The notes under the pieces: model-generated
Told to the model about the DNA's origin: nothing
The model's input: the letters and a program-made list of their open reading frames with translations, nothing else
Databases searched by the model: none
Translations under genes and position numbers: made by a program
Part shown: piece after piece, positions 1 to 64,000 of the stretch
How positions within the stretch are numbered: the stretch's first letter is position 1
Layout: each line of letters opens with the position of its first letter
Origin: Candidatus Woesearchaeota archaeon
GTDB taxonomy: Archaea; Nanobdellota; Nanobdellia; Woesearchaeales; JAFCFN01
Assembly (NCBI GenBank): GCA_017608625.1
Contig: JAFCFN010000003.1
Span: 3,068 to 67,067 of the forward strand
Direction of reading: 5' to 3'
DNA: 64,000 bases

Positions 1-187
1 ACCTTAACTGAAAAAGGATATCTTCCTTGATCAAAAACCTCTGTAGGAGGAGCTCCTTCTGTAAAACTCAAAACTAATCCTTGAGAACCTCCAGCAAAAG
101 CAGTACCAATTTCCACTTCTTCAGCACATTTTTGTCCACCTATTAATAAGAAAAATGTCACCAGAATCAAAATAACTTCTTTTCTCA
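1..187 (-). CDS. Secreted Cys-rich protein, N-terminal fragment; the gene continues beyond the window start. Third member of the tandem paralog family.
   Basis: Minus-strand ATG at 187. Translation MRKEVILILVTFFLLIGGQKC...GSQGLVLSFTEGAPPTEVFD aligns with the N-termini of the 238..1170 and 1214..2161 proteins (signal peptide, then G.QGLVLSF..APP motif). Confidence 0.5.
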
Positions 188-237
188 TTTTACCTCCTTT
201 TTTATTTCAAATGGTTTTTTATTAATAAATCTTTTGT

Positions 238-1170
238 CTATTCAGGTGTTTTTATTATTTCTATTTGTTTTGATATTGAAGACATATAACCATAATCCAG
301 CTGAATCTTCAAAGGAGTTTCATAAGCATCTCCTGTTGTTGGTTTGCTTGCATAACAAATTATAAAACCTCGATTATTGTACAGATCAATTTGATAATCA
401 TTCGGCCTACAATCATACAAAGGCTCCCCAGAAATCTCTGCTGAAAAATCAACCCTATTTAAATTTGTATAATCTAATCTTCCAGGACAAGCATCAAGCT
501 GGTCAACATCAACAACCAAGCCATCTCCAACATTCTGAACATATATCTTGAATTGTATTTTATCCTTCATCACAGCTTCCTCAACTCTGGTAACAGCAAC
601 AGGTCCTCCTTGGGAAGTTAAACTTACATCATGAACAGTACATACTTTTTCCCTAACCTCTGCTGAATAAGGATTGGGATCTATGCAAACAACAGGAGTG
701 GCTATTGTTTGATACTCATAACATGCTGTTGCTAACAAAGCAGGTTTGTAAGACTCAACTCCTTCTGGTAATTGTATTATAGAAGAAGTAAAATCTACTA
801 CGCTGTATCCTCCTTCTGGATTATACTGATCCTTTCCAAATAAATTTCTATCAATCTCTTGCCAATCACCTTCATCAAATATAATATAATTTGGATCAAA
901 ACCTCTCAAGTAAAGCTTTCCTATAAAATTCTTATTCTCTGTAGAAGAAGGATAAGCACCTTTATTTTTTATCTCTATCCCAACCCTTAACTCATCTAAA
1001 TCATAAATCTTATTAGGAGGCATATTGTTCATAAAACTCAAAACCAATCCTTGATTACCAACCCTATATTTAGATTCTACAACCTCTTCTCTAGCTTTTC
1101 TCGGACATGCTTGGCCAGCTATAAGTAAGAAAATTGTTATTAAAGCAATTATACCTATTTTTTTATCCAT
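238..1170 (-). CDS. Secreted Cys-rich beta-rich protein, paralog family member 2
   Basis: N-terminal signal peptide. About 7 conserved Cys and blocks (TPVVCIDPNPY, TSQGGPVAVTRVEE, LDYGYMSSIS) shared with 1214..2161. Confidence 0.6.
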   Translation of the reverse strand: MDKKIGIIALITIFLLIAGQACPRKAREEVVESKYRVGNQGLVLSFMNNMPPNKIYDLDELRVGIEIKNKGAYPSSTENKNFIGKLYLRGFDPNYIIFDEGDWQEIDRNLFGKDQYNPEGGYSVVDFTSSIIQLPEGVESYKPALLATACYEYQTIATPVVCIDPNPYSAEVREKVCTVHDVSLTSQGGPVAVTRVEEAVMKDKIQFKIYVQNVGDGLVVDVDQLDACPGRLDYTNLNRVDFSAEISGEPLYDCRPNDYQIDLYNNRGFIICYASKPTTGDAYETPLKIQLDYGYMSSISKQIEIIKTPE

Positions 1171-1213
1171 CTTTTATAATAATTTATTTTTTTATTTAAA
1201 ACTTTTTCTAATA

Positions 1214-2161
1214 TTATTTCTCTATTATAATTTCTCTTGATATGGTGGATGTATAACCGTACTCCAGTTTAATGTTTAAAACAGTTTCATAAGCTAACTC
1301 TTCTTTATCTATCCAATCCTGTTCTAGAGCAGAACATCTTACAAAATTTCTTGTTTTGGTTAATTTTACAGGATTTGGAGTACAGCTTAATTCCTTGCCA
1401 GATAAATATGCCTTTACATTAACTATATTCCATGAATCCTTGCTTAAACCAGTTGCAGAGCAAGCCTCTTCTATATCATCCTTATTAACAATTTGACCAT
1501 TACCTTTATTTGTTATATAAATCAAAAATTGAGGCTCTACTTTATCCCCATGTACAATCATCTTTTGTTCAACTTTTGTAACAGCAACTGGAGCGCCTTG
1601 AGAATTTAAACCAATATCTTTAACAGCACATGACTTTTCCCCAGCCCTTAAATTATAAACATCAGGATCAATACATACAGTTGGATTTACTGTTGTAGAA
1701 TATTTATAGCAAGTTGTTAAGCCAATTGTGCTTGTGTGACTTTCCATCAATTCTTCTATTTTTTTTGTCTTAGCTGTTATTTTTATAATACCCTCTCCTC
1801 CGTATATATTGTACTCAGATTTACCTTCTAAATCAAAAATCACTTGCTCAGGACCAAAACCAGAACTAACAATAGGCTCTTCAAAACTCCAGTCATACAG
1901 CTCAACATAATCTTTTTCTAAACTAAGAGTTAGATAACCTCCCTCAACATCAGAAACACCTTTATTTTTAATATTAGCTATAATTTGAAACTCACTATCT
2001 TCTGCTATTTTATCAGGAGGAGCCCCATTTAAAAACTCCATCACTATTCCTTCCGTTCCTTTATAGATGTCAATTGGTTGAGGTTTTTGAATAAAAGTAC
2101 ATCTTGTATAACCTGAAATAAAGAGCAATACCAAGATTAAAAATAAAATTGTTTTTTTCAT
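1214..2161 (-). CDS. Secreted Cys-rich beta-rich protein, paralog family member 1
   Basis: Signal peptide. Conserved blocks NPTVCIDPDVY, NSQGAPVAVTKVEQ, LEYGYTSTIS paralogous to 238..1170. Confidence 0.6.
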   Translation of the reverse strand: MKKTILFLILVLLFISGYTRCTFIQKPQPIDIYKGTEGIVMEFLNGAPPDKIAEDSEFQIIANIKNKGVSDVEGGYLTLSLEKDYVELYDWSFEEPIVSSGFGPEQVIFDLEGKSEYNIYGGEGIIKITAKTKKIEELMESHTSTIGLTTCYKYSTTVNPTVCIDPDVYNLRAGEKSCAVKDIGLNSQGAPVAVTKVEQKMIVHGDKVEPQFLIYITNKGNGQIVNKDDIEEACSATGLSKDSWNIVNVKAYLSGKELSCTPNPVKLTKTRNFVRCSALEQDWIDKEELAYETVLNIKLEYGYTSTISREIIIEK

Positions 2162-4020
2162 TCTATACCTTGGATTTTAGCCCTGTATGCAGTGACTTCA
2201 TTATACCACTGATCTTTCGCTTCTGCATAACAATGGGTGCTTGTTTCAAAACCAGAACCCTGAATACAAACTATTTTTGCAGGAGTATCTTGACCGTATC
2301 CATCAACATAATTCTGTTTAATCAAACGATAAAATTCAGTTATACTATCTCTAATTGTACCAAATTTTCTGTATATTGGATGTAATACACACTGTGTACC
2401 TGTACCGATAAATGAAATGCCAAAAAGATTCCTACAATCTTTCGAAACAATACTTCTGTAGCCCCAACTTTCATGCATTGCAACAGCAATAGCAAAGGCA
2501 GGATCTATATCATACATTGCTCCATAATTATAAAAGTTATCAACCTGATTTATCAAATCAGGTGCATACTGTGTAAGATAACTTTTGATTTGATCTTTTG
2601 TCACTTTTTGTTCCATTTTAGACCAAACAACTGTTCCTTTAGATAAAGCAGTAGCAGTTGATTTCGCATCTTCCAAAATTGAAGGCTTCTTGGTAATAGC
2701 TTCTGTTTCTTCTCCTTTTTTGACACTAACAACTGTTGACTTATTCAATCTATAATTATATTCTACTATAACTTTAAAATACCTTGTTGCTATTGGTGTT
2801 GTTCCTAACAACCTTAAATCAGGATCTACATTAAAATCACATTTAAATGTTTCAAATGTTTCAACTTTCAATTTTTTAGGTTTTGATAAAATATATAAGT
2901 TATAGCCTTCTTCACATTCTTCCATTGGAGCACCTTTACCATAACATTGCTGATATCTGAAATCATAACCTTTTTCACAACTTAAATTATCCATGCTCAA
3001 ACCATCAGGAACTTTTATTATTAAATTTGTAATTTCTTTTATTCCTCCATCCCATCTATTATTTAGAGTGACTCCTAAAGAAACTGAATTCAGATATTTC
3101 CTAGATGGTTCAGTATAAATTCCAATAGGCTGCTTTCCTGTTTCAACTTGCATACCAATTTCAACTGGACCATTACTATAAATAGCAACGGGGCTTTTAT
3201 CCTTTATTCCATATTGATCCAGAACATCAATCCCCTCCCTTGTCATTGTTCTTAATCTTGTTTTATCAATAAAATAACTTTTAATATAAGCCATCGTCTT
3301 AAAATTAAAATCAGCATTAAAAGTAACTTTGTGTATTCCTTCTGACAAAGGAGGCAAGTTGCACTCAATATCTTCTTCCTCATAGAGATCAATAGCATAA
3401 TCCTTTGTTAAATATTTTGGATTTATTTGTCCTTTAATCTCCTTCGCATTACAACCAACACTTACATTAACAGGCTCATCAAGAACTTTTGCTTTTAGAG
3501 TAGCCCACACTATCACGGGTTCATTAGAATAAAAATAAGGATCAGCTGGCTTTAGATCTTCCAAATAAACACCAATAGGTTCATACCTGTTTTTATCAAC
3601 TTTGCCTGTAAAATAGTCTCCTGTTAAAGCAGCTTCATATTTTTTCTGATATTCAGTTATTTTCTCAAACGGTTTTATAAATATCATTCCTACTTTAGTT
3701 AGAAGTCCACCAATTTTTTGTCCAAGTGTTTCACCAGGCATTGCAAGGTAAATACTTTTGCCAAACCAATATAGCCCTATAAAAATAATGAAAATAATAG
3801 GTAAAATAATAAAAAAAGATTTCCAATTTTCTGTCCTTTTATAAACATAAAAATAATCAAAAATTCCTGCTAAGAAAAGCAAAATAAGAACAACAAAGAC
3901 ACCCAATATCTGAAAGCCAAGAAACCATACTAAAATCATTGTTATTATAATTGCTATAATTGAAAAAACAAGCCCTAAAATATCATTTCCAGTTTCTCTA
4001 ATCCCTATCTCATCAACCAT
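2158..4020 (-). CDS. Membrane-anchored protein (N-terminal TM helices, large extracytoplasmic region) with a C-terminal GH73-like N-acetylglucosaminidase (glycan hydrolase) domain
   Basis: Three to four N-terminal hydrophobic helices. C-terminal AIAVAMHESWGY...RNLFGIS resembles the GH73 glucosaminidase motifs AQAALESGWG...NNLFGIK. Confidence 0.5.
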   Translation of the reverse strand: MVDEIGIRETGNDILGLVFSIIAIIITMILVWFLGFQILGVFVVLILLFLAGIFDYFYVYKRTENWKSFFIILPIIFIIFIGLYWFGKSIYLAMPGETLGQKIGGLLTKVGMIFIKPFEKITEYQKKYEAALTGDYFTGKVDKNRYEPIGVYLEDLKPADPYFYSNEPVIVWATLKAKVLDEPVNVSVGCNAKEIKGQINPKYLTKDYAIDLYEEEDIECNLPPLSEGIHKVTFNADFNFKTMAYIKSYFIDKTRLRTMTREGIDVLDQYGIKDKSPVAIYSNGPVEIGMQVETGKQPIGIYTEPSRKYLNSVSLGVTLNNRWDGGIKEITNLIIKVPDGLSMDNLSCEKGYDFRYQQCYGKGAPMEECEEGYNLYILSKPKKLKVETFETFKCDFNVDPDLRLLGTTPIATRYFKVIVEYNYRLNKSTVVSVKKGEETEAITKKPSILEDAKSTATALSKGTVVWSKMEQKVTKDQIKSYLTQYAPDLINQVDNFYNYGAMYDIDPAFAIAVAMHESWGYRSIVSKDCRNLFGISFIGTGTQCVLHPIYRKFGTIRDSITEFYRLIKQNYVDGYGQDTPAKIVCIQGSGFETSTHCYAEAKDQWYNEVTAYRAKIQGIE

Positions 4021-4044
4021 TCTACCTCTTTTTTAAAAAGAAAA

Positions 4045-5214
4045 TCACTCTAACTTAACACTTAAATCAACAATATCCATTGTTATTGAAGGCTCTATCT
4101 TAACTGCATTATTACCTTTTATAACATGATCACTAATATCAAACTCATAAATCTGATCCTTTCCATCTATGTATAATGTTTTTGAATTAACAATGATTTT
4201 TGCAGCCTTATACGCAATATTATCTGCAAACTTTAGCTTTAAACTAACTCTTCTGTCTTTATTTTGAATAGCATTATACTGCTCATCATTCAAATTAAAG
4301 TAATATGTTGGATGAACATATTCTCTAAGATAAGATGCAACCTTTATTTGATCCAATAGATAATCCCCCGCCGTTGTAGTAAATCTAATATTGTTTTCAT
4401 CAGAATTAATATGTGAAGGTGAAAACTCTATAGCAGGTAACGGACTATTACAATAATCAGGCTTACCAGAGAATATGGTGTTTCCATTAATTTCTATAGT
4501 GAGCTTCCCAACTAAGCTTAAGTTACAATAAGGTACAAACTTTAATCTTGCATACTCTAAATGATTCTTCTCAGTTGCAGAAACGAGGAATACAGCAGAC
4601 GCTGTCTGTCCACTAACATCAGTCACATCTCCCGTAATAACAATATTTTCAAGCGTATAAGAATTGCTACCAAGAATACCTGCTCTAGAAACACTAAATT
4701 TCAAAATATTTTCTCCTTCTTTAAGGTACTCTTTTGGTAGCTCTAGTGGCTGAGCTGTTTTTATTTCTTTGTTAAGTATCTCTTTATCATTCAAAATTAC
4801 TATTAATCTACCGTCACTTTCTTTAACAGAATAACCTAAAATGACATTATCTGTATTTTCCAAATCACCTATTGTAAAGTTAATCTCTTTTGATTTTCCT
4901 CCTAATAACCATCTACTTACATGAATTGAATCTAATTTTTTGAATATGACACCTTCTGTTTTAGTATATAAATGCAGAGTAGGAATAGAATGTTCTATCT
5001 TATCTTCTTCTAAATAATCCAATCTTCCAGGATGCGCTAAAAGAAGCATCTCTTCTTCAGCAGCCCCTACCTCTTCTTCTGTTACATTCTCTCCATACAA
5101 TAACTCATGTCTTTGAGCAGGAGGTAATAAAGCAATATACAAAACAATAATTAAAGCAATAATAGCAATAAGAGTAGCAGCTCTACCACCAGAGATCTGA
5201 GCCTTTTTAAGCAT
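4045..5214 (-). CDS. N-terminally anchored surface protein, possibly carrying a class III (type IV pilin-like) signal peptide
   Basis: MLKKAQISGGRAATLIAIIALIIVLYIALL resembles the archaeal prepilin N-terminus (KK[GA]Q then a hydrophobic stretch). The rest is beta-rich and extracellular-like. Confidence 0.4.
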   Translation of the reverse strand: MLKKAQISGGRAATLIAIIALIIVLYIALLPPAQRHELLYGENVTEEEVGAAEEEMLLLAHPGRLDYLEEDKIEHSIPTLHLYTKTEGVIFKKLDSIHVSRWLLGGKSKEINFTIGDLENTDNVILGYSVKESDGRLIVILNDKEILNKEIKTAQPLELPKEYLKEGENILKFSVSRAGILGSNSYTLENIVITGDVTDVSGQTASAVFLVSATEKNHLEYARLKFVPYCNLSLVGKLTIEINGNTIFSGKPDYCNSPLPAIEFSPSHINSDENNIRFTTTAGDYLLDQIKVASYLREYVHPTYYFNLNDEQYNAIQNKDRRVSLKLKFADNIAYKAAKIIVNSKTLYIDGKDQIYEFDISDHVIKGNNAVKIEPSITMDIVDLSVKLE

Positions 5215-5310
5215 TAATAATCACCTCAGAATAACTAATTAAAGTTATCATATATAAAAATTTCTCTTTAAATCGCTATTTATTTAAATAGTCTTTAATA
5301 TATTAAAAAT

Positions 5311-6366
5311 ATGCAGCTCATAACAAAAAACATCAAAAAAGGATTTGTAAAGCTGAAGATACAAAATCTGGATGATTTATGGTATCTAAGTAATATAATG
5401 AACAAAGGAGATTTAATTAGAGCTCAGACCATAAGAAAAATAAAAATAGGTAAAGAAGAAGAAAGAAAACAGGCAATAGTAAAGAAAAAGATAACACTCA
5501 CGATTAAAGCAGAAAAAGTTGAATATAAAGCAGATTCTTTAAGAGTAGGAGGAAAAATAACAGAATGCCCAGAAGATATTCAGAAAGGCAGCTGGCATTC
5601 ATTTAATTTAACAGTCAATTCTATTTTAACAATAATAAAAAATGAGTGGTTAAAATATCAGTTAGACTGGCTAAAGCAAGCTTCTAAAGAGAAAATTCCT
5701 AAAATTTTAATCTGTTGTTTAGATAGGGAAGAAGCATATTTTGCTTTATTAAAAAGAGCAGGTTACGAAATTCTTAGTCATATAAAAGGAAAAGTGGCCA
5801 AAAAAGCAGTTGAGGAAAAACTAAAAACAACTTTTTGGCAAGAACTTGCTAAGAAAACCAAAGAATATGATGAGAAACTAAAACTAGATAAAATAATTAT
5901 TGCAAGCCCATCCTTTTGGAAAGAATACTTGATTAAAGAAATAAAAGATCATTCTCTGAAAGAAAAGATCGTATTAGCTAGTTGCTCCAGTGTTGATAAA
6001 ACAGGTTTGAATGAAGTGTTAAAAAGACCAGAGCTAGTTAATGTTCTGAAAGAAGAAAGAATAGCAGAAGAAATTAATCTAGTAGAGGAATTATTAACAG
6101 AAATCAAAAAACAGGGAAAAGTTAGTTACGGCTTAAAAGAAACAGAACAAGCAATTAATTCAGGAGCTGTTGAAAAATTATTGGTTACTGATTCTTTCTT
6201 AAAACAAATGAGAGAGCAAGAGAAAGCAGATCAGATAAATCAACTAATGAAACTAACAGAACAAATGAAAGGTTCTGTTATAATTATTTCTTCAGAACAT
6301 GAAGGCGGAAAAAAACTAGATTCTTTGGGCGGAGTAGGAGCATTATTAAGGTATAAAATTAATTAA
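5311..6366 (+). CDS. pelA: Pelota / Dom34 (aRF1-related mRNA surveillance factor)
   Basis: N-terminus KLKIQNLDDLWYLSNIMNKGDLIRAQTIRKI matches the Pelota domain 1 signature. Length 351 aa. Confidence 0.85.
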   Translation: MQLITKNIKKGFVKLKIQNLDDLWYLSNIMNKGDLIRAQTIRKIKIGKEEERKQAIVKKKITLTIKAEKVEYKADSLRVGGKITECPEDIQKGSWHSFNLTVNSILTIIKNEWLKYQLDWLKQASKEKIPKILICCLDREEAYFALLKRAGYEILSHIKGKVAKKAVEEKLKTTFWQELAKKTKEYDEKLKLDKIIIASPSFWKEYLIKEIKDHSLKEKIVLASCSSVDKTGLNEVLKRPELVNVLKEERIAEEINLVEELLTEIKKQGKVSYGLKETEQAINSGAVEKLLVTDSFLKQMREQEKADQINQLMKLTEQMKGSVIIISSEHEGGKKLDSLGGVGALLRYKIN

Positions 6367-6917
6367 ATCAGACTCATCACCAATCCAGCTACTACACCAA
6401 TGGTTAGATTATCATCAAGTTTAATTAACTTGGAGTATAGTTCAGCCAAAGTTGCTGCCAAAGAGCCAATTATTATTAAAATCAGATTCAAGTTTAATAT
6501 TAGTCCAATAATAAAGCATGAGACGAAGCATCCCAAGGAGCCTTCTAAACTTTTCTTTCTAAATATTTTTGTTTTCCCAAACTTTGTACCAATCAATTCA
6601 GCAAAAAAATCACCATAAATTAAAAACAAGACAGCAGCTATAGCAACATCTTTTGTAAAAAATAAAAATGGCAAAAGAATTCCTATAAAGAATAAAGGAA
6701 TTGTAGAAAATTTATTTCTTTCTTTAGACTTTAAATACGCTTTAAATTTTTTGAATAAATAAGCATTATATCTTTTATTATTTAATCTAATTAATTCATT
6801 AATACATAACAAAATAATAAAAGATATTAAAAAAATATTGGAATTGGTGAACAGAAACAATAGTAAAAATCCAGTACCCATTAACAATCTTATTATGATC
6901 TTTCTCCAGATTTTCAT
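6363..6917 (-). CDS. CTP-transferase-1 family membrane protein (CDP-archaeol synthase / dolichol kinase-like)
   Basis: Multi-TM. C-terminal GDFFAELIGTKFGKTKIF..SLEGSLG matches the CdsA/CarS family signature. Confidence 0.5.
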   Translation of the reverse strand: MKIWRKIIIRLLMGTGFLLLFLFTNSNIFLISFIILLCINELIRLNNKRYNAYLFKKFKAYLKSKERNKFSTIPLFFIGILLPFLFFTKDVAIAAVLFLIYGDFFAELIGTKFGKTKIFRKKSLEGSLGCFVSCFIIGLILNLNLILIIIGSLAATLAELYSKLIKLDDNLTIGVVAGLVMSLI

Positions 6918-7294
6918 TTTTTATTTTTTATCAGCTCTTGTATTAGTTTTCTATATTCTTTATTTCTCCAAATCATGTTTGTTATCTTCTCCAAATCTTC
7001 TTCAGGTTCTTCATTTTCTATTATACCAACATCTTCGTAATGTATTCCTATTACCTCATGAATTATACTTTTTTCTATTTCTTCTTTAGGCCACAACGTT
7101 GAGATTATGATATAATCACCAACATTTCTTGCAGCTTTAATATCGTTTCCTTCAAGCATAAGATATTTGTCAATAAATTCTATTTTATTTTCTTCTAATA
7201 CATTCCTTAAGACATTTTCAAATTTCTTGAGACAACCATTTATTGTTCTTAAATAAACTTTATTTCCTTGACATACACAATATTTATCTAACAT
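6914..7294 (-). CDS. Hypothetical protein (weak resemblance to a HAD hydrolase C-terminal motif)
   Basis: ORF only. GNDIKAARNVGDYII is vaguely HAD motif IV-like. No confident family assignment. Confidence 0.35.
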   Translation of the reverse strand: MLDKYCVCQGNKVYLRTINGCLKKFENVLRNVLEENKIEFIDKYLMLEGNDIKAARNVGDYIIISTLWPKEEIEKSIIHEVIGIHYEDVGIIENEEPEEDLEKITNMIWRNKEYRKLIQELIKNKK

Positions 7295-8231
7295 CTTTGA
7301 CCAAAAATCTCACTAAATTAACAATATCTTCTACACTACACCCTCTTGATAAATCACAAACAGGTTTATCTAAACCTTGTATTATAGGACCAATTGCTTT
7401 AGCCTTGCAAAACCTCTCAACTAATTTATAACCAATATTAGCAGAGTCTAAATTAGGAAATATTAAAACATTCGCATCTCCTTTAATAATGCCTTTTGGA
7501 TTTTTCTTTTTTGCAATCCAAGGCACAATAGCAGCATCCAACTGCAATTCACCATCTATAATTAATTTTTTATTTTTTCTTTTGGCAATTTGAACAGCCT
7601 TCCTCACCTCATCTACACTTAGGCCTTTTGCAGAACCTTTTGTACTATAACTCAACATAGCCACTTTTGCTTTTTTTCCAGTTAATCTTTTAAAAGTTTT
7701 AGCAGATAATAAAGCAATCTCTGCTAAATCTTTAGAATCAGGATTAGCCTGAACAGCACAATCAGCAAATAGATATTTCTTATTATTAATCAACATTAGC
7801 ATAGCACCAGAAGCTTTGCATTTATTTTTAATAATCTGGAAAGCAGGAATCAAAATATCTTTTGTAGTGTGTTCAGCACCAGCTATTAAAATGTCTGCTT
7901 CACCAAGCTTTAACATTATTGTTGCAAAATAAATACTCTTTTTAACTAATTGCTGAGCTTTAGAAAAACTTAAACCTTTTCTTTTCCTTAATTTGTATAA
8001 TTCTTTAGCATATTTTTTTATTTCATTTGATCTTAAATTGCCTATTATTTCTACACCTTTTAATCTTAAACCTAGTTTATTCGCTTTTTTAAATATGTTT
8101 TTTATATTGCCTAAAAGAACTATTTTAGCCAATTTTTTCTTAGATGTAATATCTGTAGCCTTTAGAATTCTTTCATCTTCACCTTCAGGAAAAACAATTT
8201 TTTTAACACGTTTTTTAGTATATATATTCAT
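7284..8231 (-). CDS. pta: Phosphate acetyl/butyryl-transferase
   Basis: FPEGEDERILKA N-terminal motif and KPVCDLSRGCSVEDIVNL C-terminal motif typical of Pta/Ptb. Confidence 0.8.
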   Translation of the reverse strand: MNIYTKKRVKKIVFPEGEDERILKATDITSKKKLAKIVLLGNIKNIFKKANKLGLRLKGVEIIGNLRSNEIKKYAKELYKLRKRKGLSFSKAQQLVKKSIYFATIMLKLGEADILIAGAEHTTKDILIPAFQIIKNKCKASGAMLMLINNKKYLFADCAVQANPDSKDLAEIALLSAKTFKRLTGKKAKVAMLSYSTKGSAKGLSVDEVRKAVQIAKRKNKKLIIDGELQLDAAIVPWIAKKKNPKGIIKGDANVLIFPNLDSANIGYKLVERFCKAKAIGPIIQGLDKPVCDLSRGCSVEDIVNLVRFLVKDVR

Positions 8232-8379
8232 TTTTAATTAATATTCCATATAAATCACCCCTATTTAAAAAGATTTTCTCAATAACACAAATATTTATAT
8301 ATGAGTTCTGTTTTATACTTGATAAGTCAAAACATACTGTTACTTAAAATAAATAAAAAAAGAGGGGGTAGGTTCAAAA

Positions 8380-9195
8380 ATGATTGTTAAAGAAGAATTT
8401 TTAAATAAGCTAAGAAGGTATTTTGGCTTAAATTTGTATGAAGTCAAGATATGGACAGCTCTTCTTTCAAGAGGAGTAAGCACAGCAGGAGAATTATCTG
8501 ATATAGCAAATGTCCCTAGATCAAGAAGTTATGATGTTCTCGAATCATTAGAAAAGAAGGGTTTTGTAATACTAAAATTAGGCATACTAAAATTAGGCAA
8601 ACCTATAAAATACTTAGCAGTTGCTCCTAATGAAGTTGTTGAAAGAGTTAAGAAAAATGTCCAAGAAGAAGCAAAAACAAAAATCAAGAATTTAGAGAAT
8701 TTAAAATCAACAGATGTTCTTCAAGAATTAAACTTATTACATAAACAAGGCATAGAACTAGTAGAACCAATGGATCTGAGTGGTTCCTTAAGAGGAAGAC
8801 ATAACATCTATAATCATATGGAATCAGCAATAAGAAATGCCTCAAAAACAGTTTCTATAATGACAACATCTGAAGGTTTACTAAGAAAAATAGATGCTTT
8901 AAAACCCACTCTAGAAAAAATAAAGAAAAAAGGAGTTAAAATAAGAATTGCAGCACCAATTACAAAAGAAACTAAAAAAATACTAAAGGATCTAGCAAAT
9001 ATAGCAGAGATCAAACACACAAACCAGAATTCAAGATTCTGTGTAATAGATGGTAAAGAACTTCTTTTGATGATGATGGATGACAAACAAGTACATCCTA
9101 CATATGATGTAGGAATATGGATAAAATCGCCTTATTTTGCCTCAACACTAGAGAATTTATTTGATCTCCACTGGAAAGGGATAAAAACACCATAA
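8380..9195 (+). CDS. TrmB-family transcriptional regulator
   Basis: N-terminal wHTH YEVKIWTALLSRGVSTAGELSDIANVPRSRSYDVLESLEKKGFV. Length and C-terminal domain typical of TrmB. Confidence 0.75.
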   Translation: MIVKEEFLNKLRRYFGLNLYEVKIWTALLSRGVSTAGELSDIANVPRSRSYDVLESLEKKGFVILKLGILKLGKPIKYLAVAPNEVVERVKKNVQEEAKTKIKNLENLKSTDVLQELNLLHKQGIELVEPMDLSGSLRGRHNIYNHMESAIRNASKTVSIMTTSEGLLRKIDALKPTLEKIKKKGVKIRIAAPITKETKKILKDLANIAEIKHTNQNSRFCVIDGKELLLMMMDDKQVHPTYDVGIWIKSPYFASTLENLFDLHWKGIKTP

Positions 9196-9250
9196 ATAAC
9201 AAAAAAATAGGCAAAGATATTTAAATTCTTTTTCTTTTTCATTCTAAAAA

Positions 9251-10771
9251 ATGAATATAAAGGCTCTAATAGCCAAATTACATCTGTTAGAGAGGCAAGT
9301 ATTACCTGTATTAGACAGATTTAGCTATTTATCAGATATAGCAAGAGCAACTGGCTTAAAAGAGGTTCAAGTAATGAGAGCCTTACAATGGCTCCAGAAT
9401 AAAAAAATCATTACTCTGACTTCTGAAATCAAAGAATTTATTGAACTAGATATAAACGGTAAAAAATATCTAAAAGATGGGCTACCAGAAAGAAGACTAC
9501 TGAATGCACTCAAAAAAGGAGAACTCACAATAAAACAAGCAACAGACAAAGCAAAGCTAACAAAAGAGGAGTTAAATATTTGCTTAGGGATATTAAGACA
9601 AAAAGCAGCCATTTTTATAACAAAAAATAAAGAATTAGTTATAAAATTATTAGATCAAGGTAAAAAATTACTTGAAAAAGAAACAATTGAAGAAAGATTT
9701 CTCAAAAAAGAGTTTCCTGTTGGAATAGAAAGTCTAAAACCAGAAGAAAAACTAGCATTTGAGAATCTGAGAAAAAGGAAAAAGATACTTAAAATAAACA
9801 AGAAAAAAATAAAAAAATGCCAACTTACAGAGTTAGGTAAACAAATTCTGGAATCAGGAATAGAGATAACAGATATAATGGATAGACTGACTCCAGAAAT
9901 GCTAAAAACAGGAAAATGGAGAGAGAAAAAATTCAGACCATATGATATAGCAGTAAATGTTCCTGCTATCTATCCAGGCAAATTACAACACTATCGAGCA
10001 TTTCTTGATGAAGTAAGACAGAAATTCCTTTCTTTAGGTTTTACAGAAATGACAGGTCCTATTGTAGAGACAGACTTCTGGGATATGGATGTCTTATATA
10101 TGCCTCAATTCCACTCTGCTAGAGATATTCATCAAGCATACTATATTAAAGATCCAGAGTATGGAAAACTAGACGAGAAACTAATTAATAGAGTTAAACA
10201 AGCCCATGAAAACGGTTTCAATACTGGATCAAAAGGTTGGCAGTATAAATTTGATGTTAAAAGAACTCACAGACTATTATTAAGAACACAAGGAACAGCA
10301 TGCTCAGCAAGAATGCTTGCTTCCAAGGATCTTAAGATACCTGGAAAATACTTTGGAATTAACAGATGTTTTAGATATGATGTAATTGATGCAACTCACT
10401 TACCTGATTTTACTCAAATAGAAGGGATTGTTGTTGAGGAAGGTCTAAATCTAAGACATTTATTCGGTTTATTAAAATTAATTGCAAAAGAATTTGCAGA
10501 TGCAGAAGAAGTTAAAATTGTTCCAGGATATTTTCCATTTACAGAACCTAGTGCAGAGCTATTTGCAAAGCACCCTGAACTAGGATGGATTGAACTAGGT
10601 GGAGCAGGGATATTCAGACCAGAAGTAACAAAACCTCTCGGCGTAAATGTTCCTGTTATTGCATGGGGTTTAGGCATAGACAGAATAGCAATGTTCAAAC
10701 TTGGTATAAAAGACATAAGAAAGCTCTACTCTCACGATTTAGAATTTTTAAGAAAATCTAAACTGCCATAA
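9251..10771 (+). CDS. pheS: Phenylalanyl-tRNA synthetase alpha subunit
   Basis: Class II core FRPYDIAVNVPAIYPGKLQHYRAFLDEVRQKF...MPQFHSARD...GAGIFRPEV. Confidence 0.9.
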   Translation: MNIKALIAKLHLLERQVLPVLDRFSYLSDIARATGLKEVQVMRALQWLQNKKIITLTSEIKEFIELDINGKKYLKDGLPERRLLNALKKGELTIKQATDKAKLTKEELNICLGILRQKAAIFITKNKELVIKLLDQGKKLLEKETIEERFLKKEFPVGIESLKPEEKLAFENLRKRKKILKINKKKIKKCQLTELGKQILESGIEITDIMDRLTPEMLKTGKWREKKFRPYDIAVNVPAIYPGKLQHYRAFLDEVRQKFLSLGFTEMTGPIVETDFWDMDVLYMPQFHSARDIHQAYYIKDPEYGKLDEKLINRVKQAHENGFNTGSKGWQYKFDVKRTHRLLLRTQGTACSARMLASKDLKIPGKYFGINRCFRYDVIDATHLPDFTQIEGIVVEEGLNLRHLFGLLKLIAKEFADAEEVKIVPGYFPFTEPSAELFAKHPELGWIELGGAGIFRPEVTKPLGVNVPVIAWGLGIDRIAMFKLGIKDIRKLYSHDLEFLRKSKLP

Positions 10772-10772
10772 A

Positions 10773-12431
10773 ATGCCAACAATAAACTTTAGCTTAAAAG
10801 ATTTGCAGCTTTTAATTAGAAAAAAAGCTAGCATAGAAGAATTAAGAGAACTATTAACTTATTGCAAAGCAGAGCTTGACGACTATGATAAAACAACAGA
10901 TGAAGTTAGTGTTTCACTTGCCGACACAAATCAGCCTTATTTATGGAGTGTAGAAGGAATAGCAAGATTGCTTAAAGGAGTTCTTGGAAAAGAAAAAGGC
11001 ATACCGAAACTAAAGATAAACAAATCAAGTTATAAATTAATTGTTGACAGCTCTATCAAAGAAGTCAGACCTTATATAGCTGCTTTTGTTGCAAAAGGAA
11101 AAAAGATATCTGACTATTTATTAAAACAAATTATACAGTTACAAGAAAAATTATCAGAGAATTATGGTCAGAGAAGACAAAAACTGGCAATAGGCGTTTA
11201 TCCTTTAAGCAAAATAAAATTCCCAATCTATTATAAAGCAATACTACCAGACTCAATCTCGTTTGTTCCTTTAGATTTCAAAAAAGAAATGACTCCACAA
11301 GAAATCTTAGAAGAACATCCAAAAGGGCAAGAATATAGTTACATACTTAAGGACTATAAAAAATATCCTATTTTAATTGACTCAGAAAAAAATGTTCTTT
11401 CATTCCCTCCAGTAATTAATTCTGCTGAAACAGGAAAAATAGAAGAAGATGAGCAAGAATTGTTTTTTGAAGCAACTGGAACAGATCTAAATACTGTTTT
11501 ATTAGCTGCGAATATATTTGCCCAAGCATTATACGATAGAGGCTTCACAATCTATTCAGTAGCTATTAATTATAAGAACAAAAGGATTTTAACACCAAAA
11601 CCATTTAATGAAAACATTAAAATCAAAAAACAAGATGTAGAAAATATTTTAGGATTAAAGCTAAAAGACTTTGAAATTAAGACATTACTGGAAAAAGCAA
11701 GATACAAATTTCAGAATTACAAAGTTCTAATTCCAGATTATAGACAAGATATTATGCATCCTGTTGATGTTATAGAAGATATAGCAATAATGTATGGATA
11801 TTCAAACATAAAAGATTCTCCTCTTAAAACTTACACTCCTGGAAACACATTTGATATAGTAAAATTTAGAAACAAAGCAAGACAACTAATAATTGGACAA
11901 GGATTCCAAGAAATTTTTTCTCCAATTCTATCAAATAAAAATTTATTGTACACTAAAATGAATACAAAAGATTTTGGAACAATTGAGGTTAAAGAATATA
12001 TGTCAGAAACCTATTCATGTGTTAGAACGTGGTTAATACCAATTTTAATGGATGTATTAGCAAAAAACAAACATATCTCTTATCCACAAAAGATCTTTGA
12101 ACAAGGTCTTGTTACAGTTAAGAAATTTGATAAAATAACTGATTTTGAAAGATTAGCAGCATTAATAGCATCTGATAAAGCAGATTATACAAGAGCAAGA
12201 CAAAGCATAGATGCATTATTTAGAGCATTAGGAATAGGGTATGAGATAGAAGAAACAGAGCATTCATCATTTATTAAAGGAAGAGTTGGAAGAGTAATTG
12301 TAAATGGAAAAAAAGTAGCATTTGTTGGAGAAATCTCACCAAAAGTTCTGGAAAACTTTGCATTATTAGTACCAGTTGCTGGTTTTGAGCTAAATCTAAC
12401 TGAATTATTCGAGGCTATTAAGAATAAATGA
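10773..12431 (+). CDS. pheT: Phenylalanyl-tRNA synthetase beta subunit (archaeal type)
   Basis: 552 aa, adjacent to pheS. B3/4 and B5 domain-like blocks typical of archaeal PheT. Confidence 0.85.
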   Translation: MPTINFSLKDLQLLIRKKASIEELRELLTYCKAELDDYDKTTDEVSVSLADTNQPYLWSVEGIARLLKGVLGKEKGIPKLKINKSSYKLIVDSSIKEVRPYIAAFVAKGKKISDYLLKQIIQLQEKLSENYGQRRQKLAIGVYPLSKIKFPIYYKAILPDSISFVPLDFKKEMTPQEILEEHPKGQEYSYILKDYKKYPILIDSEKNVLSFPPVINSAETGKIEEDEQELFFEATGTDLNTVLLAANIFAQALYDRGFTIYSVAINYKNKRILTPKPFNENIKIKKQDVENILGLKLKDFEIKTLLEKARYKFQNYKVLIPDYRQDIMHPVDVIEDIAIMYGYSNIKDSPLKTYTPGNTFDIVKFRNKARQLIIGQGFQEIFSPILSNKNLLYTKMNTKDFGTIEVKEYMSETYSCVRTWLIPILMDVLAKNKHISYPQKIFEQGLVTVKKFDKITDFERLAALIASDKADYTRARQSIDALFRALGIGYEIEETEHSSFIKGRVGRVIVNGKKVAFVGEISPKVLENFALLVPVAGFELNLTELFEAIKNK

Positions 12432-13246
12432 ATAAACAACCAAAAATAGGTCTTGTTCTAGGAGGGGGAGGGGCTAAAGGTCTAGCTAGTATAGGAGTTC
12501 TAAATGTTTTACTAAGCAAGAAAATTCCAATCCATTGTGTTGCTGGAACAAGCATAGGATCACTTATTGGTGCATACTACGCAATAAATTTGGAAGTTAA
12601 AACTTTAGAAGATTTAGTAAACAAAATGAACAAAAAAGATTTTATTAAACTTATTGATTTAACCTCTCCTAAAAAATCATTGATAGGTGGCAGAAAAATC
12701 AAAAGATTTCTTAAAAAGATTATCAATAAAAAATACTTTTCTGATACAAAAATACCTCTCACAATCGTTGCTACTGATCTAAGAACTGGTAAAGAAATTA
12801 GACTAAAGAAAGGAAAATTAATAGACGCTATTATGGCAAGTATTAGCATACCTGGAATTTTCCCTCCATACAAAATTAATGATAGATTATTAGTAGATGG
12901 GGGGATTTCGAATCCAACACCGATTGATGTTATTGATGAAATGGGAGCAGACATAATTATTGCAGTTGATTTTACACTACCAGAAAAAATAAAGCTAAGA
13001 TCCCCAACAATTATTGATACTGTAATGAGAAGCTTTGAAATTCTTAGAGGACAAACAGCAAAATTAAGAATGCTTGAAGTAAAAAGAGATTTTATTCTAA
13101 TAAAACCAAAGTTGAGCACAGAATCCAAGTTTATAAGATATGATTTAGCAAAAGATTTCATGAAACAAGGAGAATTAGCAGCAAAGAAAATCTTACCAAA
13201 GATACAAAAAGCATTAAACAAATATTTTGAAAATAAAAAGAAATGA
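12428..13246 (+). CDS. Patatin-like phospholipase
   Basis: GLVLGGGGAKG oxyanion motif, GTSIGS nucleophile elbow (GxSxG), DGG catalytic Asp motif. Confidence 0.8.
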   Translation: MNKQPKIGLVLGGGGAKGLASIGVLNVLLSKKIPIHCVAGTSIGSLIGAYYAINLEVKTLEDLVNKMNKKDFIKLIDLTSPKKSLIGGRKIKRFLKKIINKKYFSDTKIPLTIVATDLRTGKEIRLKKGKLIDAIMASISIPGIFPPYKINDRLLVDGGISNPTPIDVIDEMGADIIIAVDFTLPEKIKLRSPTIIDTVMRSFEILRGQTAKLRMLEVKRDFILIKPKLSTESKFIRYDLAKDFMKQGELAAKKILPKIQKALNKYFENKKK

Positions 13247-13253
13247 GATATAT

Positions 13254-13646
13254 CTAAGTTTTTTTCTCTTTTTTAATCTCTTCTTTCTTCTCTACCTTTT
13301 CTTTAACTTCTTTTTTAACTTTTGTTTCTTTCTCAGGTTTCTCTTCTTTTACTTTTTCTTTCTTCTTCCTCTGCTTAACAGGTTTAGGAGGTTTCTCCTT
13401 TTTTGGTTTTGTTTCTTTAATCTCTATTCCTAATTTCTTAAATTCAGTAACAACCTCTTCATGACTTGCACCTTTACTTATTTTAACAACTTGCTCTAAA
13501 GGTTCAATATGCTTAATATTACACTTTCTTCTTCTTACTTGACCATCTATTAAAACATAATTATCATCAAGTATATCAATTATAATTCCCTTTAATCCAG
13601 CATCTCTTCCAGCTATTTTAACAACCAATCTTCCTATCTCAATCAT
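13254..13646 (-). CDS. rpl14e: Ribosomal protein L14e with a Lys/Glu-rich C-terminal tail
   Basis: MIEIGRLVVKIAGRDAGLKGIIIDILDDNYVLIDG is a KOW-type L14e N-terminus. A K/E low-complexity tail follows. Confidence 0.75.
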   Translation of the reverse strand: MIEIGRLVVKIAGRDAGLKGIIIDILDDNYVLIDGQVRRRKCNIKHIEPLEQVVKISKGASHEEVVTEFKKLGIEIKETKPKKEKPPKPVKQRKKKEKVKEEKPEKETKVKKEVKEKVEKKEEIKKEKKT

Positions 13647-13954
13647 GTTCTCACTTTCTCTTTAATTATCTCTCTCATGCATGCCCCACAATAGTACCCT
13701 CCAAAAGGTCTGGTAGGCCTTTTTTTTGTCTTTGCCATATTTCTCATTTTATAAGGTCTCTCTCTTGGAACACCATGCAACATTTTACCGCATCTTGCAC
13801 ATCTAGCTTTATTAGGCTTTCTTTTCTTGAAATGAACAACTGTTCTACCACCAGGAGTTCTAACAAACACTCTTTTAAAAGTCTTTGATTTAAGCTTTCT
13901 TGGTTCACCTTTTCTTAAGATTCTACTTTTGCCTTTTGATTTTTTCCCAACCAT
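13643..13954 (-). CDS. rpl34e: Ribosomal protein L34e
   Basis: RVFVRTPGGRTVVHFKKRKPNKARCARCGKMLHGV..RPFGGYYCGAC matches L34e. Confidence 0.85.
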   Translation of the reverse strand: MVGKKSKGKSRILRKGEPRKLKSKTFKRVFVRTPGGRTVVHFKKRKPNKARCARCGKMLHGVPRERPYKMRNMAKTKKRPTRPFGGYYCGACMREIIKEKVRT

Positions 13955-14701
13955 TTAGTACAACCTCATTAATTTTCTTAATAAAATGCTTATAACAATT
14001 GAAAATATGATATAACTGCCTAGCCAGCCTATTTTCCATCCAAATAAATTTAAAACAACAATCTTTTTATACCCTATTTCAATTGATTTAACAACACTAT
14101 TTTTAAATTTTTTTATTGGATCCTTATAACCATAATTGTTATTTATTAAAATATCAATAGTATAGGGCTTATCATTATATCTGTACTCTAATGTCCACTC
14201 TCCTTCTTCTCCTTTCAATTTCCAGCTAACTTTATCATTAACAATGGCCTTAGTTTTATTCCCTATTACTTCAATTCCATCAGGAACAACGATTGTTACT
14301 TCTCCTCCTGTTCCTTCAACAAAATTGATTGTTGTATTAAACTCTTCACCAGGTGTGATTGGATAATAAGCCATTGTTGAACTTAACCAGCCAAAAATAA
14401 TTATAATTGGGATTAGTGTGATAAAAGTTGGTTTTATACTATGGCTCATAATCTTAAACTGCTTTTCCATCATTTCTTTCTGTATCTCAAGCATTTTTTT
14501 AGGATCCTCTTTAAATTGCTTGATATCAGCTTGTAGCTTCTTCACTTCTTCTTTTAGCTTTTTCATCATTTCTTGATCTGTCATAAATTTGTAAACCAAA
14601 GTAATAAAAAAAGTAATTACTAGAGAAATAATTAGAATGGGCCATGGCTGACTTAATTTTAATACTGGTCCGAAAATTGAGTTAAAAAAAGATGTAAGCA
14701 T
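13955..14701 (-). CDS. DUF106 / archaeal YidC-Oxa1-like (EMC3/TMCO1 family) membrane insertase homolog with an extra C-terminal beta-rich domain
   Basis: TM-coiled coil-TM architecture. Located directly downstream of secY, as in other archaea. Confidence 0.5.
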   Translation of the reverse strand: MLTSFFNSIFGPVLKLSQPWPILIISLVITFFITLVYKFMTDQEMMKKLKEEVKKLQADIKQFKEDPKKMLEIQKEMMEKQFKIMSHSIKPTFITLIPIIIIFGWLSSTMAYYPITPGEEFNTTINFVEGTGGEVTIVVPDGIEVIGNKTKAIVNDKVSWKLKGEEGEWTLEYRYNDKPYTIDILINNNYGYKDPIKKFKNSVVKSIEIGYKKIVVLNLFGWKIGWLGSYIIFSIVISILLRKLMRLY

Positions 14702-14702
14702 T

Positions 14703-16094
14703 TTAAACCTGCATAAACTTTCTCATCATAGGATACATATCATACATGTGCTGCTTGGCTATCTCTTCATACAACCTATAAATAATCATAACAGTCAACA
14801 ATATTCCTGTACCTCTGCTTAATGCTCCACTTAAATCAGCCATAGCAGCTAAAAACCCTACTAATAAAGCACCCATTATTGTTAATGGCCATATATACCT
14901 ATTCAGCAATCTCTCTAAAACTCTTTCATCTCTTCTAAAACCAGGTATTTGTAAACCAGAAGCCATAATATTTCTTGCCTGACTTTTTGCATCCATCCCT
15001 GCTGTTTGTACCCAAAATATACTAAATATTACACAACCAACTAACATAAAGCCTACATAAACTAAACTATGCCATATATCAGGCCAAGTCAAAGAACCTT
15101 TTATTATCTTTCCAATAAGATCAGGAGAATAAATCCATGCAACCAGGCCTGTTGCAGGCCTATTTCCTACGAAAGTTCCTAAAATAGGTTTGCCCCAGTT
15201 CTGCAACAATCTTGCCCATAACTGTATATTTGCCATTAAAGCAGCAACCAAAATAACAGGAATATTAGATGTGTAAATAAAATTCAAAGGCCACCTTACA
15301 CCATAACCTCTTATCCTCCCAAAACTTAAAGGTATCTCTACCTTCATTGCTTGACCATAAACAGCAATCACAAAAACAAGTACTGTTGCCAAAACAGCAG
15401 CTAACATCAACCCTGCTGTCAAAGGATCACCAGCAGACAGACTTTGAAATAAAGCAGGTATTGCACCTGTTGCTATACTCGGGTTAGTAGGAGAAGGCAA
15501 CCATGAAAACGCTCTGATAAAAATTTCCTCAGAAACACCAGCTGCAATAAACAAACTAACACCAGAACCAAAACCCCACTTGCTAATAACTTCATCCATA
15601 AACAATATTAACACCCCTCCTAAAAATAACTGAAAAACCAAAATCAATTGTAATTGCAAATACAAAAAAGTGCCTGCAAATTTAGGATCAGGAGCCAGAC
15701 CACCCATAAACACATAGATTACTGCTTCAAAAACAATGAAAAATATTGCTAATAGCTTTTGCAAACCTTGAAAAGTTCTTCTTCCTTCTGGAGAAGTTAA
15801 ATCCATCTTTACTATACCAGACCCAACTAATAACTGCAAAATAATACTCGCTGTTACAATGGGTCCGATACCTAAACTAATTAAACTTCCAAATTTAGCA
15901 CCTAAAATAATACTTAAATACTCAAACCTCTGCAAAGCATTAGCTCCTAAACCAAACAAAGGAATCAAACTAAGAACAAAAAATATAACTAGAATCAAAA
16001 GAGTCCATTTTAATTTCTCTTTAAAAGATAATCTTTTCTCCTTAGGTTTAGCAACCTCTGGGAGATTCATTAACAAATTTCTGAATAGACTCAT
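14703..16094 (-). CDS. secY: Preprotein translocase SecY
   Basis: 463 aa, 10-TM profile, conserved SecY blocks, operon position after L15. Confidence 0.9.
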   Translation of the reverse strand: MSLFRNLLMNLPEVAKPKEKRLSFKEKLKWTLLILVIFFVLSLIPLFGLGANALQRFEYLSIILGAKFGSLISLGIGPIVTASIILQLLVGSGIVKMDLTSPEGRRTFQGLQKLLAIFFIVFEAVIYVFMGGLAPDPKFAGTFLYLQLQLILVFQLFLGGVLILFMDEVISKWGFGSGVSLFIAAGVSEEIFIRAFSWLPSPTNPSIATGAIPALFQSLSAGDPLTAGLMLAAVLATVLVFVIAVYGQAMKVEIPLSFGRIRGYGVRWPLNFIYTSNIPVILVAALMANIQLWARLLQNWGKPILGTFVGNRPATGLVAWIYSPDLIGKIIKGSLTWPDIWHSLVYVGFMLVGCVIFSIFWVQTAGMDAKSQARNIMASGLQIPGFRRDERVLERLLNRYIWPLTIMGALLVGFLAAMADLSGALSRGTGILLTVMIIYRLYEEIAKQHMYDMYPMMRKFMQV

Positions 16095-16540
16095 TTTTCT
16101 TTAGTCAGAATAACCTCTCCACCAACTTTCTTTATCATTTCTATTACTTTAGCAGAAGCAAGCTCTGTTTTAATTTTAAATTTCTTTGTAACCTTGCCTT
16201 CAGAAAGCAATTTATTAAAACCTAATTCCTTTAAATCAACAACATAATAATCATCTTCCTTTTTTATTTTATTTTCTGATAATAACCTGTCAAAATTCTC
16301 TTCAAAAAATCGAATATTAATAGGTTTAACTTCTTTTTTAATTCCTTTTTTCTTAAACCCTTTTTTTCCAAAATGTCTTTCTTTCCAGTAAGAAGGTTTT
16401 TTTTGATCAGCTCTTTTGCCAGTTCCAGCCTTGCCTCTACCACCCCTGTTTCCAGCTCCTCTATGCTTTTTCATCTCACCCCATCCATGGGTTTTGCTTC
16501 CTCTCTGCCTTGAAACCTTTTTTCTTCTGTTAACTACCAT
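16091..16540 (-). CDS. rpl15: Ribosomal protein L15 (uL15)
   Basis: HGWGEMKKHRGAGNRGGRGKAGTGKR glycine-rich motif. Confidence 0.85.
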   Translation of the reverse strand: MVVNRRKKVSRQRGSKTHGWGEMKKHRGAGNRGGRGKAGTGKRADQKKPSYWKERHFGKKGFKKKGIKKEVKPINIRFFEENFDRLLSENKIKKEDDYYVVDLKELGFNKLLSEGKVTKKFKIKTELASAKVIEMIKKVGGEVILTKEK

Positions 16541-16541
16541 T

Positions 16542-16970
16542 TTACACCATCTTCTTTATCAACTCATTAATTTTATCTCCTCTATAACCTAATGCACCTC
16601 CTACAGAGAAAGGTATCTTGATCCCTTTTCTCTCAAACCCTCCTTTAGGATTATTCAGCCTGAAAAAAGGTTTATACTTCTTACCATTATAAACAACAAA
16701 TTTTTTATATTGTATTTTTCCTTTACTGTCTTTTATTCTTCCTTTATACTCTTCTCCTCTTTTTTCAAATAATAATTTCTCAGTTTCATCGTCTATTTCC
16801 CCATAAGTGACATAATCCTTCACCTTTTTAATCATCCCAATATAACTAGATGAATCAGGCACAATAACACAAAAATTCTTTTTATATAATCTAAGTACGT
16901 TTAAAGTATCTTTAATTTCTTTTCTAATTCCAACTAACCCTCTTATTCTGATTATAGCTATTTTTTTCAT
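16542..16970 (-). CDS. rpl30: Ribosomal protein L30 (uL30/L7e)
   Basis: IAIIRIRGLVGIRKEIKDTLNVLRL N-terminal motif. Confidence 0.85.
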   Translation of the reverse strand: MKKIAIIRIRGLVGIRKEIKDTLNVLRLYKKNFCVIVPDSSSYIGMIKKVKDYVTYGEIDDETEKLLFEKRGEEYKGRIKDSKGKIQYKKFVVYNGKKYKPFFRLNNPKGGFERKGIKIPFSVGGALGYRGDKINELIKKMV

Positions 16971-17770
16971 GTTTTAGCAAACCCCTCAACAACACCTGCT
17001 TCATTTATAAAGTCAGATTTGACTTTTATTTCCATAAGTTTTTTTAATGCATTGAAACATGCATAAATTAAATTTAATTTAGTTTTTGCTCTTCTTAACT
17101 GTTTTGACCACACATCTTTAATTCCAGCCAACCTAAGAATTTTCTGACATTCTTTCTCTACAACTAATCCGCTACCTTTTGGAGCAGGCATCAGCATCAA
17201 AACAGCAGACCCACTCTTACCTTCAACACTAAAAGGTAAAGTATGAGGCTCCTTACAACCACATTCCCAACTTCCACATCCTCTTCTTATTTTAATAATG
17301 TTTAATTTAGCCCTTCTTATGGCTTTTTCTCTTGCAGGAACAGTTTCTTTAGCTTTACCAATTCCTATTCCTACAAAACCATCTTTATTTCCAACAACAG
17401 CCAAAGTTGCAAATCTTGGTTTGTTTCCTTCACTAGTTTTCTTCTGAGTCTGTCTGAATATTCTTCTCTGTCCACCACCAAATTTACCCTTAGCTTGTCC
17501 AATTAAAAGTAATTCAGTTTCTAAATTAGGTAATAAAGCATCTACAATTTCAGCTTCTTTAATTTTTATACCACTATCTAAAATTTGATCAATATTTTTG
17601 ATAATACCCTCTTTTACTTTTTTACCTGTCACTGTTTTAGGTTGCCATGACTCTTTATCAAATCCACTTTTAACAACCTTTTTCTCCTTTTCTTCAGCAA
17701 TTTCCTCTGCTTCTTGCTCAAGCTCTCTTTTACTTTCTTCATTATTTGGCAGTTTCTTTTTTCTCTGCAT
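16967..17770 (-). CDS. rps5: Ribosomal protein S5 (uS5) with an acidic N-terminal extension
   Basis: FATLAVVGNKDGFVGIGIGKAKETVPA...GSGLVVEKECQKILRLAGIKDVW. Confidence 0.9.
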   Translation of the reverse strand: MQRKKKLPNNEESKRELEQEAEEIAEEKEKKVVKSGFDKESWQPKTVTGKKVKEGIIKNIDQILDSGIKIKEAEIVDALLPNLETELLLIGQAKGKFGGGQRRIFRQTQKKTSEGNKPRFATLAVVGNKDGFVGIGIGKAKETVPAREKAIRRAKLNIIKIRRGCGSWECGCKEPHTLPFSVEGKSGSAVLMLMPAPKGSGLVVEKECQKILRLAGIKDVWSKQLRRAKTKLNLIYACFNALKKLMEIKVKSDFINEAGVVEGFAKT

Positions 17771-18348
17771 TATTTCTCACCCACAATCTTTTTCTTAACT
17801 TCATCAAAAATAAGGGGAATATTCTCAACATCAATATTATTTTTAATATGCCCAGAGAATATTTTATCAAATTTACTTTCTTTCTTTAACTTAATTGCAT
17901 AGTCAGATATATGCTTCCCTCTGATTCTTTCATCAGGAGGGAGTATAGATTGATCACAAATTACATCTAAACCAGCATCTAAACATCCTTTTAAAGCAGC
18001 ACATATTCTTCCTCCTTTTATCATTTTAGCCAAACCTAAATCCAACACTATTCTACCAAATTTTTTATTCATTGCTTTTTTACCAAGCAAGAATCCTGTT
18101 AAATAAGCAGCAGGCATATTAGATCTTGAGCATTTCCATCCAAACTTTTCCAATTCCTTACTTGATGCAGATACTAGTACTTTATCTCCTTTAGGATTAT
18201 ATTCTATAATCTGAGTAATAATATTCTTTGATGATCTTCTTATAACTAATCTTAGCATACCTCCTTGTAGTAATTTAAGTCTCTTCTTATAATTGGTTTT
18301 ACCTTCTCTTTTCCTTCTAAACTGAGCACTACGTATTTTTGATTTCAT
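17770..18348 (-). CDS. rpl18: Ribosomal protein L18 (uL18/L5e)
   Basis: RLVIRRSSKNIITQIIEYNPKGDKVLVSASSKEL. Confidence 0.85.
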   Translation of the reverse strand: MKSKIRSAQFRRKREGKTNYKKRLKLLQGGMLRLVIRRSSKNIITQIIEYNPKGDKVLVSASSKELEKFGWKCSRSNMPAAYLTGFLLGKKAMNKKFGRIVLDLGLAKMIKGGRICAALKGCLDAGLDVICDQSILPPDERIRGKHISDYAIKLKKESKFDKIFSGHIKNNIDVENIPLIFDEVKKKIVGEK

Positions 18349-18782
18349 TTTTTAAGACCCTCAAGATACAACTTAATATGCCTCTTACTTCTGAAAAATC
18401 CACCTTTACTTTTTAGATATAATTGCTTATAAAGTCCTTTGCTTATCTTGCCTTTATCTCTCAACTCCTTCAAAAACTCTCTTTGAATTCTGATCCTGTT
18501 AATCCACGCTCTTTTTTTGCTTAATCTTGCTGTTTCTTTACCTTTCCTCCTACCTTCTCCTTTCCTCCTACCTTTCCTTTTTTGCCTTTTTCTCTTCCTC
18601 ACCCAAAATTTTGATGTAGCCTTAAGCGGCTTAGCTTTGATTGCTCCAGCTTTTATTAAAGCTTTTATATCACGTTTTGTTATAGCTTCCTTTATCTCTG
18701 ATAATCTTGTTGGATCAAACCATACTCTATCTATACCAACTTTCAAAATTTCAGCTGCAATCCGCTTTTGGCCATTTACCAT
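18345..18782 (-). CDS. rpl19e: Ribosomal protein L19e
   Basis: QKRIAAEILKVGIDRVWFDPTRL...AKPLKATSKFWVRKRKRQKRKG. Confidence 0.9.
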   Translation of the reverse strand: MVNGQKRIAAEILKVGIDRVWFDPTRLSEIKEAITKRDIKALIKAGAIKAKPLKATSKFWVRKRKRQKRKGRRKGEGRRKGKETARLSKKRAWINRIRIQREFLKELRDKGKISKGLYKQLYLKSKGGFFRSKRHIKLYLEGLKK

Positions 18783-18786
18783 TTTT

Positions 18787-19356
18787 TTATACTTTTTTTG
18801 TTAATACTTTATCCTTCTCCTCCTTTTCCCTTTTCCTTCTCTCTTCATCACTCAATTTTTCCTTCTTTTTTTCAATAACTTTCTTTTCTTCTTTTTTCTC
18901 CACTACTTTTTCTTTGTTGATTTTCTCTTTCTCTTTCTTTTCCTTCATTTTTCCTTCAAGTTTCTTAATATAATCATCAGCATTCTTAATATTCAATATT
19001 TTTATACCAGACTTAATAGCCTCTTTAATTATCGCAATCCTTTTTTTATTTCCAACTGATTTAGCAATAACTATTCCTTCATTTTTATTATCAATTTTAC
19101 TTAAATCTTCAACTCGTCTAACTAACACTTGTTTTAAACCCTCTTTACTTAAGCCTCTTACAGCTTTTGGAAATTTATAACCTATCTGAATCTTTTTGCC
19201 AGCACCTTTTAAATTAAGCCTCAATTTGCTTTGATGACCTCTTGGTTTTTTCCATCTCTTTTCAAGCCTAATTTTTTTATGAGCATCTTGTCTAATGAAA
19301 ACGGGTTTCTTTTTCTTCAGACTTTCTCTTAATTTTAGTAGCTCTGTTTTAATCAT
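18787..19356 (-). CDS. rpl32e: Ribosomal protein L32e with a K/E-rich C-terminal tail
   Basis: FIRQDAHKKIRLEKRWKKPRGHQSKLRL. Confidence 0.85.
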   Translation of the reverse strand: MIKTELLKLRESLKKKKPVFIRQDAHKKIRLEKRWKKPRGHQSKLRLNLKGAGKKIQIGYKFPKAVRGLSKEGLKQVLVRRVEDLSKIDNKNEGIVIAKSVGNKKRIAIIKEAIKSGIKILNIKNADDYIKKLEGKMKEKKEKEKINKEKVVEKKEEKKVIEKKKEKLSDEERRKREKEEKDKVLTKKV

Positions 19357-19940
19357 TCTAATTCCTTACCTGCTTTTTCTATAATATAAATTCCATCCTG
19401 AAAAATTCTTCTATCATATTTTGTTCTTCTTGTTAATTTTTCAATGTCAGCAGCTACTTGTCCGGCAATTTCTTTATTAACAGATTCAACCGTTATTATA
19501 TCTCCATCAACTTTAACTGTAGCACCTTCTTTTAGTTTTAATTTTCTAGGAACCTTCTCTCCAAAAAAATTTTTAACAATAAGCTCCCCGTTACTTATGC
19601 TAACATTCATTGGAAAATGGCTTGAACAAATTTTTAACTTATATACATAACCTTCTTTAACTCCTAGAAGGATATTTTTAACATGTGCTTTGAAAGTTCC
19701 AAGAATTGCTTTTTCTCTTTTTGTTACCTCTTTACAACTAATTACAACATTTTTATTTTCTACACTAATATTTACTCCTGGATAAACTAACTTTCTTGTC
19801 ATTTCTCCTTTAGGACCCTTCGCATAGATTACATTATTCTCTATCTTAACTTCAACATCTTCAGGTATGCTAATGATTTCCTTAACCATTTCAGATTTCC
19901 TTACCATCAGTAACAAAACGCCAGCAGCCTTCCTCCACAA
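19353..19940 (-). CDS. rpl6: Ribosomal protein L6 (uL6)
   Basis: [29 protein letters not shown]. Two-domain L6 length. Confidence 0.85.
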
Positions 19941-20299
19941 TTTTTATCTTTAGCCTCTTTATGAGTCATAATTCCTTGCGATGTAGAAACAATTAATATA
20001 CCAAAATCCTTTGCAGGCAAGTATCTCTTCTCAAATTTGGTAAACTCATTCTTTTTAACAGCAAATCTTGGTTTTATAACTCCACACTTGTTTATATTTC
20101 CAATTAACTGCACCTCTATAAATCCTCCTCTACCATCATCCACAAACTTAAACTCTCCAAGATATTTATGATCTTTCATTATTGCAAAAACTTTTTGGAT
20201 TATTTTTGATGCTGGTTTTATCTTACATTCTCTTTTTCCAGCCTTCTCACTATGATTAATCATAGATAATGCATTTGCTAATGGATCATTTAGTGACAT
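19907..20299 (-). CDS. rps8: Ribosomal protein S8 (uS8)
   Basis: [28 protein letters not shown]-terminus. Confidence 0.85.
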
Positions 20300-20307
20300 T
20301 TTAACCT

Positions 20308-20541
20308 CTAACTATATTTTTTAAAACCAATCTTAGTAGCAATTTCTCTAAAACACTGCCTGCATAGATCTAGACCACATTTACTAATATGTCCACCACT
20401 AGTTCTGCCACATCTGGAACATTTAGTAACAGCTCTACCAAATTTCCTTTCTTTAGGTTTGTTGTGCTTAAGATATTTCTTTAGCTTTACAGGCTTCACT
20501 TTTAGTTGTGCAAAAACCTTTCTATAATCGCTTGCTGTCAT
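20308..20541 (-). CDS. rps14: Ribosomal protein S14 (uS14, Zn-ribbon type)
   Basis: [26 protein letters not shown]. Confidence 0.8.
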
Positions 20542-21074
20542 TCTTCCACCTTTACACTAAATTTCTTTTTCATAAACTCAATCGCCTCTTCTTTTGTTAT
20601 TTTATGTGATTTTGATATCTTTCTTTTCATCTTCTTTCTTTTTCTAATTCTAAAACCTCTCCTTTCCAAAGTAATACACACCTCTAATCCCATTATCCCT
20701 ATCTCTGGATTATACTTTACTCCATGTATGTCTATATATTCTTCTATTCCAAAACTTACATTTCCATTGTCATCGAAACTGTTGCTTTTCAAAATTTTAT
20801 CTTTAGCTTCTAATAAAGCAACTAGTAATTTTTCAGCTTTATCTTTTCTCAATGTTACCTTAGCACCTATAGGTAAGCCAGGTCTCAAGCCAAATTCAGG
20901 TATTCTTTTCTTAGCAAATGTTTTAACAGGCTTAGCATTAGTAATGGTTTTTAATAATAATAGAGCTTTATCTAATTTATTCTGATCAGTTCCACAACCA
21001 ATATTCAGAGTTATTTTTTCTACTCTTATCTCCTTCATAGGGTTGCTTTGAAAAGTTTTTGATTTTTCTGACAT
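20538..21074 (-). CDS. rpl5: Ribosomal protein L5 (uL5)
   Basis: [18 protein letters not shown]...[11 protein letters not shown]. Confidence 0.9.
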
Positions 21075-21075
21075 T

Positions 21076-21759
21076 TTAATAACTCAACAATGATATAGCA
21101 GGTTTTTCTTTTCCAACTACAAACAAATGATCTTTTATTGCATCAAACAATTTTGTTCCAATTTTACATTTCCATATATTATCTTTTACATCACTTGCTG
21201 TCGCAACCATGCCTATGTGCTTTCCACCTATCAAATATACCAAAGAACCTTTCTCCAATTTAATGTGCTTTTCAATTTTATTCTTATTTAATAATACACT
21301 ATCTCCTACTTTGTAATCATTTGTCTTATCAACTAGAATATTTCTTCCATTGTGGAGATTAAGTTGACATTTTCCTTTGACTAAACTTTTATTCACGATT
21401 TTACAAAGCAAAAGATTTGCTTCATCTTTAGTTATAGCCAAAAGCTCTAGTTCATTTTTTTTGTTTATCAACATTCTAAAATACTCATTTGTAGAAGGGA
21501 TTGATATCACATCCATCAAGCCAACAAAAAACTTAGGATCCTTTCTCCTCACACCATCAACATATATTTCATTATTTAGTAAAATGCTTTTTACCTCTTT
21601 GGCATTTTTCGCCTTTTTTAGAATATCCCTAAATATTACAAGAAGAGGAATTCCAAAATTAAATTTTCCACCTGGAAAAGGTCTTACTACAAACCTTATC
21701 TTTTTCCTTTTTATATTCCACGTCTTTGGCATAGCATGTCTTTTAATATGTGCTTTCAT
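21076..21759 (-). CDS. rps4e: Ribosomal protein S4e
   Basis: HIKRHAMPKTWNIKRKKIRFVVRPFPG. Confidence 0.9.
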   Translation of the reverse strand: MKAHIKRHAMPKTWNIKRKKIRFVVRPFPGGKFNFGIPLLVIFRDILKKAKNAKEVKSILLNNEIYVDGVRRKDPKFFVGLMDVISIPSTNEYFRMLINKKNELELLAITKDEANLLLCKIVNKSLVKGKCQLNLHNGRNILVDKTNDYKVGDSVLLNKNKIEKHIKLEKGSLVYLIGGKHIGMVATASDVKDNIWKCKIGTKLFDAIKDHLFVVGKEKPAISLLSY

Positions 21760-22169
21760 TTTATACCTCTTTCAACAATCTTTTTCCTCATTTTATCATC
21801 TAAATTTAATTCAAGTATTAACAGATTTGACGGGTGAATAGGTCTAGGAACACTTGTTCCATCTTTTTTTGTAACTGTTATTCCTTCAATATACACCTTC
21901 TCCTTCTTGACATTAATACGCTCTATTTTTCCTGATTGTCCTTTGAAGCTACCTCTCAAAATTTTAACTTTATCACCTTTTCTTACTGCTAAAGATCTTT
22001 TTTTATATTTCTCCCTTAACTCTTTGCATAAATGAGCAGATACGAGTTTACGTTTTATATGTAAAGGAGCATTACGTCTATACTTTCTTTGCTTTTTTGC
22101 TTGTTTACTTGATTTCCAACTTTTTGACCATTTCTTTTGATTCTTCATTTTAAACAATAATGCTAGCAA
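21756..22169 (-). CDS. rpl24: Ribosomal protein L24 (uL24) with a basic N-terminal extension
   Basis: KGDKVKILRGSFKGQSGKIERINVKKEKVYIEG KOW motif. Confidence 0.85.
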   Translation of the reverse strand: MLALLFKMKNQKKWSKSWKSSKQAKKQRKYRRNAPLHIKRKLVSAHLCKELREKYKKRSLAVRKGDKVKILRGSFKGQSGKIERINVKKEKVYIEGITVTKKDGTSVPRPIHPSNLLILELNLDDKMRKKIVERGIK

Positions 22170-22551
22170 CCTTGGCTATGCCTGGCCATCTATCACAGGC
22201 CTCTTTTGCTATAGCTCCTTTGAATATCGTTCCTTTAGGATTACCTTCTTCATCTTTTAGCACAACAGCAGCATTATCTTCAAATTTTATTCTTGTCCCG
22301 TCAGGTCTTCTATACTCTTTTTTCTGTCTCACTATTACAGCAAAAACTATTTGTTTTCTCATATCAGTTCTTCCTTTCTTAACAGATGCTAAAACTAAAT
22401 CTCCAACACCTGCTGCAGGTTTTCTTCCCTTAATAGTTTTCAAACCTTTTACAGCAAATATTCTAATAACCTTGGCTCCACTATTATCACAAGTCTCTAT
22501 TAGACTACCTACAGGTATTGCTCTTGTTATTTTTGCTTTAACTGCTTTCAT
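22150..22551 (-). CDS. rpl14: Ribosomal protein L14 (uL14)
   Basis: ETCDNSGAKVIRIFAVKG...AVIVRQKKEYRRPDGTRIKFEDNAAV. Confidence 0.9.
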   Translation of the reverse strand: MKAVKAKITRAIPVGSLIETCDNSGAKVIRIFAVKGLKTIKGRKPAAGVGDLVLASVKKGRTDMRKQIVFAVIVRQKKEYRRPDGTRIKFEDNAAVVLKDEEGNPKGTIFKGAIAKEACDRWPGIAKVASIIV

Positions 22552-22853
22552 TTTTCACTTCTTTTTTCAACAACTACAAAATGTTTTGTTTTACTTAAAG
22601 GTCTACACTCTACAACTTTTACTATGTCTCCTTCACTGGCAGAAATACAATCAGGATTATGAGCTTTTAATCTAATTCTCCTCTTTTCATATCTTTCATA
22701 TTTTGCCAGATAATGTATTCTTTCAAACTCTATTACGACAGTTCGATGCATTTTAGCAGAAATAACTCTTCCAACAAAACTTCTGCCTCTAGTTCTTAAT
22801 GTACCGTGAATTGGGCAATTTTTATCTGTACATTTTGCTTCTTTCATTTTCAT
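22548..22853 (-). CDS. rps17: Ribosomal protein S17 (uS17)
   Basis: RGRSFVGRVISAKMHRTVVIEFERIHYLAKYERYEKRR..HNP. Confidence 0.85.
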   Translation of the reverse strand: MKMKEAKCTDKNCPIHGTLRTRGRSFVGRVISAKMHRTVVIEFERIHYLAKYERYEKRRIRLKAHNPDCISASEGDIVKVVECRPLSKTKHFVVVEKRSEK

Positions 22854-23086
22854 GCCTTTAACCTCTCCTCAGGTCTTCCAATAAGTTGTTCACCGCGTAT
22901 TTTTTTCTTATTTATTTCAATTACAACATCTTTTTTGATTATTTTTCTTATTTTCCCTTTACTTTTTATTATCAATAAATTTTTTGTTTCATCTATAATC
23001 TTGCCTTCTAATCCAATATTTGCTTTATTTTTGCTATCAACAATTTTGATAGTTAAGCCTATCAATTCCTTTCTTATTGTGTCCAT
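22850..23086 (-). CDS. rnp1: RNase P protein component 1 (Rpp29/Pop4)
   Basis: LIGLTIKIVDSKNKANIGLEGKIIDETKNLLIIK...RPEERLK Rpp29 signature. Canonical position between L29/SUI1 and S17. Confidence 0.7.
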   Translation of the reverse strand: MDTIRKELIGLTIKIVDSKNKANIGLEGKIIDETKNLLIIKSKGKIRKIIKKDVVIEINKKKIRGEQLIGRPEERLKA

Positions 23087-23096
23087 TGTATTTTTA

Positions 23097-23405
23097 TTAC
23101 TGAATATCTATTCTATCAGCATCAAAACCTGCTTCAACCAAAAGCTCTTTCACTCTGGCTCTATGGTCTCCTTGCAATTCTATTATACCTTCTTTTACTG
23201 TTCCTCCACATGCAAGTTTTTGTTTAAGTTTCTTTGTAATTTCTTTTAGGCTTACTTCTTTTTCGTCTATACCACCAATCTGTGTTTCAAGTTTACCGAA
23301 CTTCTTTTTTACCAATCTTACTTTTATTTTCTGGCTCTCTTTTGCTATAGTCTCACAAACACAGAGTTCTTTTGGCAAGCCACATTTGCTGCATATTTCA
23401 GCCAT
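23097..23405 (-). CDS. Translation initiation factor aSUI1 (eIF1)
   Basis: CSKCGLPKELCVC Zn-ribbon then VRLVKKKFGKLETQIGGI...LACGGTVKEG SUI1 fold. Confidence 0.85.
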   Translation of the reverse strand: MAEICSKCGLPKELCVCETIAKESQKIKVRLVKKKFGKLETQIGGIDEKEVSLKEITKKLKQKLACGGTVKEGIIELQGDHRARVKELLVEAGFDADRIDIQ

Positions 23406-23419
23406 ACTTTTTTATCCCC

Positions 23420-23617
23420 TCATTTATTTTTTTGATTTTGGACTGTTAAAATCCTAGCAATTGTTTTTTTAATCTGTTTGAGTTGTTCAGGGTTTTTCAT
23501 ACTAGCTTTAGTTGCTCTTTGAGCATTAATTTTAATTAATTCCTTTCTCAATTCATTCAGTTTTTCATTTAACTCTTCCTTGCTCATTTCTCTAATTTCT
23601 TTTATCCTCAGTGCCAT
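23420..23617 (-). CDS. rpl29: Ribosomal protein L29 (uL29)
   Basis: LRIKEIREMSKEELNEKLNELRKELIKINAQ. Confidence 0.8.
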   Translation of the reverse strand: MALRIKEIREMSKEELNEKLNELRKELIKINAQRATKASMKNPEQLKQIKKTIARILTVQNQKNK

Positions 23618-23618
23618 C

Positions 23619-24275
23619 TTAGTTTTCCTTTTCTTCTTTCTCTTTTTCCTCCTCTTTTACTTCTTCAACTTTTTCTTCTTTGGTTAATATGTTTACTTTA
23701 TCAGGCAATTTAATTGTAGGAGGCATTATGCTGATTTTAATTCCAATAGCCCCTGACTTCAGATTAGCTGTTGCATATGCTTTATCCACTCCAATACCAG
23801 CTAAATCTCCGCATTTTTTTAAGTAGCCTTGATAAAATCTCCAACTTTTCGCTCTTGCACCAGGAATTTTACCAGAGATAACTATCTCAACTCCTAATGC
23901 ACCAGCACCCATTACTTCTTCGATTATTTTATGCCCAATAGCTTTGAATTTTGATGTACCAAATCTTTCCAATAAACTAGCAATTTTTTCTGCAACAATT
24001 CTAGCATCTAAACTTGCATTTTCTACTTCTCCAATTTCGATCTGAGGATTTTCTAAACTAAACTTTTCTTTTAACATTGCAGTTAATTTTGTAATATTTT
24101 GTCCTTTTGTACCAACAACCAAACCAGGTCTAGAAGCATAAATAATGATTTTTTCTCCTAAAGGTGTTCTTTGTAGTTTGATTTTACTTTGCCCAACCTT
24201 AGGAAGATTTTTAGCTATAAATTCCTCTATTTCATATTCTTTCTTTTTTTGAGACACTAATTTTCTCTCCATCAT
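23619..24275 (-). CDS. rps3: Ribosomal protein S3 (uS3) with a K/E-rich C-terminal tail
   Basis: KH domain GQSKIKLQRTPLGEKIII...GLVVGTKGQNI and S3 C-domain blocks. Confidence 0.9.
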   Translation of the reverse strand: MMERKLVSQKKKEYEIEEFIAKNLPKVGQSKIKLQRTPLGEKIIIYASRPGLVVGTKGQNITKLTAMLKEKFSLENPQIEIGEVENASLDARIVAEKIASLLERFGTSKFKAIGHKIIEEVMGAGALGVEIVISGKIPGARAKSWRFYQGYLKKCGDLAGIGVDKAYATANLKSGAIGIKISIMPPTIKLPDKVNILTKEEKVEEVKEEEKEKEEKEN

Positions 24276-24709
24276 TTTTTCTCACTTCCTTCTTCTGCTT
24301 TCTTCTTTGCTTCCTCCACAATAACTTCTACATGAGTTCTTTTCATTAATCTTCCCCTATGTCTACTATAACGTATCGGTTTAGATGCCTTATCAGCTTT
24401 AACATGTTTCAATACTAAAGATGCTGTATTCAATCCTTTATAACTTGCATTAGCTTCTGCCAATTTAAGGATATTTAAAATTTCGGCACACGCTTTTACA
24501 GGAAATTTACCTCCTCCTGCCAAACCTTTTTTATGCCCTGCACCTTCTGTAAATCTTTTGAATGGAATTGCCTGTTTCTTTTCTATAACCCGTTCCAGTA
24601 TTTCTTTCGCTTTTTGTAGACTTTTTCCTCTAATAAAAGAGCATATCTCTATTGCATTCTTTGTAGAGATTGATAAATTCTTCCCAACCGCTTTTGCTGT
24701 CTCTTTCAT
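24272..24709 (-). CDS. rpl22: Ribosomal protein L22 (uL22)
   Basis: NLSISTKNAIEICSFIRGKSLQKAKEIL...HRGRLMKRTHVEVIV. Confidence 0.85.
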   Translation of the reverse strand: MKETAKAVGKNLSISTKNAIEICSFIRGKSLQKAKEILERVIEKKQAIPFKRFTEGAGHKKGLAGGGKFPVKACAEILNILKLAEANASYKGLNTASLVLKHVKADKASKPIRYSRHRGRLMKRTHVEVIVEEAKKKAEEGSEKK

Positions 24710-24710
24710 T

Positions 24711-25094
24711 TTATTTTACAGATATACTTGCACTGGATCTAGTTGCACCAATTCCAGGCGCCGAGTGTTCTACTTTTTTCCTTGTTAATGCAAACTCTCC
24801 TAATCTATGACCAACCATCTCTGGCTGGATTAAAACAGGAACAAAACCATTACCTTTGTGAACATGTATTGTGATCCCAATCATCTCTGGCACTATTATC
24901 ATATCTCTACAGTGTGTTCTAATATTCTTTTCTTTAGCTCTTATTTTTTTAAGTAGATCTTTTTGAGCTTTTGTAAAACCTCTTTCTAAACTCCTTCTTT
25001 CTCTCGATTTAAGCAATAATGCAAACTCTTTCAGACTCAATTTTTTCAATTCTTCTACTGTTTTACCTTTAAATGTAAATTCTTTCTTTGCCAT
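24711..25094 (-). CDS. rps19: Ribosomal protein S19 (uS19)
   Basis: [36 protein letters not shown]. Confidence 0.9.
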
Positions 25095-25095
25095 T

Positions 25096-25809
25096 TTATT
25101 TCTTTCTCCTTCCTGTTCTTCTAGGTCTTAACATTCCTACTTTTCTACCAGGAGGAGCATGTTTAGGCGCTATTGTTGGTCTACCTTTTCTACTTGTCCT
25201 TGTTCCACCGAATGGATGGTTAATAGCATTCATAGCTGCTCCTTTAACATGAGGATAAAATCTATTCTTAGCTTTCATTGCATGATATTTATTTCCAGCT
25301 TTTACAAAAGGTTTTTCAGTTCGTCCACCTCCAGCAATTATACCAATTGTAGCTCTACACTCTCCTAAAAATTCTTTTGTTTTCTTTGAAGGTAATAGCA
25401 CAACTACCCTATCTTTTATTTTACTTACTACCTTGGCAAAAGTTCCAGCAGCCCTAACAAACTTCCCACCATCACCTGGTTGGGATTCTATATTATAAAT
25501 TTCAGTTCCTTCTGGGATATTCTTTAAGGGCAATGTGTTACCAATTCTAATTTCTCCTTTTTCAGCAGCACTGATTATTTGTCCAACTTTTACTCCTTCT
25601 GCACTAATTTCCAATGTTTTTTCACCATCATCATATTCAACAACAGCTAAAGGTGCTGAGTGTCCAGGACATTTTATTAAATCAACTATTCTGCCTGCAC
25701 TTTCCTTACCAAAGGTTTTGTTTCTAGCTTCTCCAGCATATCTAAAACTTGGAGCTCTAAAAGTACTGCTACCTTTCCCTTTCCTCTGTTGAATCAGGCT
25801 TTTTCCCAT
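25096..25809 (-). CDS. rpl2: Ribosomal protein L2 (uL2)
   Basis: [17 protein letters not shown]...[12 protein letters not shown]...GRRKK. Confidence 0.9.
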
Positions 25810-25814
25810 TTTCT

Positions 25815-26075
25815 TTACATTAATCCTAACTCAGTTGCCACATCAATAGCAGGATTAGCTTTATTAAATTTAACATAAGCTTTTTTTCTTCCACTACTAT
25901 CAATGGATGTATTGACTTTATCAACTTTAACTTTGAATACTTTTTCAATTTCTTCCTTGATCACTTTTTTTGTGGCCTTTTTATCAACTACAAAAACTAA
26001 TTTGTTTTCACTTTCCATCAATCTCATTGATTTTTCTGTTGATACAGGATATTTTATGGTTTTCATTTTACACAA
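25815..26075 (-). CDS. rpl23: Ribosomal protein L23 (uL23)
   Basis: IKYPVSTEKSMRLMESENKLVFVVDKKATKKVIKEEIEKVFKVKV. Confidence 0.85.
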   Translation of the reverse strand: MCKMKTIKYPVSTEKSMRLMESENKLVFVVDKKATKKVIKEEIEKVFKVKVDKVNTSIDSSGRKKAYVKFNKANPAIDVATELGLM

Positions 26076-26874
26076 ATAATTTTTCTTTAGATAATCTTTC
26101 TATTGCCCCTTCAGTCCAGATAGTTAATCTTCCAATATCTGCTCCAGGAGCCAAAAGATCAGCATTAAGGTTTTTCACCAAACAAACATCTACTCCAGGA
26201 ATACTCTTTGCAGATTTCTGCAATTCACACTCTTTAGACACTACAATTAAAGGACCTTTCTTTTTCTTGTAAGTTCTGCCCCTGCTTTTTCCTTTTCCAG
26301 CCCTAACTTTCTTTTTATTAACCCTTTCTAACTCCTCTTTCAAATCAATTTTTTCCAAAACCTTTTTCACTTTAGATGTTTTATCTAATTCTTCAAATTT
26401 ATTTTCAATTATAATTGGATAAACTTTTGGTAAAACGTGATTCCTCTTTTTAACTAATTCAGCAACAACTGCTGCAGATATAGCAGATCTTATAGCTTTT
26501 CTTCTTTCCTTTTTGTTTATTTTTTGCTTCCATATTTTCTCTGATTTTGGAGGATGCGCTTTTCTTCCACCTACTGTTCCGGGTGCAAAAGCAGCAACCC
26601 AATAAAACCTTCTACCTCTTCTTGTTAATATCTTTCTTGGAACTCTGCTTATTCCATAACCATAGCTTCCTCTGTAATCTCTCCTTCTTTTAGACAATTT
26701 AGCACTAGCCCTTTTCCCAGCTTCAGGCTTTGTACCATATGCCTGTCTATTATTTGATTGCAGAGCCAAAACAGCTCTCTTAACTAGATCAGGTCTTATC
26801 TCTTCAGAAAATTGAATAGGTAGATCTATTTTTTTGATTTCTTTTCCATCTAAACTTAATAACGGAGCTTTCAT
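26068..26874 (-). CDS. rpl4: Ribosomal protein L4 (uL4/L1e)
   Basis: Operon position; AYGTKPEAGKRASAKLSKRRRDYRGSYG...GPLIVVS blocks. Confidence 0.85.
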   Translation of the reverse strand: MKAPLLSLDGKEIKKIDLPIQFSEEIRPDLVKRAVLALQSNNRQAYGTKPEAGKRASAKLSKRRRDYRGSYGYGISRVPRKILTRRGRRFYWVAAFAPGTVGGRKAHPPKSEKIWKQKINKKERRKAIRSAISAAVVAELVKKRNHVLPKVYPIIIENKFEELDKTSKVKKVLEKIDLKEELERVNKKKVRAGKGKSRGRTYKKKKGPLIVVSKECELQKSAKSIPGVDVCLVKNLNADLLAPGADIGRLTIWTEGAIERLSKEKLFV

Positions 26875-26876
26875 AC

Positions 26877-27860
26877 TTACTTGCCTTGTTTACTTTCTAG
26901 TGAAATATATTGAATAGTAGGAACTTCTTGAATCATTTTTTTATTAGGTCTCATAGGATAACTCATCTTTATAAGTCTTTTAGCACACCCTGGAACAGAC
27001 CCTTTTAGTAACACATAATCATTCTTAACTAAACCATATCTTATAAAACCACCTTTAGGATTAATTTCTTCCCCTTTATCTCCAATTTTTATAATCCATT
27101 TGTTTTTTTCAGTTCTTACATTATAACCAGTTTTACCAGCATGGGCAACTCTCCACATTATATGTTGCTGTGCATTCCATGGTCCTAAAGAACCAGGAGC
27201 TCTTCTTCCTTTTTCTGATTTATGACTTTTCAGAGAAATACCAAATCTCTTTACAGGACCTTGCGTTCCTTTACCTTTTGTTACAGCATGAACATCTACT
27301 TGCTGGCCTTCTGAAAAAATATCTCTAACTGAGACCTCTTTTCCAATCAAATTTTTTAAGTATTCTAGTTTTTTATCCTTTTCACCACCAACTGCAATCT
27401 CAAAAACCTCAGGCTTTTTCTTACCTATTCCTGTTTTTTTAGGTTGAGTATAAACAATTGCTCTTACATCATCAAAATCTTTTATGTCCTCTATTTTTTT
27501 CTTTAATTTTTCAGGTAGAATTATTTTTCTAGATAATTCCTTATCGAGATTTTGTGAAAGGATAGAAGCAGAAAGAGTTAAACCATAGGGAGTTTTCTTG
27601 TAAAAATTCACCCCAAGAACCTTTATAGTTGGACACTCAATAACAGTCACTGGAATTTTTATATCCTCACCTTTTGTTAATGAATGAGCTCTATTATCAG
27701 TAATTATTATATGTGTCATACCTGCTTTATATCCTGGAAAACATAATAATTTTGTTTCTGATATAGTAGGCCAACTCCTAATTCTAGCATAAGGTTTTTT
27801 AGCCCTTTTTCTAGGCCAATACTGCAGACTCCCTTTCCTAGGTTTTCTTACGTTTGGCAT
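26877..27860 (-). CDS. rpl3: Ribosomal protein L3 (uL3); first gene of the super-operon
   Basis: FPGYKAGMTHII...VTKGKGTQGPVKRFG...MWRVAHAGKTGY. Confidence 0.9.
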   Translation of the reverse strand: MPNVRKPRKGSLQYWPRKRAKKPYARIRSWPTISETKLLCFPGYKAGMTHIIITDNRAHSLTKGEDIKIPVTVIECPTIKVLGVNFYKKTPYGLTLSASILSQNLDKELSRKIILPEKLKKKIEDIKDFDDVRAIVYTQPKKTGIGKKKPEVFEIAVGGEKDKKLEYLKNLIGKEVSVRDIFSEGQQVDVHAVTKGKGTQGPVKRFGISLKSHKSEKGRRAPGSLGPWNAQQHIMWRVAHAGKTGYNVRTEKNKWIIKIGDKGEEINPKGGFIRYGLVKNDYVLLKGSVPGCAKRLIKMSYPMRPNKKMIQEVPTIQYISLESKQGK

Positions 27861-28292
27861 TCTAACTCACTTGCCTTTTTGTTTTTGTAAACTGGCCTTT
27901 TTCTGCTTTTTTCTTTAGAATCAGACAGTCATAATTTACTTGCTTTTGCAAGCAGTGTTATGACAGCCAATGAAAAAAGCTTTTCAGGCCTAACCGCAAA
28001 ATCGGTTAACGCTTTAATGAGATTCAAAGCTTTGCTTTGAATTCCCTTTGTGTTTAACTAAATATTAAACACCCCTTGCTTGGAAATAACTCTTCCTTTA
28101 AAAAGCTATCCTTTTTGTACGTTAAATAAGTTAACAAATATTATAAATTTGTGTATTAATGTTAAATAGGTTAACATATATATAAATAGTATTGGTAATT
28201 CACTTTGTCATCACTAATATGTGGTAAAAAAATAGAAAGATTTAAATACTAGTTATGTTTTACTACTTAATATGATTAAGAGGTGAAACAAA

Positions 28293-28688
28293 ATGAAAAA
28301 ATTTATACTTAAAGATGGAAAGCTTATTAGTCTCCCAGAGCCAAACAAAGATTATCCTAATAAAAAATTAGATCGAGAAACTTTGGGAGAAATACTAGAT
28401 GATCTATGTGCAATAAATGCTGTTTTGGAGCATTGTGGTACTCTTTTGGATCTAAAAGTAAAAGATCCTGACTACTTAAATCCAACACTTTTTACTGAAG
28501 GTTCTGGATGTGGCCAAACATATAGAGAGTACCTTGAACAAATAAAATACGCCCTTGAGAATGGAATAAAGAGAAAAAGTTTCAGCAATGAAGATATACA
28601 AATTCTACGAGGTGTAAGAGCCCCCTATATAGATTCAGAGGGAATTACAAAAAAACTAGATTTTAACAAATCAAAGTACGGAATTTAA
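28293..28688 (+). CDS. Hypothetical protein
   Basis: ORF only. Divergent from the r-protein operon. No recognisable motif. Confidence 0.35.
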   Translation: MKKFILKDGKLISLPEPNKDYPNKKLDRETLGEILDDLCAINAVLEHCGTLLDLKVKDPDYLNPTLFTEGSGCGQTYREYLEQIKYALENGIKRKSFSNEDIQILRGVRAPYIDSEGITKKLDFNKSKYGI

Positions 28689-30010
28689 TTTTTCTTTTCA
28701 TTCTTTTTCTTATCTTTATTCAAATGAAATGTCTTTCTCACACTATAATTAACAGGGTTTTTAATCTTAGAACAAAGATTATCTGGCTTGCAAACACCAA
28801 TCTCTTTATAGTAAAGATTATTCGCACAATTTGGAGGCAAAACCTTTTTCTTGTGATTTTTATGATATTTTATTTGACTCATTAAATAGCCGTCACTTAG
28901 CGGTGTGCTATTTTTTTTATTCCATTCTCTGAGAAATTTTTCCATCTGTTCGTAATCCCAACCAAGACTTGATAAAAAATTAATCAAAATAAACAATGCT
29001 CTTTTTCTTCCATCTTCCAAACCTTTCAAAATCAATTTAATACACGGAGGGAAGAACTGCTCTTGAACAGCTTTTACAGGCACATTAAATTCTTTTGCAT
29101 TTTTAATACCTAAATTTTCTTCTTTTATATTAAAATCAAAAGCCTGTACAATTAGTTGTTTTGCCTCACCCTTAGTTACATTACTCCTTTCTAAAAAATG
29201 TCTTTCGACTTTAACATTTTCTGGCTTTGCTTTTTCTTTATTAAACTCCAAAACTTCATCAAGAGAAATTGGCAAAGAGATTAAACCGGATTTTTCATTA
29301 AAACAATAAGGCATTCTATAAAGATGTCTTTTAGAAATCAAAATAGTATCAATATCTACTAAGGAAAAAGGATCTAATTCATTATTTATGATTATTTCAT
29401 TAAATTTTTTCCCACTTTTCTTCATCAATTCTCTAATGTCATATTTTTTTAAAATTTCCTTAGCTAAGTGCTTTCTTACCATCTCTTTCAAATAAGCAGC
29501 TATCTTTCTCGGTCCATCTGGATATAATAATCTTGTTTCTTTGTCATAAACTTTATCAGGAAAAGCTTCGAATGGCACACCAATATGAAAACCCTTGTTC
29601 CCAGAAAATTTGCAAGAAACACTTTTAATGCCATAATACTTTAATGCTTTGATTATTAAATCAGCAGCTATTTTACTAAGCTCTAGATCACAGCTATCTA
29701 CATCCAAAACCAAATCCCAACCTTTTCTTAATGAATTCAACTCTTTTTCTTTCATATGTGTATCTATTTGTAATGGATTACTCCATAACTCTTCAGAAGC
29801 ATGAAAAGAGGTTGCACCCTGTTTAGCTAACTCCAGTATATCTCCTTCATGTTGTAATGTATCAGGCCTTTTTCCAAAACCTTTATTTCCATATTTAACT
29901 GCAATTTCTCTATCCTTCGCATTAGCTAGAATAGCCTTTTGTACATCCTTTCTTTTATAGTATTTTAGAAGAGTGCTTAATGTTAACATATTTATAACTA
30001 AGAATAACAA
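28685..30010 (-). CDS. DNA primase, fused small-subunit catalytic domain (PriS) and large-subunit Fe-S C-terminal domain (PriL-CTD)
   Basis: PriS motifs LVLDVDSCD (DxD) and FSGNKGFHIGV (SGxRG[YF]H). C-terminal FFPPCIKLILKG plus Cys at PPNCANN, GVCKPDNLC matches the PriL 4-Cys Fe-S domain. Confidence 0.75.
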   Translation of the reverse strand: MLFLVINMLTLSTLLKYYKRKDVQKAILANAKDREIAVKYGNKGFGKRPDTLQHEGDILELAKQGATSFHASEELWSNPLQIDTHMKEKELNSLRKGWDLVLDVDSCDLELSKIAADLIIKALKYYGIKSVSCKFSGNKGFHIGVPFEAFPDKVYDKETRLLYPDGPRKIAAYLKEMVRKHLAKEILKKYDIRELMKKSGKKFNEIIINNELDPFSLVDIDTILISKRHLYRMPYCFNEKSGLISLPISLDEVLEFNKEKAKPENVKVERHFLERSNVTKGEAKQLIVQAFDFNIKEENLGIKNAKEFNVPVKAVQEQFFPPCIKLILKGLEDGRKRALFILINFLSSLGWDYEQMEKFLREWNKKNSTPLSDGYLMSQIKYHKNHKKKVLPPNCANNLYYKEIGVCKPDNLCSKIKNPVNYSVRKTFHLNKDKKKNEKKN

Positions 30011-30014
30011 ATAT

Positions 30015-31388
30015 TTAAGGGTTTTCTATTAATCCATCTTTTTCAGCTCTGGGTAAATAGTGTTCTAGTATAAAATGTTCCTGAGCTTTTGCATCACACC
30101 AAAATCCAGTAGCTATTGCTTGGATAGCAAGTCTTTTACCCTCACAGCTTCTTATATCGATTACTTTTTTTATTTTTTCAATTAAATTTGAGATATGTTC
30201 TTTTCCAAAAATATAAATCATCTGATCAAGTGTTTCTGAGAACTCTCTGTCATTAAAAAGATAGTAATCTTTCTGATATCTTTTCACACGGGTCACACTT
30301 GCTAATTTCTTATGCGCTTTAATTCCAAATTGCTCAGGAAGTTTTGGATTGTAATCTCTTTCAATTTCTTGCAATTCTGAAATATCATGAAAAACCCAAG
30401 GAACTTTTTCATCGATATAAGATTTTATATAGTAATTCATTAAATCTAAATCAAATTTTGAGAATTTGTATTTGTTTTGATGTTGTTTTGCCCACGAAAT
30501 AAAGAATTTTTCTACTTCTAACGCTACTCCTTCTGTTACTACCCCATGACATAAAGAATTATATGTTTCTGGAGCATATCTCAACCCAGAAGGCATATTT
30601 TCTGATATCTTTTCTTCCAAACCATGAGCAAGCTCATGCACACCTATTACAAAAGCAAATGCTCTATTAAAAATATACTCTTTTTCCTTCCCAGCTTTAT
30701 TGTAACAAAATATCTTATCGGGATCAATGGCCATAAGAAAATTATGACCTTCCCAATAACTGAATCCGATATTGCTAGGAGCTAACTCAATCGTATACTC
30801 AGGGTTTTTATCCAGCATTCCCAAACTAACATAAAAGCTATCAACTACTTTTTTGATATCATTTAGTTGAGATTCTAACAAGCCTCTCAATCTAGAATAT
30901 GTTGTTCTTTCGAGAATGATTTCACTATCTAAACTTCTGCTTAAAACAGAATGTAATAAAGCATATTTTTTATGGATAGCCTTATGATCTAGATTTTCAG
31001 GCTTAGCCATGTTAAGAAGTCTTGAATACGCAGCTCTACCAAAAACCTTTGAAAGAAAATTTCCAATAGGCTTATTAACTTTCATATTATAAAAATAGTC
31101 ATCTTCAGCAATAGTTTTTCTAACTGTTGCTTCAATATCCCTCAGAACCAATTCGTCAAAACTTTCTAAATATTGAGTTGAATTATAAATTTTTTTAATT
31201 TCCCTCTGCATCTTCTTCATTAACTTCCTTCTTTTCTCAAGAGTTGTCAAAGAAATAAAAATTTGTGGATCTTCTTTAGTTTGATAATAAAGCATGGATG
31301 TTAATTTATTAAGTTGAATCCTCTGTTTATCTAATTCACTAATTCTTTTATCTTTTATAACCCATCTTTGAGTATATTTCAACTTCAT
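30015..31388 (-). CDS. HExxH-motif protein, putative gluzincin-type metallopeptidase; co-operonic with the primase
   Basis: VIGVHELAHGLEE...TEGVA (HExxH plus a downstream Glu). Ends 4 nt from the primase start on the same strand. Confidence 0.45.
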   Translation of the reverse strand: MKLKYTQRWVIKDKRISELDKQRIQLNKLTSMLYYQTKEDPQIFISLTTLEKRRKLMKKMQREIKKIYNSTQYLESFDELVLRDIEATVRKTIAEDDYFYNMKVNKPIGNFLSKVFGRAAYSRLLNMAKPENLDHKAIHKKYALLHSVLSRSLDSEIILERTTYSRLRGLLESQLNDIKKVVDSFYVSLGMLDKNPEYTIELAPSNIGFSYWEGHNFLMAIDPDKIFCYNKAGKEKEYIFNRAFAFVIGVHELAHGLEEKISENMPSGLRYAPETYNSLCHGVVTEGVALEVEKFFISWAKQHQNKYKFSKFDLDLMNYYIKSYIDEKVPWVFHDISELQEIERDYNPKLPEQFGIKAHKKLASVTRVKRYQKDYYLFNDREFSETLDQMIYIFGKEHISNLIEKIKKVIDIRSCEGKRLAIQAIATGFWCDAKAQEHFILEHYLPRAEKDGLIENP

Positions 31389-31555
31389 TTTTTATGTTAA
31401 AAATTTACCTAGTTCAAAATGTAGCAAATATTTTATAGCAATTCCAACTAAGAATAGTTTTTTGTCAAAATTTAAATAATTTTCTGTTGATTATCACTTT
31501 CAAGTAGATTTAAATGAACCAATACTCATATAAATCAAAAAAATAAGCAACTCTT

Positions 31556-31918
31556 ATGCAAAACTTACAGGATCATATACACAAACTAAAAATAGCAAAA
31601 AAACTAATCCTAGTGGAGGGTCCAAAAGACAAAAAAGCACTACAAAGACTAGGAGTCAAGAACATAATTACTCTGAAAAAACCTCTTTTTGCTATTGTTG
31701 AAGAGATCTCAGCTAAAACAAAAGAGTGTATTATTTTAACAGACCTTGATAAAAAAGGCAAAGAGCTGTACTCAAAATTATCAAAAGATCTTAAAAAACA
31801 TGGCGTAAAAATAGACAACACATTTAGAAATTTCTTGTTAAAAGAAACAAAACTAAAGCAAATAGAAGGCTTGACATCATATATTAAAAAATTCAGTCAA
31901 AGAAATAACTCTCATTGA
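31556..31918 (+). CDS. Small Toprim-domain protein (COG1658-like)
   Basis: LILVEGPKDKKALQRLG...ECIILTDLDKKGKEL: conserved Glu and DxD of the Toprim fold. 120 aa. Confidence 0.6.
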   Translation: MQNLQDHIHKLKIAKKLILVEGPKDKKALQRLGVKNIITLKKPLFAIVEEISAKTKECIILTDLDKKGKELYSKLSKDLKKHGVKIDNTFRNFLLKETKLKQIEGLTSYIKKFSQRNNSH

Positions 31919-32294
31919 TTCTATCACTATTCTTAACTATATCTGTGCTTGTTATTATTCCTACTAATTCATTATTATCAATGACAGGTAACTTTTTTAT
32001 TTTATTCTTTGCCATTAACCATGCTGCATCGTCAATATTAACTTCAGGTTCAGTTGTTATAACTTTCTCAGTCATTATTTCTTTTACTAATACAGAATCT
32101 CCATGCTTACCTTTTGCCTCTACTTTTGATAGTATATCTCTTTCAGTTATTATACCGACAATTCTCTTATCATCCATCACAACTAAACATCCAATATTCT
32201 TTTTAGACATCAAATCTGCAGCCTCTTTAATAGTTGCATCTGGTTTTATTGTTACAGCTTTGTTCATAATTTCTTTAACTTGCATACAGATCAA
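31893..32294 (-). CDS. CBS domain pair protein
   Basis: Two CBS repeats (VKEIMNKAVTIKPDATIKEAADLM...GCLVVMDDKRIVGIITERDI; VKEIMTEKVIT...LPVIDNNELVGIITSTDI). Confidence 0.8.
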   Translation of the reverse strand: MICMQVKEIMNKAVTIKPDATIKEAADLMSKKNIGCLVVMDDKRIVGIITERDILSKVEAKGKHGDSVLVKEIMTEKVITTEPEVNIDDAAWLMAKNKIKKLPVIDNNELVGIITSTDIVKNSDRINESYFFD

Positions 32295-32329
32295 TAATTT
32301 TATAAATCCTTTATTAATCTTTCTTTACT

Positions 32330-33187
32330 ATGTTGAAAAATCAGATTAAAACAGTTTTTTTCTTAGCACTGCTCACTGCTTTATTATTAGGTGTTGGCCA
32401 TTTAATAGCTGGAAGAAATGGCTTAACAATAGCTCTGTTCTTTGCAATTATTATGAATTTTAGTGCTTATTGGTGGTCTGATAAAATTGTTTTAGCAATG
32501 TATAGAGCAAAGCCAGTAACAAAAAATCAAGCACCAAAATTATACAAAATAGTAAAAGAAGTAAGTCAAATGGCAAAAGTACCAATGCCCAAGATTTATA
32601 TTATTCCCACTATGCATAGTAACGCATTCGCAACTGGCAGATCACCAAAACACGCAGCTATTGCATGTACCTTAGGCATTCTTAATTTGCTTAATGAAAA
32701 AGAGTTAAAAGGAGTAATCGCCCATGAAATTTCTCACATTAAAAATAGAGATATTTTAATTTCATCAATTGCAGCAACAATAGCAGGAGTCATATCTTAT
32801 ATTGCAATGATAGCAAGATGGACAGCTATTTTTGGAGGATTTGGAGGCAGAGATAGAGATGGAGGAAATATTTTTGAATTGCTAGTTTTAGCAATAGTAA
32901 CACCAATAATTGCAACTTTAATTCAACTAGCAATATCAAGATCAAGAGAGTATTTAGCAGATGAATCAGCAGCAAGAATACTAAAAGATGGATCAGGACT
33001 AGCTTCAGCCTTAGCAAAACTCTCTGCAGATATAAAACAAAAACCCCTAAGAGCAATGTCAACAACAGAAAGCACAGCACATCTATTTATAGCAAATCCT
33101 TTTAGAGGTGGAGGATTAGTTACCTTGTTCATGACCCATCCACCGATAGAGAAAAGAATTGCTAGACTAAAAGAACTTAAGTTCTAA
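32330..33187 (+). CDS. htpX: HtpX-family M48 zinc metalloprotease
   Basis: Four TM helices. HEISHIKNRD (HExxH). Overall HtpX layout. Confidence 0.85.
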   Translation: MLKNQIKTVFFLALLTALLLGVGHLIAGRNGLTIALFFAIIMNFSAYWWSDKIVLAMYRAKPVTKNQAPKLYKIVKEVSQMAKVPMPKIYIIPTMHSNAFATGRSPKHAAIACTLGILNLLNEKELKGVIAHEISHIKNRDILISSIAATIAGVISYIAMIARWTAIFGGFGGRDRDGGNIFELLVLAIVTPIIATLIQLAISRSREYLADESAARILKDGSGLASALAKLSADIKQKPLRAMSTTESTAHLFIANPFRGGGLVTLFMTHPPIEKRIARLKELKF

Positions 33188-35388
33188 TCTTTATATTCCT
33201 TCTCAACAACGTCTTTAATTGCCCTAGCTTTCTTTGGCCCTATTCCTTCTACTTTTTCTAATTGCTCTTCCTTAGCATTAATTATTTTTCTAACAGTTTT
33301 AAATTTTCTTAATAAAGGCCTTGCTAAGCCTATACCAATCCCAGGCAAACTAGAAATAAAATACTCTTGCTGCTCTTTCAATGTCATTGGCTTCTTGCTT
33401 CCATGAGGGCTAAACTCCCTGCCAATCTCTTCTTGCTCCCTTTTAGCTATCAAATACAAATAAGCTCCAGTTTCCTTATAGTTTCTTGAAAACAAAATAG
33501 GAACACCATAATCGATTGCTATTGAGCTTAACACACCTCTGATAGCATTAGGATGGACATTTCTGATGGAATAAATATCCTCCTCTCCTTCAACAATTAA
33601 CAATGGCCTTTCAAAATTATTCTTTAATTCTTTGATCTGCTGTAATAGTCTTCCATTAACTAAACTATTGACAAAATCACTAACTGTTTTAAACTCAACA
33701 CCAACCCTGCCACTCAATATATAATCTCCAATATCTAATTTCTCAAGCTTAATTTCAACCCCCAAATCAATCAATTCTTTAACAACCTTGTTTGGTTTTT
33801 CCCTGTAATCAACAAATACTATTATTTTATCATCAGGAATAAAAGAATTCAGTGTAACTTCCTTTTTCTTTAAAGCAAGTTTGCTCTTCAAATTTTCCAA
33901 AATTCTGTACATTCTTTTCTCTTTGTGATGTGCAACCCATCTATAAGCAACATCTCTTGTTCCCTCTGTCATTAAAATAATAACTCTTCCTTTTTCCAAT
34001 CTACCTGTTCTACCTTTTCTTTGAATAGTCCTAATTGCAGAAGGAATTGGTTCATAAAAAATAACAAGATCAACCTTTGGAATATCTAAACCTTCTTCAC
34101 CAATAGATGTACAGCATAATACATTAAATTTTCCATCTCTGAATTCTTCTAATACCTTTTTCTGATCTCTTTGACTTAAACCAGTTCCTTGTTTTTTTAA
34201 TTGCCCTACAAATATCTTTGCCTTAACACCTTTAATACTATTCAACTTATTTTGAATATCAATTACATTGTCCCTGTACTGATTAAAGACAATTATTTTG
34301 ATGTTGCTATTGCTCCTAACTTCTTTTTCAACAATTTTTTGCAACTCAATTAATTTTGGATGCTCTACTTTTTCTTTATATAACTGCTCAACTTTAACAA
34401 ATGCTTTTTTAAAATTAACATCTTCTGTAATGTTTTTAGATGCCTTTACTTTACCCTTACTTGCTTCGCTCATTAATTTCTCAAAATATCTATACAATGC
34501 AACTATTCCTTGTGTTTCTAATAACTCTAAAGCATAATAAATCTTAAAAACCTCTGCCAACAAAGAAATTCCTTGCCACAAAACAACATTCTTTTCTCCT
34601 CTAGCTATTCTTCCTGATAAGGCTCCTTGCATAGCCAACAACTCTTTCTTGCTTATGGAGGAGATATTAGTACTTCTTACAATTTTCAGTTCTTTTAATT
34701 TTTTCAGTCTATCTTTTAAAAAATCCTTCAAACATTTCTGCACATCCAAAAAAGGAGCAGGCAGTTTAACAGTTCTCCACTCCATCCTGATTTCTTGAAT
34801 ATAAGGTTGCACATCTAAGCTACTATAAGTTCTTGCCTCAATAGCTTCTATAAACAAATTAGAACAAATCTCTTTTATCTTCTCTAAATCAGAGCCAGGA
34901 GAAGCAGTTAAAGCAATGATTCTTGGATATTTTGCTAGTTTTTGATATTGTTTAGCAACAAAAACATAAGCATAATCACCAACAGCCCTATGCGCTTCAT
35001 CTACACCTAATAAAGAAACATCCTCCAAATTAATTCGTCTGCTTATAATATCATTCTCCAAACCTTGAGGAGTTGAGAAAATAATAGTTGCTTTTTTCCA
35101 TAACTCAGCTCTTTTTTCAGGCTTAACAGCACCTGTAAAAATAGCATATTTTTCTTTATCAAGATCAAAATGTTTTAGAAAAACCTGATAATACTGCTCT
35201 ATAAGAGGTCTTGTTGGACCAATAAATAATATTTTGCTTTTGGGATATAACTTTAGTCTATGGCTAGCCAACATTAAAAAGATAGCAGTCTTACCCATCC
35301 CAGTTGGCAATACAACTAAAGTATTTTTACTAGTACAGGTAGCTAGAATAGTCTCCTGATACAATCTAGGTTTGAAATTCTTGATCAT
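33184..35388 (-). CDS. hef: Hef-like helicase-nuclease (FANCM/XPF family): DEAH helicase plus ERCC4 nuclease-like domain plus HhH2
   Basis: VLPTGMGKT Walker A, VDEAHRAVG, QRKGRTGR motif VI. C-terminal VDYREKPNKV...VEFKTVSDF ERCC4-like (the ERK motif appears altered to EFK), then GIGIGLARPLL and IEGIGPKKA HhH pair. Confidence 0.8.
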   Translation of the reverse strand: MIKNFKPRLYQETILATCTSKNTLVVLPTGMGKTAIFLMLASHRLKLYPKSKILFIGPTRPLIEQYYQVFLKHFDLDKEKYAIFTGAVKPEKRAELWKKATIIFSTPQGLENDIISRRINLEDVSLLGVDEAHRAVGDYAYVFVAKQYQKLAKYPRIIALTASPGSDLEKIKEICSNLFIEAIEARTYSSLDVQPYIQEIRMEWRTVKLPAPFLDVQKCLKDFLKDRLKKLKELKIVRSTNISSISKKELLAMQGALSGRIARGEKNVVLWQGISLLAEVFKIYYALELLETQGIVALYRYFEKLMSEASKGKVKASKNITEDVNFKKAFVKVEQLYKEKVEHPKLIELQKIVEKEVRSNSNIKIIVFNQYRDNVIDIQNKLNSIKGVKAKIFVGQLKKQGTGLSQRDQKKVLEEFRDGKFNVLCCTSIGEEGLDIPKVDLVIFYEPIPSAIRTIQRKGRTGRLEKGRVIILMTEGTRDVAYRWVAHHKEKRMYRILENLKSKLALKKKEVTLNSFIPDDKIIVFVDYREKPNKVVKELIDLGVEIKLEKLDIGDYILSGRVGVEFKTVSDFVNSLVNGRLLQQIKELKNNFERPLLIVEGEEDIYSIRNVHPNAIRGVLSSIAIDYGVPILFSRNYKETGAYLYLIAKREQEEIGREFSPHGSKKPMTLKEQQEYFISSLPGIGIGLARPLLRKFKTVRKIINAKEEQLEKVEGIGPKKARAIKDVVEKEYKD

Positions 35389-35452
35389 TTAATCCTCATT
35401 TGATTAGTCTCAAAATCTACCTTTAAATATTTAACGAAGGTTCACTCATAAT

Positions 35453-36184
35453 TTATGAAAAAAATCTCTCAAAGAAAATATAATACAGCAACCAAATAAA
35501 AACAGCTACTCCTAGTGAGCCAATCACAGCTGTAGAAATATTAGTTAAAAACAATAGAACAGAACATCCTCCTATTAAGCCCAGAGAAAAAAGATATAAC
35601 AACCTGCTACCAATCCAAATCCTAAATCCTTCTAAAGGAGGAATCGGCAGCATGCTAAATACAGCTAATAATACATTAATAACCATTGCTTTATGCAATA
35701 GTGAACTTGCTGATACAAACATTAAAGCTTTAAACAAAATTGCCAAAACTACATTAGCCAATAAACCTGTTAAAGCAACCAAAGCAACCTCAAATCTATT
35801 TAACCCATACCATAGCTTTCCCAACCTTAACCGCTTTATCATGTAAACAACAATCCCTCCTGGAATTAATAAAAACAATAAACCATTTGATATAAAAACC
35901 AAGATTAAACCTATTAATAAACCATAAAAGCTCATCTTCCATTCAAGTCTGTAACCCCTTCTTAATGCTTCTATCTTTTCTACACTTACTCTAACTAATA
36001 AAGCCAAAGCAACAATTATTGCAGAATTAAACAAATTTTTCAAACCATAAATCCAATCAAACTTATTTATTCCCCACTCTCTAAATGAAAGAATAAATGC
36101 TATGATAAATGTTGCTATTATAATTCCTTTGATTTCATCAGAATTAAAACCAAAATATTCTTTTATTCTACTAGTTAATTCCAT
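35453..36184 (-). CDS. Site-2-protease (M50)-like polytopic membrane protein apparently lacking the HExxH zinc site
   Basis: LLAVFSMLPIPPLEGFRIW resembles the M50 NLLPIPPLDGG motif. No HExxH was found in the ORF. Confidence 0.4.
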   Translation of the reverse strand: MELTSRIKEYFGFNSDEIKGIIIATFIIAFILSFREWGINKFDWIYGLKNLFNSAIIVALALLVRVSVEKIEALRRGYRLEWKMSFYGLLIGLILVFISNGLLFLLIPGGIVVYMIKRLRLGKLWYGLNRFEVALVALTGLLANVVLAILFKALMFVSASSLLHKAMVINVLLAVFSMLPIPPLEGFRIWIGSRLLYLFSLGLIGGCSVLLFLTNISTAVIGSLGVAVFIWLLYYIFFERFFS

Positions 36185-36191
36185 TTTCTAA

Positions 36192-36872
36192 TTAATGCTT
36201 TTGTTTCTTTAAATAGTTTTTCTTTATTAAATCAATCATTTCCTCTTCATGCCCAGCCCCGATTATACCTAAAATCAACTTTTTGGGATTTTCTTTCATT
36301 ATATTATAAAAATTTCTTGCCATAACATCATTTCTTTCCTTAACCAGAACCTTGTAAACATTAGGATATCTTTTTTTAACATCATTCATTAACTTTTTAA
36401 TAGTAGCTTTACTAGGCACCTTTGTTAAATCAAAAGCAATTTTTTTCCTTTTAAAAGGAGCAGTTAGAATATCAATCAAGAAATTAATCTTCTCTTTAAA
36501 ACTAAATTCTTGAGAAAATCTTCTTAGAGTAATCTCAATGTCCTGATCAACTAAAGCAATCTTTTTTTTCTTAGCTTTAGCTAGTTTAGTAGCCATTAAC
36601 ATTTCAGATCCAGGTTTCACTCCAACATATTTCCCCAATCTTGCTTCAACCCACGCACCAATTAACTGGAAAAGAAAACCTTTAAGCCCTACTCTTTTAA
36701 TATCAACTAACTTTGGTTGTTTCCTTTTATGAACCAAAGCAGAAAATCTTCTCTTATCAAGCTCCAAAGCAATTATATGAGGATTCTTTTCAAGAATAAC
36801 TTTCTTTACATCCTCTATACTTTGCTTTGCTATATGACTTGTTCCTATTAATATCAGATTCTTGTACTTCAT
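36192..36872 (-). CDS. TraB/PrgY/GumN-family protein
   Basis: LILIGTSHIAKQSIEDVKKVILEKNPHIIALELDKRR matches the TraB N-terminal signature (GTAHVS...VAVELD). Confidence 0.55.
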   Translation of the reverse strand: MKYKNLILIGTSHIAKQSIEDVKKVILEKNPHIIALELDKRRFSALVHKRKQPKLVDIKRVGLKGFLFQLIGAWVEARLGKYVGVKPGSEMLMATKLAKAKKKKIALVDQDIEITLRRFSQEFSFKEKINFLIDILTAPFKRKKIAFDLTKVPSKATIKKLMNDVKKRYPNVYKVLVKERNDVMARNFYNIMKENPKKLILGIIGAGHEEEMIDLIKKNYLKKQKH

Positions 36873-36978
36873 AGCTTTAAAAAATATAAAAACATTTTAT
36901 AAAGTTTTGCTAAAAACCCTTAAAAAACAAAAAATATATATATCCTAAGCCTTCTTACTATATTATCATATTAAAAAG

Positions 36979-37266
36979 GTGGTTAGCATGTTAAGATTAA
37001 AGAAAATATCTGAAACATATGATATGAAGGTTTTTACTGATGATGGAGAATTTTTTGGAGAAGTAGAAGAGAGTATTCTGACAAAAAATAAAGTATCTGG
37101 TTGGAGAATAAAAGCAACAAAAAACTCTTTCTTAAGCAAAGTGCTTGGTTCAGCAAAAGGAGTTATTGTACCTCACCAACTAGTTAAATCAGTTGGAGAT
37201 ATAATGATAATCTCAAAAGCAGCTGTCCCAAGTTATGAAGCAGAAGAAGAAAAAGCTGTCGAATAA
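36979..37266 (+). CDS. Small PRC-barrel-like protein
   Basis: About 90 aa with KVFTDDGEFFGEVEESILTKNKVSGWRI...GVIVPHQLVKSVGDIMII, typical of archaeal PRC barrel proteins. Confidence 0.45.
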   Translation: MVSMLRLKKISETYDMKVFTDDGEFFGEVEESILTKNKVSGWRIKATKNSFLSKVLGSAKGVIVPHQLVKSVGDIMIISKAAVPSYEAEEEKAVE

Positions 37267-37301
37267 AATTTATTAATTCTTTCTTTTTCATTATTTAATA
37301 T

Positions 37302-37455
37302 ACGGCTGTGATCTAGTGACCTGTAAGCTATTAAGCTTACTCGCTAGAAGCAAGATTCGAGCTTCCCATTAGCCAAAAGCTAGAATAGAAAAAGCTCGCT
37401 ACCCGGGTTCGAACTAGCAAAGCTCAGCTTTGCTTTGAAACTCCCGGCAGCCGTA
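37302..37455 (+). tRNA. Putative tRNA-Gly(CCC) interrupted by three introns (D-loop, canonical 37/38, and T-loop)
   Basis: 7-bp acceptor stem ACGGCTG/CAGCCGT, T8, A14, discriminator A, downstream T-tract. T-stem CCGGG(37403-07)/CCCGG(37443-47) abuts the 3' acceptor strand, with TTCGAAC after the T-stem 5' strand. Anticodon stem CGAGC(37358-62)/GCTCG(37394-98) with loop TTCCCA|intron|A. D-stem ATCT(37311-14)/AGAT(37353-56). Confidence 0.5.
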
Positions 37456-37469
37456 TATTTTCTTTACCT

Positions 37470-37670
37470 TTATAAAGGAACTAAATTATCAACAGCCTGA
37501 CTCAACTCAGCTAATTTCTGTTTTAACTCTTCAACTACATCATCTTCTATCTTCTTAACACCACCCTCTACTTCTTCTAAATTCCAAACCTCAATCCAAT
37601 TAATCAAATCTCTTATCTTATGTTGTACTTCTTTTAATTTTTCTTCAGAAACCTCAGCCACGATTTTCAC
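37470..37670 (-). CDS. Small acidic coiled-coil protein, hypothetical
   Basis: ORF only, 66 aa, immediately downstream of PCNA on the same strand. Confidence 0.3.
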   Translation of the reverse strand: MKIVAEVSEEKLKEVQHKIRDLINWIEVWNLEEVEGGVKKIEDDVVEELKQKLAELSQAVDNLVPL

Positions 37671-37680
37671 CTCTTTTTAT

Positions 37681-38424
37681 TTATTCATTCTCAACTCTTG
37701 GAGCCAAAATAAAACTCAATAACATTTTGTCAACAGCTTTAAAATCCAATCTCAAAGGATAATCATTATTGAATAAAATTGAAACCTTTTCAGCTAGTTT
37801 TCCTCCAATAACCATCTTTTTTAAATACTCTATACTATATTTAGCTTTAATCTTTCCAGACTCTTTCATATTGATCTGAGTATCTACATCTTGTTTAACT
37901 TCAATACTGGCTTTGCTTAACTCTCCTTGAGCCTGTATTGTAAATTTCTTTGGCTCAGCAATAAAACTTACACTCTCTCCAACAATATCAGCATCATCTA
38001 TTGCATCCATTAAAATAGATGAATTAGTTTTAATCTCTACTGGGAAGCTTAATTCGGGTATTTTCTGTTCTTTTTCTTCCAAATCAATTACTGGTAAAAA
38101 GAATGTTCTTATTGTATTACTTTTTAACTGGATCTTTAGTCTGTTCTCAACCAACTCCAAGCTTAAAATATCATTCGCCTTAGCTCTCTTTAAAATCTGC
38201 TTTAAATTATTCAAATTTATTCCTATCTCAATCTCCTTCTCAACATTATACTCGCTAAAAGAAGAGCTAAGTAACTTAAAAATAACCATTGCAACATTAG
38301 CAGGATCCATTGCAACTAGCTCTACAGCAGAAGGAGTTATCTTAAATCTTCCCTCATTAACTAACTCAGATATAATAGCTACACTCTCTTTAAGATATTT
38401 AGGTTCAATTAAAACTAGCTTCAT
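37681..38424 (-). CDS. pcn: DNA polymerase sliding clamp PCNA
   Basis: 247 aa with two repeated beta-alpha domains, a PCNA-length interdomain linker and C-terminal tail. Confidence 0.85.
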   Translation of the reverse strand: MKLVLIEPKYLKESVAIISELVNEGRFKITPSAVELVAMDPANVAMVIFKLLSSSFSEYNVEKEIEIGINLNNLKQILKRAKANDILSLELVENRLKIQLKSNTIRTFFLPVIDLEEKEQKIPELSFPVEIKTNSSILMDAIDDADIVGESVSFIAEPKKFTIQAQGELSKASIEVKQDVDTQINMKESGKIKAKYSIEYLKKMVIGGKLAEKVSILFNNDYPLRLDFKAVDKMLLSFILAPRVENE

Positions 38425-38476
38425 TTTACCCCCTATTTTTATGAAATCTATCTAGTATATAAGTTTTATTATTCTA

Positions 38477-39817
38477 CTAAACCAACTTTAATCTTTCTCC
38501 ATTATGAAGCAAATGTACTGTTTTGCCTTTTTTATACCCCAATTCAACAGCAAGGTCAATTAAACCCTGTTTTTTCTCATCATCAGCATGAGCAGGAATT
38601 ATGTGTTCTGGTTTTATCATTTCTAATAAATCTCTATCATCTTCCCTAGCAGCATGGCCAGAAACATGAACATCAGTAAATATCCTAACTCCTAACTTCT
38701 TCAAACTTTTTTCTAAATGTTCTCTATTCTGAATATTTAGTTTTGTTGGAATTACCCTGCAAGAAAATACAACAATATCTCCTGGATAAAGATTGAATGG
38801 CAATTCTTTACTAGCTATTCCTGATAAAACAGCCTTTGGCTCTCCTTGATGACCTGTTACAATTAGTAGATACTTTTCTCTTCCACGTTTTTCTATCTTC
38901 TTTAGCTTTTTCTTGATCTGATTCCTGTACTTTACTATTTCTGCATCCTTTCTTAGATTAATAATTCCTATTTCTTCTCCAGCCCCAATATACTTGGCAA
39001 GACTCCTACCAAGAAATACAATTTTCCTTTTTAGCTGTTTTCCGCACTTTACTATACTTCTTAACCTTGCCAAGTGACTAGAAAATGTAGTTACTATAAT
39101 TAACTTACCTTTGGTTTCAGTACCTAATAAAACATCTCTTAGCATATCTTTTGCAACTAATTCAGAAGGAGTTTTCATCGCATCTTTACTGTATATTGAA
39201 TCAGAAATCAAAACCTTAACATTCTTCAACTCCTTTAGTCTCTCAAAATTAGGTTTTTTTCCTAAAGTTGGATTATTGTCAAATTTAAAGTCATTAGCAT
39301 AAAGAATTATTCCTTCTTTAGTGTGTACTGCTATCATCACTGTTTGAGGTGTGGAGTGTGTAATATTAATAAACTCAATTTTAATATTATCAGAAATTCT
39401 GTAAATGGAGTTTGTATTTAAAATCTTAATCTTATTTCTTAGATTTATTTTTTCATCCTTTAAAATAGACCTTAAAACAGCACCTGTATAAGGAGTACAA
39501 AGAATTTCAGCTTTTTTGAATCTATGCGCCAAAAAAGGTATTGCTCCTATGTGATCAAGATGAGCATGTGTGGTGATTATTGCCTTAACATCACCTTTTA
39601 GTTCTTTAATAACAGATACATCAGGCGCTGCTCCCACCTCTATTAATCTTGATCCAGATATAAATCTTAACTCCTCTCTTTCTTCTTCTGTATATTTAAT
39701 ATAATTTTCAAGATGTAACCCAAGATCAAGAATTATAATTTCATTATTAATTTTTATAGCAGTGCAATTCTTTCCAACTTCATTATAGCCACCAACTGTA
39801 CAGATTTCTATTGTCAT
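38477..39817 (-). CDS. rnj: Archaeal RNase J (metallo-beta-lactamase / beta-CASP ribonuclease)
   Basis: THAHLDHIGAIP (HxHxDH) MBL motif. About 450 aa beta-CASP layout with a C-terminal His motif DVHVSGHAARED. Confidence 0.8.
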   Translation of the reverse strand: MTIEICTVGGYNEVGKNCTAIKINNEIIILDLGLHLENYIKYTEEEREELRFISGSRLIEVGAAPDVSVIKELKGDVKAIITTHAHLDHIGAIPFLAHRFKKAEILCTPYTGAVLRSILKDEKINLRNKIKILNTNSIYRISDNIKIEFINITHSTPQTVMIAVHTKEGIILYANDFKFDNNPTLGKKPNFERLKELKNVKVLISDSIYSKDAMKTPSELVAKDMLRDVLLGTETKGKLIIVTTFSSHLARLRSIVKCGKQLKRKIVFLGRSLAKYIGAGEEIGIINLRKDAEIVKYRNQIKKKLKKIEKRGREKYLLIVTGHQGEPKAVLSGIASKELPFNLYPGDIVVFSCRVIPTKLNIQNREHLEKSLKKLGVRIFTDVHVSGHAAREDDRDLLEMIKPEHIIPAHADDEKKQGLIDLAVELGYKKGKTVHLLHNGERLKLV

Positions 39818-39825
39818 TTTATTGA

Positions 39826-39946
39826 TGCGGGGAGGAGGATTCGAACCCCCGTAGGCACTAAGCCAACAGGTCTCTTAGTAAAACACTTGAGCCTGTCCCG
39901 TTTGGCCAGTCCAGCTTGCTTGTAAACAAGTCTCCGGCATCCCCGC
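39826..39946 (-). tRNA. tRNA-Leu(CAA) with two introns (canonical 37/38 and D-loop)
   Basis: Minus strand reads GCGGGGA TG CCGG...ACAGG CTCAAG[intron]..CCTGT..GGCTTAGTGCC (long variable arm) GGGGGTTCGAATCCTCC TCCCCGC A. The 121-nt gene is longer than a mature ~87-nt tRNA-Leu, the difference being the introns. Confidence 0.7.
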
Positions 39947-39982
39947 AAACATAAATAAGAAAGAAACAGTTAGTATAAAAAC

Positions 39983-40381
39983 TTATCCCAATCTAGCTAG
40001 TTTTTCTTCAATCTCAGCCAATTCCTGCTCTAATTTCTCCAACTCGCTTGGCTTAACTTCTTTTTTAACCTCAATTTTAGGAGCAATCTTTTTCTCAATC
40101 TTCTTTGCCTTAGCTTTAGCTTTTTTACTTTTTTTTGGTAGAACTTCTTTTAATTTAGTCTTGGGTAGGGCACTCTTTAATTTATTTATTAATTTATTAA
40201 TTTCTTTTATATCCTCTTTAAACCTAAGAATCTCAGCAGCTTTTTGCTCTCTAATAACCTTGAATTTCTCATATCTCTGCAAACCTTCTACAATGCTTTT
40301 GCTGCTTTCTAATAGAGCTTTCCTTACAGAAGAAGGATCCCTAACACCAACATAAAAAACATCTCCTTCTTTATTAGCCAT
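39983..40381 (-). CDS. Small coiled-coil protein, member of a tandem paralog triplet
   Basis: N-terminal beta-strand (VFYVGVRD) then long helices; K-rich linker. Architecture shared with the 40384 and 40619 ORFs. Confidence 0.4.
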   Translation of the reverse strand: MANKEGDVFYVGVRDPSSVRKALLESSKSIVEGLQRYEKFKVIREQKAAEILRFKEDIKEINKLINKLKSALPKTKLKEVLPKKSKKAKAKAKKIEKKIAPKIEVKKEVKPSELEKLEQELAEIEEKLARLG

Positions 40382-40383
40382 TT

Positions 40384-40644
40384 TTAAACAGCCTCTGGCT
40401 CAAATAAAACATGATCGATATAATCAATCTTTTTCTCCACATCACCTATCTCCGCTTTCCATTCAGCAAGTTCAGAATCCTCTTTTTCCTTTAATTCTTC
40501 AATTTTGGCTAGTGTTTTCTTGGCTTCCTCAATTTTTGTCTTTAACATTCCCACTATATCTAAAACATCCTTATAATCCTCAATTCTTACAAAAATAGGC
40601 ATTCCCTCCTTATCCATCTTAACCTCCAAATAAAGTTTTGTCAA
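40384..40644 (-). CDS. Small coiled-coil protein, paralog
   Basis: IFVRIEDYKDVLDIV...ELKEKEDSELAEWKAEI...KKIDYIDHVLF aligns with IYVKADKYKLMLGEI...ELKLVKDKEFEKWRESL...RKLIFIDKTLF of the next ORF. Confidence 0.4.
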   Translation of the reverse strand: MTKLYLEVKMDKEGMPIFVRIEDYKDVLDIVGMLKTKIEEAKKTLAKIEELKEKEDSELAEWKAEIGDVEKKIDYIDHVLFEPEAV

Positions 40645-41077
40645 TAAATATAAGTTTTCGTTGAATATCTTCTAAACTTTCCCTCCATTTTTCAAATTCT
40701 TTATCCTTAACAAGCTTTAATTCAGCCAATCTTTCTATTCCTTCTTCAGCAGCTGTTAGTTTACTTTTGCTCAATCTTATCTCCCCCAACATAAGTTTAT
40801 ATTTATCAGCTTTAACATAAATTGCTTTTTTGGGTAAAATTTTTAGTTCTTTTTCAGCTTCCTTTACTCCAGCAACAATCTCTTTGACAGGGGAAGCCTT
40901 AGAAGCTGGCTCAACCACTTTCTCAGCTTTAGGAACTATGCTTTCAGGAGGACTTGGTATTTCTAACTCTTCCTCTTCCCCCAATAATTCAGAAGGCATT
41001 GGTGGAAATTCAAGTTCAGAATATGGTTTCAATACCTTCTTCTCTTTAGTTTTGCGCAAAAATCCTAAAAACCCCAC
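40619..41077 (-). CDS. Small coiled-coil protein, paralog with an acidic/Pro-rich N-terminal extension
   Basis: See the alignment above. The N-terminal ~80 aa are low-complexity (E/P/K rich). Confidence 0.4.
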   Translation of the reverse strand: MGFLGFLRKTKEKKVLKPYSELEFPPMPSELLGEEEELEIPSPPESIVPKAEKVVEPASKASPVKEIVAGVKEAEKELKILPKKAIYVKADKYKLMLGEIRLSKSKLTAAEEGIERLAELKLVKDKEFEKWRESLEDIQRKLIFIDKTLFGG

Positions 41078-41186
41078 AGTTACACCTCTTTAATGACTAT
41101 AAAAACCCAACACCTATTAAAAACTTTTCTTACTATTACAATATAACAACAAACTTATATAAACATCAAACATTCTCTATATAAAA

Positions 41187-42194
41187 ATGTATGAAGCCCT
41201 TTATTATAAGAAACTGCCAAACAAAAAACTACAATGCCTTCTCTGTCCAAAACGCTGCATTATAGATGTTAACAAAAAAGGGAATTGCAGAGCAAGGAAA
41301 AATATTAATGGCAAACTTGTTTCTTTGGTTTATGCAAAACCTTGTTCTATAGCAATAGATCCTATTGAAAAAAAGTCTTTGTTTCATTTCTTGCCTGGCT
41401 CAGAAGCCTACTCTATAGGAACAGCAGGTTGCAACTTGCATTGTCAGTGGTGCCAAAACTGGGAAATCTCTCAAGCAAATCCAGAAGATATTCCTTACAG
41501 AGAGTTAGAACCAGAACAATTAGTTCAAAATGCTTTGGAAAATAATTGTAAAAGCATTGCTTATACTTATACAGAACCAACCATTTTCTATGAATATGTG
41601 TTAGATACAGCAAAACTAGCAAGAAAAGCTGGAATAAAAAATGTCATGGTAACTTCTTCTTTCATTAATCAAGAACCTCTCAAAAAATTATACAAATATA
41701 TTGATGGAGCAAATATAGACTTCAAAAGTTTTGATGACAACTTTTATAGAAAATACTGCTTTGCTTGGCTAGAACCAATTTTAGAAGCAATAAAAACAAT
41801 TCACAAATTAGGAGTTTGGGTAGAACTAACAAATTTAATAATTCCAACTTTGAATGATGATTTGAAAAAAATAAAAGAAATGTGCGAATGGATAAAAGAA
41901 AATACTGGAGTAGATGTTCCACTGCATTTTACAGCTTTTTACCCTTATTATAAAATGCTCAATTTGCCAAGAACATCTCCAGAAATACTTCTAAAAGCAA
42001 GAGAAACTGCACTAAAAATTGGATTAAACCATGTTTATGTTGGAAATGTTCCTACAGAAAAAGCTGAAAATACTTATTGCCCTAAATGCAATGAACTTTT
42101 AATAGAAAGAGCTGGTTTTGGTATAATAAAAAACAACCTCAAGAATGGAAAATGTCCAAACTGTTCTGCAAATATTGCTGGAGTTTGGGATTAA
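41187..42194 (+). CDS. AmmeMemoRadiSam-system radical SAM enzyme (PFL-activase-like)
   Basis: N-terminal LQCLLCPKRCIIDVNKKGNCRARKN Cys cluster, then radical-SAM CNLHCQWCQN (CxxxCxxC). Confidence 0.7.
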   Translation: MYEALYYKKLPNKKLQCLLCPKRCIIDVNKKGNCRARKNINGKLVSLVYAKPCSIAIDPIEKKSLFHFLPGSEAYSIGTAGCNLHCQWCQNWEISQANPEDIPYRELEPEQLVQNALENNCKSIAYTYTEPTIFYEYVLDTAKLARKAGIKNVMVTSSFINQEPLKKLYKYIDGANIDFKSFDDNFYRKYCFAWLEPILEAIKTIHKLGVWVELTNLIIPTLNDDLKKIKEMCEWIKENTGVDVPLHFTAFYPYYKMLNLPRTSPEILLKARETALKIGLNHVYVGNVPTEKAENTYCPKCNELLIERAGFGIIKNNLKNGKCPNCSANIAGVWD

Positions 42195-44332
42195 TTTTTT
42201 TATTTTTTCTACCAACAGTTTTGGCAGATATAACAAACCTTACAATAAATGAAGTAATGTACAATCCTAAAGGTTCTGATACAGATGCAGAATGGATCGA
42301 AATTTATAATCCTAATAATGAACTAATTAATTTTCTTGATGATGCATTATTTATTGCTGATGATAGATATGAACAGCAAATTCAGGACTATTCTGGTTGG
42401 ATTACAGAAACAAATGCTACTTACTTTATAATTACTTCTTGCTACTCTTCTTTTTATGACACATTAAATAATACAGACATTATATTTAATCCAATGGACT
42501 GGCTTCATCTTGATGATGAAGGTAATCCAAGATGCGATAGGATTGGAAACAATCTGAAAAACACAGAAGACTATATTGAACTTTGGTATTGTGGCAATAA
42601 AGAGGAGGAATGTGATTTGTTGGATTTTTTATGGTATAATTCATCAGCCGTTTACTATAATAATACTTATTATTCTATTGAAGGAAATACAAATGGTAAA
42701 TCATTACAACTTATAAACAATAGTTGGATAGCAGCAGACCCTACTCCTGGTCAGGCCAATGAGCTGGTTGAAGAGCAAACTCCTCAAAAAGAAATAAAAC
42801 TCATTACCAATATAGATGTGTTTTTGTTTAATCATTTAAATTACACGAAACTCTTCAAGATACAAATTAAAAACAAGGATAATTGTTCAGAAAAAGAGAA
42901 TATTTCGATCAATTATAGTGTATATGACAATATAAATGATGAGTATATAAAAGAAGATAATTTTACAGTAGAGGTTGGATGCACAAAAACATCAGGTACA
43001 GGACATATTTATTTTGAAGATCCAGGAAATTATACTCTCTGCGGTTATCTAATCAATAATACAAACATATCTGATTGTTTAGATGTTGAGGTAGTGAATA
43101 CAAGCACAATAAAATGCAATCTTTCTTTAGAAATTAATAATACAAAAGAAATCTATGAATACCCAGAAAAGATTATATTTCGGCCAATTCTCTCTAACAA
43201 AACATTTCCTTATAAAATAGAGTATTGGTTTGAAGATTTATTTGGAAATATTGTACGTAAGAAAATAACAACTTTAAATACTTATAGAAAATCATGGAAA
43301 CCAAGCTTGGATGAACCAGATAAAGTATTTCTAATAAAGTTAAATTTATCTTTTATTGCTTGTAATGACACTAATTTAACAGACAATTCTGCTGAACAAC
43401 TCATTATTGTAAAAGATCCCACTTATTCTAAAATCTCCCCAGAAAACAATTCGTATGTAAAAATACTTGAAGTAGATCTTGGCTCTGACAATAAAGCAAA
43501 ATTCGGAGAAGCAATTAAAGTCAAAATAAACATCTACAGAGGCAACACCCAAAAATACTCAACATCTTTATGGGTAGAAGGAACTAGCAAGATATCCACA
43601 GAAACACTAAAAATACATACTCTAACAAAATTCACGAACTACACATTTACAATTCCTGTTCAGCTAAAACCAAATTGTGATAAAGATTATGCTGATGGTA
43701 TTTACTATGTAAAACTAGAAGGCCTTAACTCATCAGACTCAGCAACAATAAATGTAGAAGGAATAACCTCATCACTATGTGAAGAATCCAGTTCTTCTTC
43801 ATCTTCTTCAAAATCAAAATTCTCTTTCGAAATACTTTCCATGCCAAATAAAATAGAAATAGGAAAGGAATTTACAACAAAAGTAAAAATTACATCAGAT
43901 GATGAAGAACATATAATAGACATTTGGAGCTATGTTTACAAAGGTAATAAATGTTATTCAGGAGAAAGAGAAGAAAATCTCCAAAGCATAACTCTTCCAG
44001 CAGACTCTTCTGTTATAGTAGAACTTAAGAATACTGTAAAGGATGCAGAACCAGGTTCTTATAAATTTAAAGTAAAGCTTAGAAAAGACAATCAAAAAAC
44101 ACCAAAAGAACTCACAAAAACCATTACTCTAACAGCCCCAGAAATAATAACAACAGTTTCCGAAACAAATATAAACCAAAAAGACTCTTGTTCGGATAGT
44201 ATAACAATTTTTAACTGCTCTGAGGGGATTTTAGTTTACGAATCTTCCTCAGAAAAAACAAAAAAATTAACATATTGGTTAATTTTACTGGCATTATTTT
44301 TGCTTAATGCTTTTTTGATATGGAAAAAATAA
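42152..44332 (+). CDS. Large secreted surface protein with a lamin-tail-like domain (LTD), a poly-Ser linker and a C-terminal TM anchor
   Basis: Signal peptide. LTINEVMYNPKGSDTDAEWIEIYNPNN matches the LTD signature. SSSSSSSSKSK tract. C-terminal LTYWLILLALFLLNAFLIWKK. Confidence 0.55.
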   Translation: MSKLFCKYCWSLGLIFLFFLPTVLADITNLTINEVMYNPKGSDTDAEWIEIYNPNNELINFLDDALFIADDRYEQQIQDYSGWITETNATYFIITSCYSSFYDTLNNTDIIFNPMDWLHLDDEGNPRCDRIGNNLKNTEDYIELWYCGNKEEECDLLDFLWYNSSAVYYNNTYYSIEGNTNGKSLQLINNSWIAADPTPGQANELVEEQTPQKEIKLITNIDVFLFNHLNYTKLFKIQIKNKDNCSEKENISINYSVYDNINDEYIKEDNFTVEVGCTKTSGTGHIYFEDPGNYTLCGYLINNTNISDCLDVEVVNTSTIKCNLSLEINNTKEIYEYPEKIIFRPILSNKTFPYKIEYWFEDLFGNIVRKKITTLNTYRKSWKPSLDEPDKVFLIKLNLSFIACNDTNLTDNSAEQLIIVKDPTYSKISPENNSYVKILEVDLGSDNKAKFGEAIKVKINIYRGNTQKYSTSLWVEGTSKISTETLKIHTLTKFTNYTFTIPVQLKPNCDKDYADGIYYVKLEGLNSSDSATINVEGITSSLCEESSSSSSSSKSKFSFEILSMPNKIEIGKEFTTKVKITSDDEEHIIDIWSYVYKGNKCYSGEREENLQSITLPADSSVIVELKNTVKDAEPGSYKFKVKLRKDNQKTPKELTKTITLTAPEIITTVSETNINQKDSCSDSITIFNCSEGILVYESSSEKTKKLTYWLILLALFLLNAFLIWKK

Positions 44333-44336
44333 AGAA

Positions 44337-44996
44337 TCATTTAACCATCGTAATAATATAATTATCATAAACATTAGGATTATTAATTTTAACAGTTTTA
44401 TAATGCCGAAGATCATTAGGGATGTAAAGCGAAGTAAGAATTTTTACTGCCAATCCCCTTAACAAATGAGGAACACTTGTTGGACCTTGGGTACTTAATA
44501 TAAAATGAGACCCAGGTTTTAGAATTCTCCCTACTTCCCGAAAAGCTTTATCTTTTCCTAGCATGTAACCGCTGATATAAAATGCGGTTACCATTTCAAT
44601 AGAATTATCAGGAAAATCTTCAAGATTACGAGCGTCTCTTGGAAGAAAATATAAATTTCTATTATGCCTCAATTCATCACTCAATTTATTTATTAGTGTA
44701 AAATTAAATCCTAAGCGTCTCCAATATTTCAAACCTTCATATAATTTATCTTTGTTACTTTCTATGCCAATTACATTATATCCCAAGGAATTAAGTAAAA
44801 TAGCACCATAACCATAACCTGTTCCAATATCAACAATAGTTGAATTATTAATTGGCAATTGAATCTCACCAAGTATGTTGATAATAGAAGTTACTCTTGC
44901 TTTCGGATTAATTTGTTGAGTATCATTACTAAATGTTTTGAATTTAACAGGAGTTGATTCTACTAATTTTAGAATCTTTTCAAGTTTATCATTCAT
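44337..44996 (-). CDS. Class I SAM-dependent methyltransferase
   Basis: VDIGTGYGYGAILL (motif I), NVIGIE (post I), LKPGSHFIL (motif III region). Confidence 0.7.
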   Translation of the reverse strand: MNDKLEKILKLVESTPVKFKTFSNDTQQINPKARVTSIINILGEIQLPINNSTIVDIGTGYGYGAILLNSLGYNVIGIESNKDKLYEGLKYWRRLGFNFTLINKLSDELRHNRNLYFLPRDARNLEDFPDNSIEMVTAFYISGYMLGKDKAFREVGRILKPGSHFILSTQGPTSVPHLLRGLAVKILTSLYIPNDLRHYKTVKINNPNVYDNYIITMVK

Positions 44997-45315
44997 GACT
45001 ATAAAAGTTATTCAAAATTTTATAAATCTTTCTCTTTTTACCACTTTTCAGTAAACGCTCTGTTACATTATTAGACTTTGCTTCCAAAAATTAAGCTACA
45101 ATTTAGAAATGAAACTTTGTGAAGAACGGATTAATTCTGATTTTCCAAAATATTATGGTGCTTATTTAGTTCATTTATCAGATACAACTGAAAGATTTCT
45201 GCTGTTACTTCTATGAGAACTCTGAAAAATAAAATCTTTTTGAAAAACCTCTTTATTGTAAATATCTTATTTTTAACCAAAAATATATAAACTTCCATCT
45301 TTTCTAATTGCTAGG

Positions 45316-45936
45316 ATGAAAGACTCAGAAATCAAAGAAAAGCTGGAAAAAGGAGCAATTCTCTCAAGAATTATAGTAGAAATAGCAGGCTCTCCTAAGG
45401 AACATATTGCAAAAACAATCGACTTGGTTGTAGAAAGTATGAAACAAGTGAAAAATGTTGATGTTATCTCTGCAGAAAAATTCCCTCCAAAAGAGCAAGG
45501 AATTCCTGGGCAAAAAATAACAAAAGCCAAAATATTCTCAGCTTTTACAGAAATAGAGTTATTAGCAAAAGACTTCCCAACATTAATAGGGATATGTTTT
45601 GAATTTATGCCTTCATCTATCGAAATAATAGAACCAGAAAATATGCAATTTACCTCTCACACACTTGCTGGATTTTTAAATGACTTATTAGCAAGGCTTC
45701 ATCAGATGGATATGATATTAAAAAACAGAACAGCAGAAAACACAATTTTAAAGAAAAATGCATCAGCTTTACTTCAAAATATATTTAAACTATCACTAAA
45801 AGAAAAAGATAAAAAAATAGAAGAAATAAGCAAAGATGTTGGAATTCCTACAGAGCAACTCAAACCTTTTTTAGATGCCTTAATCAAGCAAGGAAAAGTA
45901 AAAAAAGTAAGAAACAAATACTCTTATATAAAATGA
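45316..45936 (+). CDS. Hypothetical protein with a C-terminal winged-helix-like region; overlaps scpB start, so possibly a divergent kleisin partner
   Basis: ORF; 4-nt overlap with the downstream ScpB gene. No ScpA signature could be confirmed. Confidence 0.35.
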   Translation: MKDSEIKEKLEKGAILSRIIVEIAGSPKEHIAKTIDLVVESMKQVKNVDVISAEKFPPKEQGIPGQKITKAKIFSAFTEIELLAKDFPTLIGICFEFMPSSIEIIEPENMQFTSHTLAGFLNDLLARLHQMDMILKNRTAENTILKKNASALLQNIFKLSLKEKDKKIEEISKDVGIPTEQLKPFLDALIKQGKVKKVRNKYSYIK

Positions 45937-46601
45937 AAAAGGAGATTGAGGCTTTATTATTTTCAGCAGCAAGAAAACTCAGCTTAGAAGAACTCTCAAG
46001 ATTAACAGGAATTAAAGATTTGAATGCAATAAAAGAAGCTCTAGAACAATTAAAAAAAGAATATCAAGAAAAAGACACTGCTTTAAAATTAATTGAGGAA
46101 CCAGACGGCTATAAGCTGAATGTTAAAGAAGAACATCTCCCTTTGGTACAAAAAATAGTCACTCAAACAGAACTTAGTAAAACACTAATGGAAACACTAG
46201 CAGTAATTGCTTGGAAATATCCTTGCCTACAATCAGAAATCATAAAAATAAGAACAAACAAGGCTTATGATCATCTCAAAGAGCTTGAAGAAATGGGTTT
46301 TATATCAAGAGAACCATTTGGAAGAACAAAAAAGATAAAGCTAACAGAACATTTTTTTGAATACTTTGATCTGCCAACAGAAAAAGCAAAAGAGGCATTC
46401 AAAGCCCAAATGTCAGAGGAGATAAGAGAAAAAATAAATAGAATAGAGGCACAAATAGAAAAAAGAGAAACTCGAATAGAACAAGCCCACCAAGCTGTAA
46501 AAGAACAAGAAGAAAAACTAAAACAAAACAAAGAAAAACATGATACTCAAACTGAGATGCCCGAAATGCAAGAATCTCCAGCTTTACCAGAGCAGAAGTA
46601 G
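45933..46601 (+). CDS. scpB: Segregation and condensation protein B (ScpB)-like, with a coiled-coil C-terminal tail
   Basis: EALLFSAARKLSLEELSRLTG...YKLNVK plus a second wH (LAVIAWKYPCLQSEI...LEEMGFISRE) matches the ScpB tandem winged-helix pattern. Confidence 0.6.
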   Translation: MKKEIEALLFSAARKLSLEELSRLTGIKDLNAIKEALEQLKKEYQEKDTALKLIEEPDGYKLNVKEEHLPLVQKIVTQTELSKTLMETLAVIAWKYPCLQSEIIKIRTNKAYDHLKELEEMGFISREPFGRTKKIKLTEHFFEYFDLPTEKAKEAFKAQMSEEIREKINRIEAQIEKRETRIEQAHQAVKEQEEKLKQNKEKHDTQTEMPEMQESPALPEQK

Positions 46602-46686
46602 GACTTTAGAGAAGAAGAGTAAAAGATGCGTTTATTGCGGATATAATATGAAAGTTACCGAGTGCATAGTCAAAAAAATTGATTAA

Positions 46687-47763
46687 TTACACTGGTTTAC
46701 TTTTTATATCATATCTTTTCCATTTTATTCGAGGCACACCTTCTTTCAAACACTGTATTCTTTCCCCCACACTACATATCGAAACATACAACAAATATTT
46801 ATTCCTTACATTCCTTTCAATTAAGTCATACCAAGGAAATTTCTTTTGTACCTTTGTTAATCCCCCATCATTATACAAGATTAATAATTCATCAAGCTCA
46901 CCTGTTGGAGCATCTTTAACAGGTACTGTGACTATTGTTTTCACAATAGTCCCCCAATCAGGTCCCTTAGCTATTTTTTTATTTGCCACAACCTTTCTTG
47001 TACTTGAAACTTGTTCTTCCATTCTCTTTTTTCTTTTTAAATCTTTTATATAATCAGCCTTGTATAGCTTCAGGTAATTTTCTTCATCTTTTTTTACTCT
47101 GTCAGCTCTGACATAAAAAATAAAATTTTCTTTGGTTTTGGAACCTGGATTTTTAGGAATTTCAAGTTCTTTAAATGGTTCTTCATCTTTTAGTGGACCT
47201 TCAACCTTATAATTTATAGTTTGTTCAAGACCTCCCTGAAGAATCCCTGCAACAATTATATCAAAATCTTCCTTTAATTTTTCAACACCTATATAAAAGA
47301 TATCGCCTTTTTTAGCAATACCAGTTATGGTTCTTCCCCTTAGCAAATGAAAAATTATTCCTTCAAGATACCTTTCCATATTAGCTACAGCCTCTTTGTA
47401 AGGAGGTCTTTTAGTTGTTTTATATTCAGATCTCACATAGAAAGTTACAGGGCAATTAGGCAAGGATATCTCTTTTTTGTCAATTCCAACTGGTGGATTA
47501 TATCTGTCATAACCTGTGCTTTTTTTAAGAGTTTCTTCTAGTTTTGACATCGCCTCTTTTAATTCAGAAATATTATTTTCAGCTCTTTCAGAGTATTCTA
47601 CTCCCTTTGCTCTATCTCCATCATAATCGGGACCAACCTTTTTAATGATTGTCATTTTTTGCCTTATTAATTTAAGTTTATTTTTATCCTTAATAAGCAT
47701 TTCCATTACAATCTTCAAACCCCAAAATTTTGCCACTACAGGCCTTCTAAAACCAAAATTCAA
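46687..47763 (-). CDS. Hypothetical protein (358 aa), divergent from gyrA
   Basis: ORF only. No recognisable motif. Confidence 0.35.
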   Translation of the reverse strand: MNFGFRRPVVAKFWGLKIVMEMLIKDKNKLKLIRQKMTIIKKVGPDYDGDRAKGVEYSERAENNISELKEAMSKLEETLKKSTGYDRYNPPVGIDKKEISLPNCPVTFYVRSEYKTTKRPPYKEAVANMERYLEGIIFHLLRGRTITGIAKKGDIFYIGVEKLKEDFDIIVAGILQGGLEQTINYKVEGPLKDEEPFKELEIPKNPGSKTKENFIFYVRADRVKKDEENYLKLYKADYIKDLKRKKRMEEQVSSTRKVVANKKIAKGPDWGTIVKTIVTVPVKDAPTGELDELLILYNDGGLTKVQKKFPWYDLIERNVRNKYLLYVSICSVGERIQCLKEGVPRIKWKRYDIKSKPV

Positions 47764-47851
47764 TAGAAAGCTTTATAAAGAATCACACCTTCCTTTTTAC
47801 TGAGTTAAACAAATTCTAACTCATTTTCAAGCAATAAAATTAGTCAAAAAA

Positions 47852-50242
47852 ATGCCTGAGCAGATTAAACAAAAAGTGATAGAAGACGAGATGAAGCAAT
47901 CTTATCTAGACTATTCTATGTCTGTGATAGTTGGAAGAGCCTTACCAGATGCGAGGGATGGATTAAAACCAGTTCATAGAAGAGTTCTTTATACAATGCA
48001 TGAGCTTGGTTTATTGCATAATAAACCATTCAAAAAATCAGCAAACATTGTTGGTAATTGTATGGCTAAATACCACCCCCATGGAGATCTGCCAATTTAT
48101 GATGCTCTAGTTAGAATGGCTCAAGACTTCTCATTAAGATACCCTTTAGTTCAGGGCCAAGGAAATTTTGGAAGCATAGATGGTGATAAACCAGCTGCAA
48201 TGAGATACACAGAAGCAAGGTTAAGCAAACTTTCAGAAGAGCTATTACAAGATATAGAAAAGGATACTGTAAAATTTGTTCCTAATTTTGACAATTCAAC
48301 AAAAGAACCATCTGTGCTGCCATCAAAAGTTCCCAATCTACTTATTAATGGCTCATCAGGAATAGCTGTTGGAATGGCAACCAACATTCCTCCTCACAAT
48401 ATCTCTGAAATCTGTTCAGCAATCATTGCAACTATTGATAATCCAAATATAACAATAGATGAATTAATGCAGCTAGTTCCAGGACCAGATTTCCCAACAG
48501 CAGGCATTATAATGGGAGATTATGGAATCAAAGAAGCATACTCAACAGGCAGAGGAAAAATAATTCTAAGAGCAAAAGCAGAGATCCAAGCAAATAAGAT
48601 TATAGTAACAGAGATTCCCTATCAAGTTAATAAATCAGAACTAGTAGAAGAAATTGCTTCATTAGTAAGAGATAAAAAAATAACAGACATAACTGATTTA
48701 AGAGATGAGTCAGATAAAAAAGGAATAAGAATTGTAATTGAACTAAAAAAATCCTCAAATCCAGAACTAGTTCTTAAACAGCTCTACTCTCAAAGCAGAC
48801 TTCAAACAACTTTTGGAATGATCATGCTTGCATTAGTTGATAACAAACCAATCATTCTTAATTTGAAAAATTTAATTCAAAATTTTATTGACTATAGAAA
48901 AGAAATAATCACAAAAAGAACAGAGTTTGATTTGAAAAAAGCAACAGACAGGAAACACATACTAGAAGGTCTTATCATTGCTCTTAAGAATATAGACTCT
49001 ATAATTAAAATAATCAGATCATCGAAATCAATAGAGCAAGCCTCAAATACCTTAATTCAAAACTTCAGACTAACAAAAATACAGGCATCAGCAATATTAG
49101 ATATGAGGCTGCAGAAATTAACTTCCTTAGAACAAGATAAAATCTCAAAAGAATGTATAGATTTATCAAAAAAAATAGAAGAACTAAAATCAATTCTTGC
49201 ATCTCCTCAGAAAATCCTTAACATAATCAAAACAGAACTAGCATACTTAAAAGAGAACTATGGTGATCCTAGAAGAACGGAGATTACTCACGAGAAAATA
49301 GAAATAGAAGAAGAGGAATTAATCAAATCAGAAGATGTTGTTATAACAATAACACATGCAGGTTACATCAAAAGAATCCCGATCTCTAGTTATAGGCAAC
49401 AGAAAAGAGGGGGAAAAGGAATAATAGCAACAACAATGAAAGAGCAAGACTTTGTTGAGGATCTTTTTGTAGCAAACACCCTTAACAACATCTTATTCTT
49501 TACAGACAAGGGCAATGTTTACTCTTTGAAAGTTCATCAGATTCCTTCTACAAAAAGACAGGCAAGAGGTATTCCGATCATCAACTTATTGGATATTAAA
49601 GATCAGAAAATAACAGCTTCTATTCCAATAAAGGAATTTAAAGAAAATCTTTTTTTGGTTATGGCAACAAAAAAAGGTATAGTCAAAAAAACTCCATTGT
49701 CAGCATTTGAAAACATTAGAAGAACAGGCATAAAGGCAATTACATTGAATAATGATAACTTAATAAATGCTGTTTTGACAGATGGCAACCAGCAATTAGT
49801 GCTTGCAACAAAAAAAGGTATAGTCATTAAATTTAATGAAAGGGATGTCAGGCCAATGGGAAGAACAGCAGCAGGTGTAAGAGGCATTAAACTTAAAGCT
49901 GATGATTCTGTTATTGGTTTAGTTATTGCTAAGGATGAAGAAACTCTACTAACAATCACAGAAAATGGTTTTGGAAAAAGAACAAAAATAAGCGATTATA
50001 GACTAATATCAAGAGGAGGTTCTGGAGTACTCAATCTGAAAATAACATCTAAGAATGGTTTAGTAACAGGAATAAAAACAGTTACAGATAAAGATGAATT
50101 AATGTTGATTTCTCAAAAAGGCATTGCAATCAGGATTTCTGCAGGTGAAATTTCTGTAATGGGAAGAGTAACACAAGGAGTAAGAATAATGAAACTAGTT
50201 CCAGGAGATAAATTAATAGCTCTAGCTAAAATAGCCCAATAA
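47852..50242 (+). CDS. gyrA: DNA gyrase subunit A
   Basis: [29 protein letters not shown] with the active-site Tyr region. C-terminal beta-pinwheel repeats. Confidence 0.9.
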
Positions 50243-50281
50243 CAAAAGATTTATAAATCAATAATTCTACTAATACATTAT

Positions 50282-50560
50282 ATGGCTCCTGAAATGAGAA
50301 ATCCAAATTTATTTGAAAAAATATTGCTTGTTATTGGGATTCTTGTTCTGATCATTGGGTTTGCATTTATTCAAAAAATAGCTATTGCAATTGGTTTTGG
50401 ATGGGAATTATTATCTCTAATTTTCCTATGGCTGATTTTGGTAGTTCTGATCATAATGCTTTCTGCTATTGAAAACATGAAAGAAGAGCTAAAGCTGGCT
50501 AATAATATAGAAGTAGCAGAATTGAGATTGATGAGAGAAGAGTTTAAGAGAAAAAAATAG
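50282..50560 (+). CDS. Small two-TM membrane protein, hypothetical
   Basis: ORF with two hydrophobic helices. Confidence 0.3.
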   Translation: MAPEMRNPNLFEKILLVIGILVLIIGFAFIQKIAIAIGFGWELLSLIFLWLILVVLIIMLSAIENMKEELKLANNIEVAELRLMREEFKRKK

Positions 50561-50999
50561 GCTGTTTTTAGATAAAATTGAATTTGACCACATAATCAAA
50601 TAAGAGCCCGGAAAAATAGAAATATTTATTGTTGATTATCACTTTCTTCAATTAATTTTTATTTTAATTAGGAGAAAGATAATAAACATAGAAGTAACAA
50701 ACCGTGTCGTTACAACAGATCTAAAACATAAACTTCTTTAGAGAAAATAGCCTCTACACTGCATCATACAAAATATAACTCTGTACAATTTTCAGGCAAC
50801 TATATAAAGTAAATTTCTGTTGTTTTCAAATGGAAAAACAGTTTGTACCGGGACAAAAGTAAAGAAGAAAAGGATATTTGTGTTGAAAAATTAGTCAAAG
50901 TTATTTAAATAAAATACAGAAAAAGGGTTAAAGAAAAAGAAAAATAGATTTCCTATAAAAATCGCTACCTTTATAAATCCCCAATTTCTCCTACTTTAT

Positions 51000-51390
51000 G
51001 TGGGGCACATACTTAACTTTCGCAGCTTTAGTTGTGAGGAAAGTCCGCCCACCATTGCGAAAGTTGCGTGATCATGCCGCAACTTGAGCTTAAAGGCCAC
51101 TTGTGAAAGCAAGTTGCAGAAATGCAAGGCAACGGCACAGACATGACACGGCCTTCAAAGTTGAGATGATATGGCGAATCAGCTGAGCAATTGGCTGAGA
51201 GCTAACCTATTGATGTCTTTGAAGGATGCGGTTAAACAGCCAGTCCTGGCCGGTGCAAGTTAAGTGAGCAAAGCTCACGATTACGCTTAGTAGAATGTTA
51301 AGGCAGTCTATTGTTGCCAAGCCATAAATCTGCAAGGCAGATTTATGGCTAAACAAGACTGACAAAAGGCGGCTTATTTTGCCCCACACA
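51000..51390 (+). ncRNA. rnpB: RNase P RNA (archaeal type A-like)
   Basis: GC-rich island in AT-rich DNA. GAGGAAAGTCCGCCC near the 5' end and ACAAAAGGCGGCTTAT near the 3' end (P4 pairing with GGGC-to-CGCC covariation). Terminal P1 helix TGGGGCA/TGCCCCA. TATA-like CTTTATAAA about 25 nt upstream. Rpp29 protein is present in the window. Confidence 0.85.
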
Positions 51391-51411
51391 TTTTCACTTT
51401 GAGGATTAAAA

Positions 51412-51576
51412 ATGGCTAATGAAAAAATAAGAATGCCTTCTGGAATGGGAGGATTAGTAAGATATTTTGATGAATACAAAAGCAAAATAGAGTTCAAGCC
51501 AGGACTAATAGTCCTATTTGTAATTATTGTAATAATTATTGAGATAATTCTTCATACAAGTATTATTCTAGGTTAA
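51412..51576 (+). CDS. secG: Sec61-beta / SecG (archaeal preprotein translocase beta subunit), 54 aa, missed by the 60-aa ORF cutoff
   Basis: MANEKIRMPSGMGGLVRYFDEY...C-terminal TM matches the Sec61-beta motif (GLxRYFDE). GAGG SD 6 nt upstream. Confidence 0.75.
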   Translation: MANEKIRMPSGMGGLVRYFDEYKSKIEFKPGLIVLFVIIVIIIEIILHTSIILG

Positions 51577-51577
51577 A

Positions 51578-51907
51578 ATGTTTGGCATCAATCCCAGGAA
51601 AGCCACTCAATTAATGAAGCAGATGGGTATAAAACAAGAAGAGATAGCTGCTTCTGAAGTGATCATAAAAACAGAAGACAAAGAATTGATAATTAAGAAC
51701 CCTTTTGTAGCAAAAATAGAAATAGCAGGTCAAATATCTTTTCAGGTTTCTGGTAAAGTAGAAGAAAAAGAACTTAAAGCAGAGATTAGTGAAGATGACA
51801 TAAAAACAGTAATAGAGCAAACTAATTGTACAGAAGAAGAAGCAAGAAAAGCGTTAGAAGAATCTGAAGGCGATTTAGCTAAGGCTATTCTGACTATAAA
51901 GAATTAA
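51578..51907 (+). CDS. nac: Nascent polypeptide-associated complex alpha subunit (NAC plus UBA)
   Basis: NAC domain MKQMGIKQEEI...VIIKTEDKELIIKNPFV. C-terminal UBA EEEARKALEESEGDLAKAI. Confidence 0.8.
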   Translation: MFGINPRKATQLMKQMGIKQEEIAASEVIIKTEDKELIIKNPFVAKIEIAGQISFQVSGKVEEKELKAEISEDDIKTVIEQTNCTEEEARKALEESEGDLAKAILTIKN

Positions 51908-51958
51908 TAAGCTAAAAATAACGAAAACTATTAAAACTTCCCTACCTTACTTTTTCTT

Positions 51959-52444
51959 ATGGAAGAGTTTCAGATCTTAAGAGAAAAAGCCAAAAACAGA
52001 CTACAAATAGCAGACCACATGTTAACTATGACATATCCGTTGGTTAAAGATACAAAATTGCTTTTGGTTATTATGGAAAATATCTTCTTGGCTTTAACAT
52101 ATGCCATGAGTTCCATACTTTACTATGAACGATTATTCAAAAGAATCCCAGCATTTACTGATAACTTCGAATCAAAATTTAATCTCTTCAAAGAAAGATG
52201 CGTCAATAAATATAGCATAGACAAACAATATTTAACACTTTTACAGAACGTCAAAAATATTATGGTCGAGCATAAGAAAAGTCCAATGGAATTTGAAAGA
52301 AAAGGCAAATTTGTTATTTGTTCAAATTCATATAGATTAAGAACAATATCAATCAGTCAAATTAAAGAGTATATTACAAAAACAAAGGAGTTTGTACAAC
52401 TCTCTGCAAATATAGTTAGTAAAAATGAAGAGATATTTAGATGA
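51959..52444 (+). CDS. All-helical protein, paralog A of a tandem pair (HEPN-like, tentative)
   Basis: RLQIADHML N-terminal helix and EFERKGKFV...IKEYITKTKEFV C-terminal block align to paralog B. Confidence 0.4.
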   Translation: MEEFQILREKAKNRLQIADHMLTMTYPLVKDTKLLLVIMENIFLALTYAMSSILYYERLFKRIPAFTDNFESKFNLFKERCVNKYSIDKQYLTLLQNVKNIMVEHKKSPMEFERKGKFVICSNSYRLRTISISQIKEYITKTKEFVQLSANIVSKNEEIFR

Positions 52445-52880
52445 AGCAAAAGAAGAACTAAAAAGAGCAGACCACTTATTATATGTCAGTCTAAAATATA
52501 CAAGAACAGTTGATGTTATAAGAAGTGTTATCCAAAGATTAATTACAACATACGATGCAGTGATAAATGCCTTATTAGAATATGCTTTGAAAAAAAAGAA
52601 AATAAAAACACTCCCAACAGCACCTGCTATGAAAGCAGATGTCTTGAAAAATGTGTTCAAAAATGATGAAAAAATTGTTGATAACCTAAACTTTTATCTT
52701 TTACTAAGAAAGATAATAAAAGCAAAAACAACAAAAAGAGAAGAATATAGAAGACATGTTACAATGACAGCTCACATAACTCCTACCCAGGTAGTTGAGG
52801 TTAATACAGATATTTTAAAAGAACACTATTTTAAAACAAAAGATTTTTTAGAATATGTTAAGGAAGAAGTAATAAAGTAG
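52425..52880 (+). CDS. All-helical protein, paralog B of a tandem pair (HEPN-like, tentative)
   Basis: LKRADHLLY, RRHVTMTAH (Rx6H-like), LKEHYFKTKDFLEYV. Starts 20 nt inside paralog A. Confidence 0.4.
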   Translation: MKRYLDEAKEELKRADHLLYVSLKYTRTVDVIRSVIQRLITTYDAVINALLEYALKKKKIKTLPTAPAMKADVLKNVFKNDEKIVDNLNFYLLLRKIIKAKTTKREEYRRHVTMTAHITPTQVVEVNTDILKEHYFKTKDFLEYVKEEVIK

Positions 52881-52917
52881 AAAGGCATTTAAATAAGAGC
52901 ACTTTATTTAAATTCAA

Positions 52918-53409
52918 ATGAATAAGGAAAGATTAATCAAAAAATTAAAATCAAAAGGATGGAGTAATGAAGATATAAACAAGGCTTTTAAAATAATGGA
53001 GAGATCTGATAGAACAGAAACAAAACCATTTATGAACAGGGTTGTTTATTGGACAGCACTCATTGTAACTGTAATAGGCAATCTTTTTGTGTCAGTTATT
53101 CTTATTCTTTTCCTTATTGCTCTGAACAAATTAGCACTTTATGCAATTATTGCAACTATTGCTCTAACATTTGGTTTATTATTTAATTTAATAATTAATG
53201 ATATAGAAAACATAGACCCTAAACATCATGTAATAGCAAGCATTTTTATTCCAGCAATAGCATTAATAAATATATATGTTATAACAATTCTGACAAATGA
53301 TGTACAGCTTACCTTACAAATACAAAACCCACATTCACCAATCTTAGTCAGTATTGTTTATGTTGTTGCATTCATGTTGCCTTATATTGTTAATAATTAC
53401 ACAAAATAA
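52918..53409 (+). CDS. Membrane protein, hypothetical (soluble N-terminal 40 aa plus 4 TM)
   Basis: ORF and hydropathy. Confidence 0.35.
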   Translation: MNKERLIKKLKSKGWSNEDINKAFKIMERSDRTETKPFMNRVVYWTALIVTVIGNLFVSVILILFLIALNKLALYAIIATIALTFGLLFNLIINDIENIDPKHHVIASIFIPAIALINIYVITILTNDVQLTLQIQNPHSPILVSIVYVVAFMLPYIVNNYTK

Positions 53410-53458
53410 AGACAAAACTTTATAAATTATGTACTCTTTTTTTCTTTTTAATTTATAT

Positions 53459-53531
53459 GGCGGTAGTCGTATAATGGTTATTATGCAGGCCTGTGGAGCC
53501 TGAGAAGCGAGTTCGATTCTCGCCTACCGCC
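53459..53531 (+). tRNA. tRNA-His(GTG) with encoded G-1
   Basis: G-1 + GCGGTAG acceptor paired to CTACCGC, discriminator C. Anticodon stem CAGGC/GCCTG with loop CTGTGGA (GTG). T-arm GCGAG TTCGATT CTCGC. Confidence 0.85.
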
Positions 53532-53638
53532 TTGAACATTAATTTTCGTAAGCTTTATAAAGGACCATTTTTTAAGCCATAATAGCCCGAGTGAATAGCG
53601 TTTTAGGGCTCTTGTAAAAGAGTTCTCGGGTCTTTAAG

Positions 53639-54181
53639 GTGGTTAATTTGGAAGAAAAAAGCAAGAATTTCCGACATGTCAGAAATGAAATTTCTGAGCA
53701 TGATCAGAAATCGCGAAGCGATTTCCGACATTTTGTAAGAATCTTGAACACAGACTTAGAAGGAGCTAAAACACTACAAAACTCTTTAAGAAAAATAAAA
53801 GGAGTTAGTTTTATGTTTGCTAATGCAGTTTGTTATTTGGCAGGCATAGACAAAAATAAACTTACTGGAGAACTAAATGATGACGAAGTAAAGAAGTTGG
53901 AAGAGGTAATTAAAAATCCATCTAAATTTGGTATGCCTATATGGATGTTAAACAGAAGAAAGGATTATGAAACAGGAGAAAACAAACACCTGTTAGTATC
54001 AGACCTTGACTTTACAAAAGAGAATGATATCAAAAGACTGAAAAAAATAAAAGCATATAGAGGAGTTAGACATATGTTTGGGTTGCCGGTAAGAGGACAA
54101 AGAACAAGATCAAACTTTAGACCAAATAAAGGAAAAGCACGTCTTGGAGTTAAAAAACCAAAGAGAAGAGGTAAAGTATAA
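53639..54181 (+). CDS. rps13: Ribosomal protein S13 (uS13); the N-terminal 28 aa look like a duplicated leader, and the true start may be the in-frame TTG at 53648
   Basis: FRHFVRILNTDLEG...GLPVRGQRTRSNFR. Upstream duplicate NFRHVRNEIS (11-nt direct repeat ATTTCCGACAT). Confidence 0.8.
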   Translation: MVNLEEKSKNFRHVRNEISEHDQKSRSDFRHFVRILNTDLEGAKTLQNSLRKIKGVSFMFANAVCYLAGIDKNKLTGELNDDEVKKLEEVIKNPSKFGMPIWMLNRRKDYETGENKHLLVSDLDFTKENDIKRLKKIKAYRGVRHMFGLPVRGQRTRSNFRPNKGKARLGVKKPKRRGKV

Positions 54182-54183
54182 GA

Positions 54184-54852
54184 ATGGGAGATCCTAAAAG
54201 AAGAAGGAAAACATACACGACACCACCTATTTTATGGAATAAAGAACGGATGGAAGAGGAAAGAAAGCTTTTGCAAGAGTATGGACTCAAAAATAAAAAA
54301 GAGCTTTGGAAGATGAACTCTTTACTAAGCTCATTTGCACAACAAGCAAAAAAATTAATTGCAGCAACAACTCCTCAATCAGAGCTAGAAAAAAAGCAGT
54401 TATTGACTAGACTCTCCTCACTCGGACTTATACCATCTGCAACCAATATAGATGATGCTTTAGCTCTTGATATAAGAAAAATCTTAGAAAGAAGATTGCA
54501 AACTCTAGTTTTCAAAAAAGGTCTAGCAAGAACACCCAAACAAGCAAGACAGTTCATAACACATGGTCATATTGCTATTGGCAATAAAAAAATCACTGTA
54601 CCATCTTATTTAGTGCCTAAATCTGAAGAAGATCAAATATCCTTTATCTATGCATCACCTCTTACAAGCTTAGAGCATCCAGAAAGGATCCAAAAGAAAC
54701 AAAAAGTCAAAGAAGAGAAATCTGTCAAAGAAGAAAAGAAAGAACCGAAAGAGAAAAAGGAAGCAAAATCACAAAAATCAAAAACCTCAACTAAAGAGGA
54801 AAAAACTGAAAAAAAAGAAGAGCAAGAAAAAAAGAAATCTAAAGAAAAATGA
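54184..54852 (+). CDS. rps4: Ribosomal protein S4 (uS4) with a long K/E-rich C-terminal tail
   Basis: [32 protein letters not shown]...S4 domain [34 protein letters not shown]. Confidence 0.85.
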
Positions 54853-55256
54853 AAAAACAAAAACAATTTGCAACTAGATGGGGAATAGCACACATATATT
54901 CTAGTTACAACAATACAATTATTCATGTTACAGATATAACTGGTACTGAAACTATATCAAGAGTTTCTGGAGGACAGGTTGTTAAAGCTGATAGATTAGA
55001 AAGCTCACCAACAGCTGCTATAATGGCAGCAAAAAAGGTAGCTGAAGAGATAATGGAAAAAGGCATAACAGGAATACACGTGAAAATAAGAGCACCAGGA
55101 GGTCACAATGGACCTAGCTCTCCTGGACCAGGAGCACAGGCTGCTATAAGGGCACTGTCCAGAACAGGCTTAAAAATAGGAATTATAGAAGATGTAACCC
55201 CTGTTCCTCACGATGGTTGTAGGAAAAAAGGAGGGAAAAGAGGAAGGAGGGTATGA
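54849..55256 (+). CDS. rps11: Ribosomal protein S11 (uS11)
   Basis: [25 protein letters not shown]...[11 protein letters not shown]. Confidence 0.9.
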
Positions 55257-56047
55257 TGGAAATCAAAATTTTAGAATCAGATCCTAAGAATAACAAAATC
55301 TCATTTTTATTATCAAAAACCACAACCTCTTTTGCAAATGCAATAAGAAGAACAGTAATGGAAGAAGTGCCTGTGATGGCAATAGAGGATGTTGAATTCA
55401 AACAAAACAGCTCTATTTTGTATGATGAGATTATTGCTCATAGACTTGGTTTAATACCATTAAAAACAGACCTTAAATCATACAATTTGCCATCCAAATG
55501 TAAATGTAAAGGGGCAGGTTGTGCCAGATGTCAACTAAAACTCACTCTTAAATCAAAAGGAGAGATGGTTTATGCATCTGATCTTGTAAGTAAAGATCCA
55601 AAAATTAAACCTGTTTATCCTAATACTCCTATAGTTAAATTACTAAAAGGACAAAAGCTAGAGCTGGAAGCCATAGCTTGTTTAGGCCAGGGAAAAGAAC
55701 ACGCTAAATGGAGCCCTGGTTTAATTTTTTATAAATACAAACCAACTATTGAAATTGGAAAAAACGTTAAGGATGCTGAAGCTGTTGTTAAATCATGTCC
55801 TGTTCATGTTTTCGAGATTAAAGGAAATAAATTATCAGTTAATGATGAGAATCTATTAAAGTGTCACTTATGCAGAAATTGTGTTGATACAGATCCTGCA
55901 ATAAAACTGATAGAATCAGAGAATGATCTTATCTTTTACCTGGAAAGTTGGGGACAACTTTCATGCAAAGAAATACTTACAACAGCAGCTGATATATTAC
56001 AAGAAAAATTAAATGAGTTCAATACAAAACTCAAAGAGCTCAAATAA
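55253..56047 (+). CDS. rpoD: DNA-directed RNA polymerase subunit D (Rpo3)
   Basis: [42 protein letters not shown] dimerisation domain. Cys cluster [11 protein letters not shown] plus CHLCRNC (Fe-S/ferredoxin-like insert). Confidence 0.85.
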
Positions 56048-56068
56048 GACATCCTCGTCAAATTGAAT

Positions 56069-56154
56069 GCGAGGGTGTCAGAGTCTGGTCAAATGACTAC
56101 GGTTGAGGGCCGTAGGCCTTAGTGGCTGCGCGGGTTCGAATCCCGTCCCTCGCA
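56069..56154 (+). tRNA. tRNA-Leu(GAG)
   Basis: GCGAGGG TG TCAG..TGAC, anticodon stem TACGG/CCGTA with loop TTGAGGG (GAG), long variable arm GGCCTTAGTGGCT, T-arm GCGGG TTCGAAT CCCGT, acceptor CCCTCGC, discriminator A. Confidence 0.85.
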
Positions 56155-56174
56155 TAATGATCATTGAGGTTTAA

Positions 56175-56537
56175 ATGGTGAAAAGAACAGGTCCAACAAA
56201 TCCAAATTTAAAGGAATTGATCCAAGAACTGAAGAAATTAGCTAGTCAGCAGAATATAAAACTATGGAAAAGAATTGCTTTAGATTTAGAGAAACCAACA
56301 AGACAAAGAAGAGTTGTAAATATTTCAAGGATTAATAGGTACACTAAAAAGGATGAAAATGTTGTTATTCCGGGGAAAGTTCTTGGTTCAGGAGTGTTGG
56401 ATCATCCTGTAACAGTAGCTGCTTGGAAATTTAGTGAGCAAGCAAAGGAAAAAATAAACAAAATAGGTAAAGCAATTTATATACAGGATTTAATGAAACA
56501 GGGTATAAAAGATAAAGGAGTTAGAATAATAGGATGA
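56175..56537 (+). CDS. rpl18e: Ribosomal protein L18e
   Basis: VKRTGPTNPNLKELIQELKK...RRVVNISRINRYTKKDENVVIPGKVLGSG. Confidence 0.85.
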   Translation: MVKRTGPTNPNLKELIQELKKLASQQNIKLWKRIALDLEKPTRQRRVVNISRINRYTKKDENVVIPGKVLGSGVLDHPVTVAAWKFSEQAKEKINKIGKAIYIQDLMKQGIKDKGVRIIG

Positions 56538-56950
56538 TAATTGATGCAACTGATTTAATTTTAGGAAGAATGGCAGCTTTTGTAGCCAAAAAAGCATTAC
56601 TAGGAGAAAAAATAGACATAATAAACTGCGAAAATGCAGTAATTACAGGCAGCAAAGAATTTATCCTATCAAAATATAAACAGACAAGATCTAGAGGTGT
56701 GCCACTAAAAGGTCCTTATTATCCAAGAATGCCTGACAGGTTTGTTAGAAGAGCAATAAGAGGCATGCTAGAATATAAAAAACCTAGAGGAAGAAAAGCT
56801 TTTGAAAGAATAATGTGCTATATCAGTATACCTGAAAATTTTAAAGATAAAAAAGCAGAAACAATTGAAAAAGCAAATATTTCAAAAATTCCAAGTTTAA
56901 AATATATGAGGGTAGGAGAACTTTGCAAATTATTGGGTGCTAAGATATGA
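56534..56950 (+). CDS. rpl13: Ribosomal protein L13 (uL13)
   Basis: IIDATDLILGRMAAFVAKKALLGEKIDIINCE. Confidence 0.85.
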   Translation: MIIDATDLILGRMAAFVAKKALLGEKIDIINCENAVITGSKEFILSKYKQTRSRGVPLKGPYYPRMPDRFVRRAIRGMLEYKKPRGRKAFERIMCYISIPENFKDKKAETIEKANISKIPSLKYMRVGELCKLLGAKI

Positions 56951-57345
56951 AAATAATTCATACTTCAGGAAAAAGAAAAACAGCAATAGCTAGAGCTACA
57001 TTATACCCTGATGGAGAAGGAATAATCAAAATAAATAACAAGTTATTAGAACATTTTGAGCCAGAATTTATTAGACTAAAACTTTCAGAACCATTAATAC
57101 TGGCAGGAGAAACAGCAAAAAAGGTTAATATAAAGGTAAATGTATTTGGAGGAGGGATTAATTCACAAGTAGAAGCCTCAAGATTAGCTATAGCCAAAGC
57201 ATTAGCTAAATTTGATAAAAAACTAGAAAAGACATTTTTAGAGTATGATAGGCAACTACTAGTTGCAGATGTGAGAAGAAAAGAAACCCACAAACCTAAC
57301 AGACATGGTAAAGCAAGAGCAAAAGTAACAAAATCATATAGATAA
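56947..57345 (+). CDS. rps9: Ribosomal protein S9 (uS9)
   Basis: TSGKRKTAIARATLYPDGEG...C-terminal RRKETHKPNRHGKARAKVTKSYR. Confidence 0.9.
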   Translation: MKIIHTSGKRKTAIARATLYPDGEGIIKINNKLLEHFEPEFIRLKLSEPLILAGETAKKVNIKVNVFGGGINSQVEASRLAIAKALAKFDKKLEKTFLEYDRQLLVADVRRKETHKPNRHGKARAKVTKSYR

Positions 57346-57348
57346 AAA

Positions 57349-57543
57349 ATGGAACGAGAAAACAAAAGTTTAGAAAAAACTACCCAACTATTTGAGTATA
57401 TACCAAATAATTCATTACTTAGACAGGAAATTAACAAAATGATAGAATCTTTTGCAAAGTATTGTTATAATCATATGTTTGACAAATTGAAAATAAATCA
57501 GGATATAAAAAAATTTGCAAATTATTGTTTAAACAAAAGGTGA
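57349..57543 (+). CDS. Small hypothetical protein inserted between rps9 and rpoN
   Basis: ORF only (64 aa). Not RpoK-like. Confidence 0.3.
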   Translation: MERENKSLEKTTQLFEYIPNNSLLRQEINKMIESFAKYCYNHMFDKLKINQDIKKFANYCLNKR

Positions 57544-57547
57544 AAAT

Positions 57548-57745
57548 ATGATAATTCCAATAAGATGCTTTAGTTGTGGAAAACCAGTTGCTCATTTATG
57601 GGAAGAGTACTGTAAAAGAGTTAAAGAAGGCGAAGAAAGAAAAAAAGTTCTTGATGATTTAGGCTTAGAAAGATATTGTTGTAGAGCATTATTTCTAGGT
57701 CATGTCGATTTAATAGATATAGCAGCAAGATTCAGAAAATTTTGA
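57548..57745 (+). CDS. rpoN: DNA-directed RNA polymerase subunit N (Rpo10)
   Basis: MIIPIRCFSCGKPVAHLWEEY...RYCCRALFLGHVDLI matches the RpoN/RPB10 Zn-bundle. Confidence 0.85.
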   Translation: MIIPIRCFSCGKPVAHLWEEYCKRVKEGEERKKVLDDLGLERYCCRALFLGHVDLIDIAARFRKF

Positions 57746-57763
57746 AAAAATAATTTAATATTT

Positions 57764-59092
57764 ATGAGACTTAACTGTAGCCAAACTAACTTAGGAATAA
57801 AGATAAATACTAAGAATAAAAATTTTCATCTTATTTATCCGGATAAAATTTGGAAAAATTTCCCTTCTAAAGATTTTCTATTTGATAACTTAGTTTACTT
57901 ATTGACAATTTCTATGCCTTTAGTTTCAAATATTAAAAAAGTAGAGTACAATACAGCTGTACATTATTTTAAATCAGAATTTTATAAAGGAATCTTAGCA
58001 GAGATACCTTCATCAGCAGATGACTATAATGTCTCTGCAAGGAAAATAATTAATAAATTTAAATCACTTAAAATAAAATTCAAAGACAATAAAGTAAAAA
58101 AACCTAAAAAAATAAATATTGACTTGAATGAAAGAACAACAATACCGTTTTCATGCGGCAAAGATTCTCTTTTGACTTTAGCAGTTGCACATGAACTTAA
58201 TTTAGATCCTGTACTCATGTATATTAATGACACTGTTTCTCCTTCTGAAAACAAAATAAAAATCAGATATACTAAAAAAATTTCTAAGAAGTTTCATCTT
58301 ACCTATTATATTGTTAGAAACGAGTTAGAAAAACTTAATGATTTCGAATTTTGGAATAAGCCAGAAACAACATTGGGTTATTCTCATATGATACCTTCTT
58401 TTGTATTTATTTCTTTACCAATCATATACAAACATAAAACTAAATATCTCTTTCTTGGCAATGAACAAAGTTTGAATGTTTCATTTAAAACAAAGGAAGG
58501 TTTTAGGGTTTTTCCATCTCCAGATCAAACACCAAAAGGAACAATCAAATTAAATAAACTAATCCACCACATAATGCCAAAAGTTCATTTAGGATCTTTA
58601 ATAGAACCATTAACGAATCTGGCTACAATGAAAATATTACATACGAGATATAAAGAATTTGGAAAATATCAGATTTCTTGCGACTGTCTTGATGCAAGCT
58701 CCCAACCTAGATGGTGTCAGAATAATTCTATGTGTGCAGATATGTATCTGTATATGAAAGCAAATAATCTAGATCCAAGAACTGTTCAACTAACAAAAAA
58801 TATGTTCAATAAAAGATTCCTAAAACACTATGCTTTATTTAGTAAGGCGGTGGATAGATATGATAAAGCTCCTCACGCAAGAGATCAACAGTTATTTGCA
58901 TTTTATTTAGCATACAGAAATGGAGCAAAAGGTTATGCTATAGAGAAATTCAAGAAAAAGTTTCTTAAAGAAGCTCAGGAAAGGGAAGATCAACTCCATA
59001 AGAAATTCTTCAAAATTTACCCAGCTCTTACTTTAACACCAAAACTAAGAAAAGCAGTGTATTCAATCTATAAAGAAGAGCTGAATGCGTAA
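57764..59092 (+). CDS. PP-loop (adenine-nucleotide alpha-hydrolase) superfamily ATPase with a C-terminal Cys cluster; function unknown
   Basis: TTIPFSCGKDSLLTL matches the PP-loop SGGKDS motif. ISCDCLD...WCQNNSMC Cys cluster. 442 aa. Confidence 0.5.
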   Translation: MRLNCSQTNLGIKINTKNKNFHLIYPDKIWKNFPSKDFLFDNLVYLLTISMPLVSNIKKVEYNTAVHYFKSEFYKGILAEIPSSADDYNVSARKIINKFKSLKIKFKDNKVKKPKKINIDLNERTTIPFSCGKDSLLTLAVAHELNLDPVLMYINDTVSPSENKIKIRYTKKISKKFHLTYYIVRNELEKLNDFEFWNKPETTLGYSHMIPSFVFISLPIIYKHKTKYLFLGNEQSLNVSFKTKEGFRVFPSPDQTPKGTIKLNKLIHHIMPKVHLGSLIEPLTNLATMKILHTRYKEFGKYQISCDCLDASSQPRWCQNNSMCADMYLYMKANNLDPRTVQLTKNMFNKRFLKHYALFSKAVDRYDKAPHARDQQLFAFYLAYRNGAKGYAIEKFKKKFLKEAQEREDQLHKKFFKIYPALTLTPKLRKAVYSIYKEELNA

Positions 59093-59217
59093 AATTTAAA
59101 TATTCTTTATTTTAATCCTATTCTTATGAGCAATAAGGCTAGCAACAGAAAACTGAATGTTTGTCTAGCCAGAGCTCTGTTAGTTCTTGTAGTAGCCATT
59201 ATTGTTTTATAAAAACT

Positions 59218-59266
59218 GGCCAGACCCTCCAAATTTTTCTTTGGTCATTATTCTGAGGGTCTGGCC
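59218..59266. other. GC-rich perfect 12-bp inverted repeat (stem-loop) in an AT-rich intergenic region, upstream of a strong SD (GGAGGT)
   Basis: GGCCAGACCCTC ... GAGGGTCTGGCC with a 25-nt loop, seen directly in sequence. Confidence 0.5.
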
Positions 59267-59299
59267 TTGTTATAAACTAGTTTAAAGGAGGTTGAAAAA

Positions 59300-59542
59300 A
59301 TGGGATTGGAAAACAAGGTCATTGTTGCCGAAGAGAAATTGAATAGGCAAAAATATTTGTTCTTGTCAGAAGATGTAGTTAAAAAAGCAATAGCAATTAA
59401 AGTTTTCCCCCACAAAAACTTAATTAGATTTTATTCAAAAACAGTTAAGAATAGCACATATCTCCCAACAAATGCAATTGCAATATATTTCAAAAACAAA
59501 AAAACAGAGTATGAAATAGTTTGCAAAGAGTATATTTTATAA
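59300..59542 (+). CDS. Small hypothetical protein
   Basis: ORF preceded by AAAGGAGGT SD at -8. Confidence 0.35.
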   Translation: MGLENKVIVAEEKLNRQKYLFLSEDVVKKAIAIKVFPHKNLIRFYSKTVKNSTYLPTNAIAIYFKNKKTEYEIVCKEYIL

Positions 59543-59639
59543 TAAATTTGATCATCAATATGCACGATAAAATAAACTGTAATAAATTAACTTCATATAC
59601 CAAAAATAATTTAAATACAAAATTTAATTAATCTTTAGG

Positions 59640-62111
59640 ATGACAGACTTTAACAAAATAGAAAGAAAATGGCAAGAGGAGTGGGAGAAGAATAAGATTT
59701 TTGAAGTAAAAAAAGATCTTAATAAGAAAAAATTCTATTGTTTAGAAATGTTTCCATATCCTTCTGGTTCTGGTTTGCATATGGGACACGCTTTAAACTA
59801 CACAATTGGAGATATTTATGCAAGATTTAAAAGAATGCAAGGATTTAATGTTCTTTATCCTATGGGTTATGATTCCTTTGGTTTACCAGCAGAAAATGCA
59901 GCAATTAAAGCCAAAAAGCATCCTAAGATATTTACGAATGCCTCAATAAATAATTTCATAAAACAACAAAAAAGTCTTGGTTTAAGTTATGATTGGAGCA
60001 GGATAATATCTACATGCACTCCTGAATATTATAAATGGAATCAATATTTCTTTTTAAAGTTTTTAGAAAAGGGATTAGTATACAGAAAAAAAGCTGCAGT
60101 TAACTGGTGCCCTAAATGCAATACTGTTTTAGCAAATGAACAAGTTCATGATGGCAAATGCTGGAGACATAAAGATACTGATGTAGAGATAAAACATTTA
60201 GAACAGTGGTTTATTAAAACTACAAAATATGCTGAAGAGCTTCTTGAAGATATCCAAAAATTAGAATGGCCAGAAAGAATTAAAGTAATGCAACAAAATT
60301 GGATTGGAAAAAGTTATGGAACAGAAATTTATTTTGAAATTATCAAACCAGATGGCAAGAAAGAAAAATGGCCGATTTTTACAACTCGTCCTGATACAAT
60401 TTATGGAGTCACTTTCATGGTTATCTCTGCACAACATCCTCGTTTGATGGAGCTTGTGACAGACGAACAAAAAGAAGAAGTTGAAAAATTCTTGAAAAAG
60501 TTAAAATCAACAAGTGCAAAAGACATAGAAACATTAGAAAAAGAAGGTGCATTTACAGGTTCTTATGCTATTAATCCATTAACAAATGAAAAAGTCCCAA
60601 TCCATGTTGGAAACTTTGTAGTTGCAGAATATGGATCTGGAATGGTGATGGCAGTTCCTGCCCATGATCAAAGAGATTTCGAATTCGCAAAAAAATATAA
60701 TATTCCAATTAAAGTTGTAATTGAACCTGATGCTTATTCTCTTAATCCTAAAAAAATGGTGAGAGCATATACTCAACAAGGTCACCTAATCAATTCAGGG
60801 GGATTTACTGGAATGAACAACCTGGATGCAATAGAAGAAATAACAAAATATCTGGAAAAGAAAAAACTTGGAAAGAAAACTATCCAATATAAGTTAAAAG
60901 ATTGGTTAATTTCAAGGCAAAGATATTGGGGTACACCAATACCTGTTATCTACTGTGATAAGTGTGGTATTGTTCCTGTCCCAGAGAAAGATTTGCCAGT
61001 ATTACTTCCAGAAAAAGTTAAGTTTGGTGAAGGAAATCCCTTAGCAACAAACAAGGATTTTATTGAAACTACTTGTCCTAAATGCAAAGGAAAAGCTAGA
61101 AGGGAAACTGATACTATGGATACTTTCTTTGATAGCAGTTGGTACTTCTTAAGATATTGCGATCCTAAAAATAATGAAATACCTTTTGATAAAAACAAAG
61201 TAAAATACTGGATGCCTGTTGACCAATATATAGGAGGAGCAGAACATGCATGCATGCATTTGATATATGCTAGATTTTTTACCAAGGCTTTAAGAGACTT
61301 AGGTTTTCTAGACTTTGATGAGCCATTTAAGAGACTTTTCAATCAAGGCATGCTACATGGAGAAGATGGTTTTGTTATGAGTAAATCAAGGGGCAATGTT
61401 GTTTTACCAGAAGAGGTATCTAAAAAATATGGAATAGATACCGCAAGATTATTTTTAGTTTCTGTAGCTTCTCCTGATAAAGATGTACAATGGAGTGAAA
61501 ATGGAATAGAAGGAAGCTTGAAATTTATTAAAAAACTATTCAATTATTTTGAAAACATAAAACTAAGCAAATCAAGCGAAAGAGTTGAAAGCAAACTAAA
61601 CAAAACAATCAAAGAAGTTACAGAAGATATTGACAATTTCAGATATAATCTTGCAGTAATTAAATTAAGGAAACTATTCGAAACTTTTGAAGAAGAAATA
61701 AGCAAAGAAACTCTTGAAACATTCCTTAAACTGATGCATCCATTTTGCCCTCACATTACAGAAGAGCTTTGGCATAAACTTGGTAATACAACTTTTATTA
61801 GTCTGGAAAAATGGCCTGTTGCTGATGAAAGCAAGATTAATGAAAAATTTGAAGAACAGGAAAAAATTATTGAAAATACAGTTTCAGATATAAACAATAT
61901 TGTAAAGATAATGAGAAATAAAGGGAAAAAAGCAGAAAAAGTCTATCTTTATGTATTGCCTAATGAAATTGATATCTACAATAAACAAGAAATAGAAAAA
62001 AGAACTCAATTGGCTATTGAAATATTTTCAGTAGCTGATAAAAATAAGTATGACCCTGAAAACAAAGCAAAAAAAGCAAAGCCAAATAAACCAGCCATCT
62101 ATATAGAATAA
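59640..62111 (+). CDS. leuS: Leucyl-tRNA synthetase, bacterial-type
   Basis: MFPYPSGSGLHMGHALNYTIGD (bacterial LHMGH signature), PMGYDSFGLPAENAA, KMSKSRGN-like VMSKSRGN. 823 aa. Confidence 0.9.
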   Translation: MTDFNKIERKWQEEWEKNKIFEVKKDLNKKKFYCLEMFPYPSGSGLHMGHALNYTIGDIYARFKRMQGFNVLYPMGYDSFGLPAENAAIKAKKHPKIFTNASINNFIKQQKSLGLSYDWSRIISTCTPEYYKWNQYFFLKFLEKGLVYRKKAAVNWCPKCNTVLANEQVHDGKCWRHKDTDVEIKHLEQWFIKTTKYAEELLEDIQKLEWPERIKVMQQNWIGKSYGTEIYFEIIKPDGKKEKWPIFTTRPDTIYGVTFMVISAQHPRLMELVTDEQKEEVEKFLKKLKSTSAKDIETLEKEGAFTGSYAINPLTNEKVPIHVGNFVVAEYGSGMVMAVPAHDQRDFEFAKKYNIPIKVVIEPDAYSLNPKKMVRAYTQQGHLINSGGFTGMNNLDAIEEITKYLEKKKLGKKTIQYKLKDWLISRQRYWGTPIPVIYCDKCGIVPVPEKDLPVLLPEKVKFGEGNPLATNKDFIETTCPKCKGKARRETDTMDTFFDSSWYFLRYCDPKNNEIPFDKNKVKYWMPVDQYIGGAEHACMHLIYARFFTKALRDLGFLDFDEPFKRLFNQGMLHGEDGFVMSKSRGNVVLPEEVSKKYGIDTARLFLVSVASPDKDVQWSENGIEGSLKFIKKLFNYFENIKLSKSSERVESKLNKTIKEVTEDIDNFRYNLAVIKLRKLFETFEEEISKETLETFLKLMHPFCPHITEELWHKLGNTTFISLEKWPVADESKINEKFEEQEKIIENTVSDINNIVKIMRNKGKKAEKVYLYVLPNEIDIYNKQEIEKRTQLAIEIFSVADKNKYDPENKAKKAKPNKPAIYIE

Positions 62112-63016
62112 TGGAAAAGGTAGATTTTATTTGGATAGATGGGCAATTGCTTGAATGGGATAATGCAACAACTCATATTCTAACCCACACCCTTCATTAT
62201 GGAGCAGGTGTTTTTGAAGGCATAAGATGTTATAACACAACAAAAGGTCCAGCCATTTTCAGATTAAAGGAGCATGTTGATAGGTTATTTAATTCTGCCT
62301 CTTTATTGAAAATAAAAATTCCCTTTACAAAAGAACAAATAATCGATGCAGTAAAAGAAACAATAAAAGCAAATAATCTAAATGCTTGCTATATAAGACC
62401 TATTGTTTATTATGGCTATGGGGTTATGGGACTAAATCCAAAAGGAGCTCCTGTTAATGTTGCAATAGCGGTTTGGCCATGGGGCACTTATTTAGGTGAA
62501 GAAGGTTTAGAAAAAGGAATCAAAGTAAAAATCTCTTCTTACAAAAGAATTCCTGGAGCGTTAAACCAAGCCAAGATTTGTGGCAACTATTACAATTCAA
62601 TCCTCGCTAAATTAGAAGCATTAGAAAATGGCTATGATGAAGCACTTATGTTTGATACAAACAACTTTGTAGCAGAAGGTTCTGGAGAAAATATTTTTAT
62701 AATTAAAAATAATAAAATAATCACACCAAAATTAACTTCTGTTTTAAAAGGAATAACAAGAGATTCTATACTAAATATAGCAAAAGATCTTGGCTATGAA
62801 ACACAAGAAAAAGATATAACAAAACAAGAGCTTTTGAATGCTGATGAAGCATTCTTTACAGGGACAGCAGCAGAAGTAACACCAATAAGACAAATTGATA
62901 ATAAAATTATTGGCTTAGGTAAAAGAGGACCCATAACAGAAAAACTCCAAACAAAATTCTTTGACATTGTCAAAGGAAATGATGAAAAATATTTCAATTG
63001 GTTGGAGTTTTTATAA
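62111..63016 (+). CDS. ilvE: Branched-chain amino acid aminotransferase (PLP fold type IV)
   Basis: IWIDGQLLEWDNATTHILTHTLHYGAGVFEGIRCY...typical class IV aminotransferase blocks. Confidence 0.85.
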   Translation: MEKVDFIWIDGQLLEWDNATTHILTHTLHYGAGVFEGIRCYNTTKGPAIFRLKEHVDRLFNSASLLKIKIPFTKEQIIDAVKETIKANNLNACYIRPIVYYGYGVMGLNPKGAPVNVAIAVWPWGTYLGEEGLEKGIKVKISSYKRIPGALNQAKICGNYYNSILAKLEALENGYDEALMFDTNNFVAEGSGENIFIIKNNKIITPKLTSVLKGITRDSILNIAKDLGYETQEKDITKQELLNADEAFFTGTAAEVTPIRQIDNKIIGLGKRGPITEKLQTKFFDIVKGNDEKYFNWLEFL

Positions 63017-63244
63017 ATGCTTAAACTTAAGTTAATATACAACAATCTTACAGGCACATATATTTTAAATCCTTATACTGATTCTAGGCAGGAATTTGAT
63101 AATTTTGAACAAGTAAAAGATTATTTTTTGCAGCCAAGATTCAAAAAAAGAAAAATAAAATTAGAAACAAATTTTAAAAAAGAAGGAAAAGGAAAAGAAC
63201 TCTCAATTCTTGAAGAAATCCTTAAAAAAGCAATTATAAAATAA
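63017..63244 (+). CDS. Small hypothetical protein
   Basis: ORF only. Confidence 0.3.
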   Translation: MLKLKLIYNNLTGTYILNPYTDSRQEFDNFEQVKDYFLQPRFKKRKIKLETNFKKEGKGKELSILEEILKKAIIK

Positions 63245-63522
63245 AGTGGGCAAGCATGCCCAGAGATGGATATAATATTGCCCACCAGCTACCTTAACTC
63301 TTTCTTGATTCCGCTACCCCATAAGCATCAATTCAAATAGTTAGTGCTGCTCCATTCCTGGCCTGACACATTTCCTATAAGCATTGATCCTATGGGACAG
63401 AATCTCATAGTCCGAGTTAAGACCAGCGAGCAAAGCTTATACCTCTCTCCAGGCTTCGACCCCATGTAAAGCCCATTCATGGTTACAGGAGAGGGCTAAC
63501 CTCCCGGTCTAGCTTGCCCATG
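63245..63522 (-). ncRNA. ffs: Signal recognition particle RNA (7S/SRP RNA), minus strand
   Basis: GC-rich island. Minus-strand GTCAGGCCAGGAATGGAGCAGCACTAAC matches the conserved helix-8 motif GUCAGGUCCGGAAGGAAGCAGC. Terminal helix GGGCAAGC/GCTTGCCC. Confidence 0.7.
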
Positions 63523-63554
63523 TAAAAATAATATTTGAGCTTTTAAAAAGATTG

Positions 63555-63950
63555 CTATAATTGTTTTAAAAAATGACACATTGCATCTCTTGCTTTTTCT
63601 TTATACTCCTCAGGTACAGCTAAAATAAAAGGATTTTCAGGCAAACCTAGTTCTTTTGCATAGGCTTCAACAGTTTTTGGTCTCAACTTACTTATCTTTC
63701 TTATTTGACCGTTATGTTCTAAAACATTAAACTCATAGTTTTTCAATCGTGGTTCACTTAGTAAAACAGAATTAATTGGAAAATCTGCAATGACATACTC
63801 TTTTCTTAATCCTATTTTCTCACCAATATACTCTTCTATTTTTTCACTTCCAATATTGTCTAATTTCTTAAATTTTTCAAATGTTTCATCTTCTGCCAAT
63901 TCATAATCATACATAACATAAGCTCTTTTAAATAGATCTCTCTTCCTCAC
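63555..63950 (-). CDS. Hypothetical protein
   Basis: ORF only. Confidence 0.35.
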   Translation of the reverse strand: MRKRDLFKRAYVMYDYELAEDETFEKFKKLDNIGSEKIEEYIGEKIGLRKEYVIADFPINSVLLSEPRLKNYEFNVLEHNGQIRKISKLRPKTVEAYAKELGLPENPFILAVPEEYKEKARDAMCHFLKQL

Positions 63951-64000
63951 TCTCTCAATTAAATGTTTTGCTATTGGATTTTTGATATACCTTAATCTTT

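Follow-up and report, generated by a model that had tools for sequence, protein, structure and literature searches.

The locus and its gene content

The window, i.e. the whole stretch of 64,000 nucleotides from a Candidatus Woesearchaeota contig that was analyzed, carries near its start a gene for a 620-residue protein with a C-terminal domain of glycoside hydrolase family GH73, referred to here as the scaffold protein. The segment that the preliminary description had singled out on the reverse strand (2158-2700) corresponds to the final 180 codons plus stop codon of the reading frame 2158-4020, and the strings quoted from it were recovered in place, AIAVAMHESWGY as residues 510-521 and RNLFGIS as residues 530-536. 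Public collections hold an identical protein (P0001). The gene is the second of a five-gene operon that adjoins pelota and encodes a pilin-like or signal-anchored protein (g389), the scaffold protein and three lipoprotein paralogs. The following features were distinguished:

5215-5310, reverse strand: intergenic region between the operon and the divergent pelota gene (direct sequence reading)
4045-5214, reverse strand: g389, first gene of the operon, 389 residues, directly upstream of the scaffold gene
2158-4020, reverse strand: scaffold gene (open reading frame list), 620-residue protein with C-terminal GH73
3760-3981, reverse strand: three transmembrane helices, residues 14-33, 37-58 and 68-87 (Kyte-Doolittle, AF2)
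2716-3624, reverse strand: beta-rich ectodomain, residues 133-435, the family-defining core (pLDDT 80-92, HMM, Cys conservation)
2611-2709, reverse strand: disordered linker, residues 438-470, between ectodomain and enzyme module (pLDDT ~30)
2161-2610, reverse strand: GH73 (PF01832) N-acetylglucosaminidase domain, residues 471-620 (Pfam, AF2, Foldseek, PDB profile search)
2470-2472, reverse strand: codon of E517, the predicted general-acid Glu (near-invariant in the family; aligned to LytB E585)
2227-2229, reverse strand: codon of Y598, the Tyr equivalent to that of the GH73 'YATD' motif (invariant in alignment A2; PDB profile alignment)
1214-2161, reverse strand: lipoprotein-like paralog 1, 315 residues, its start overlapping the scaffold stop codon by 4 nt
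238-1170, reverse strand: lipoprotein-like paralog 2, 310 residues (37% identical to paralog 1, E 1e-52; synteny)
1-188, reverse strand: lipoprotein-like paralog 3, N-terminus only as the gene runs off the window start, translation MRKEVILILVTFFLLIGGQKCAEEVEIGTAF...

The intergenic region contains a TATA-like element, TTTTATATA, at about 5251-5259 and a Shine-Dalgarno-like GAGGTGA at 5221-5227, both upstream of the first ATG of the operon, and it probably represents the operon promoter. The archaeal origin that had been proposed for the DNA is corroborated by the archaeal SRP RNA, the archaeal RNase P RNA and the Pelota gene within the window, and its DPANN-like character by the named relatives, which are all Woesearchaeota, Nanoarchaeota or Pacearchaeota. 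The GH73 segment and its neighbours have the same GC and GC3 values, without any anomaly, so that the segment is neither a recent horizontal insertion nor contaminating DNA.

Conservation of the operon

A purpose-built HMM of the ectodomain matched all 41 related loci (E 1e-70 to 1e-131; window protein E 2e-130), and this homology together with the operon position next to pelota places the window protein in a woesearchaeal scaffold family. Of the loci, 30 extend beyond the scaffold gene in both directions; all of them keep the operon, and 26 also have pelota as its divergent neighbour. The gene order is identical in every locus that is long enough to show it. In 32 of the 41 loci the scaffold gene is directly preceded by g389, and five of the other nine start at the scaffold gene itself. 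The operon thus conserved would have been inherited vertically across the order.

No match was obtained for any of the operon proteins in an NCBIfam scan, and g389 and the ectodomain (residues 133-435) lack a Pfam family as well. The N-terminus of g389 follows a conserved pattern, 'KKAQ..(hydrophobic 20)..LP', that would act as a signal anchor or else as a class III signal of the prepilin type, the latter being the basis for the putative pilin-like character. The orthologs of paralog 1 have signal peptides with a lipobox-like L-x-[AS]-G-C sequence, and the MRKEVILILVTFFLLIGGQKCAEEVEIGTAF... sequence of paralog 3 matches the third paralogs of loci L001 and L002. A BLASTP comparison of the scaffold with the neighbouring lipoproteins was not significant; profile-profile comparison aligned them over 249 co-linear columns (29% probability, E 6e-4), and the three lipoproteins may on that basis be distant paralogs of the scaffold ectodomain. 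A comparison of g389 with the lipoproteins showed no relationship.

Architecture of the scaffold protein

The three hydrophobic segments at the N-terminus (residues 14-87) reach Kyte-Doolittle window values of 2.5-2.9 and coincide with helices in the full-length AF2 model (13-33, 38-63 and 67-93), which supports the earlier claim that the protein is membrane-anchored. The loop at residues 59-67 is rich in Lys/Arg, as are N-terminal extensions found in scaffold orthologs, and application of the positive-inside rule predicts an N-in/C-out topology with the C-terminus outside.

All 10 cysteines of the protein fall in the predicted ectodomain, and within the alignment of 32 full-length scaffold orthologs (A3) C190, C220 and C348 occur throughout and C394 in at least 90% of the sequences. 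Foldseek did not yield a family assignment for this part, as the full-length model gave generic tandem beta-sandwich/adhesin-like matches alone (integrin legs, MSCRAMM adhesins, RbmA and the AglB C-terminal domain), with a TM-score of ~0.15. The ectodomain ends on a strand with the sequence 'V.VKK', right after which the orthologs diverge, so that the junction at which modules are swapped is located just ahead of the linker.

The C-terminal domain belongs to family GH73

The C-terminal domain, described earlier as GH73-like, is a genuine member of the family, as borne out by three checks that the preliminary description had proposed, namely an HMM match, a lysozyme-like fold and the position of the catalytic Glu. 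Residues 495-601 (nt 2218-2538) match positions 3-113 of the 123 of the Pfam profile PF01832 (Glucosaminidase), with a score of 35.2 bits (E 2e-8) for the whole protein and 38.6 bits (E 2e-9) for the 180-residue fragment, in both cases above the curated gathering cut-off of 30.2 bits. It is the sole Pfam domain of the protein at E-values up to 1. A word-index homolog search with the 160-residue domain recovered one protein and the relatives came from an exhaustive HMMER search; a PDB profile search with the domain plus 29 relatives then returned the GH73 enzymes Ecd09610 (E 3.5e-15) and LytB (E 1.7e-13), where the best match of a single-sequence phmmer search reached only E ~0.04.

The structure prediction agrees with this. 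The GH73 part of the full-length AF2 model had a pLDDT of only ~40-60 because the alignment there is ~3 sequences deep; re-modelled with a 30-sequence alignment, residues 456-620 gave a pLDDT of 95.2 and a pTM of 0.91. The best 24 Foldseek matches of this domain model in the PDB are all GH73 enzymes (TM 0.5-0.73; LytB E 9e-7, TM 0.67-0.72), whereas g-type lysozyme/GH23 folds reach only E >0.01. The predicted fold is thus the lysozyme-like one that characterizes GH73, in which a groove is formed by a helical subdomain with a central helix and a beta-lobe or hairpin, and the model includes a short beta-lobe with a strand at residues 550-552.

An invariant general-acid Glu on the central helix is a criterion for GH73 (PMC4752226). 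The equivalent residue is probably E517, the Glu of 'MHES'. It is near-invariant across 110 relatives in a motif listing, and at least 90% of the 30 sequences of alignment A2 keep it. In the profile alignment it shares a column with E585 of LytB, the residue that is Q in the E585Q mutant chain. Single-sequence phmmer put H516 on the catalytic column of LytB, a placement overruled by the profile alignment and the family conservation. Y598 is invariant in A2 and is aligned with the Tyr of 'HQYATD' in the S. aureus Atl glucosaminidase (6fxo). Including these two, the protein retains E517, N531, Y571, Y598 and W605, and the family-conserved positions are all present except that the Gly following the catalytic Glu comes one residue early (ESWGY versus ESxxG). 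Acidic residues are absent from the beta-hairpin region (residues 537-556, FIGTGTQCVLHPIYRKFGTI), and A2 shows no conservation of the column. A second catalytic carboxylate on this hairpin is found in FlgJ, Auto and TM0633 and is absent from or dispensable in other GH73 enzymes (PMC4752226). Judged by its residues, the domain is apparently active.

An exchangeable C-terminal module

The C-terminal module of the scaffold is the sole variable part of the conserved operon. Among the 32 full-length orthologs, GH73 is present on 4 (3-4 by Pfam) and an SLT/GH23 domain on 9-10 (9 by Pfam), attached at the same junction, and the remaining ones have fn3/PKD-like or unknown tails. Locus L032 has a tail of 7 residues only, thus little beyond the core. 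When ten tails without hydrolase were scanned at a relaxed threshold, one additional SLT domain (L024) and weak fn3 matches appeared, and otherwise nothing. The carriers of GH73 and SLT interleave on the scaffold tree, a neighbour-joining tree without support values, where the window protein, with GH73, has the SLT carrier L002 as its sister, and L013, also with GH73, falls inside an SLT clade. Neither the window protein nor any of the 32 orthologs contains a recognized peptidoglycan-binding domain (LysM, PG_binding, SH3, SPOR). Because around 55-60% of the orthologs lack any recognizable hydrolase module, the core function of the operon is not wall degradation.

Probable substrate and mode of action

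The chemistry of SLT/GH23 lytic transglycosylases requires MurNAc, and the sole substrate common to GH73 and SLT/GH23 chemistries is the MurNAc-GlcNAc glycan. The occurrence of SLT/GH23 domains at the same junction of the same scaffold therefore favours bacterial peptidoglycan as the substrate of the GH73 module. The same substrate is supported by the nearest relatives of the GH73 domain, as these are fused to murein hydrolase domains: Amidase_2 and Amidase_3 (MurNAc-L-Ala amidases), NlpC/P60 and Peptidase_M15_4. For another relative, P0044, the source gives the name murein DD-endopeptidase MepM/NlpD (M23-type). Among these proteins, at least one comes from a Pacearchaeota archaeon and another occurs in an archaeal context.

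Given these associations, we think it fairly probable that the scaffold is a surface protein that brings about contact-dependent cutting of bacterial peptidoglycan by a tethered GH73 enzyme, encoded in an operon with an exchangeable module. The three N-terminal helices would hold the scaffold in the membrane, and the ectodomain, a beta-sandwich of ~300 residues, would together with the flexible linker of ~30 residues project the GH73 endo-beta-N-acetylglucosaminidase outward. As the enzyme stays tethered, it would act only on what the cell touches, where it would locally hydrolyze the GlcNAc-beta-1,4-MurNAc bonds of bacterial peptidoglycan with E517 as general acid. Opening of the sacculus would then allow attachment, membrane access or feeding. 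The enzyme would be an exchangeable add-on, replaced in orthologs by SLT/GH23, by a non-enzymatic beta-sandwich tail or by little beyond the core.

The same catalytic evidence applies equally to a role in nutrient scavenging, where the tethered enzyme would process loose peptidoglycan debris or muropeptides from the surroundings and thereby release amino sugars close to the transporters of the cell. Tethering would hold the products close to the cell, and the metabolism of Woesearchaeota is reduced, with recycling of cellular compounds having been proposed (PMC9723730). Nevertheless, the lytic transglycosylases of the orthologs yield anhydro-muropeptides, which are poor general nutrients in the absence of dedicated recycling enzymes, and none of the latter was seen in the operon or the window. 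Considering moreover that the module resides on a conserved multi-protein surface structure and is not a soluble secreted enzyme, scavenging appears unlikely.

Slightly less likely still is an activity towards another GlcNAc-containing polymer, be it chitin or chitooligosaccharides, the S-layer N-glycans of an archaeal host, or methanogen pseudomurein. The Pfam family name includes mannosyl-glycoprotein endo-beta-N-acetylglucosaminidase, GH23-fold chitinases occur among the distant fold matches (3w6b), and the window protein lacks the peptidoglycan-binding domains mentioned above. Furthermore, the hosts of cultured DPANN archaea so far are, to our knowledge, archaea in every case, which counts against a bacterial target. 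However, the significant structural and profile matches are all peptidoglycan hydrolases and the nearest relatives are fused to hydrolase domains specific for the peptide stem of murein. In pseudomurein the linkages are beta-1,3 and MurNAc is lacking, and the enzymes known to lyse it are endoisopeptidases. Of the two targets envisaged in the preliminary description, a bacterial partner is much better supported than pseudomurein, through the SLT orthologs and the murein-hydrolase fusions.

Housekeeping of the own envelope, in which the enzyme would remodel an endogenous murein-like layer or clear room for the surface structure of the operon, comparable to FlgJ and VirB1, would be in keeping with a gene that belongs to a core surface operon passed on vertically, and tethered GH73/SLT domains are established to do the same in bacterial flagella and secretion systems (PMC4752226). 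Yet murein-synthesis or other wall-related genes were not found among 20 larger reading frames of the window, the enzyme is missing from more than half of the orthologs, and GH73 and GH23 are swapped among close relatives. Woesearchaeota are moreover not known to make a sacculus, and we consider this explanation very improbable. We regard as equally far-fetched a lectin-like module devoid of catalysis that would serve adhesion by binding glycan strands and leave them intact. In its favour, the non-enzymatic fn3/PKD-like tails at the same position in many orthologs suggest a mainly adhesive slot, and the loop that follows the catalytic Glu is displaced by one residue. Against it, all five residues listed above are retained, and the Glu is also present in the three other GH73 copies on scaffolds whose sequences were read (P0002/L001, the L005 fragment and P0029).

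Relation to known systems

With the GH73 enzymes of Firmicutes and phages (S. pneumoniae LytB 7pj3/4q2w, C. difficile Ecd09610 8yxk, S. aureus AtlE/Atl/SagB and C. perfringens Acp) the window protein shares the Pfam family, the lysozyme-like alpha+beta fold (TM 0.6-0.73), the general-acid Glu on the central helix, the NxFG block and the YATD-type Tyr. The identity is only 14-21%, however, and the host is archaeal. In addition, those enzymes are secreted or wall-bound, whereas the window protein is built on a polytopic membrane scaffold, lacks choline-binding, SH3b, LysM or other wall-binding repeats and shows no conserved acidic residue in the beta-hairpin.

The preliminary description had also called the domain FlgJ-type. 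The resemblance in fold holds, but there is no FlgJ_N rod-binding domain (Pfam, NCBIfam) and no flagellar context, and the host is an archaeon. In a wider sense, FlgJ, VirB1 and the hydrolases of Gram-positive conjugation systems (PrgK, TcpG and TraG) offer a parallel, as they hold GH73 or SLT domains at a membrane-bound machine for local opening of peptidoglycan and use the two interchangeably for the same job, although for the window protein the wall to be opened would be that of another cell. Flagellar, type IV secretion and conjugation genes were absent from the operon, and no homology to these systems was detected for the scaffold, g389 or the lipoproteins. The absence of VirB4/VirD4-type ATPases and other secretion genes from the operon and its flanks (window, L001-L004) argues against membership of the type IV secretion/conjugation hydrolases.

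AR20 of Castelle 2015 is reportedly counted among the extracellular murein lytic transglycosylase proteins of Woesearchaeota and Pacearchaeota. Such GH23 murein hydrolases have been published for both lineages (PMC8204110; Vigneron et al. 2022, PMC9723730), and they resemble the window protein in lineage, in predicted extracellular location and in the proposed binding or degradation of bacterial walls; orthologs of the window scaffold likewise carry SLT/GH23. The window protein itself has no SLT, and its GH73 domain is hydrolytic and directed at the other glycosidic bond. The published fam00969 (PMC8204110) includes proteins of up to 3,000 residues and may correspond either to the scaffold family, with its 620-1,144 residues, or to giant multi-hydrolase proteins of the kind of P0037 and P0044.

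Strock et al. (2025, PMC12352652) described bacteria-killing modular peptidoglycan hydrolases from archaea, which were prominent in Nanoarchaeota and include PF01832 enzymes of haloarchaea. One of these, 'Danwoldo' of Halogranum salarium, combines PF01832 with two PG_binding_1 domains and is Tat-secreted. Both proteins are archaeal PF01832 enzymes and would share bacterial peptidoglycan as target. Danwoldo, however, is a soluble secreted toxin with recognized wall-binding domains and a patchy, plasmid-biased distribution, whereas the window protein is membrane-tethered, without recognized wall-binding domain, and encoded in a core chromosomal operon. The modular class of that survey was selected on a catalytic domain plus at least one wall-binding domain, and as no such binding domain was found in the window protein, it would have fallen outside. 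Considering these reports of archaeal murein hydrolases and PF01832 enzymes (PMC8204110, PMC9723730, PMC12352652), the domain is less novel than the preliminary description assumed.

Biological implications

The findings agree with the proposal, already in the literature, that bacteria are attacked by these archaea or serve them for attachment. A tethered and apparently active peptidoglycan-cleaving domain, together with the swap between GH73 and GH23, is among the more specific genomic evidence for a physical engagement of some of these archaea with bacteria, and Woesearchaeota are among the most abundant DPANN lineages. If active on bacterial walls, the enzyme would extend the growing set of antibacterial enzymes from archaea. 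The system also provides experimental handles, in the form of an expressible domain of 150 residues and an ectodomain that can serve as bait or label for a partner, and the syntenic marker (pelota, then the operon) allows the type of module, or 'warhead', to be scored across metagenome-assembled genomes.

A more far-reaching proposal, which we put forward tentatively and consider rather doubtful, is that the five-gene operon represents an order-wide host-contact apparatus of the Woesearchaeales with exchangeable warheads (GH73, GH23 or adhesin-like) suited to the cell envelope of the partner. If this is true, the lineages with GH73 or GH23 would be episymbionts or predators of bacteria, the operon would constitute the first molecularly defined device for the interaction of an archaeon with a bacterium, and the type of warhead would be a genomic predictor of the type of host.

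A GH73 domain at the C-terminus of the scaffold

The GH73-like region of the preliminary description (2158-2700, minus strand) comprises the final 180 codons and the stop of a 620-aa ORF (2158-4020), the scaffold, and both motifs it named are present (AIAVAMHESWGY, aa 510-521; RNLFGIS, aa 530-536). In Pfam-A, PF01832 (Glucosaminidase, CAZy GH73) exceeded its curated gathering score of 30.2 bits with the whole protein (35.2 bits, E 2e-8) as well as with the 180-aa fragment (38.6 bits, E 2e-9), the match spanning aa 495-601 and profile positions 3-113 of 123. When 1.84 billion representative proteins were searched exhaustively with the GH73 domain in HMMER, 110 relatives emerged at E <=1e-3, and 23 at E <=1e-10. 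The best-conserved block in the alignment of these relatives is DPAFA[VI]AVxxxE-S, whose Glu (E517 in the window) is near-invariant; Y571 and Y598 are invariant, and N531 (NLFG block), W605 and several further positions are kept in at least 90% of the sequences.

A profile built from the domain together with 29 relatives, run against solved structures, matched Ecd09610 of C. difficile (E 3.5e-15), pneumococcal LytB (1.7e-13), Atl (1.7e-10) and AtlE (7e-9) of S. aureus, and then FlgJ, Auto and TM0633. Within the profile alignment Y598 pairs with the Tyr of Atl 'QYATD' and E517 occupies the column of LytB E585 (replaced by Q in the chain of the E585Q mutant), which, on alignment rather than on model geometry, makes E517 the predicted catalytic Glu. 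A single-sequence alignment had put H516 in this column, off by one in register because the 'ESWG' loop of the window protein is one residue shorter, and was overruled by the profile and by family conservation. The AlphaFold2 model of aa 456-620 (30-sequence alignment) reached a pLDDT of 95.2 and a pTM of 0.91, and the expected lysozyme-like GH73 fold was recovered by Foldseek, as the first 24 places against the PDB were all taken by GH73 structures. LytB was the top match (E 9e-7, TM 0.67-0.72), the others including Ecd09610, Acp, AtlE, SagB, Atl, the T6SS effector 4kt3, Auto, TM0633 and FlgJ; the sister lysozyme-like families (g-type lysozyme, GH23 chitinase, MltE/MltF) all stood at E >0.01. 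Only one GH73 feature was sought and not found: the beta-hairpin (aa 537-556) shows no conserved acidic residue; a second carboxylate is not universal among GH73 members, some of which probably use substrate assistance (PMC4752226). We are confident that this is a bona fide GH73 domain.

Membrane segments, ectodomain and linker

The membrane anchoring proposed earlier agrees with three strong TM segments in the hydropathy profile (aa 14-33, 37-58 and 68-87) and with matching helices in the full-length model. A K/R-rich loop (aa 59-67) separates segments 2 and 3, and scaffold orthologs carry long K/R-rich N-terminal extensions; by the positive-inside rule the topology would be N-in/C-out, with everything from around aa 130 outside the cell. 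The region aa 133-435, for which no Pfam or NCBIfam family was found, is beta-rich (pLDDT 80-92 in the full-length model) and resembles generic tandem beta-sandwiches of the adhesin type (TM ~0.15). All 10 Cys of the scaffold lie within this predicted ectodomain, with Cys190, Cys220 and Cys348 invariant and Cys394 present in at least 90% of the orthologs. It is followed by a disordered linker (aa 438-470, pLDDT ~30). The TM region and the ectodomain are common to the scaffold homologs retrieved by full-length search and the C-termini differ.

A conserved five-gene operon

The gene order around the scaffold is near-invariant across 41 loci: a divergent pelota gene, g389 (encoding a protein of ~390 aa), the scaffold gene and those of three ~310-aa paralogs, usually followed by an RFC small subunit gene. 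The window has the same order.

Genes of the scaffold locus (coordinates, strand, description)
5311-6366, +, pelota
4045-5214, -, g389
2158-4020, -, scaffold with GH73
1214-2161, -, paralog 1
238-1170, -, paralog 2
1-188, -, paralog 3, a ~310-aa lipoprotein-like protein, N-terminus only (MRKEVILILVTFFLLIGGQKCAEEVEIG...); the window edge cuts the gene and the operon

The scaffold stop overlaps the start of paralog 1 by 4 nt, and the operon is preceded by a TATA-like element (TTTTATATA) and SD-like motifs. Signal peptides of lipobox-like type (L-x-[AS]-G-C) occur on the paralogs in most genomes. The N-terminus of g389, 'KKAQGG.NAAILVAIIAGLIILYILFLP..ER..LL', is conserved in nearly all loci having this gene and may be an archaeal class III (prepilin)-like signal, with Gln at +1, or a plain signal anchor.

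In a profile-profile comparison the scaffold ectodomain (2716-3624, -) and the lipoproteins (1214-2161 and 238-1170, -) shared 249 co-linear columns (E 6e-4, at a probability of only 29%), and both terminate in a Y.Y....S..V.V.K-type strand. This hints that the ectodomain and the three downstream lipoproteins may be distant paralogs, which we do not put forward as a claim.

Archaeal origin and other genes of the window

The archaeal assignment of the protein is supported by the Pelota/aRF1-family gene and by two RNA genes in the window.

Archaeal RNA genes (coordinates, description)
51001-51386, archaeal RNase P RNA
63248-63519, archaeal SRP RNA

Short ORFs that follow one another on the minus strand at ~13-28 kb were taken as a putative ribosomal-protein operon; the GC content of the window is ~31%. 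The protein is almost certainly archaeal and of Woesearchaeota type. A full-length search with the scaffold retrieved 28 homologs, every named one of which belongs to Candidatus Woesearchaeota, and a further scan, in which each GTDB species was represented by a single genome, added 37 loci, titled Woesearchaeota/Nanoarchaeota/Nanoarchaeia (20), 'archaeon' (1) or 'uncultured Methanosarcinales' (16 TPA assemblies, including L006, L007, L009, L010, L013-L015, L017, L022, L023, L025 and L037-L040). The divergent pelota is still present in most of these 16, and the GC content is 32-43% in the four measured (L006, L013, L014, L023). Considering that synteny and sequence are Woesearchaeota-like, the Methanosarcinales label is probably a taxonomic error.

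Elsewhere in the window, one 441-aa ORF (28685-30010, -) matches both the PriS and PriL families and appears to be a fused primase. The DNA gyrase A subunit (47852-50242, +) and a LeuRS matching the Pfam Leucyl-tRNA synthetase editing domain tRNA-synt_1_2 (59640-62111, +) were taken as bacterial-type, in agreement with reports of such genes in DPANN. A 726-aa predicted surface protein (42152-44332, +) with a signal peptide, a C-terminal TM anchor and a lamin-tail-domain (LTD)-like motif (INEVMYNPKGSDTDAEWIEIYNP) had no Pfam match at E <=1e-5. A patatin-like phospholipase (12428-13246, +), a TraB/PrgY/GumN-family protein (36192-36872, -) and a class IV aminotransferase of the D-amino-acid or branched-chain type (62111-63016, +) are not tied to the GH73 operon.

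Exchange of the C-terminal module

The tail of the public homolog P0002 is a GH73 domain, that of P0003, P0004 and others is Pfam SLT (GH23), and the remaining homologs end in fn3, PKD or nothing recognisable. Among the 32 full-length orthologs, Pfam identified SLT in nine and Glucosaminidase in three; a custom GH73 HMM was positive for the window, L001, L006, L013 and the truncated L005, and L024 gave an additional SLT when its tail was scanned in isolation. All other tails (7-450 aa) are fn3/PKD-like or without family. The SLT copies keep the catalytic 'ES' Glu (LALAEQESG in P0003 and P0004, TAESSWDP in P0013). In a neighbour-joining tree of the ectodomain, which carries no support values, the GH73 and SLT types are intermingled: the window (GH73) pairs with L002 (SLT) as its sister, L001 (GH73) lies outside this pair, and L013 (GH73) falls inside an SLT clade (L008, L009, L010, L012) that also holds the hydrolase-less L007. 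Judged from these sequences, the enzyme/adhesin module has been swapped repeatedly, at a junction directly after the final ectodomain strand ('...V.VKK'). In both GC and GC3 the GH73 segment matches the neighbouring genes, which indicates a long-resident module and not contamination.

Probable substrate and proposed mode of action

Two independent lines indicate that the substrate is probably bacterial murein. Firstly, one slot is filled in close relatives either by a glucosaminidase of GH73 or by a lytic transglycosylase of GH23, the latter yielding 1,6-anhydro-MurNAc, and only the GlcNAc-MurNAc glycan is known to suit both. Secondly, the nearest relatives combine this GH73 domain with Amidase_3, Amidase_2, NlpC/P60 or Peptidase_M15_4, and the source of another relative, P0044, names it as an M23-type endopeptidase; every one of these activities is directed at the murein peptide stem. 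DPANN proteins account for at least part of this set: P0037 (2,619 aa) comes from a Pacearchaeota archaeon, and the P0032 gene adjoins an archaeal-type ThrRS gene and archaeal type IV pilus genes. More distant subfamily members are small Chloroflexota proteins. Of the two targets suggested in the preliminary description, the bacterial partner is thus favoured, whereas pseudomurein is unlikely, given its beta-1,3 links, its lack of MurNAc and its lysis by endoisopeptidases.

The giant DPANN proteins (P0037, P0044, P0032, P0033, P0041; 1,347-2,838 aa) may correspond to a published 'large extracellular' family; in P0033 and P0037 the GH73 domain is joined by another murein hydrolase domain (Amidase_3 and NlpC/P60), and none was found in P0032 and P0041. 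At two unrelated loci (L043:4710-5552 and L042:10921-11793) with the closest GH73 relatives (P0030 and P0032, respectively), a PF01889 (AliA_AliB) membrane-protein gene lies downstream on the opposite strand, adjacent to the hydrolase gene in L043 and beyond one unannotated 247-aa gene in L042.

We consider it reasonably probable that the GH73 domain, tethered to the membrane on its flexible linker and facing outward, would act only where the archaeon touches a surface, nicking glycan strands in the sacculus of a bacterium where the two cells meet; it would be one of the exchangeable effectors that a conserved surface complex can carry. Family, fold, catalytic residues, TM segments, synteny and module exchange are established here, and the topology, activity, substrate and biological role are predicted. 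Scavenging of debris would draw on the same murein and is unlikely. Slightly less likely still is a non-murein GlcNAc polymer; chitin or N-glycans are possible substrates of this kind, set against the GH23 alternation and the murein-hydrolase fusions. Remodelling of the archaeon's own envelope, where no murein-synthesis gene was found among 20 larger ORFs of the window, and a non-catalytic lectin role, for a domain with a near-invariant Glu, are both highly improbable.

Relation to published work

Extracellular murein-type lytic transglycosylases have been published for Woesearchaeota and Pacearchaeota, some of which were inferred to be possible episymbionts or predators of bacteria (PMC8204110; PMC9723730, the latter citing Castelle 2015 AR20). 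In a 2025 survey with experiments, archaeal peptidoglycan hydrolases, one a PF01832 enzyme, killed bacteria, and such genes were prominent in Nanoarchaeota (PMC12352652). That survey demanded a recognised wall-binding domain; Pfam detected none in the window protein or the 32 orthologs, which would place the protein outside its reach. Where the published proteins have GH23, the window protein has GH73; it is held by a polytopic anchor and lacks a recognised binding domain. Full-text literature searches returned no paper describing a GH73 domain on a Woesearchaeota scaffold, but the identical public protein (P0001) already bears a precomputed PF01832 label and the finding is not categorically new. 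What is added is the conserved five-gene operon and the repeated swapping of the C-terminal enzyme/adhesin module of the scaffold, which make the question of the partners of Woesearchaeota more directly testable.

Follow-up and report, generated by a model that had tools for sequence, protein, structure and literature searches.

Introduction

In published accounts of archaeal tRNA splicing, bulge-helix-bulge (BHB) motifs are recognised by the endonuclease EndA and the exons are ligated by RtcB (PMC3239211, PMC4090602, PMC5829648). The closest described counterparts of the gene considered here come from the Thermoproteales (Pyrobaculum, Thermofilum and Caldivirga; Sugahara et al. 2007/2008), for which the cited reports document tRNA genes carrying up to three BHB-type introns (PMC4033280, PMC8450103). 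The gene analysed in the present study, located in a 64-kb stretch of Woesearchaeota (DPANN) DNA hereafter called the window, resembles those genes in this number, in its non-canonical D- and T-arm insertion sites, in its relaxed BHB motifs and in being missed by standard scanners; fast intron turnover between related species, as these accounts portray it, is likewise common to both groups. At the same time, the host here is a mesophilic archaeon with an AT-rich genome, whereas the Thermoproteales are hyperthermophilic crenarchaeotes. The presumed EndA also differs, being (alpha-beta)2 in the Thermoproteales as described, whereas the enzyme expected here is the alpha4 type with an L3 insertion that has been reported for those DPANN lineages whose tRNA genes are heavily disrupted (PMC5829648).

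Within the DPANN, ARMAN-2 (Ca. Micrarchaeum), which has an epsilon2-type EndA, shares introns at position 59/60 with the window gene. Its 13-nt 59/60 intron, a relaxed hBH/BHL structure, was cleaved in vitro by DPANN EndA, and the genes described from ARMAN-2 have one intron or two, whereas three are proposed for the window gene (PMC3239211). Positions 20/21 and 59/60 are both listed as non-canonical intron sites (PMC4090602). In the Guillardia theta nucleomorph, too, tRNA genes with three introns are on record, and D- and T-arms there carry insertions; this system is eukaryotic and without evolutionary link to the present one, and its insertions are given there as 3-24 nt long, the splicing of the shortest being described as unknown (PMC4090602).

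Kaneta et al. (2018) reported that tRNA gene disruption is raised in DPANN, with one Woesearchaeota genome included in their survey, and took incomplete tRNA sets as a pointer to disrupted genes that had escaped identification and call for manual curation (PMC5829648). The window gene is a case of the hidden disrupted tRNA predicted in that survey; the gene itself, the 18/19 intron site and the comparison of 30 orthologues described below go beyond the findings for which the survey is cited here.

Locus and gene anatomy

The region 37302-37455 (+ strand, 154 nt) is overlapped by no ORF of at least 50 aa. Its neighbour on the same strand is a PRC-barrel ORF (36979-37266), and on the opposite strand lie a 66-aa ORF and the genes for PCNA (37681-38424) and an RNase J-type beta-CASP nuclease (38477-39817). 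In an initial annotation, made from the letters of the DNA, the region had been read as a putative tRNA-Gly(CCC) gene with three introns. This reading is upheld by the acceptance of the 71-nt spliced product by ARAGORN and by the existence of orthologues lacking each of the insertions, and the region is very probably a functional tRNA-Gly(CCC) gene with three introns, composed as follows:

37269-37276, + strand: TATA-like box TTTATTAA, -33 to -26 from the mature 5' end
37302-37318, + strand: exon 1 (nt 1-18), with acceptor strand ACGGCTG, U8, G9, D-stem ATCT and D-loop AGUG
37319-37349, + strand: D-loop insertion of 31 nt, proposed intron 1, separating G18 from G19 (ACCTGTAAGCTATTAAGCTTACTCGCTAGAA)
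37350-37368, + strand: exon 2 (nt 19-37), with GCA, D-stem AGAT, U26, CGAGC and loop UUCCCA, anticodon CCC
37369-37392, + strand: anticodon-loop insertion of 24 nt, proposed intron 2, at the canonical 37/38 position (TTAGCCAAAAGCTAGAATAGAAAA)
37393-37413, + strand: exon 3 (nt 38-59), with A38, GCTCG, variable loop CTAC, T-stem CCGGG and T-loop UUCGAA
37414-37441, + strand: T-loop insertion of 28 nt, proposed intron 3 at site 59/60 (CTAGCAAAGCTCAGCTTTGCTTTGAAAC), containing an 8-bp hairpin
37442-37455, + strand: exon 4 (nt 60-73), with U60, T-stem CCCGG, acceptor strand CAGCCGT and discriminator A73
37458-37461, + strand: oligo-T tract TTTT, 3 nt past the discriminator, a likely archaeal terminator

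The elements named in the initial annotation were all recovered where it had placed them, namely the 7-bp acceptor stem ACGGCTG/CAGCCGT with U8, A14 and the discriminator A; the anticodon stem CGAGC/GCTCG around TTCCCA...A with a 24-nt intron; the T-stem CCGGG/CCCGG and the motif GGTTCGAA, which abuts the 3' acceptor strand through the insertion; the 28-nt T-loop insertion folding as a hairpin; and the upstream box and downstream T-tract. The D-stem ATCT/AGAT stood as well; its interruption, given there as about 30 nt, was found to measure exactly 31 nt and to separate G18 from G19, a place in the D-loop rather than the stem. CCA is absent from the encoded 3' end.

The upstream box begins right behind the stop codon of the PRC-barrel ORF. 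Among the orthologues described below, upstream TATA-like hexamers are concentrated at -34 to -30 (16 of 24 hits), and T-rich trailers are found 3' of most of the genes. The TATA-box evidence is weak because the genome is AT-rich, and as expression signals of the gene the box and the T-tract are suggestive only.

The unspliced region folds as a four-way junction, with a 7-bp closing stem and three long arms, at -59.8 kcal/mol; shuffles of it averaged -38.3 +/- 3.9 kcal/mol (z = -5.5), and none of the 200 was as stable. In-silico removal of the three insertions resulted in a 71-nt product that was called tRNA-Gly(CCC) by ARAGORN at default stringency and was still recognised as such at 115% stringency. 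In this product 21/21 stem pairs are formed, and U8, A14, G18G19, U33, U54-U55-C56 and A73 are all present. When the 24-nt deletion (after A37) and the 28-nt deletion (after A59) were kept fixed, many D-loop deletions led to an ARAGORN call of tRNA-Gly(CCC), with the top scores going to those that create GG in the D-loop.

Elsewhere in the window, genes were found for archaeal RNase P RNA (51001-51386, +; Rfam 113.7 bits), archaeal SRP RNA (63248-63519, -; 159.9 bits), GyrA (47852-50242) and a Hef-like helicase-ERCC4 nuclease (33184-35388), together with a ribosomal-protein/SecY operon at approximately 13.2-27.9 kb. A 441-aa ORF (28685-30010, -) matches both the small-subunit (PF01896) and large-subunit (PF04104) primase domains and, judged by these matches, appears to encode a fused PriS-PriL primase.

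Orthologues and intron variation

A search with the PCNA protein led to 27 loci (53-83% identity) in genomes labelled Woesearchaeota or Nanoarchaeota and, in several cases, "uncultured Methanosarcinales". Taken with the archaeal RNase P and SRP RNAs noted above, these matches assign the window to an AT-rich DPANN archaeon of the Woesearchaeota; its contig is also present in JGI sample 3300033149. Thirty orthologues of the glycine gene were compared, 10 from PCNA/RNase J-syntenic Woesearchaeota loci and 20 from metagenomes, the latter retrieved by means of a search pattern that tolerates introns and is anchored on three blocks of exon sequence. In the ten syntenic loci the matches are confined to exon-like blocks, and total lengths range from 86 to 155 nt. 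The junctions were parsed by structure-aware enumeration; pairwise alignment to an intronless reference was rejected, as it misplaced D-arm insertions and, for example, split that of the window in two. The resulting distribution of putative introns was as follows:

No intron: 5 genes (L029, L031, L036, L038, L043)
One intron: 9 genes
Two introns: 10 genes
Three introns: 6 genes (window, L005, L028, L032, L033, L039)
Site 59/60: intron in 20 genes
Site 20/21: intron in 14 genes
Site 37/38: intron in 12 of the 30 genes, 18 being without it
Site 18/19: intron in 1 gene, that of the window

Thus, every one of the three insertion sites of the window gene is uninterrupted in many orthologues. The five other three-intron orthologues have insertions at 59/60 and 37/38 like the window gene and at 20/21 in place of 18/19, and their exons are intact. 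Exon 1 is identical or near-identical throughout the set. After splicing, all 30 products are 71-72 nt long and all are called tRNA-Gly(CCC). Covariation of the cloverleaf was evaluated over the 23 distinct spliced sequences, in which 96.7% of cells are paired and nine compensatory pairs occur; these values were reached in 0 of 500 shuffles, and slid controls were paired to approximately 40% at most. Covariation is likewise seen at the 20/21 introns, in the helix between exon and intron (AGCG/CGCU versus AGUG/CACU).

It was also considered that the resemblance to a tRNA gene might be fortuitous or that the gene might lie on the opposite strand, a reading to which we assign a negligible probability. 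A reverse-strand tRNA-Pro(GGG) with an intron is indeed reported by ARAGORN at 80% stringency; this candidate mirrors the Gly(CCC) gene and was therefore rejected, and U8, A14, G18G19, U33, the T-loop UUCGAAU, A73, the TATA box and the T-tract are correct on the + strand only. Chance is excluded by the 30 orthologues with their covariation.

Several features of the orthologues deserve mention in their own right. The first acceptor pair of a tRNA is usually G1:C72. In all 30 genes it is A1:U72, and A73, C2:G71 and G3:C70 are likewise invariant. The 59/60 introns of seven genes (L003, L004, L006, L007, L040, L042 and L044; an example is L004:6815-6919) are 33-35 nt long and have a common AAGCGAGC box, and on this sequence evidence they are assigned to one homologous intron family. 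The family is kept across syntenic genomes whose PCNA is just 67-68% identical to that of the window, and within it position 57 and its partner in the central helix covary (G57-C versus A57-U, the latter in L004).

At the other extreme of length, introns of 11-13 nt are found at 20/21 in L005, L006, L007, L037, L042, L044 and L046 and at 59/60 in L045, L046 and L028. A length of 11-13 nt is close to the minimum size of archaeal tRNA introns, and in these the loop directly closes the 4-bp exon-intron helix (BHL-like). The 59/60 introns of L045, L046, L028 and L047 (12-16 nt) have the same design as the cleaved ARMAN-2 intron.

A search for copies of the three introns of the window gene produced no significant match in the window and 47 loci, so these sequences give no sign of intron mobility, whereas intron transposition is described for the Thermoproteales in the reports cited above.

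Bulge-helix-bulge junctions

In the strict BHB register, cleavage occurs two nucleotides into the bulges flanking a 4-bp central helix, and under the null a central helix with 4/4 pairs is expected in 2.3% of cases, one with 3/4 in 13% and one with at least 3/4 in 15%. The check for such motifs proposed along with the initial reading was carried out at the three junctions, all of which fit the register, with 4/4 pairs for the D-loop, 3/4 for the anticodon loop and 4/4 for the T-loop. Since the junctions had been set by other criteria and the null expectation is low, this combination is very unlikely to be due to chance. Among 40 distinct introns across the orthologues, 25 score 4/4, 13 score 3/4 and two score 2/4.

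The T-loop intron has the central helix UUCG/UGAA (4/4), the bulges AAC and ACU, and the 5-bp T-stem as outer helix; the insertion itself forms the hairpin AGCAAAGC-TCA-GCTTTGCT. The uninterrupted T-loop of orthologues reads UUCGAAU (L012 and the five intronless genes), and that of L001 is uninterrupted too, which places the junction at A59|U60. This split is the best of the six possible ones in 20/20 genes with a T-loop intron. The anticodon intron has the central helix UUCC/AGAA (3/4), in which U32, U33 and C34 are paired with the intron and C35·A is a mismatch, the bulges CAU and AAA, and the 5-bp anticodon stem as outer helix.

The D-loop intron is the least secure of the three and the weakest point of the analysis, since it occurs in one genome, has no outer helix and an interrupted inner helix, and is open to competing registers. 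When junction pairs were enumerated under the conditions that the D-stem have 4 bp and the loop follow A-R-N(1-2)-GG-N(1-3)-A, one sole solution was obtained, with the exon end at 37318 and the intron end at 37349, leaving ATCT-AGTGGCA-AGAT; splicing at these points would give AGUGGCA, which is also the D-loop of L001, the closest relative (83% PCNA identity). In this 18/19 register the central helix is formed between C12-G15 and CUAG (CUAG/CUAG, 4/4 pairs), and the intron contains an internal 7-bp hairpin (GTAAGCT/AGCTTAC). The motif is a relaxed, HBh'-like BHB without outer helix, whose inner helix consists of 1 bp, a 2x2 loop and 7 bp. A pattern built on this junction found no match in the metagenomes, so no close relative with an 18/19 intron is represented there.

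The intron is located within an 8-bp helix (U11-A18/U40-A47) in which other 4-bp windows are also BHB-like, and the gene could be real with its D-loop insertion cut in another register of the D-arm helix, or left uncut, which we regard as unlikely. With a 5' cut past region position 19 and a 3' cut past 46, for example, the D-loop would become AGUGACAAGCA, and the mature tRNA would have an enlarged D-loop devoid of G18G19. Such registers are favoured by the lowest-energy fold, in which the 5' bulge (CCU) lies behind the 8-bp helix and not at G17|A18, and by the similarity of the alternative AGUG/CGCU helix, followed by AGA, to the 20/21 introns of relatives (AGYG/CRCU, then AAA). Moreover, their conformers are isoenergetic with the preferred one (-52.4 to -52.6 kcal/mol); as all lie within 0.2 kcal/mol, energy is uninformative for the choice of register. 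However, every alternative register destroys the G18-G19 dinucleotide, which is universally conserved in tRNA and is invariant in the spliced products of all 30 orthologues, whereas the 18/19 register alone restores it and reproduces the D-loop and D-stem spacing of L001, with a 4/4 central helix as well. For this reason the junction specifically at 18/19 is preferred and is considered probable, at a level somewhat below that of the three-intron reading as a whole, in which our confidence is high.

Detection by tRNA-finding programs

It had been anticipated that standard scanners would miss such a gene, which proved true for ARAGORN and the Rfam tRNA model. ARAGORN made no call on the unspliced region, with or without intron mode, down to 90% stringency, and the Rfam tRNA model (RF00005) gave no match to the unspliced gene either at the gathering score or at E <= 10; the permissive Rfam matches that did appear at E <= 10 (HrrF, snoZ5, mir-5890 and others) are far under their gathering scores and were discarded as chance. 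Intronless orthologues score 60-62 bits against the Rfam tRNA model (gathering score 29), and the two orthologues with the canonical intron alone score 47-53 bits; of the genes with short non-canonical introns, L037, L045 and L046 were submitted, and none of these three was detected by it. Additionally, the Gly(CCC) gene of L001 (L001:5275-5360, -), which has a 15-nt canonical intron, was mislabelled tRNA-Leu(CAA) by default ARAGORN, and the unspliced gene of L012 was labelled tRNA-Phe(AAA) in intron mode.

The failure of both programs on the locus might also be read as the mark of a decaying pseudogene, that is, of a former tRNA-Gly(CCC) that is no longer processed and whose function is supplied by another gene. 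The D-loop insertion, being lineage-specific, would fit this, and the data cover just 64 kb of the genome, so that a second intact tRNA-Gly(CCC) is possible. Against decay stand the defect-free exons, with 21/21 stem pairs and the conserved nucleotides intact, the BHB register of each insertion, the retained promoter and terminator signals, and the five other orthologues, which have three insertions in the same arms and equally intact exons. The pseudogene explanation is accordingly judged very improbable, and a functional gene with three introns remains the preferred reading.

A second disrupted tRNA gene of the window, located at 39826-39946 (-, 121 nt) directly upstream of the RNase J-like gene, was missed by ARAGORN and Rfam as well. 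It yields a class II tRNA-Leu(CAA) once two stretches are taken out, a 14-nt canonical intron and a D-loop insertion of approximately 21 nt (ACTTGTTTACAAGCAAGCTGG), the junction of the latter being ambiguous owing to an ACT repeat. Its syntenic counterparts are 107-199 nt long, match in the exon blocks alone, and none was called by ARAGORN; they include the following:

L002:1550-1674
L011:2329-2443
L010:3560-3722
L008:1010-1167
L006:1893-2052
L009:2194-2382
L017:2035-2141
L014:2131-2329

This variation in length indicates that the intron variability of the lineage is not confined to the glycine gene.

Proposed splicing pathway

The gene would be transcribed from its own TATA-type promoter into a precursor of approximately 154 nt, in which the three arms are each lengthened by an insertion; pairing of the insertion with the exon next to it would create a BHB or relaxed BHB. 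EndA would then cut each bulge behind its second nucleotide, presumably at exactly the bonds given above, and an RtcB-type ligase would join the exons. With the removal of 31 nt (G18|G19), 24 nt (A37|A38) and 28 nt (A59|U60), a 71-nt tRNA would result, to which CCA would be added. We infer the EndA and RtcB step, since a Pfam scan of 71 window ORFs gave no match to EndA (tRNA_int_endo) or RtcB. The relaxed motifs, namely the HBh'-like D-loop intron of the window gene and the loop-closed 11-18-nt mini-introns of its relatives, imply that a broad-specificity EndA should be encoded in the genome to which the window belongs. This mechanism is nothing new in kind and fits the established EndA/BHB model.

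Significance

The novelty of these findings is modest, as three-intron archaeal tRNAs and the disruption of DPANN tRNA genes are already known from the publications discussed in the Introduction. The intron site G18|G19 may be new to the literature, and so may such a density of variation in the presence and absence of introns within a single orthologous gene. The distribution of zero to three introns over four sites of one orthologous gene in 30 genomes, together with the 11-13-nt mini-introns and the split of G18-G19, led us to the tentative proposal, for which we rate the chances at slightly under even, that tRNA introns turn over rapidly in the Woesearchaeales, which would form a second hot spot of this kind beside the Thermoproteales.

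As ARAGORN and the Rfam tRNA model missed two of the four tRNA genes of the 64-kb window, and miss or mislabel such genes in its relatives, the tRNA complements listed for DPANN archaea, and the codon-usage inferences and completeness estimates made for them, are likely to be biased. In complete Nanobdellota genomes, "missing" tRNAs have been tentatively put down to split tRNAs or loss (bioRxiv 10.64898/2026.05.13.725050); if the hot-spot pattern is general, they could be undetected multi-intron genes. The series of 30 orthologues is, moreover, a compact natural data set for the gain, loss and constraint of BHB introns.
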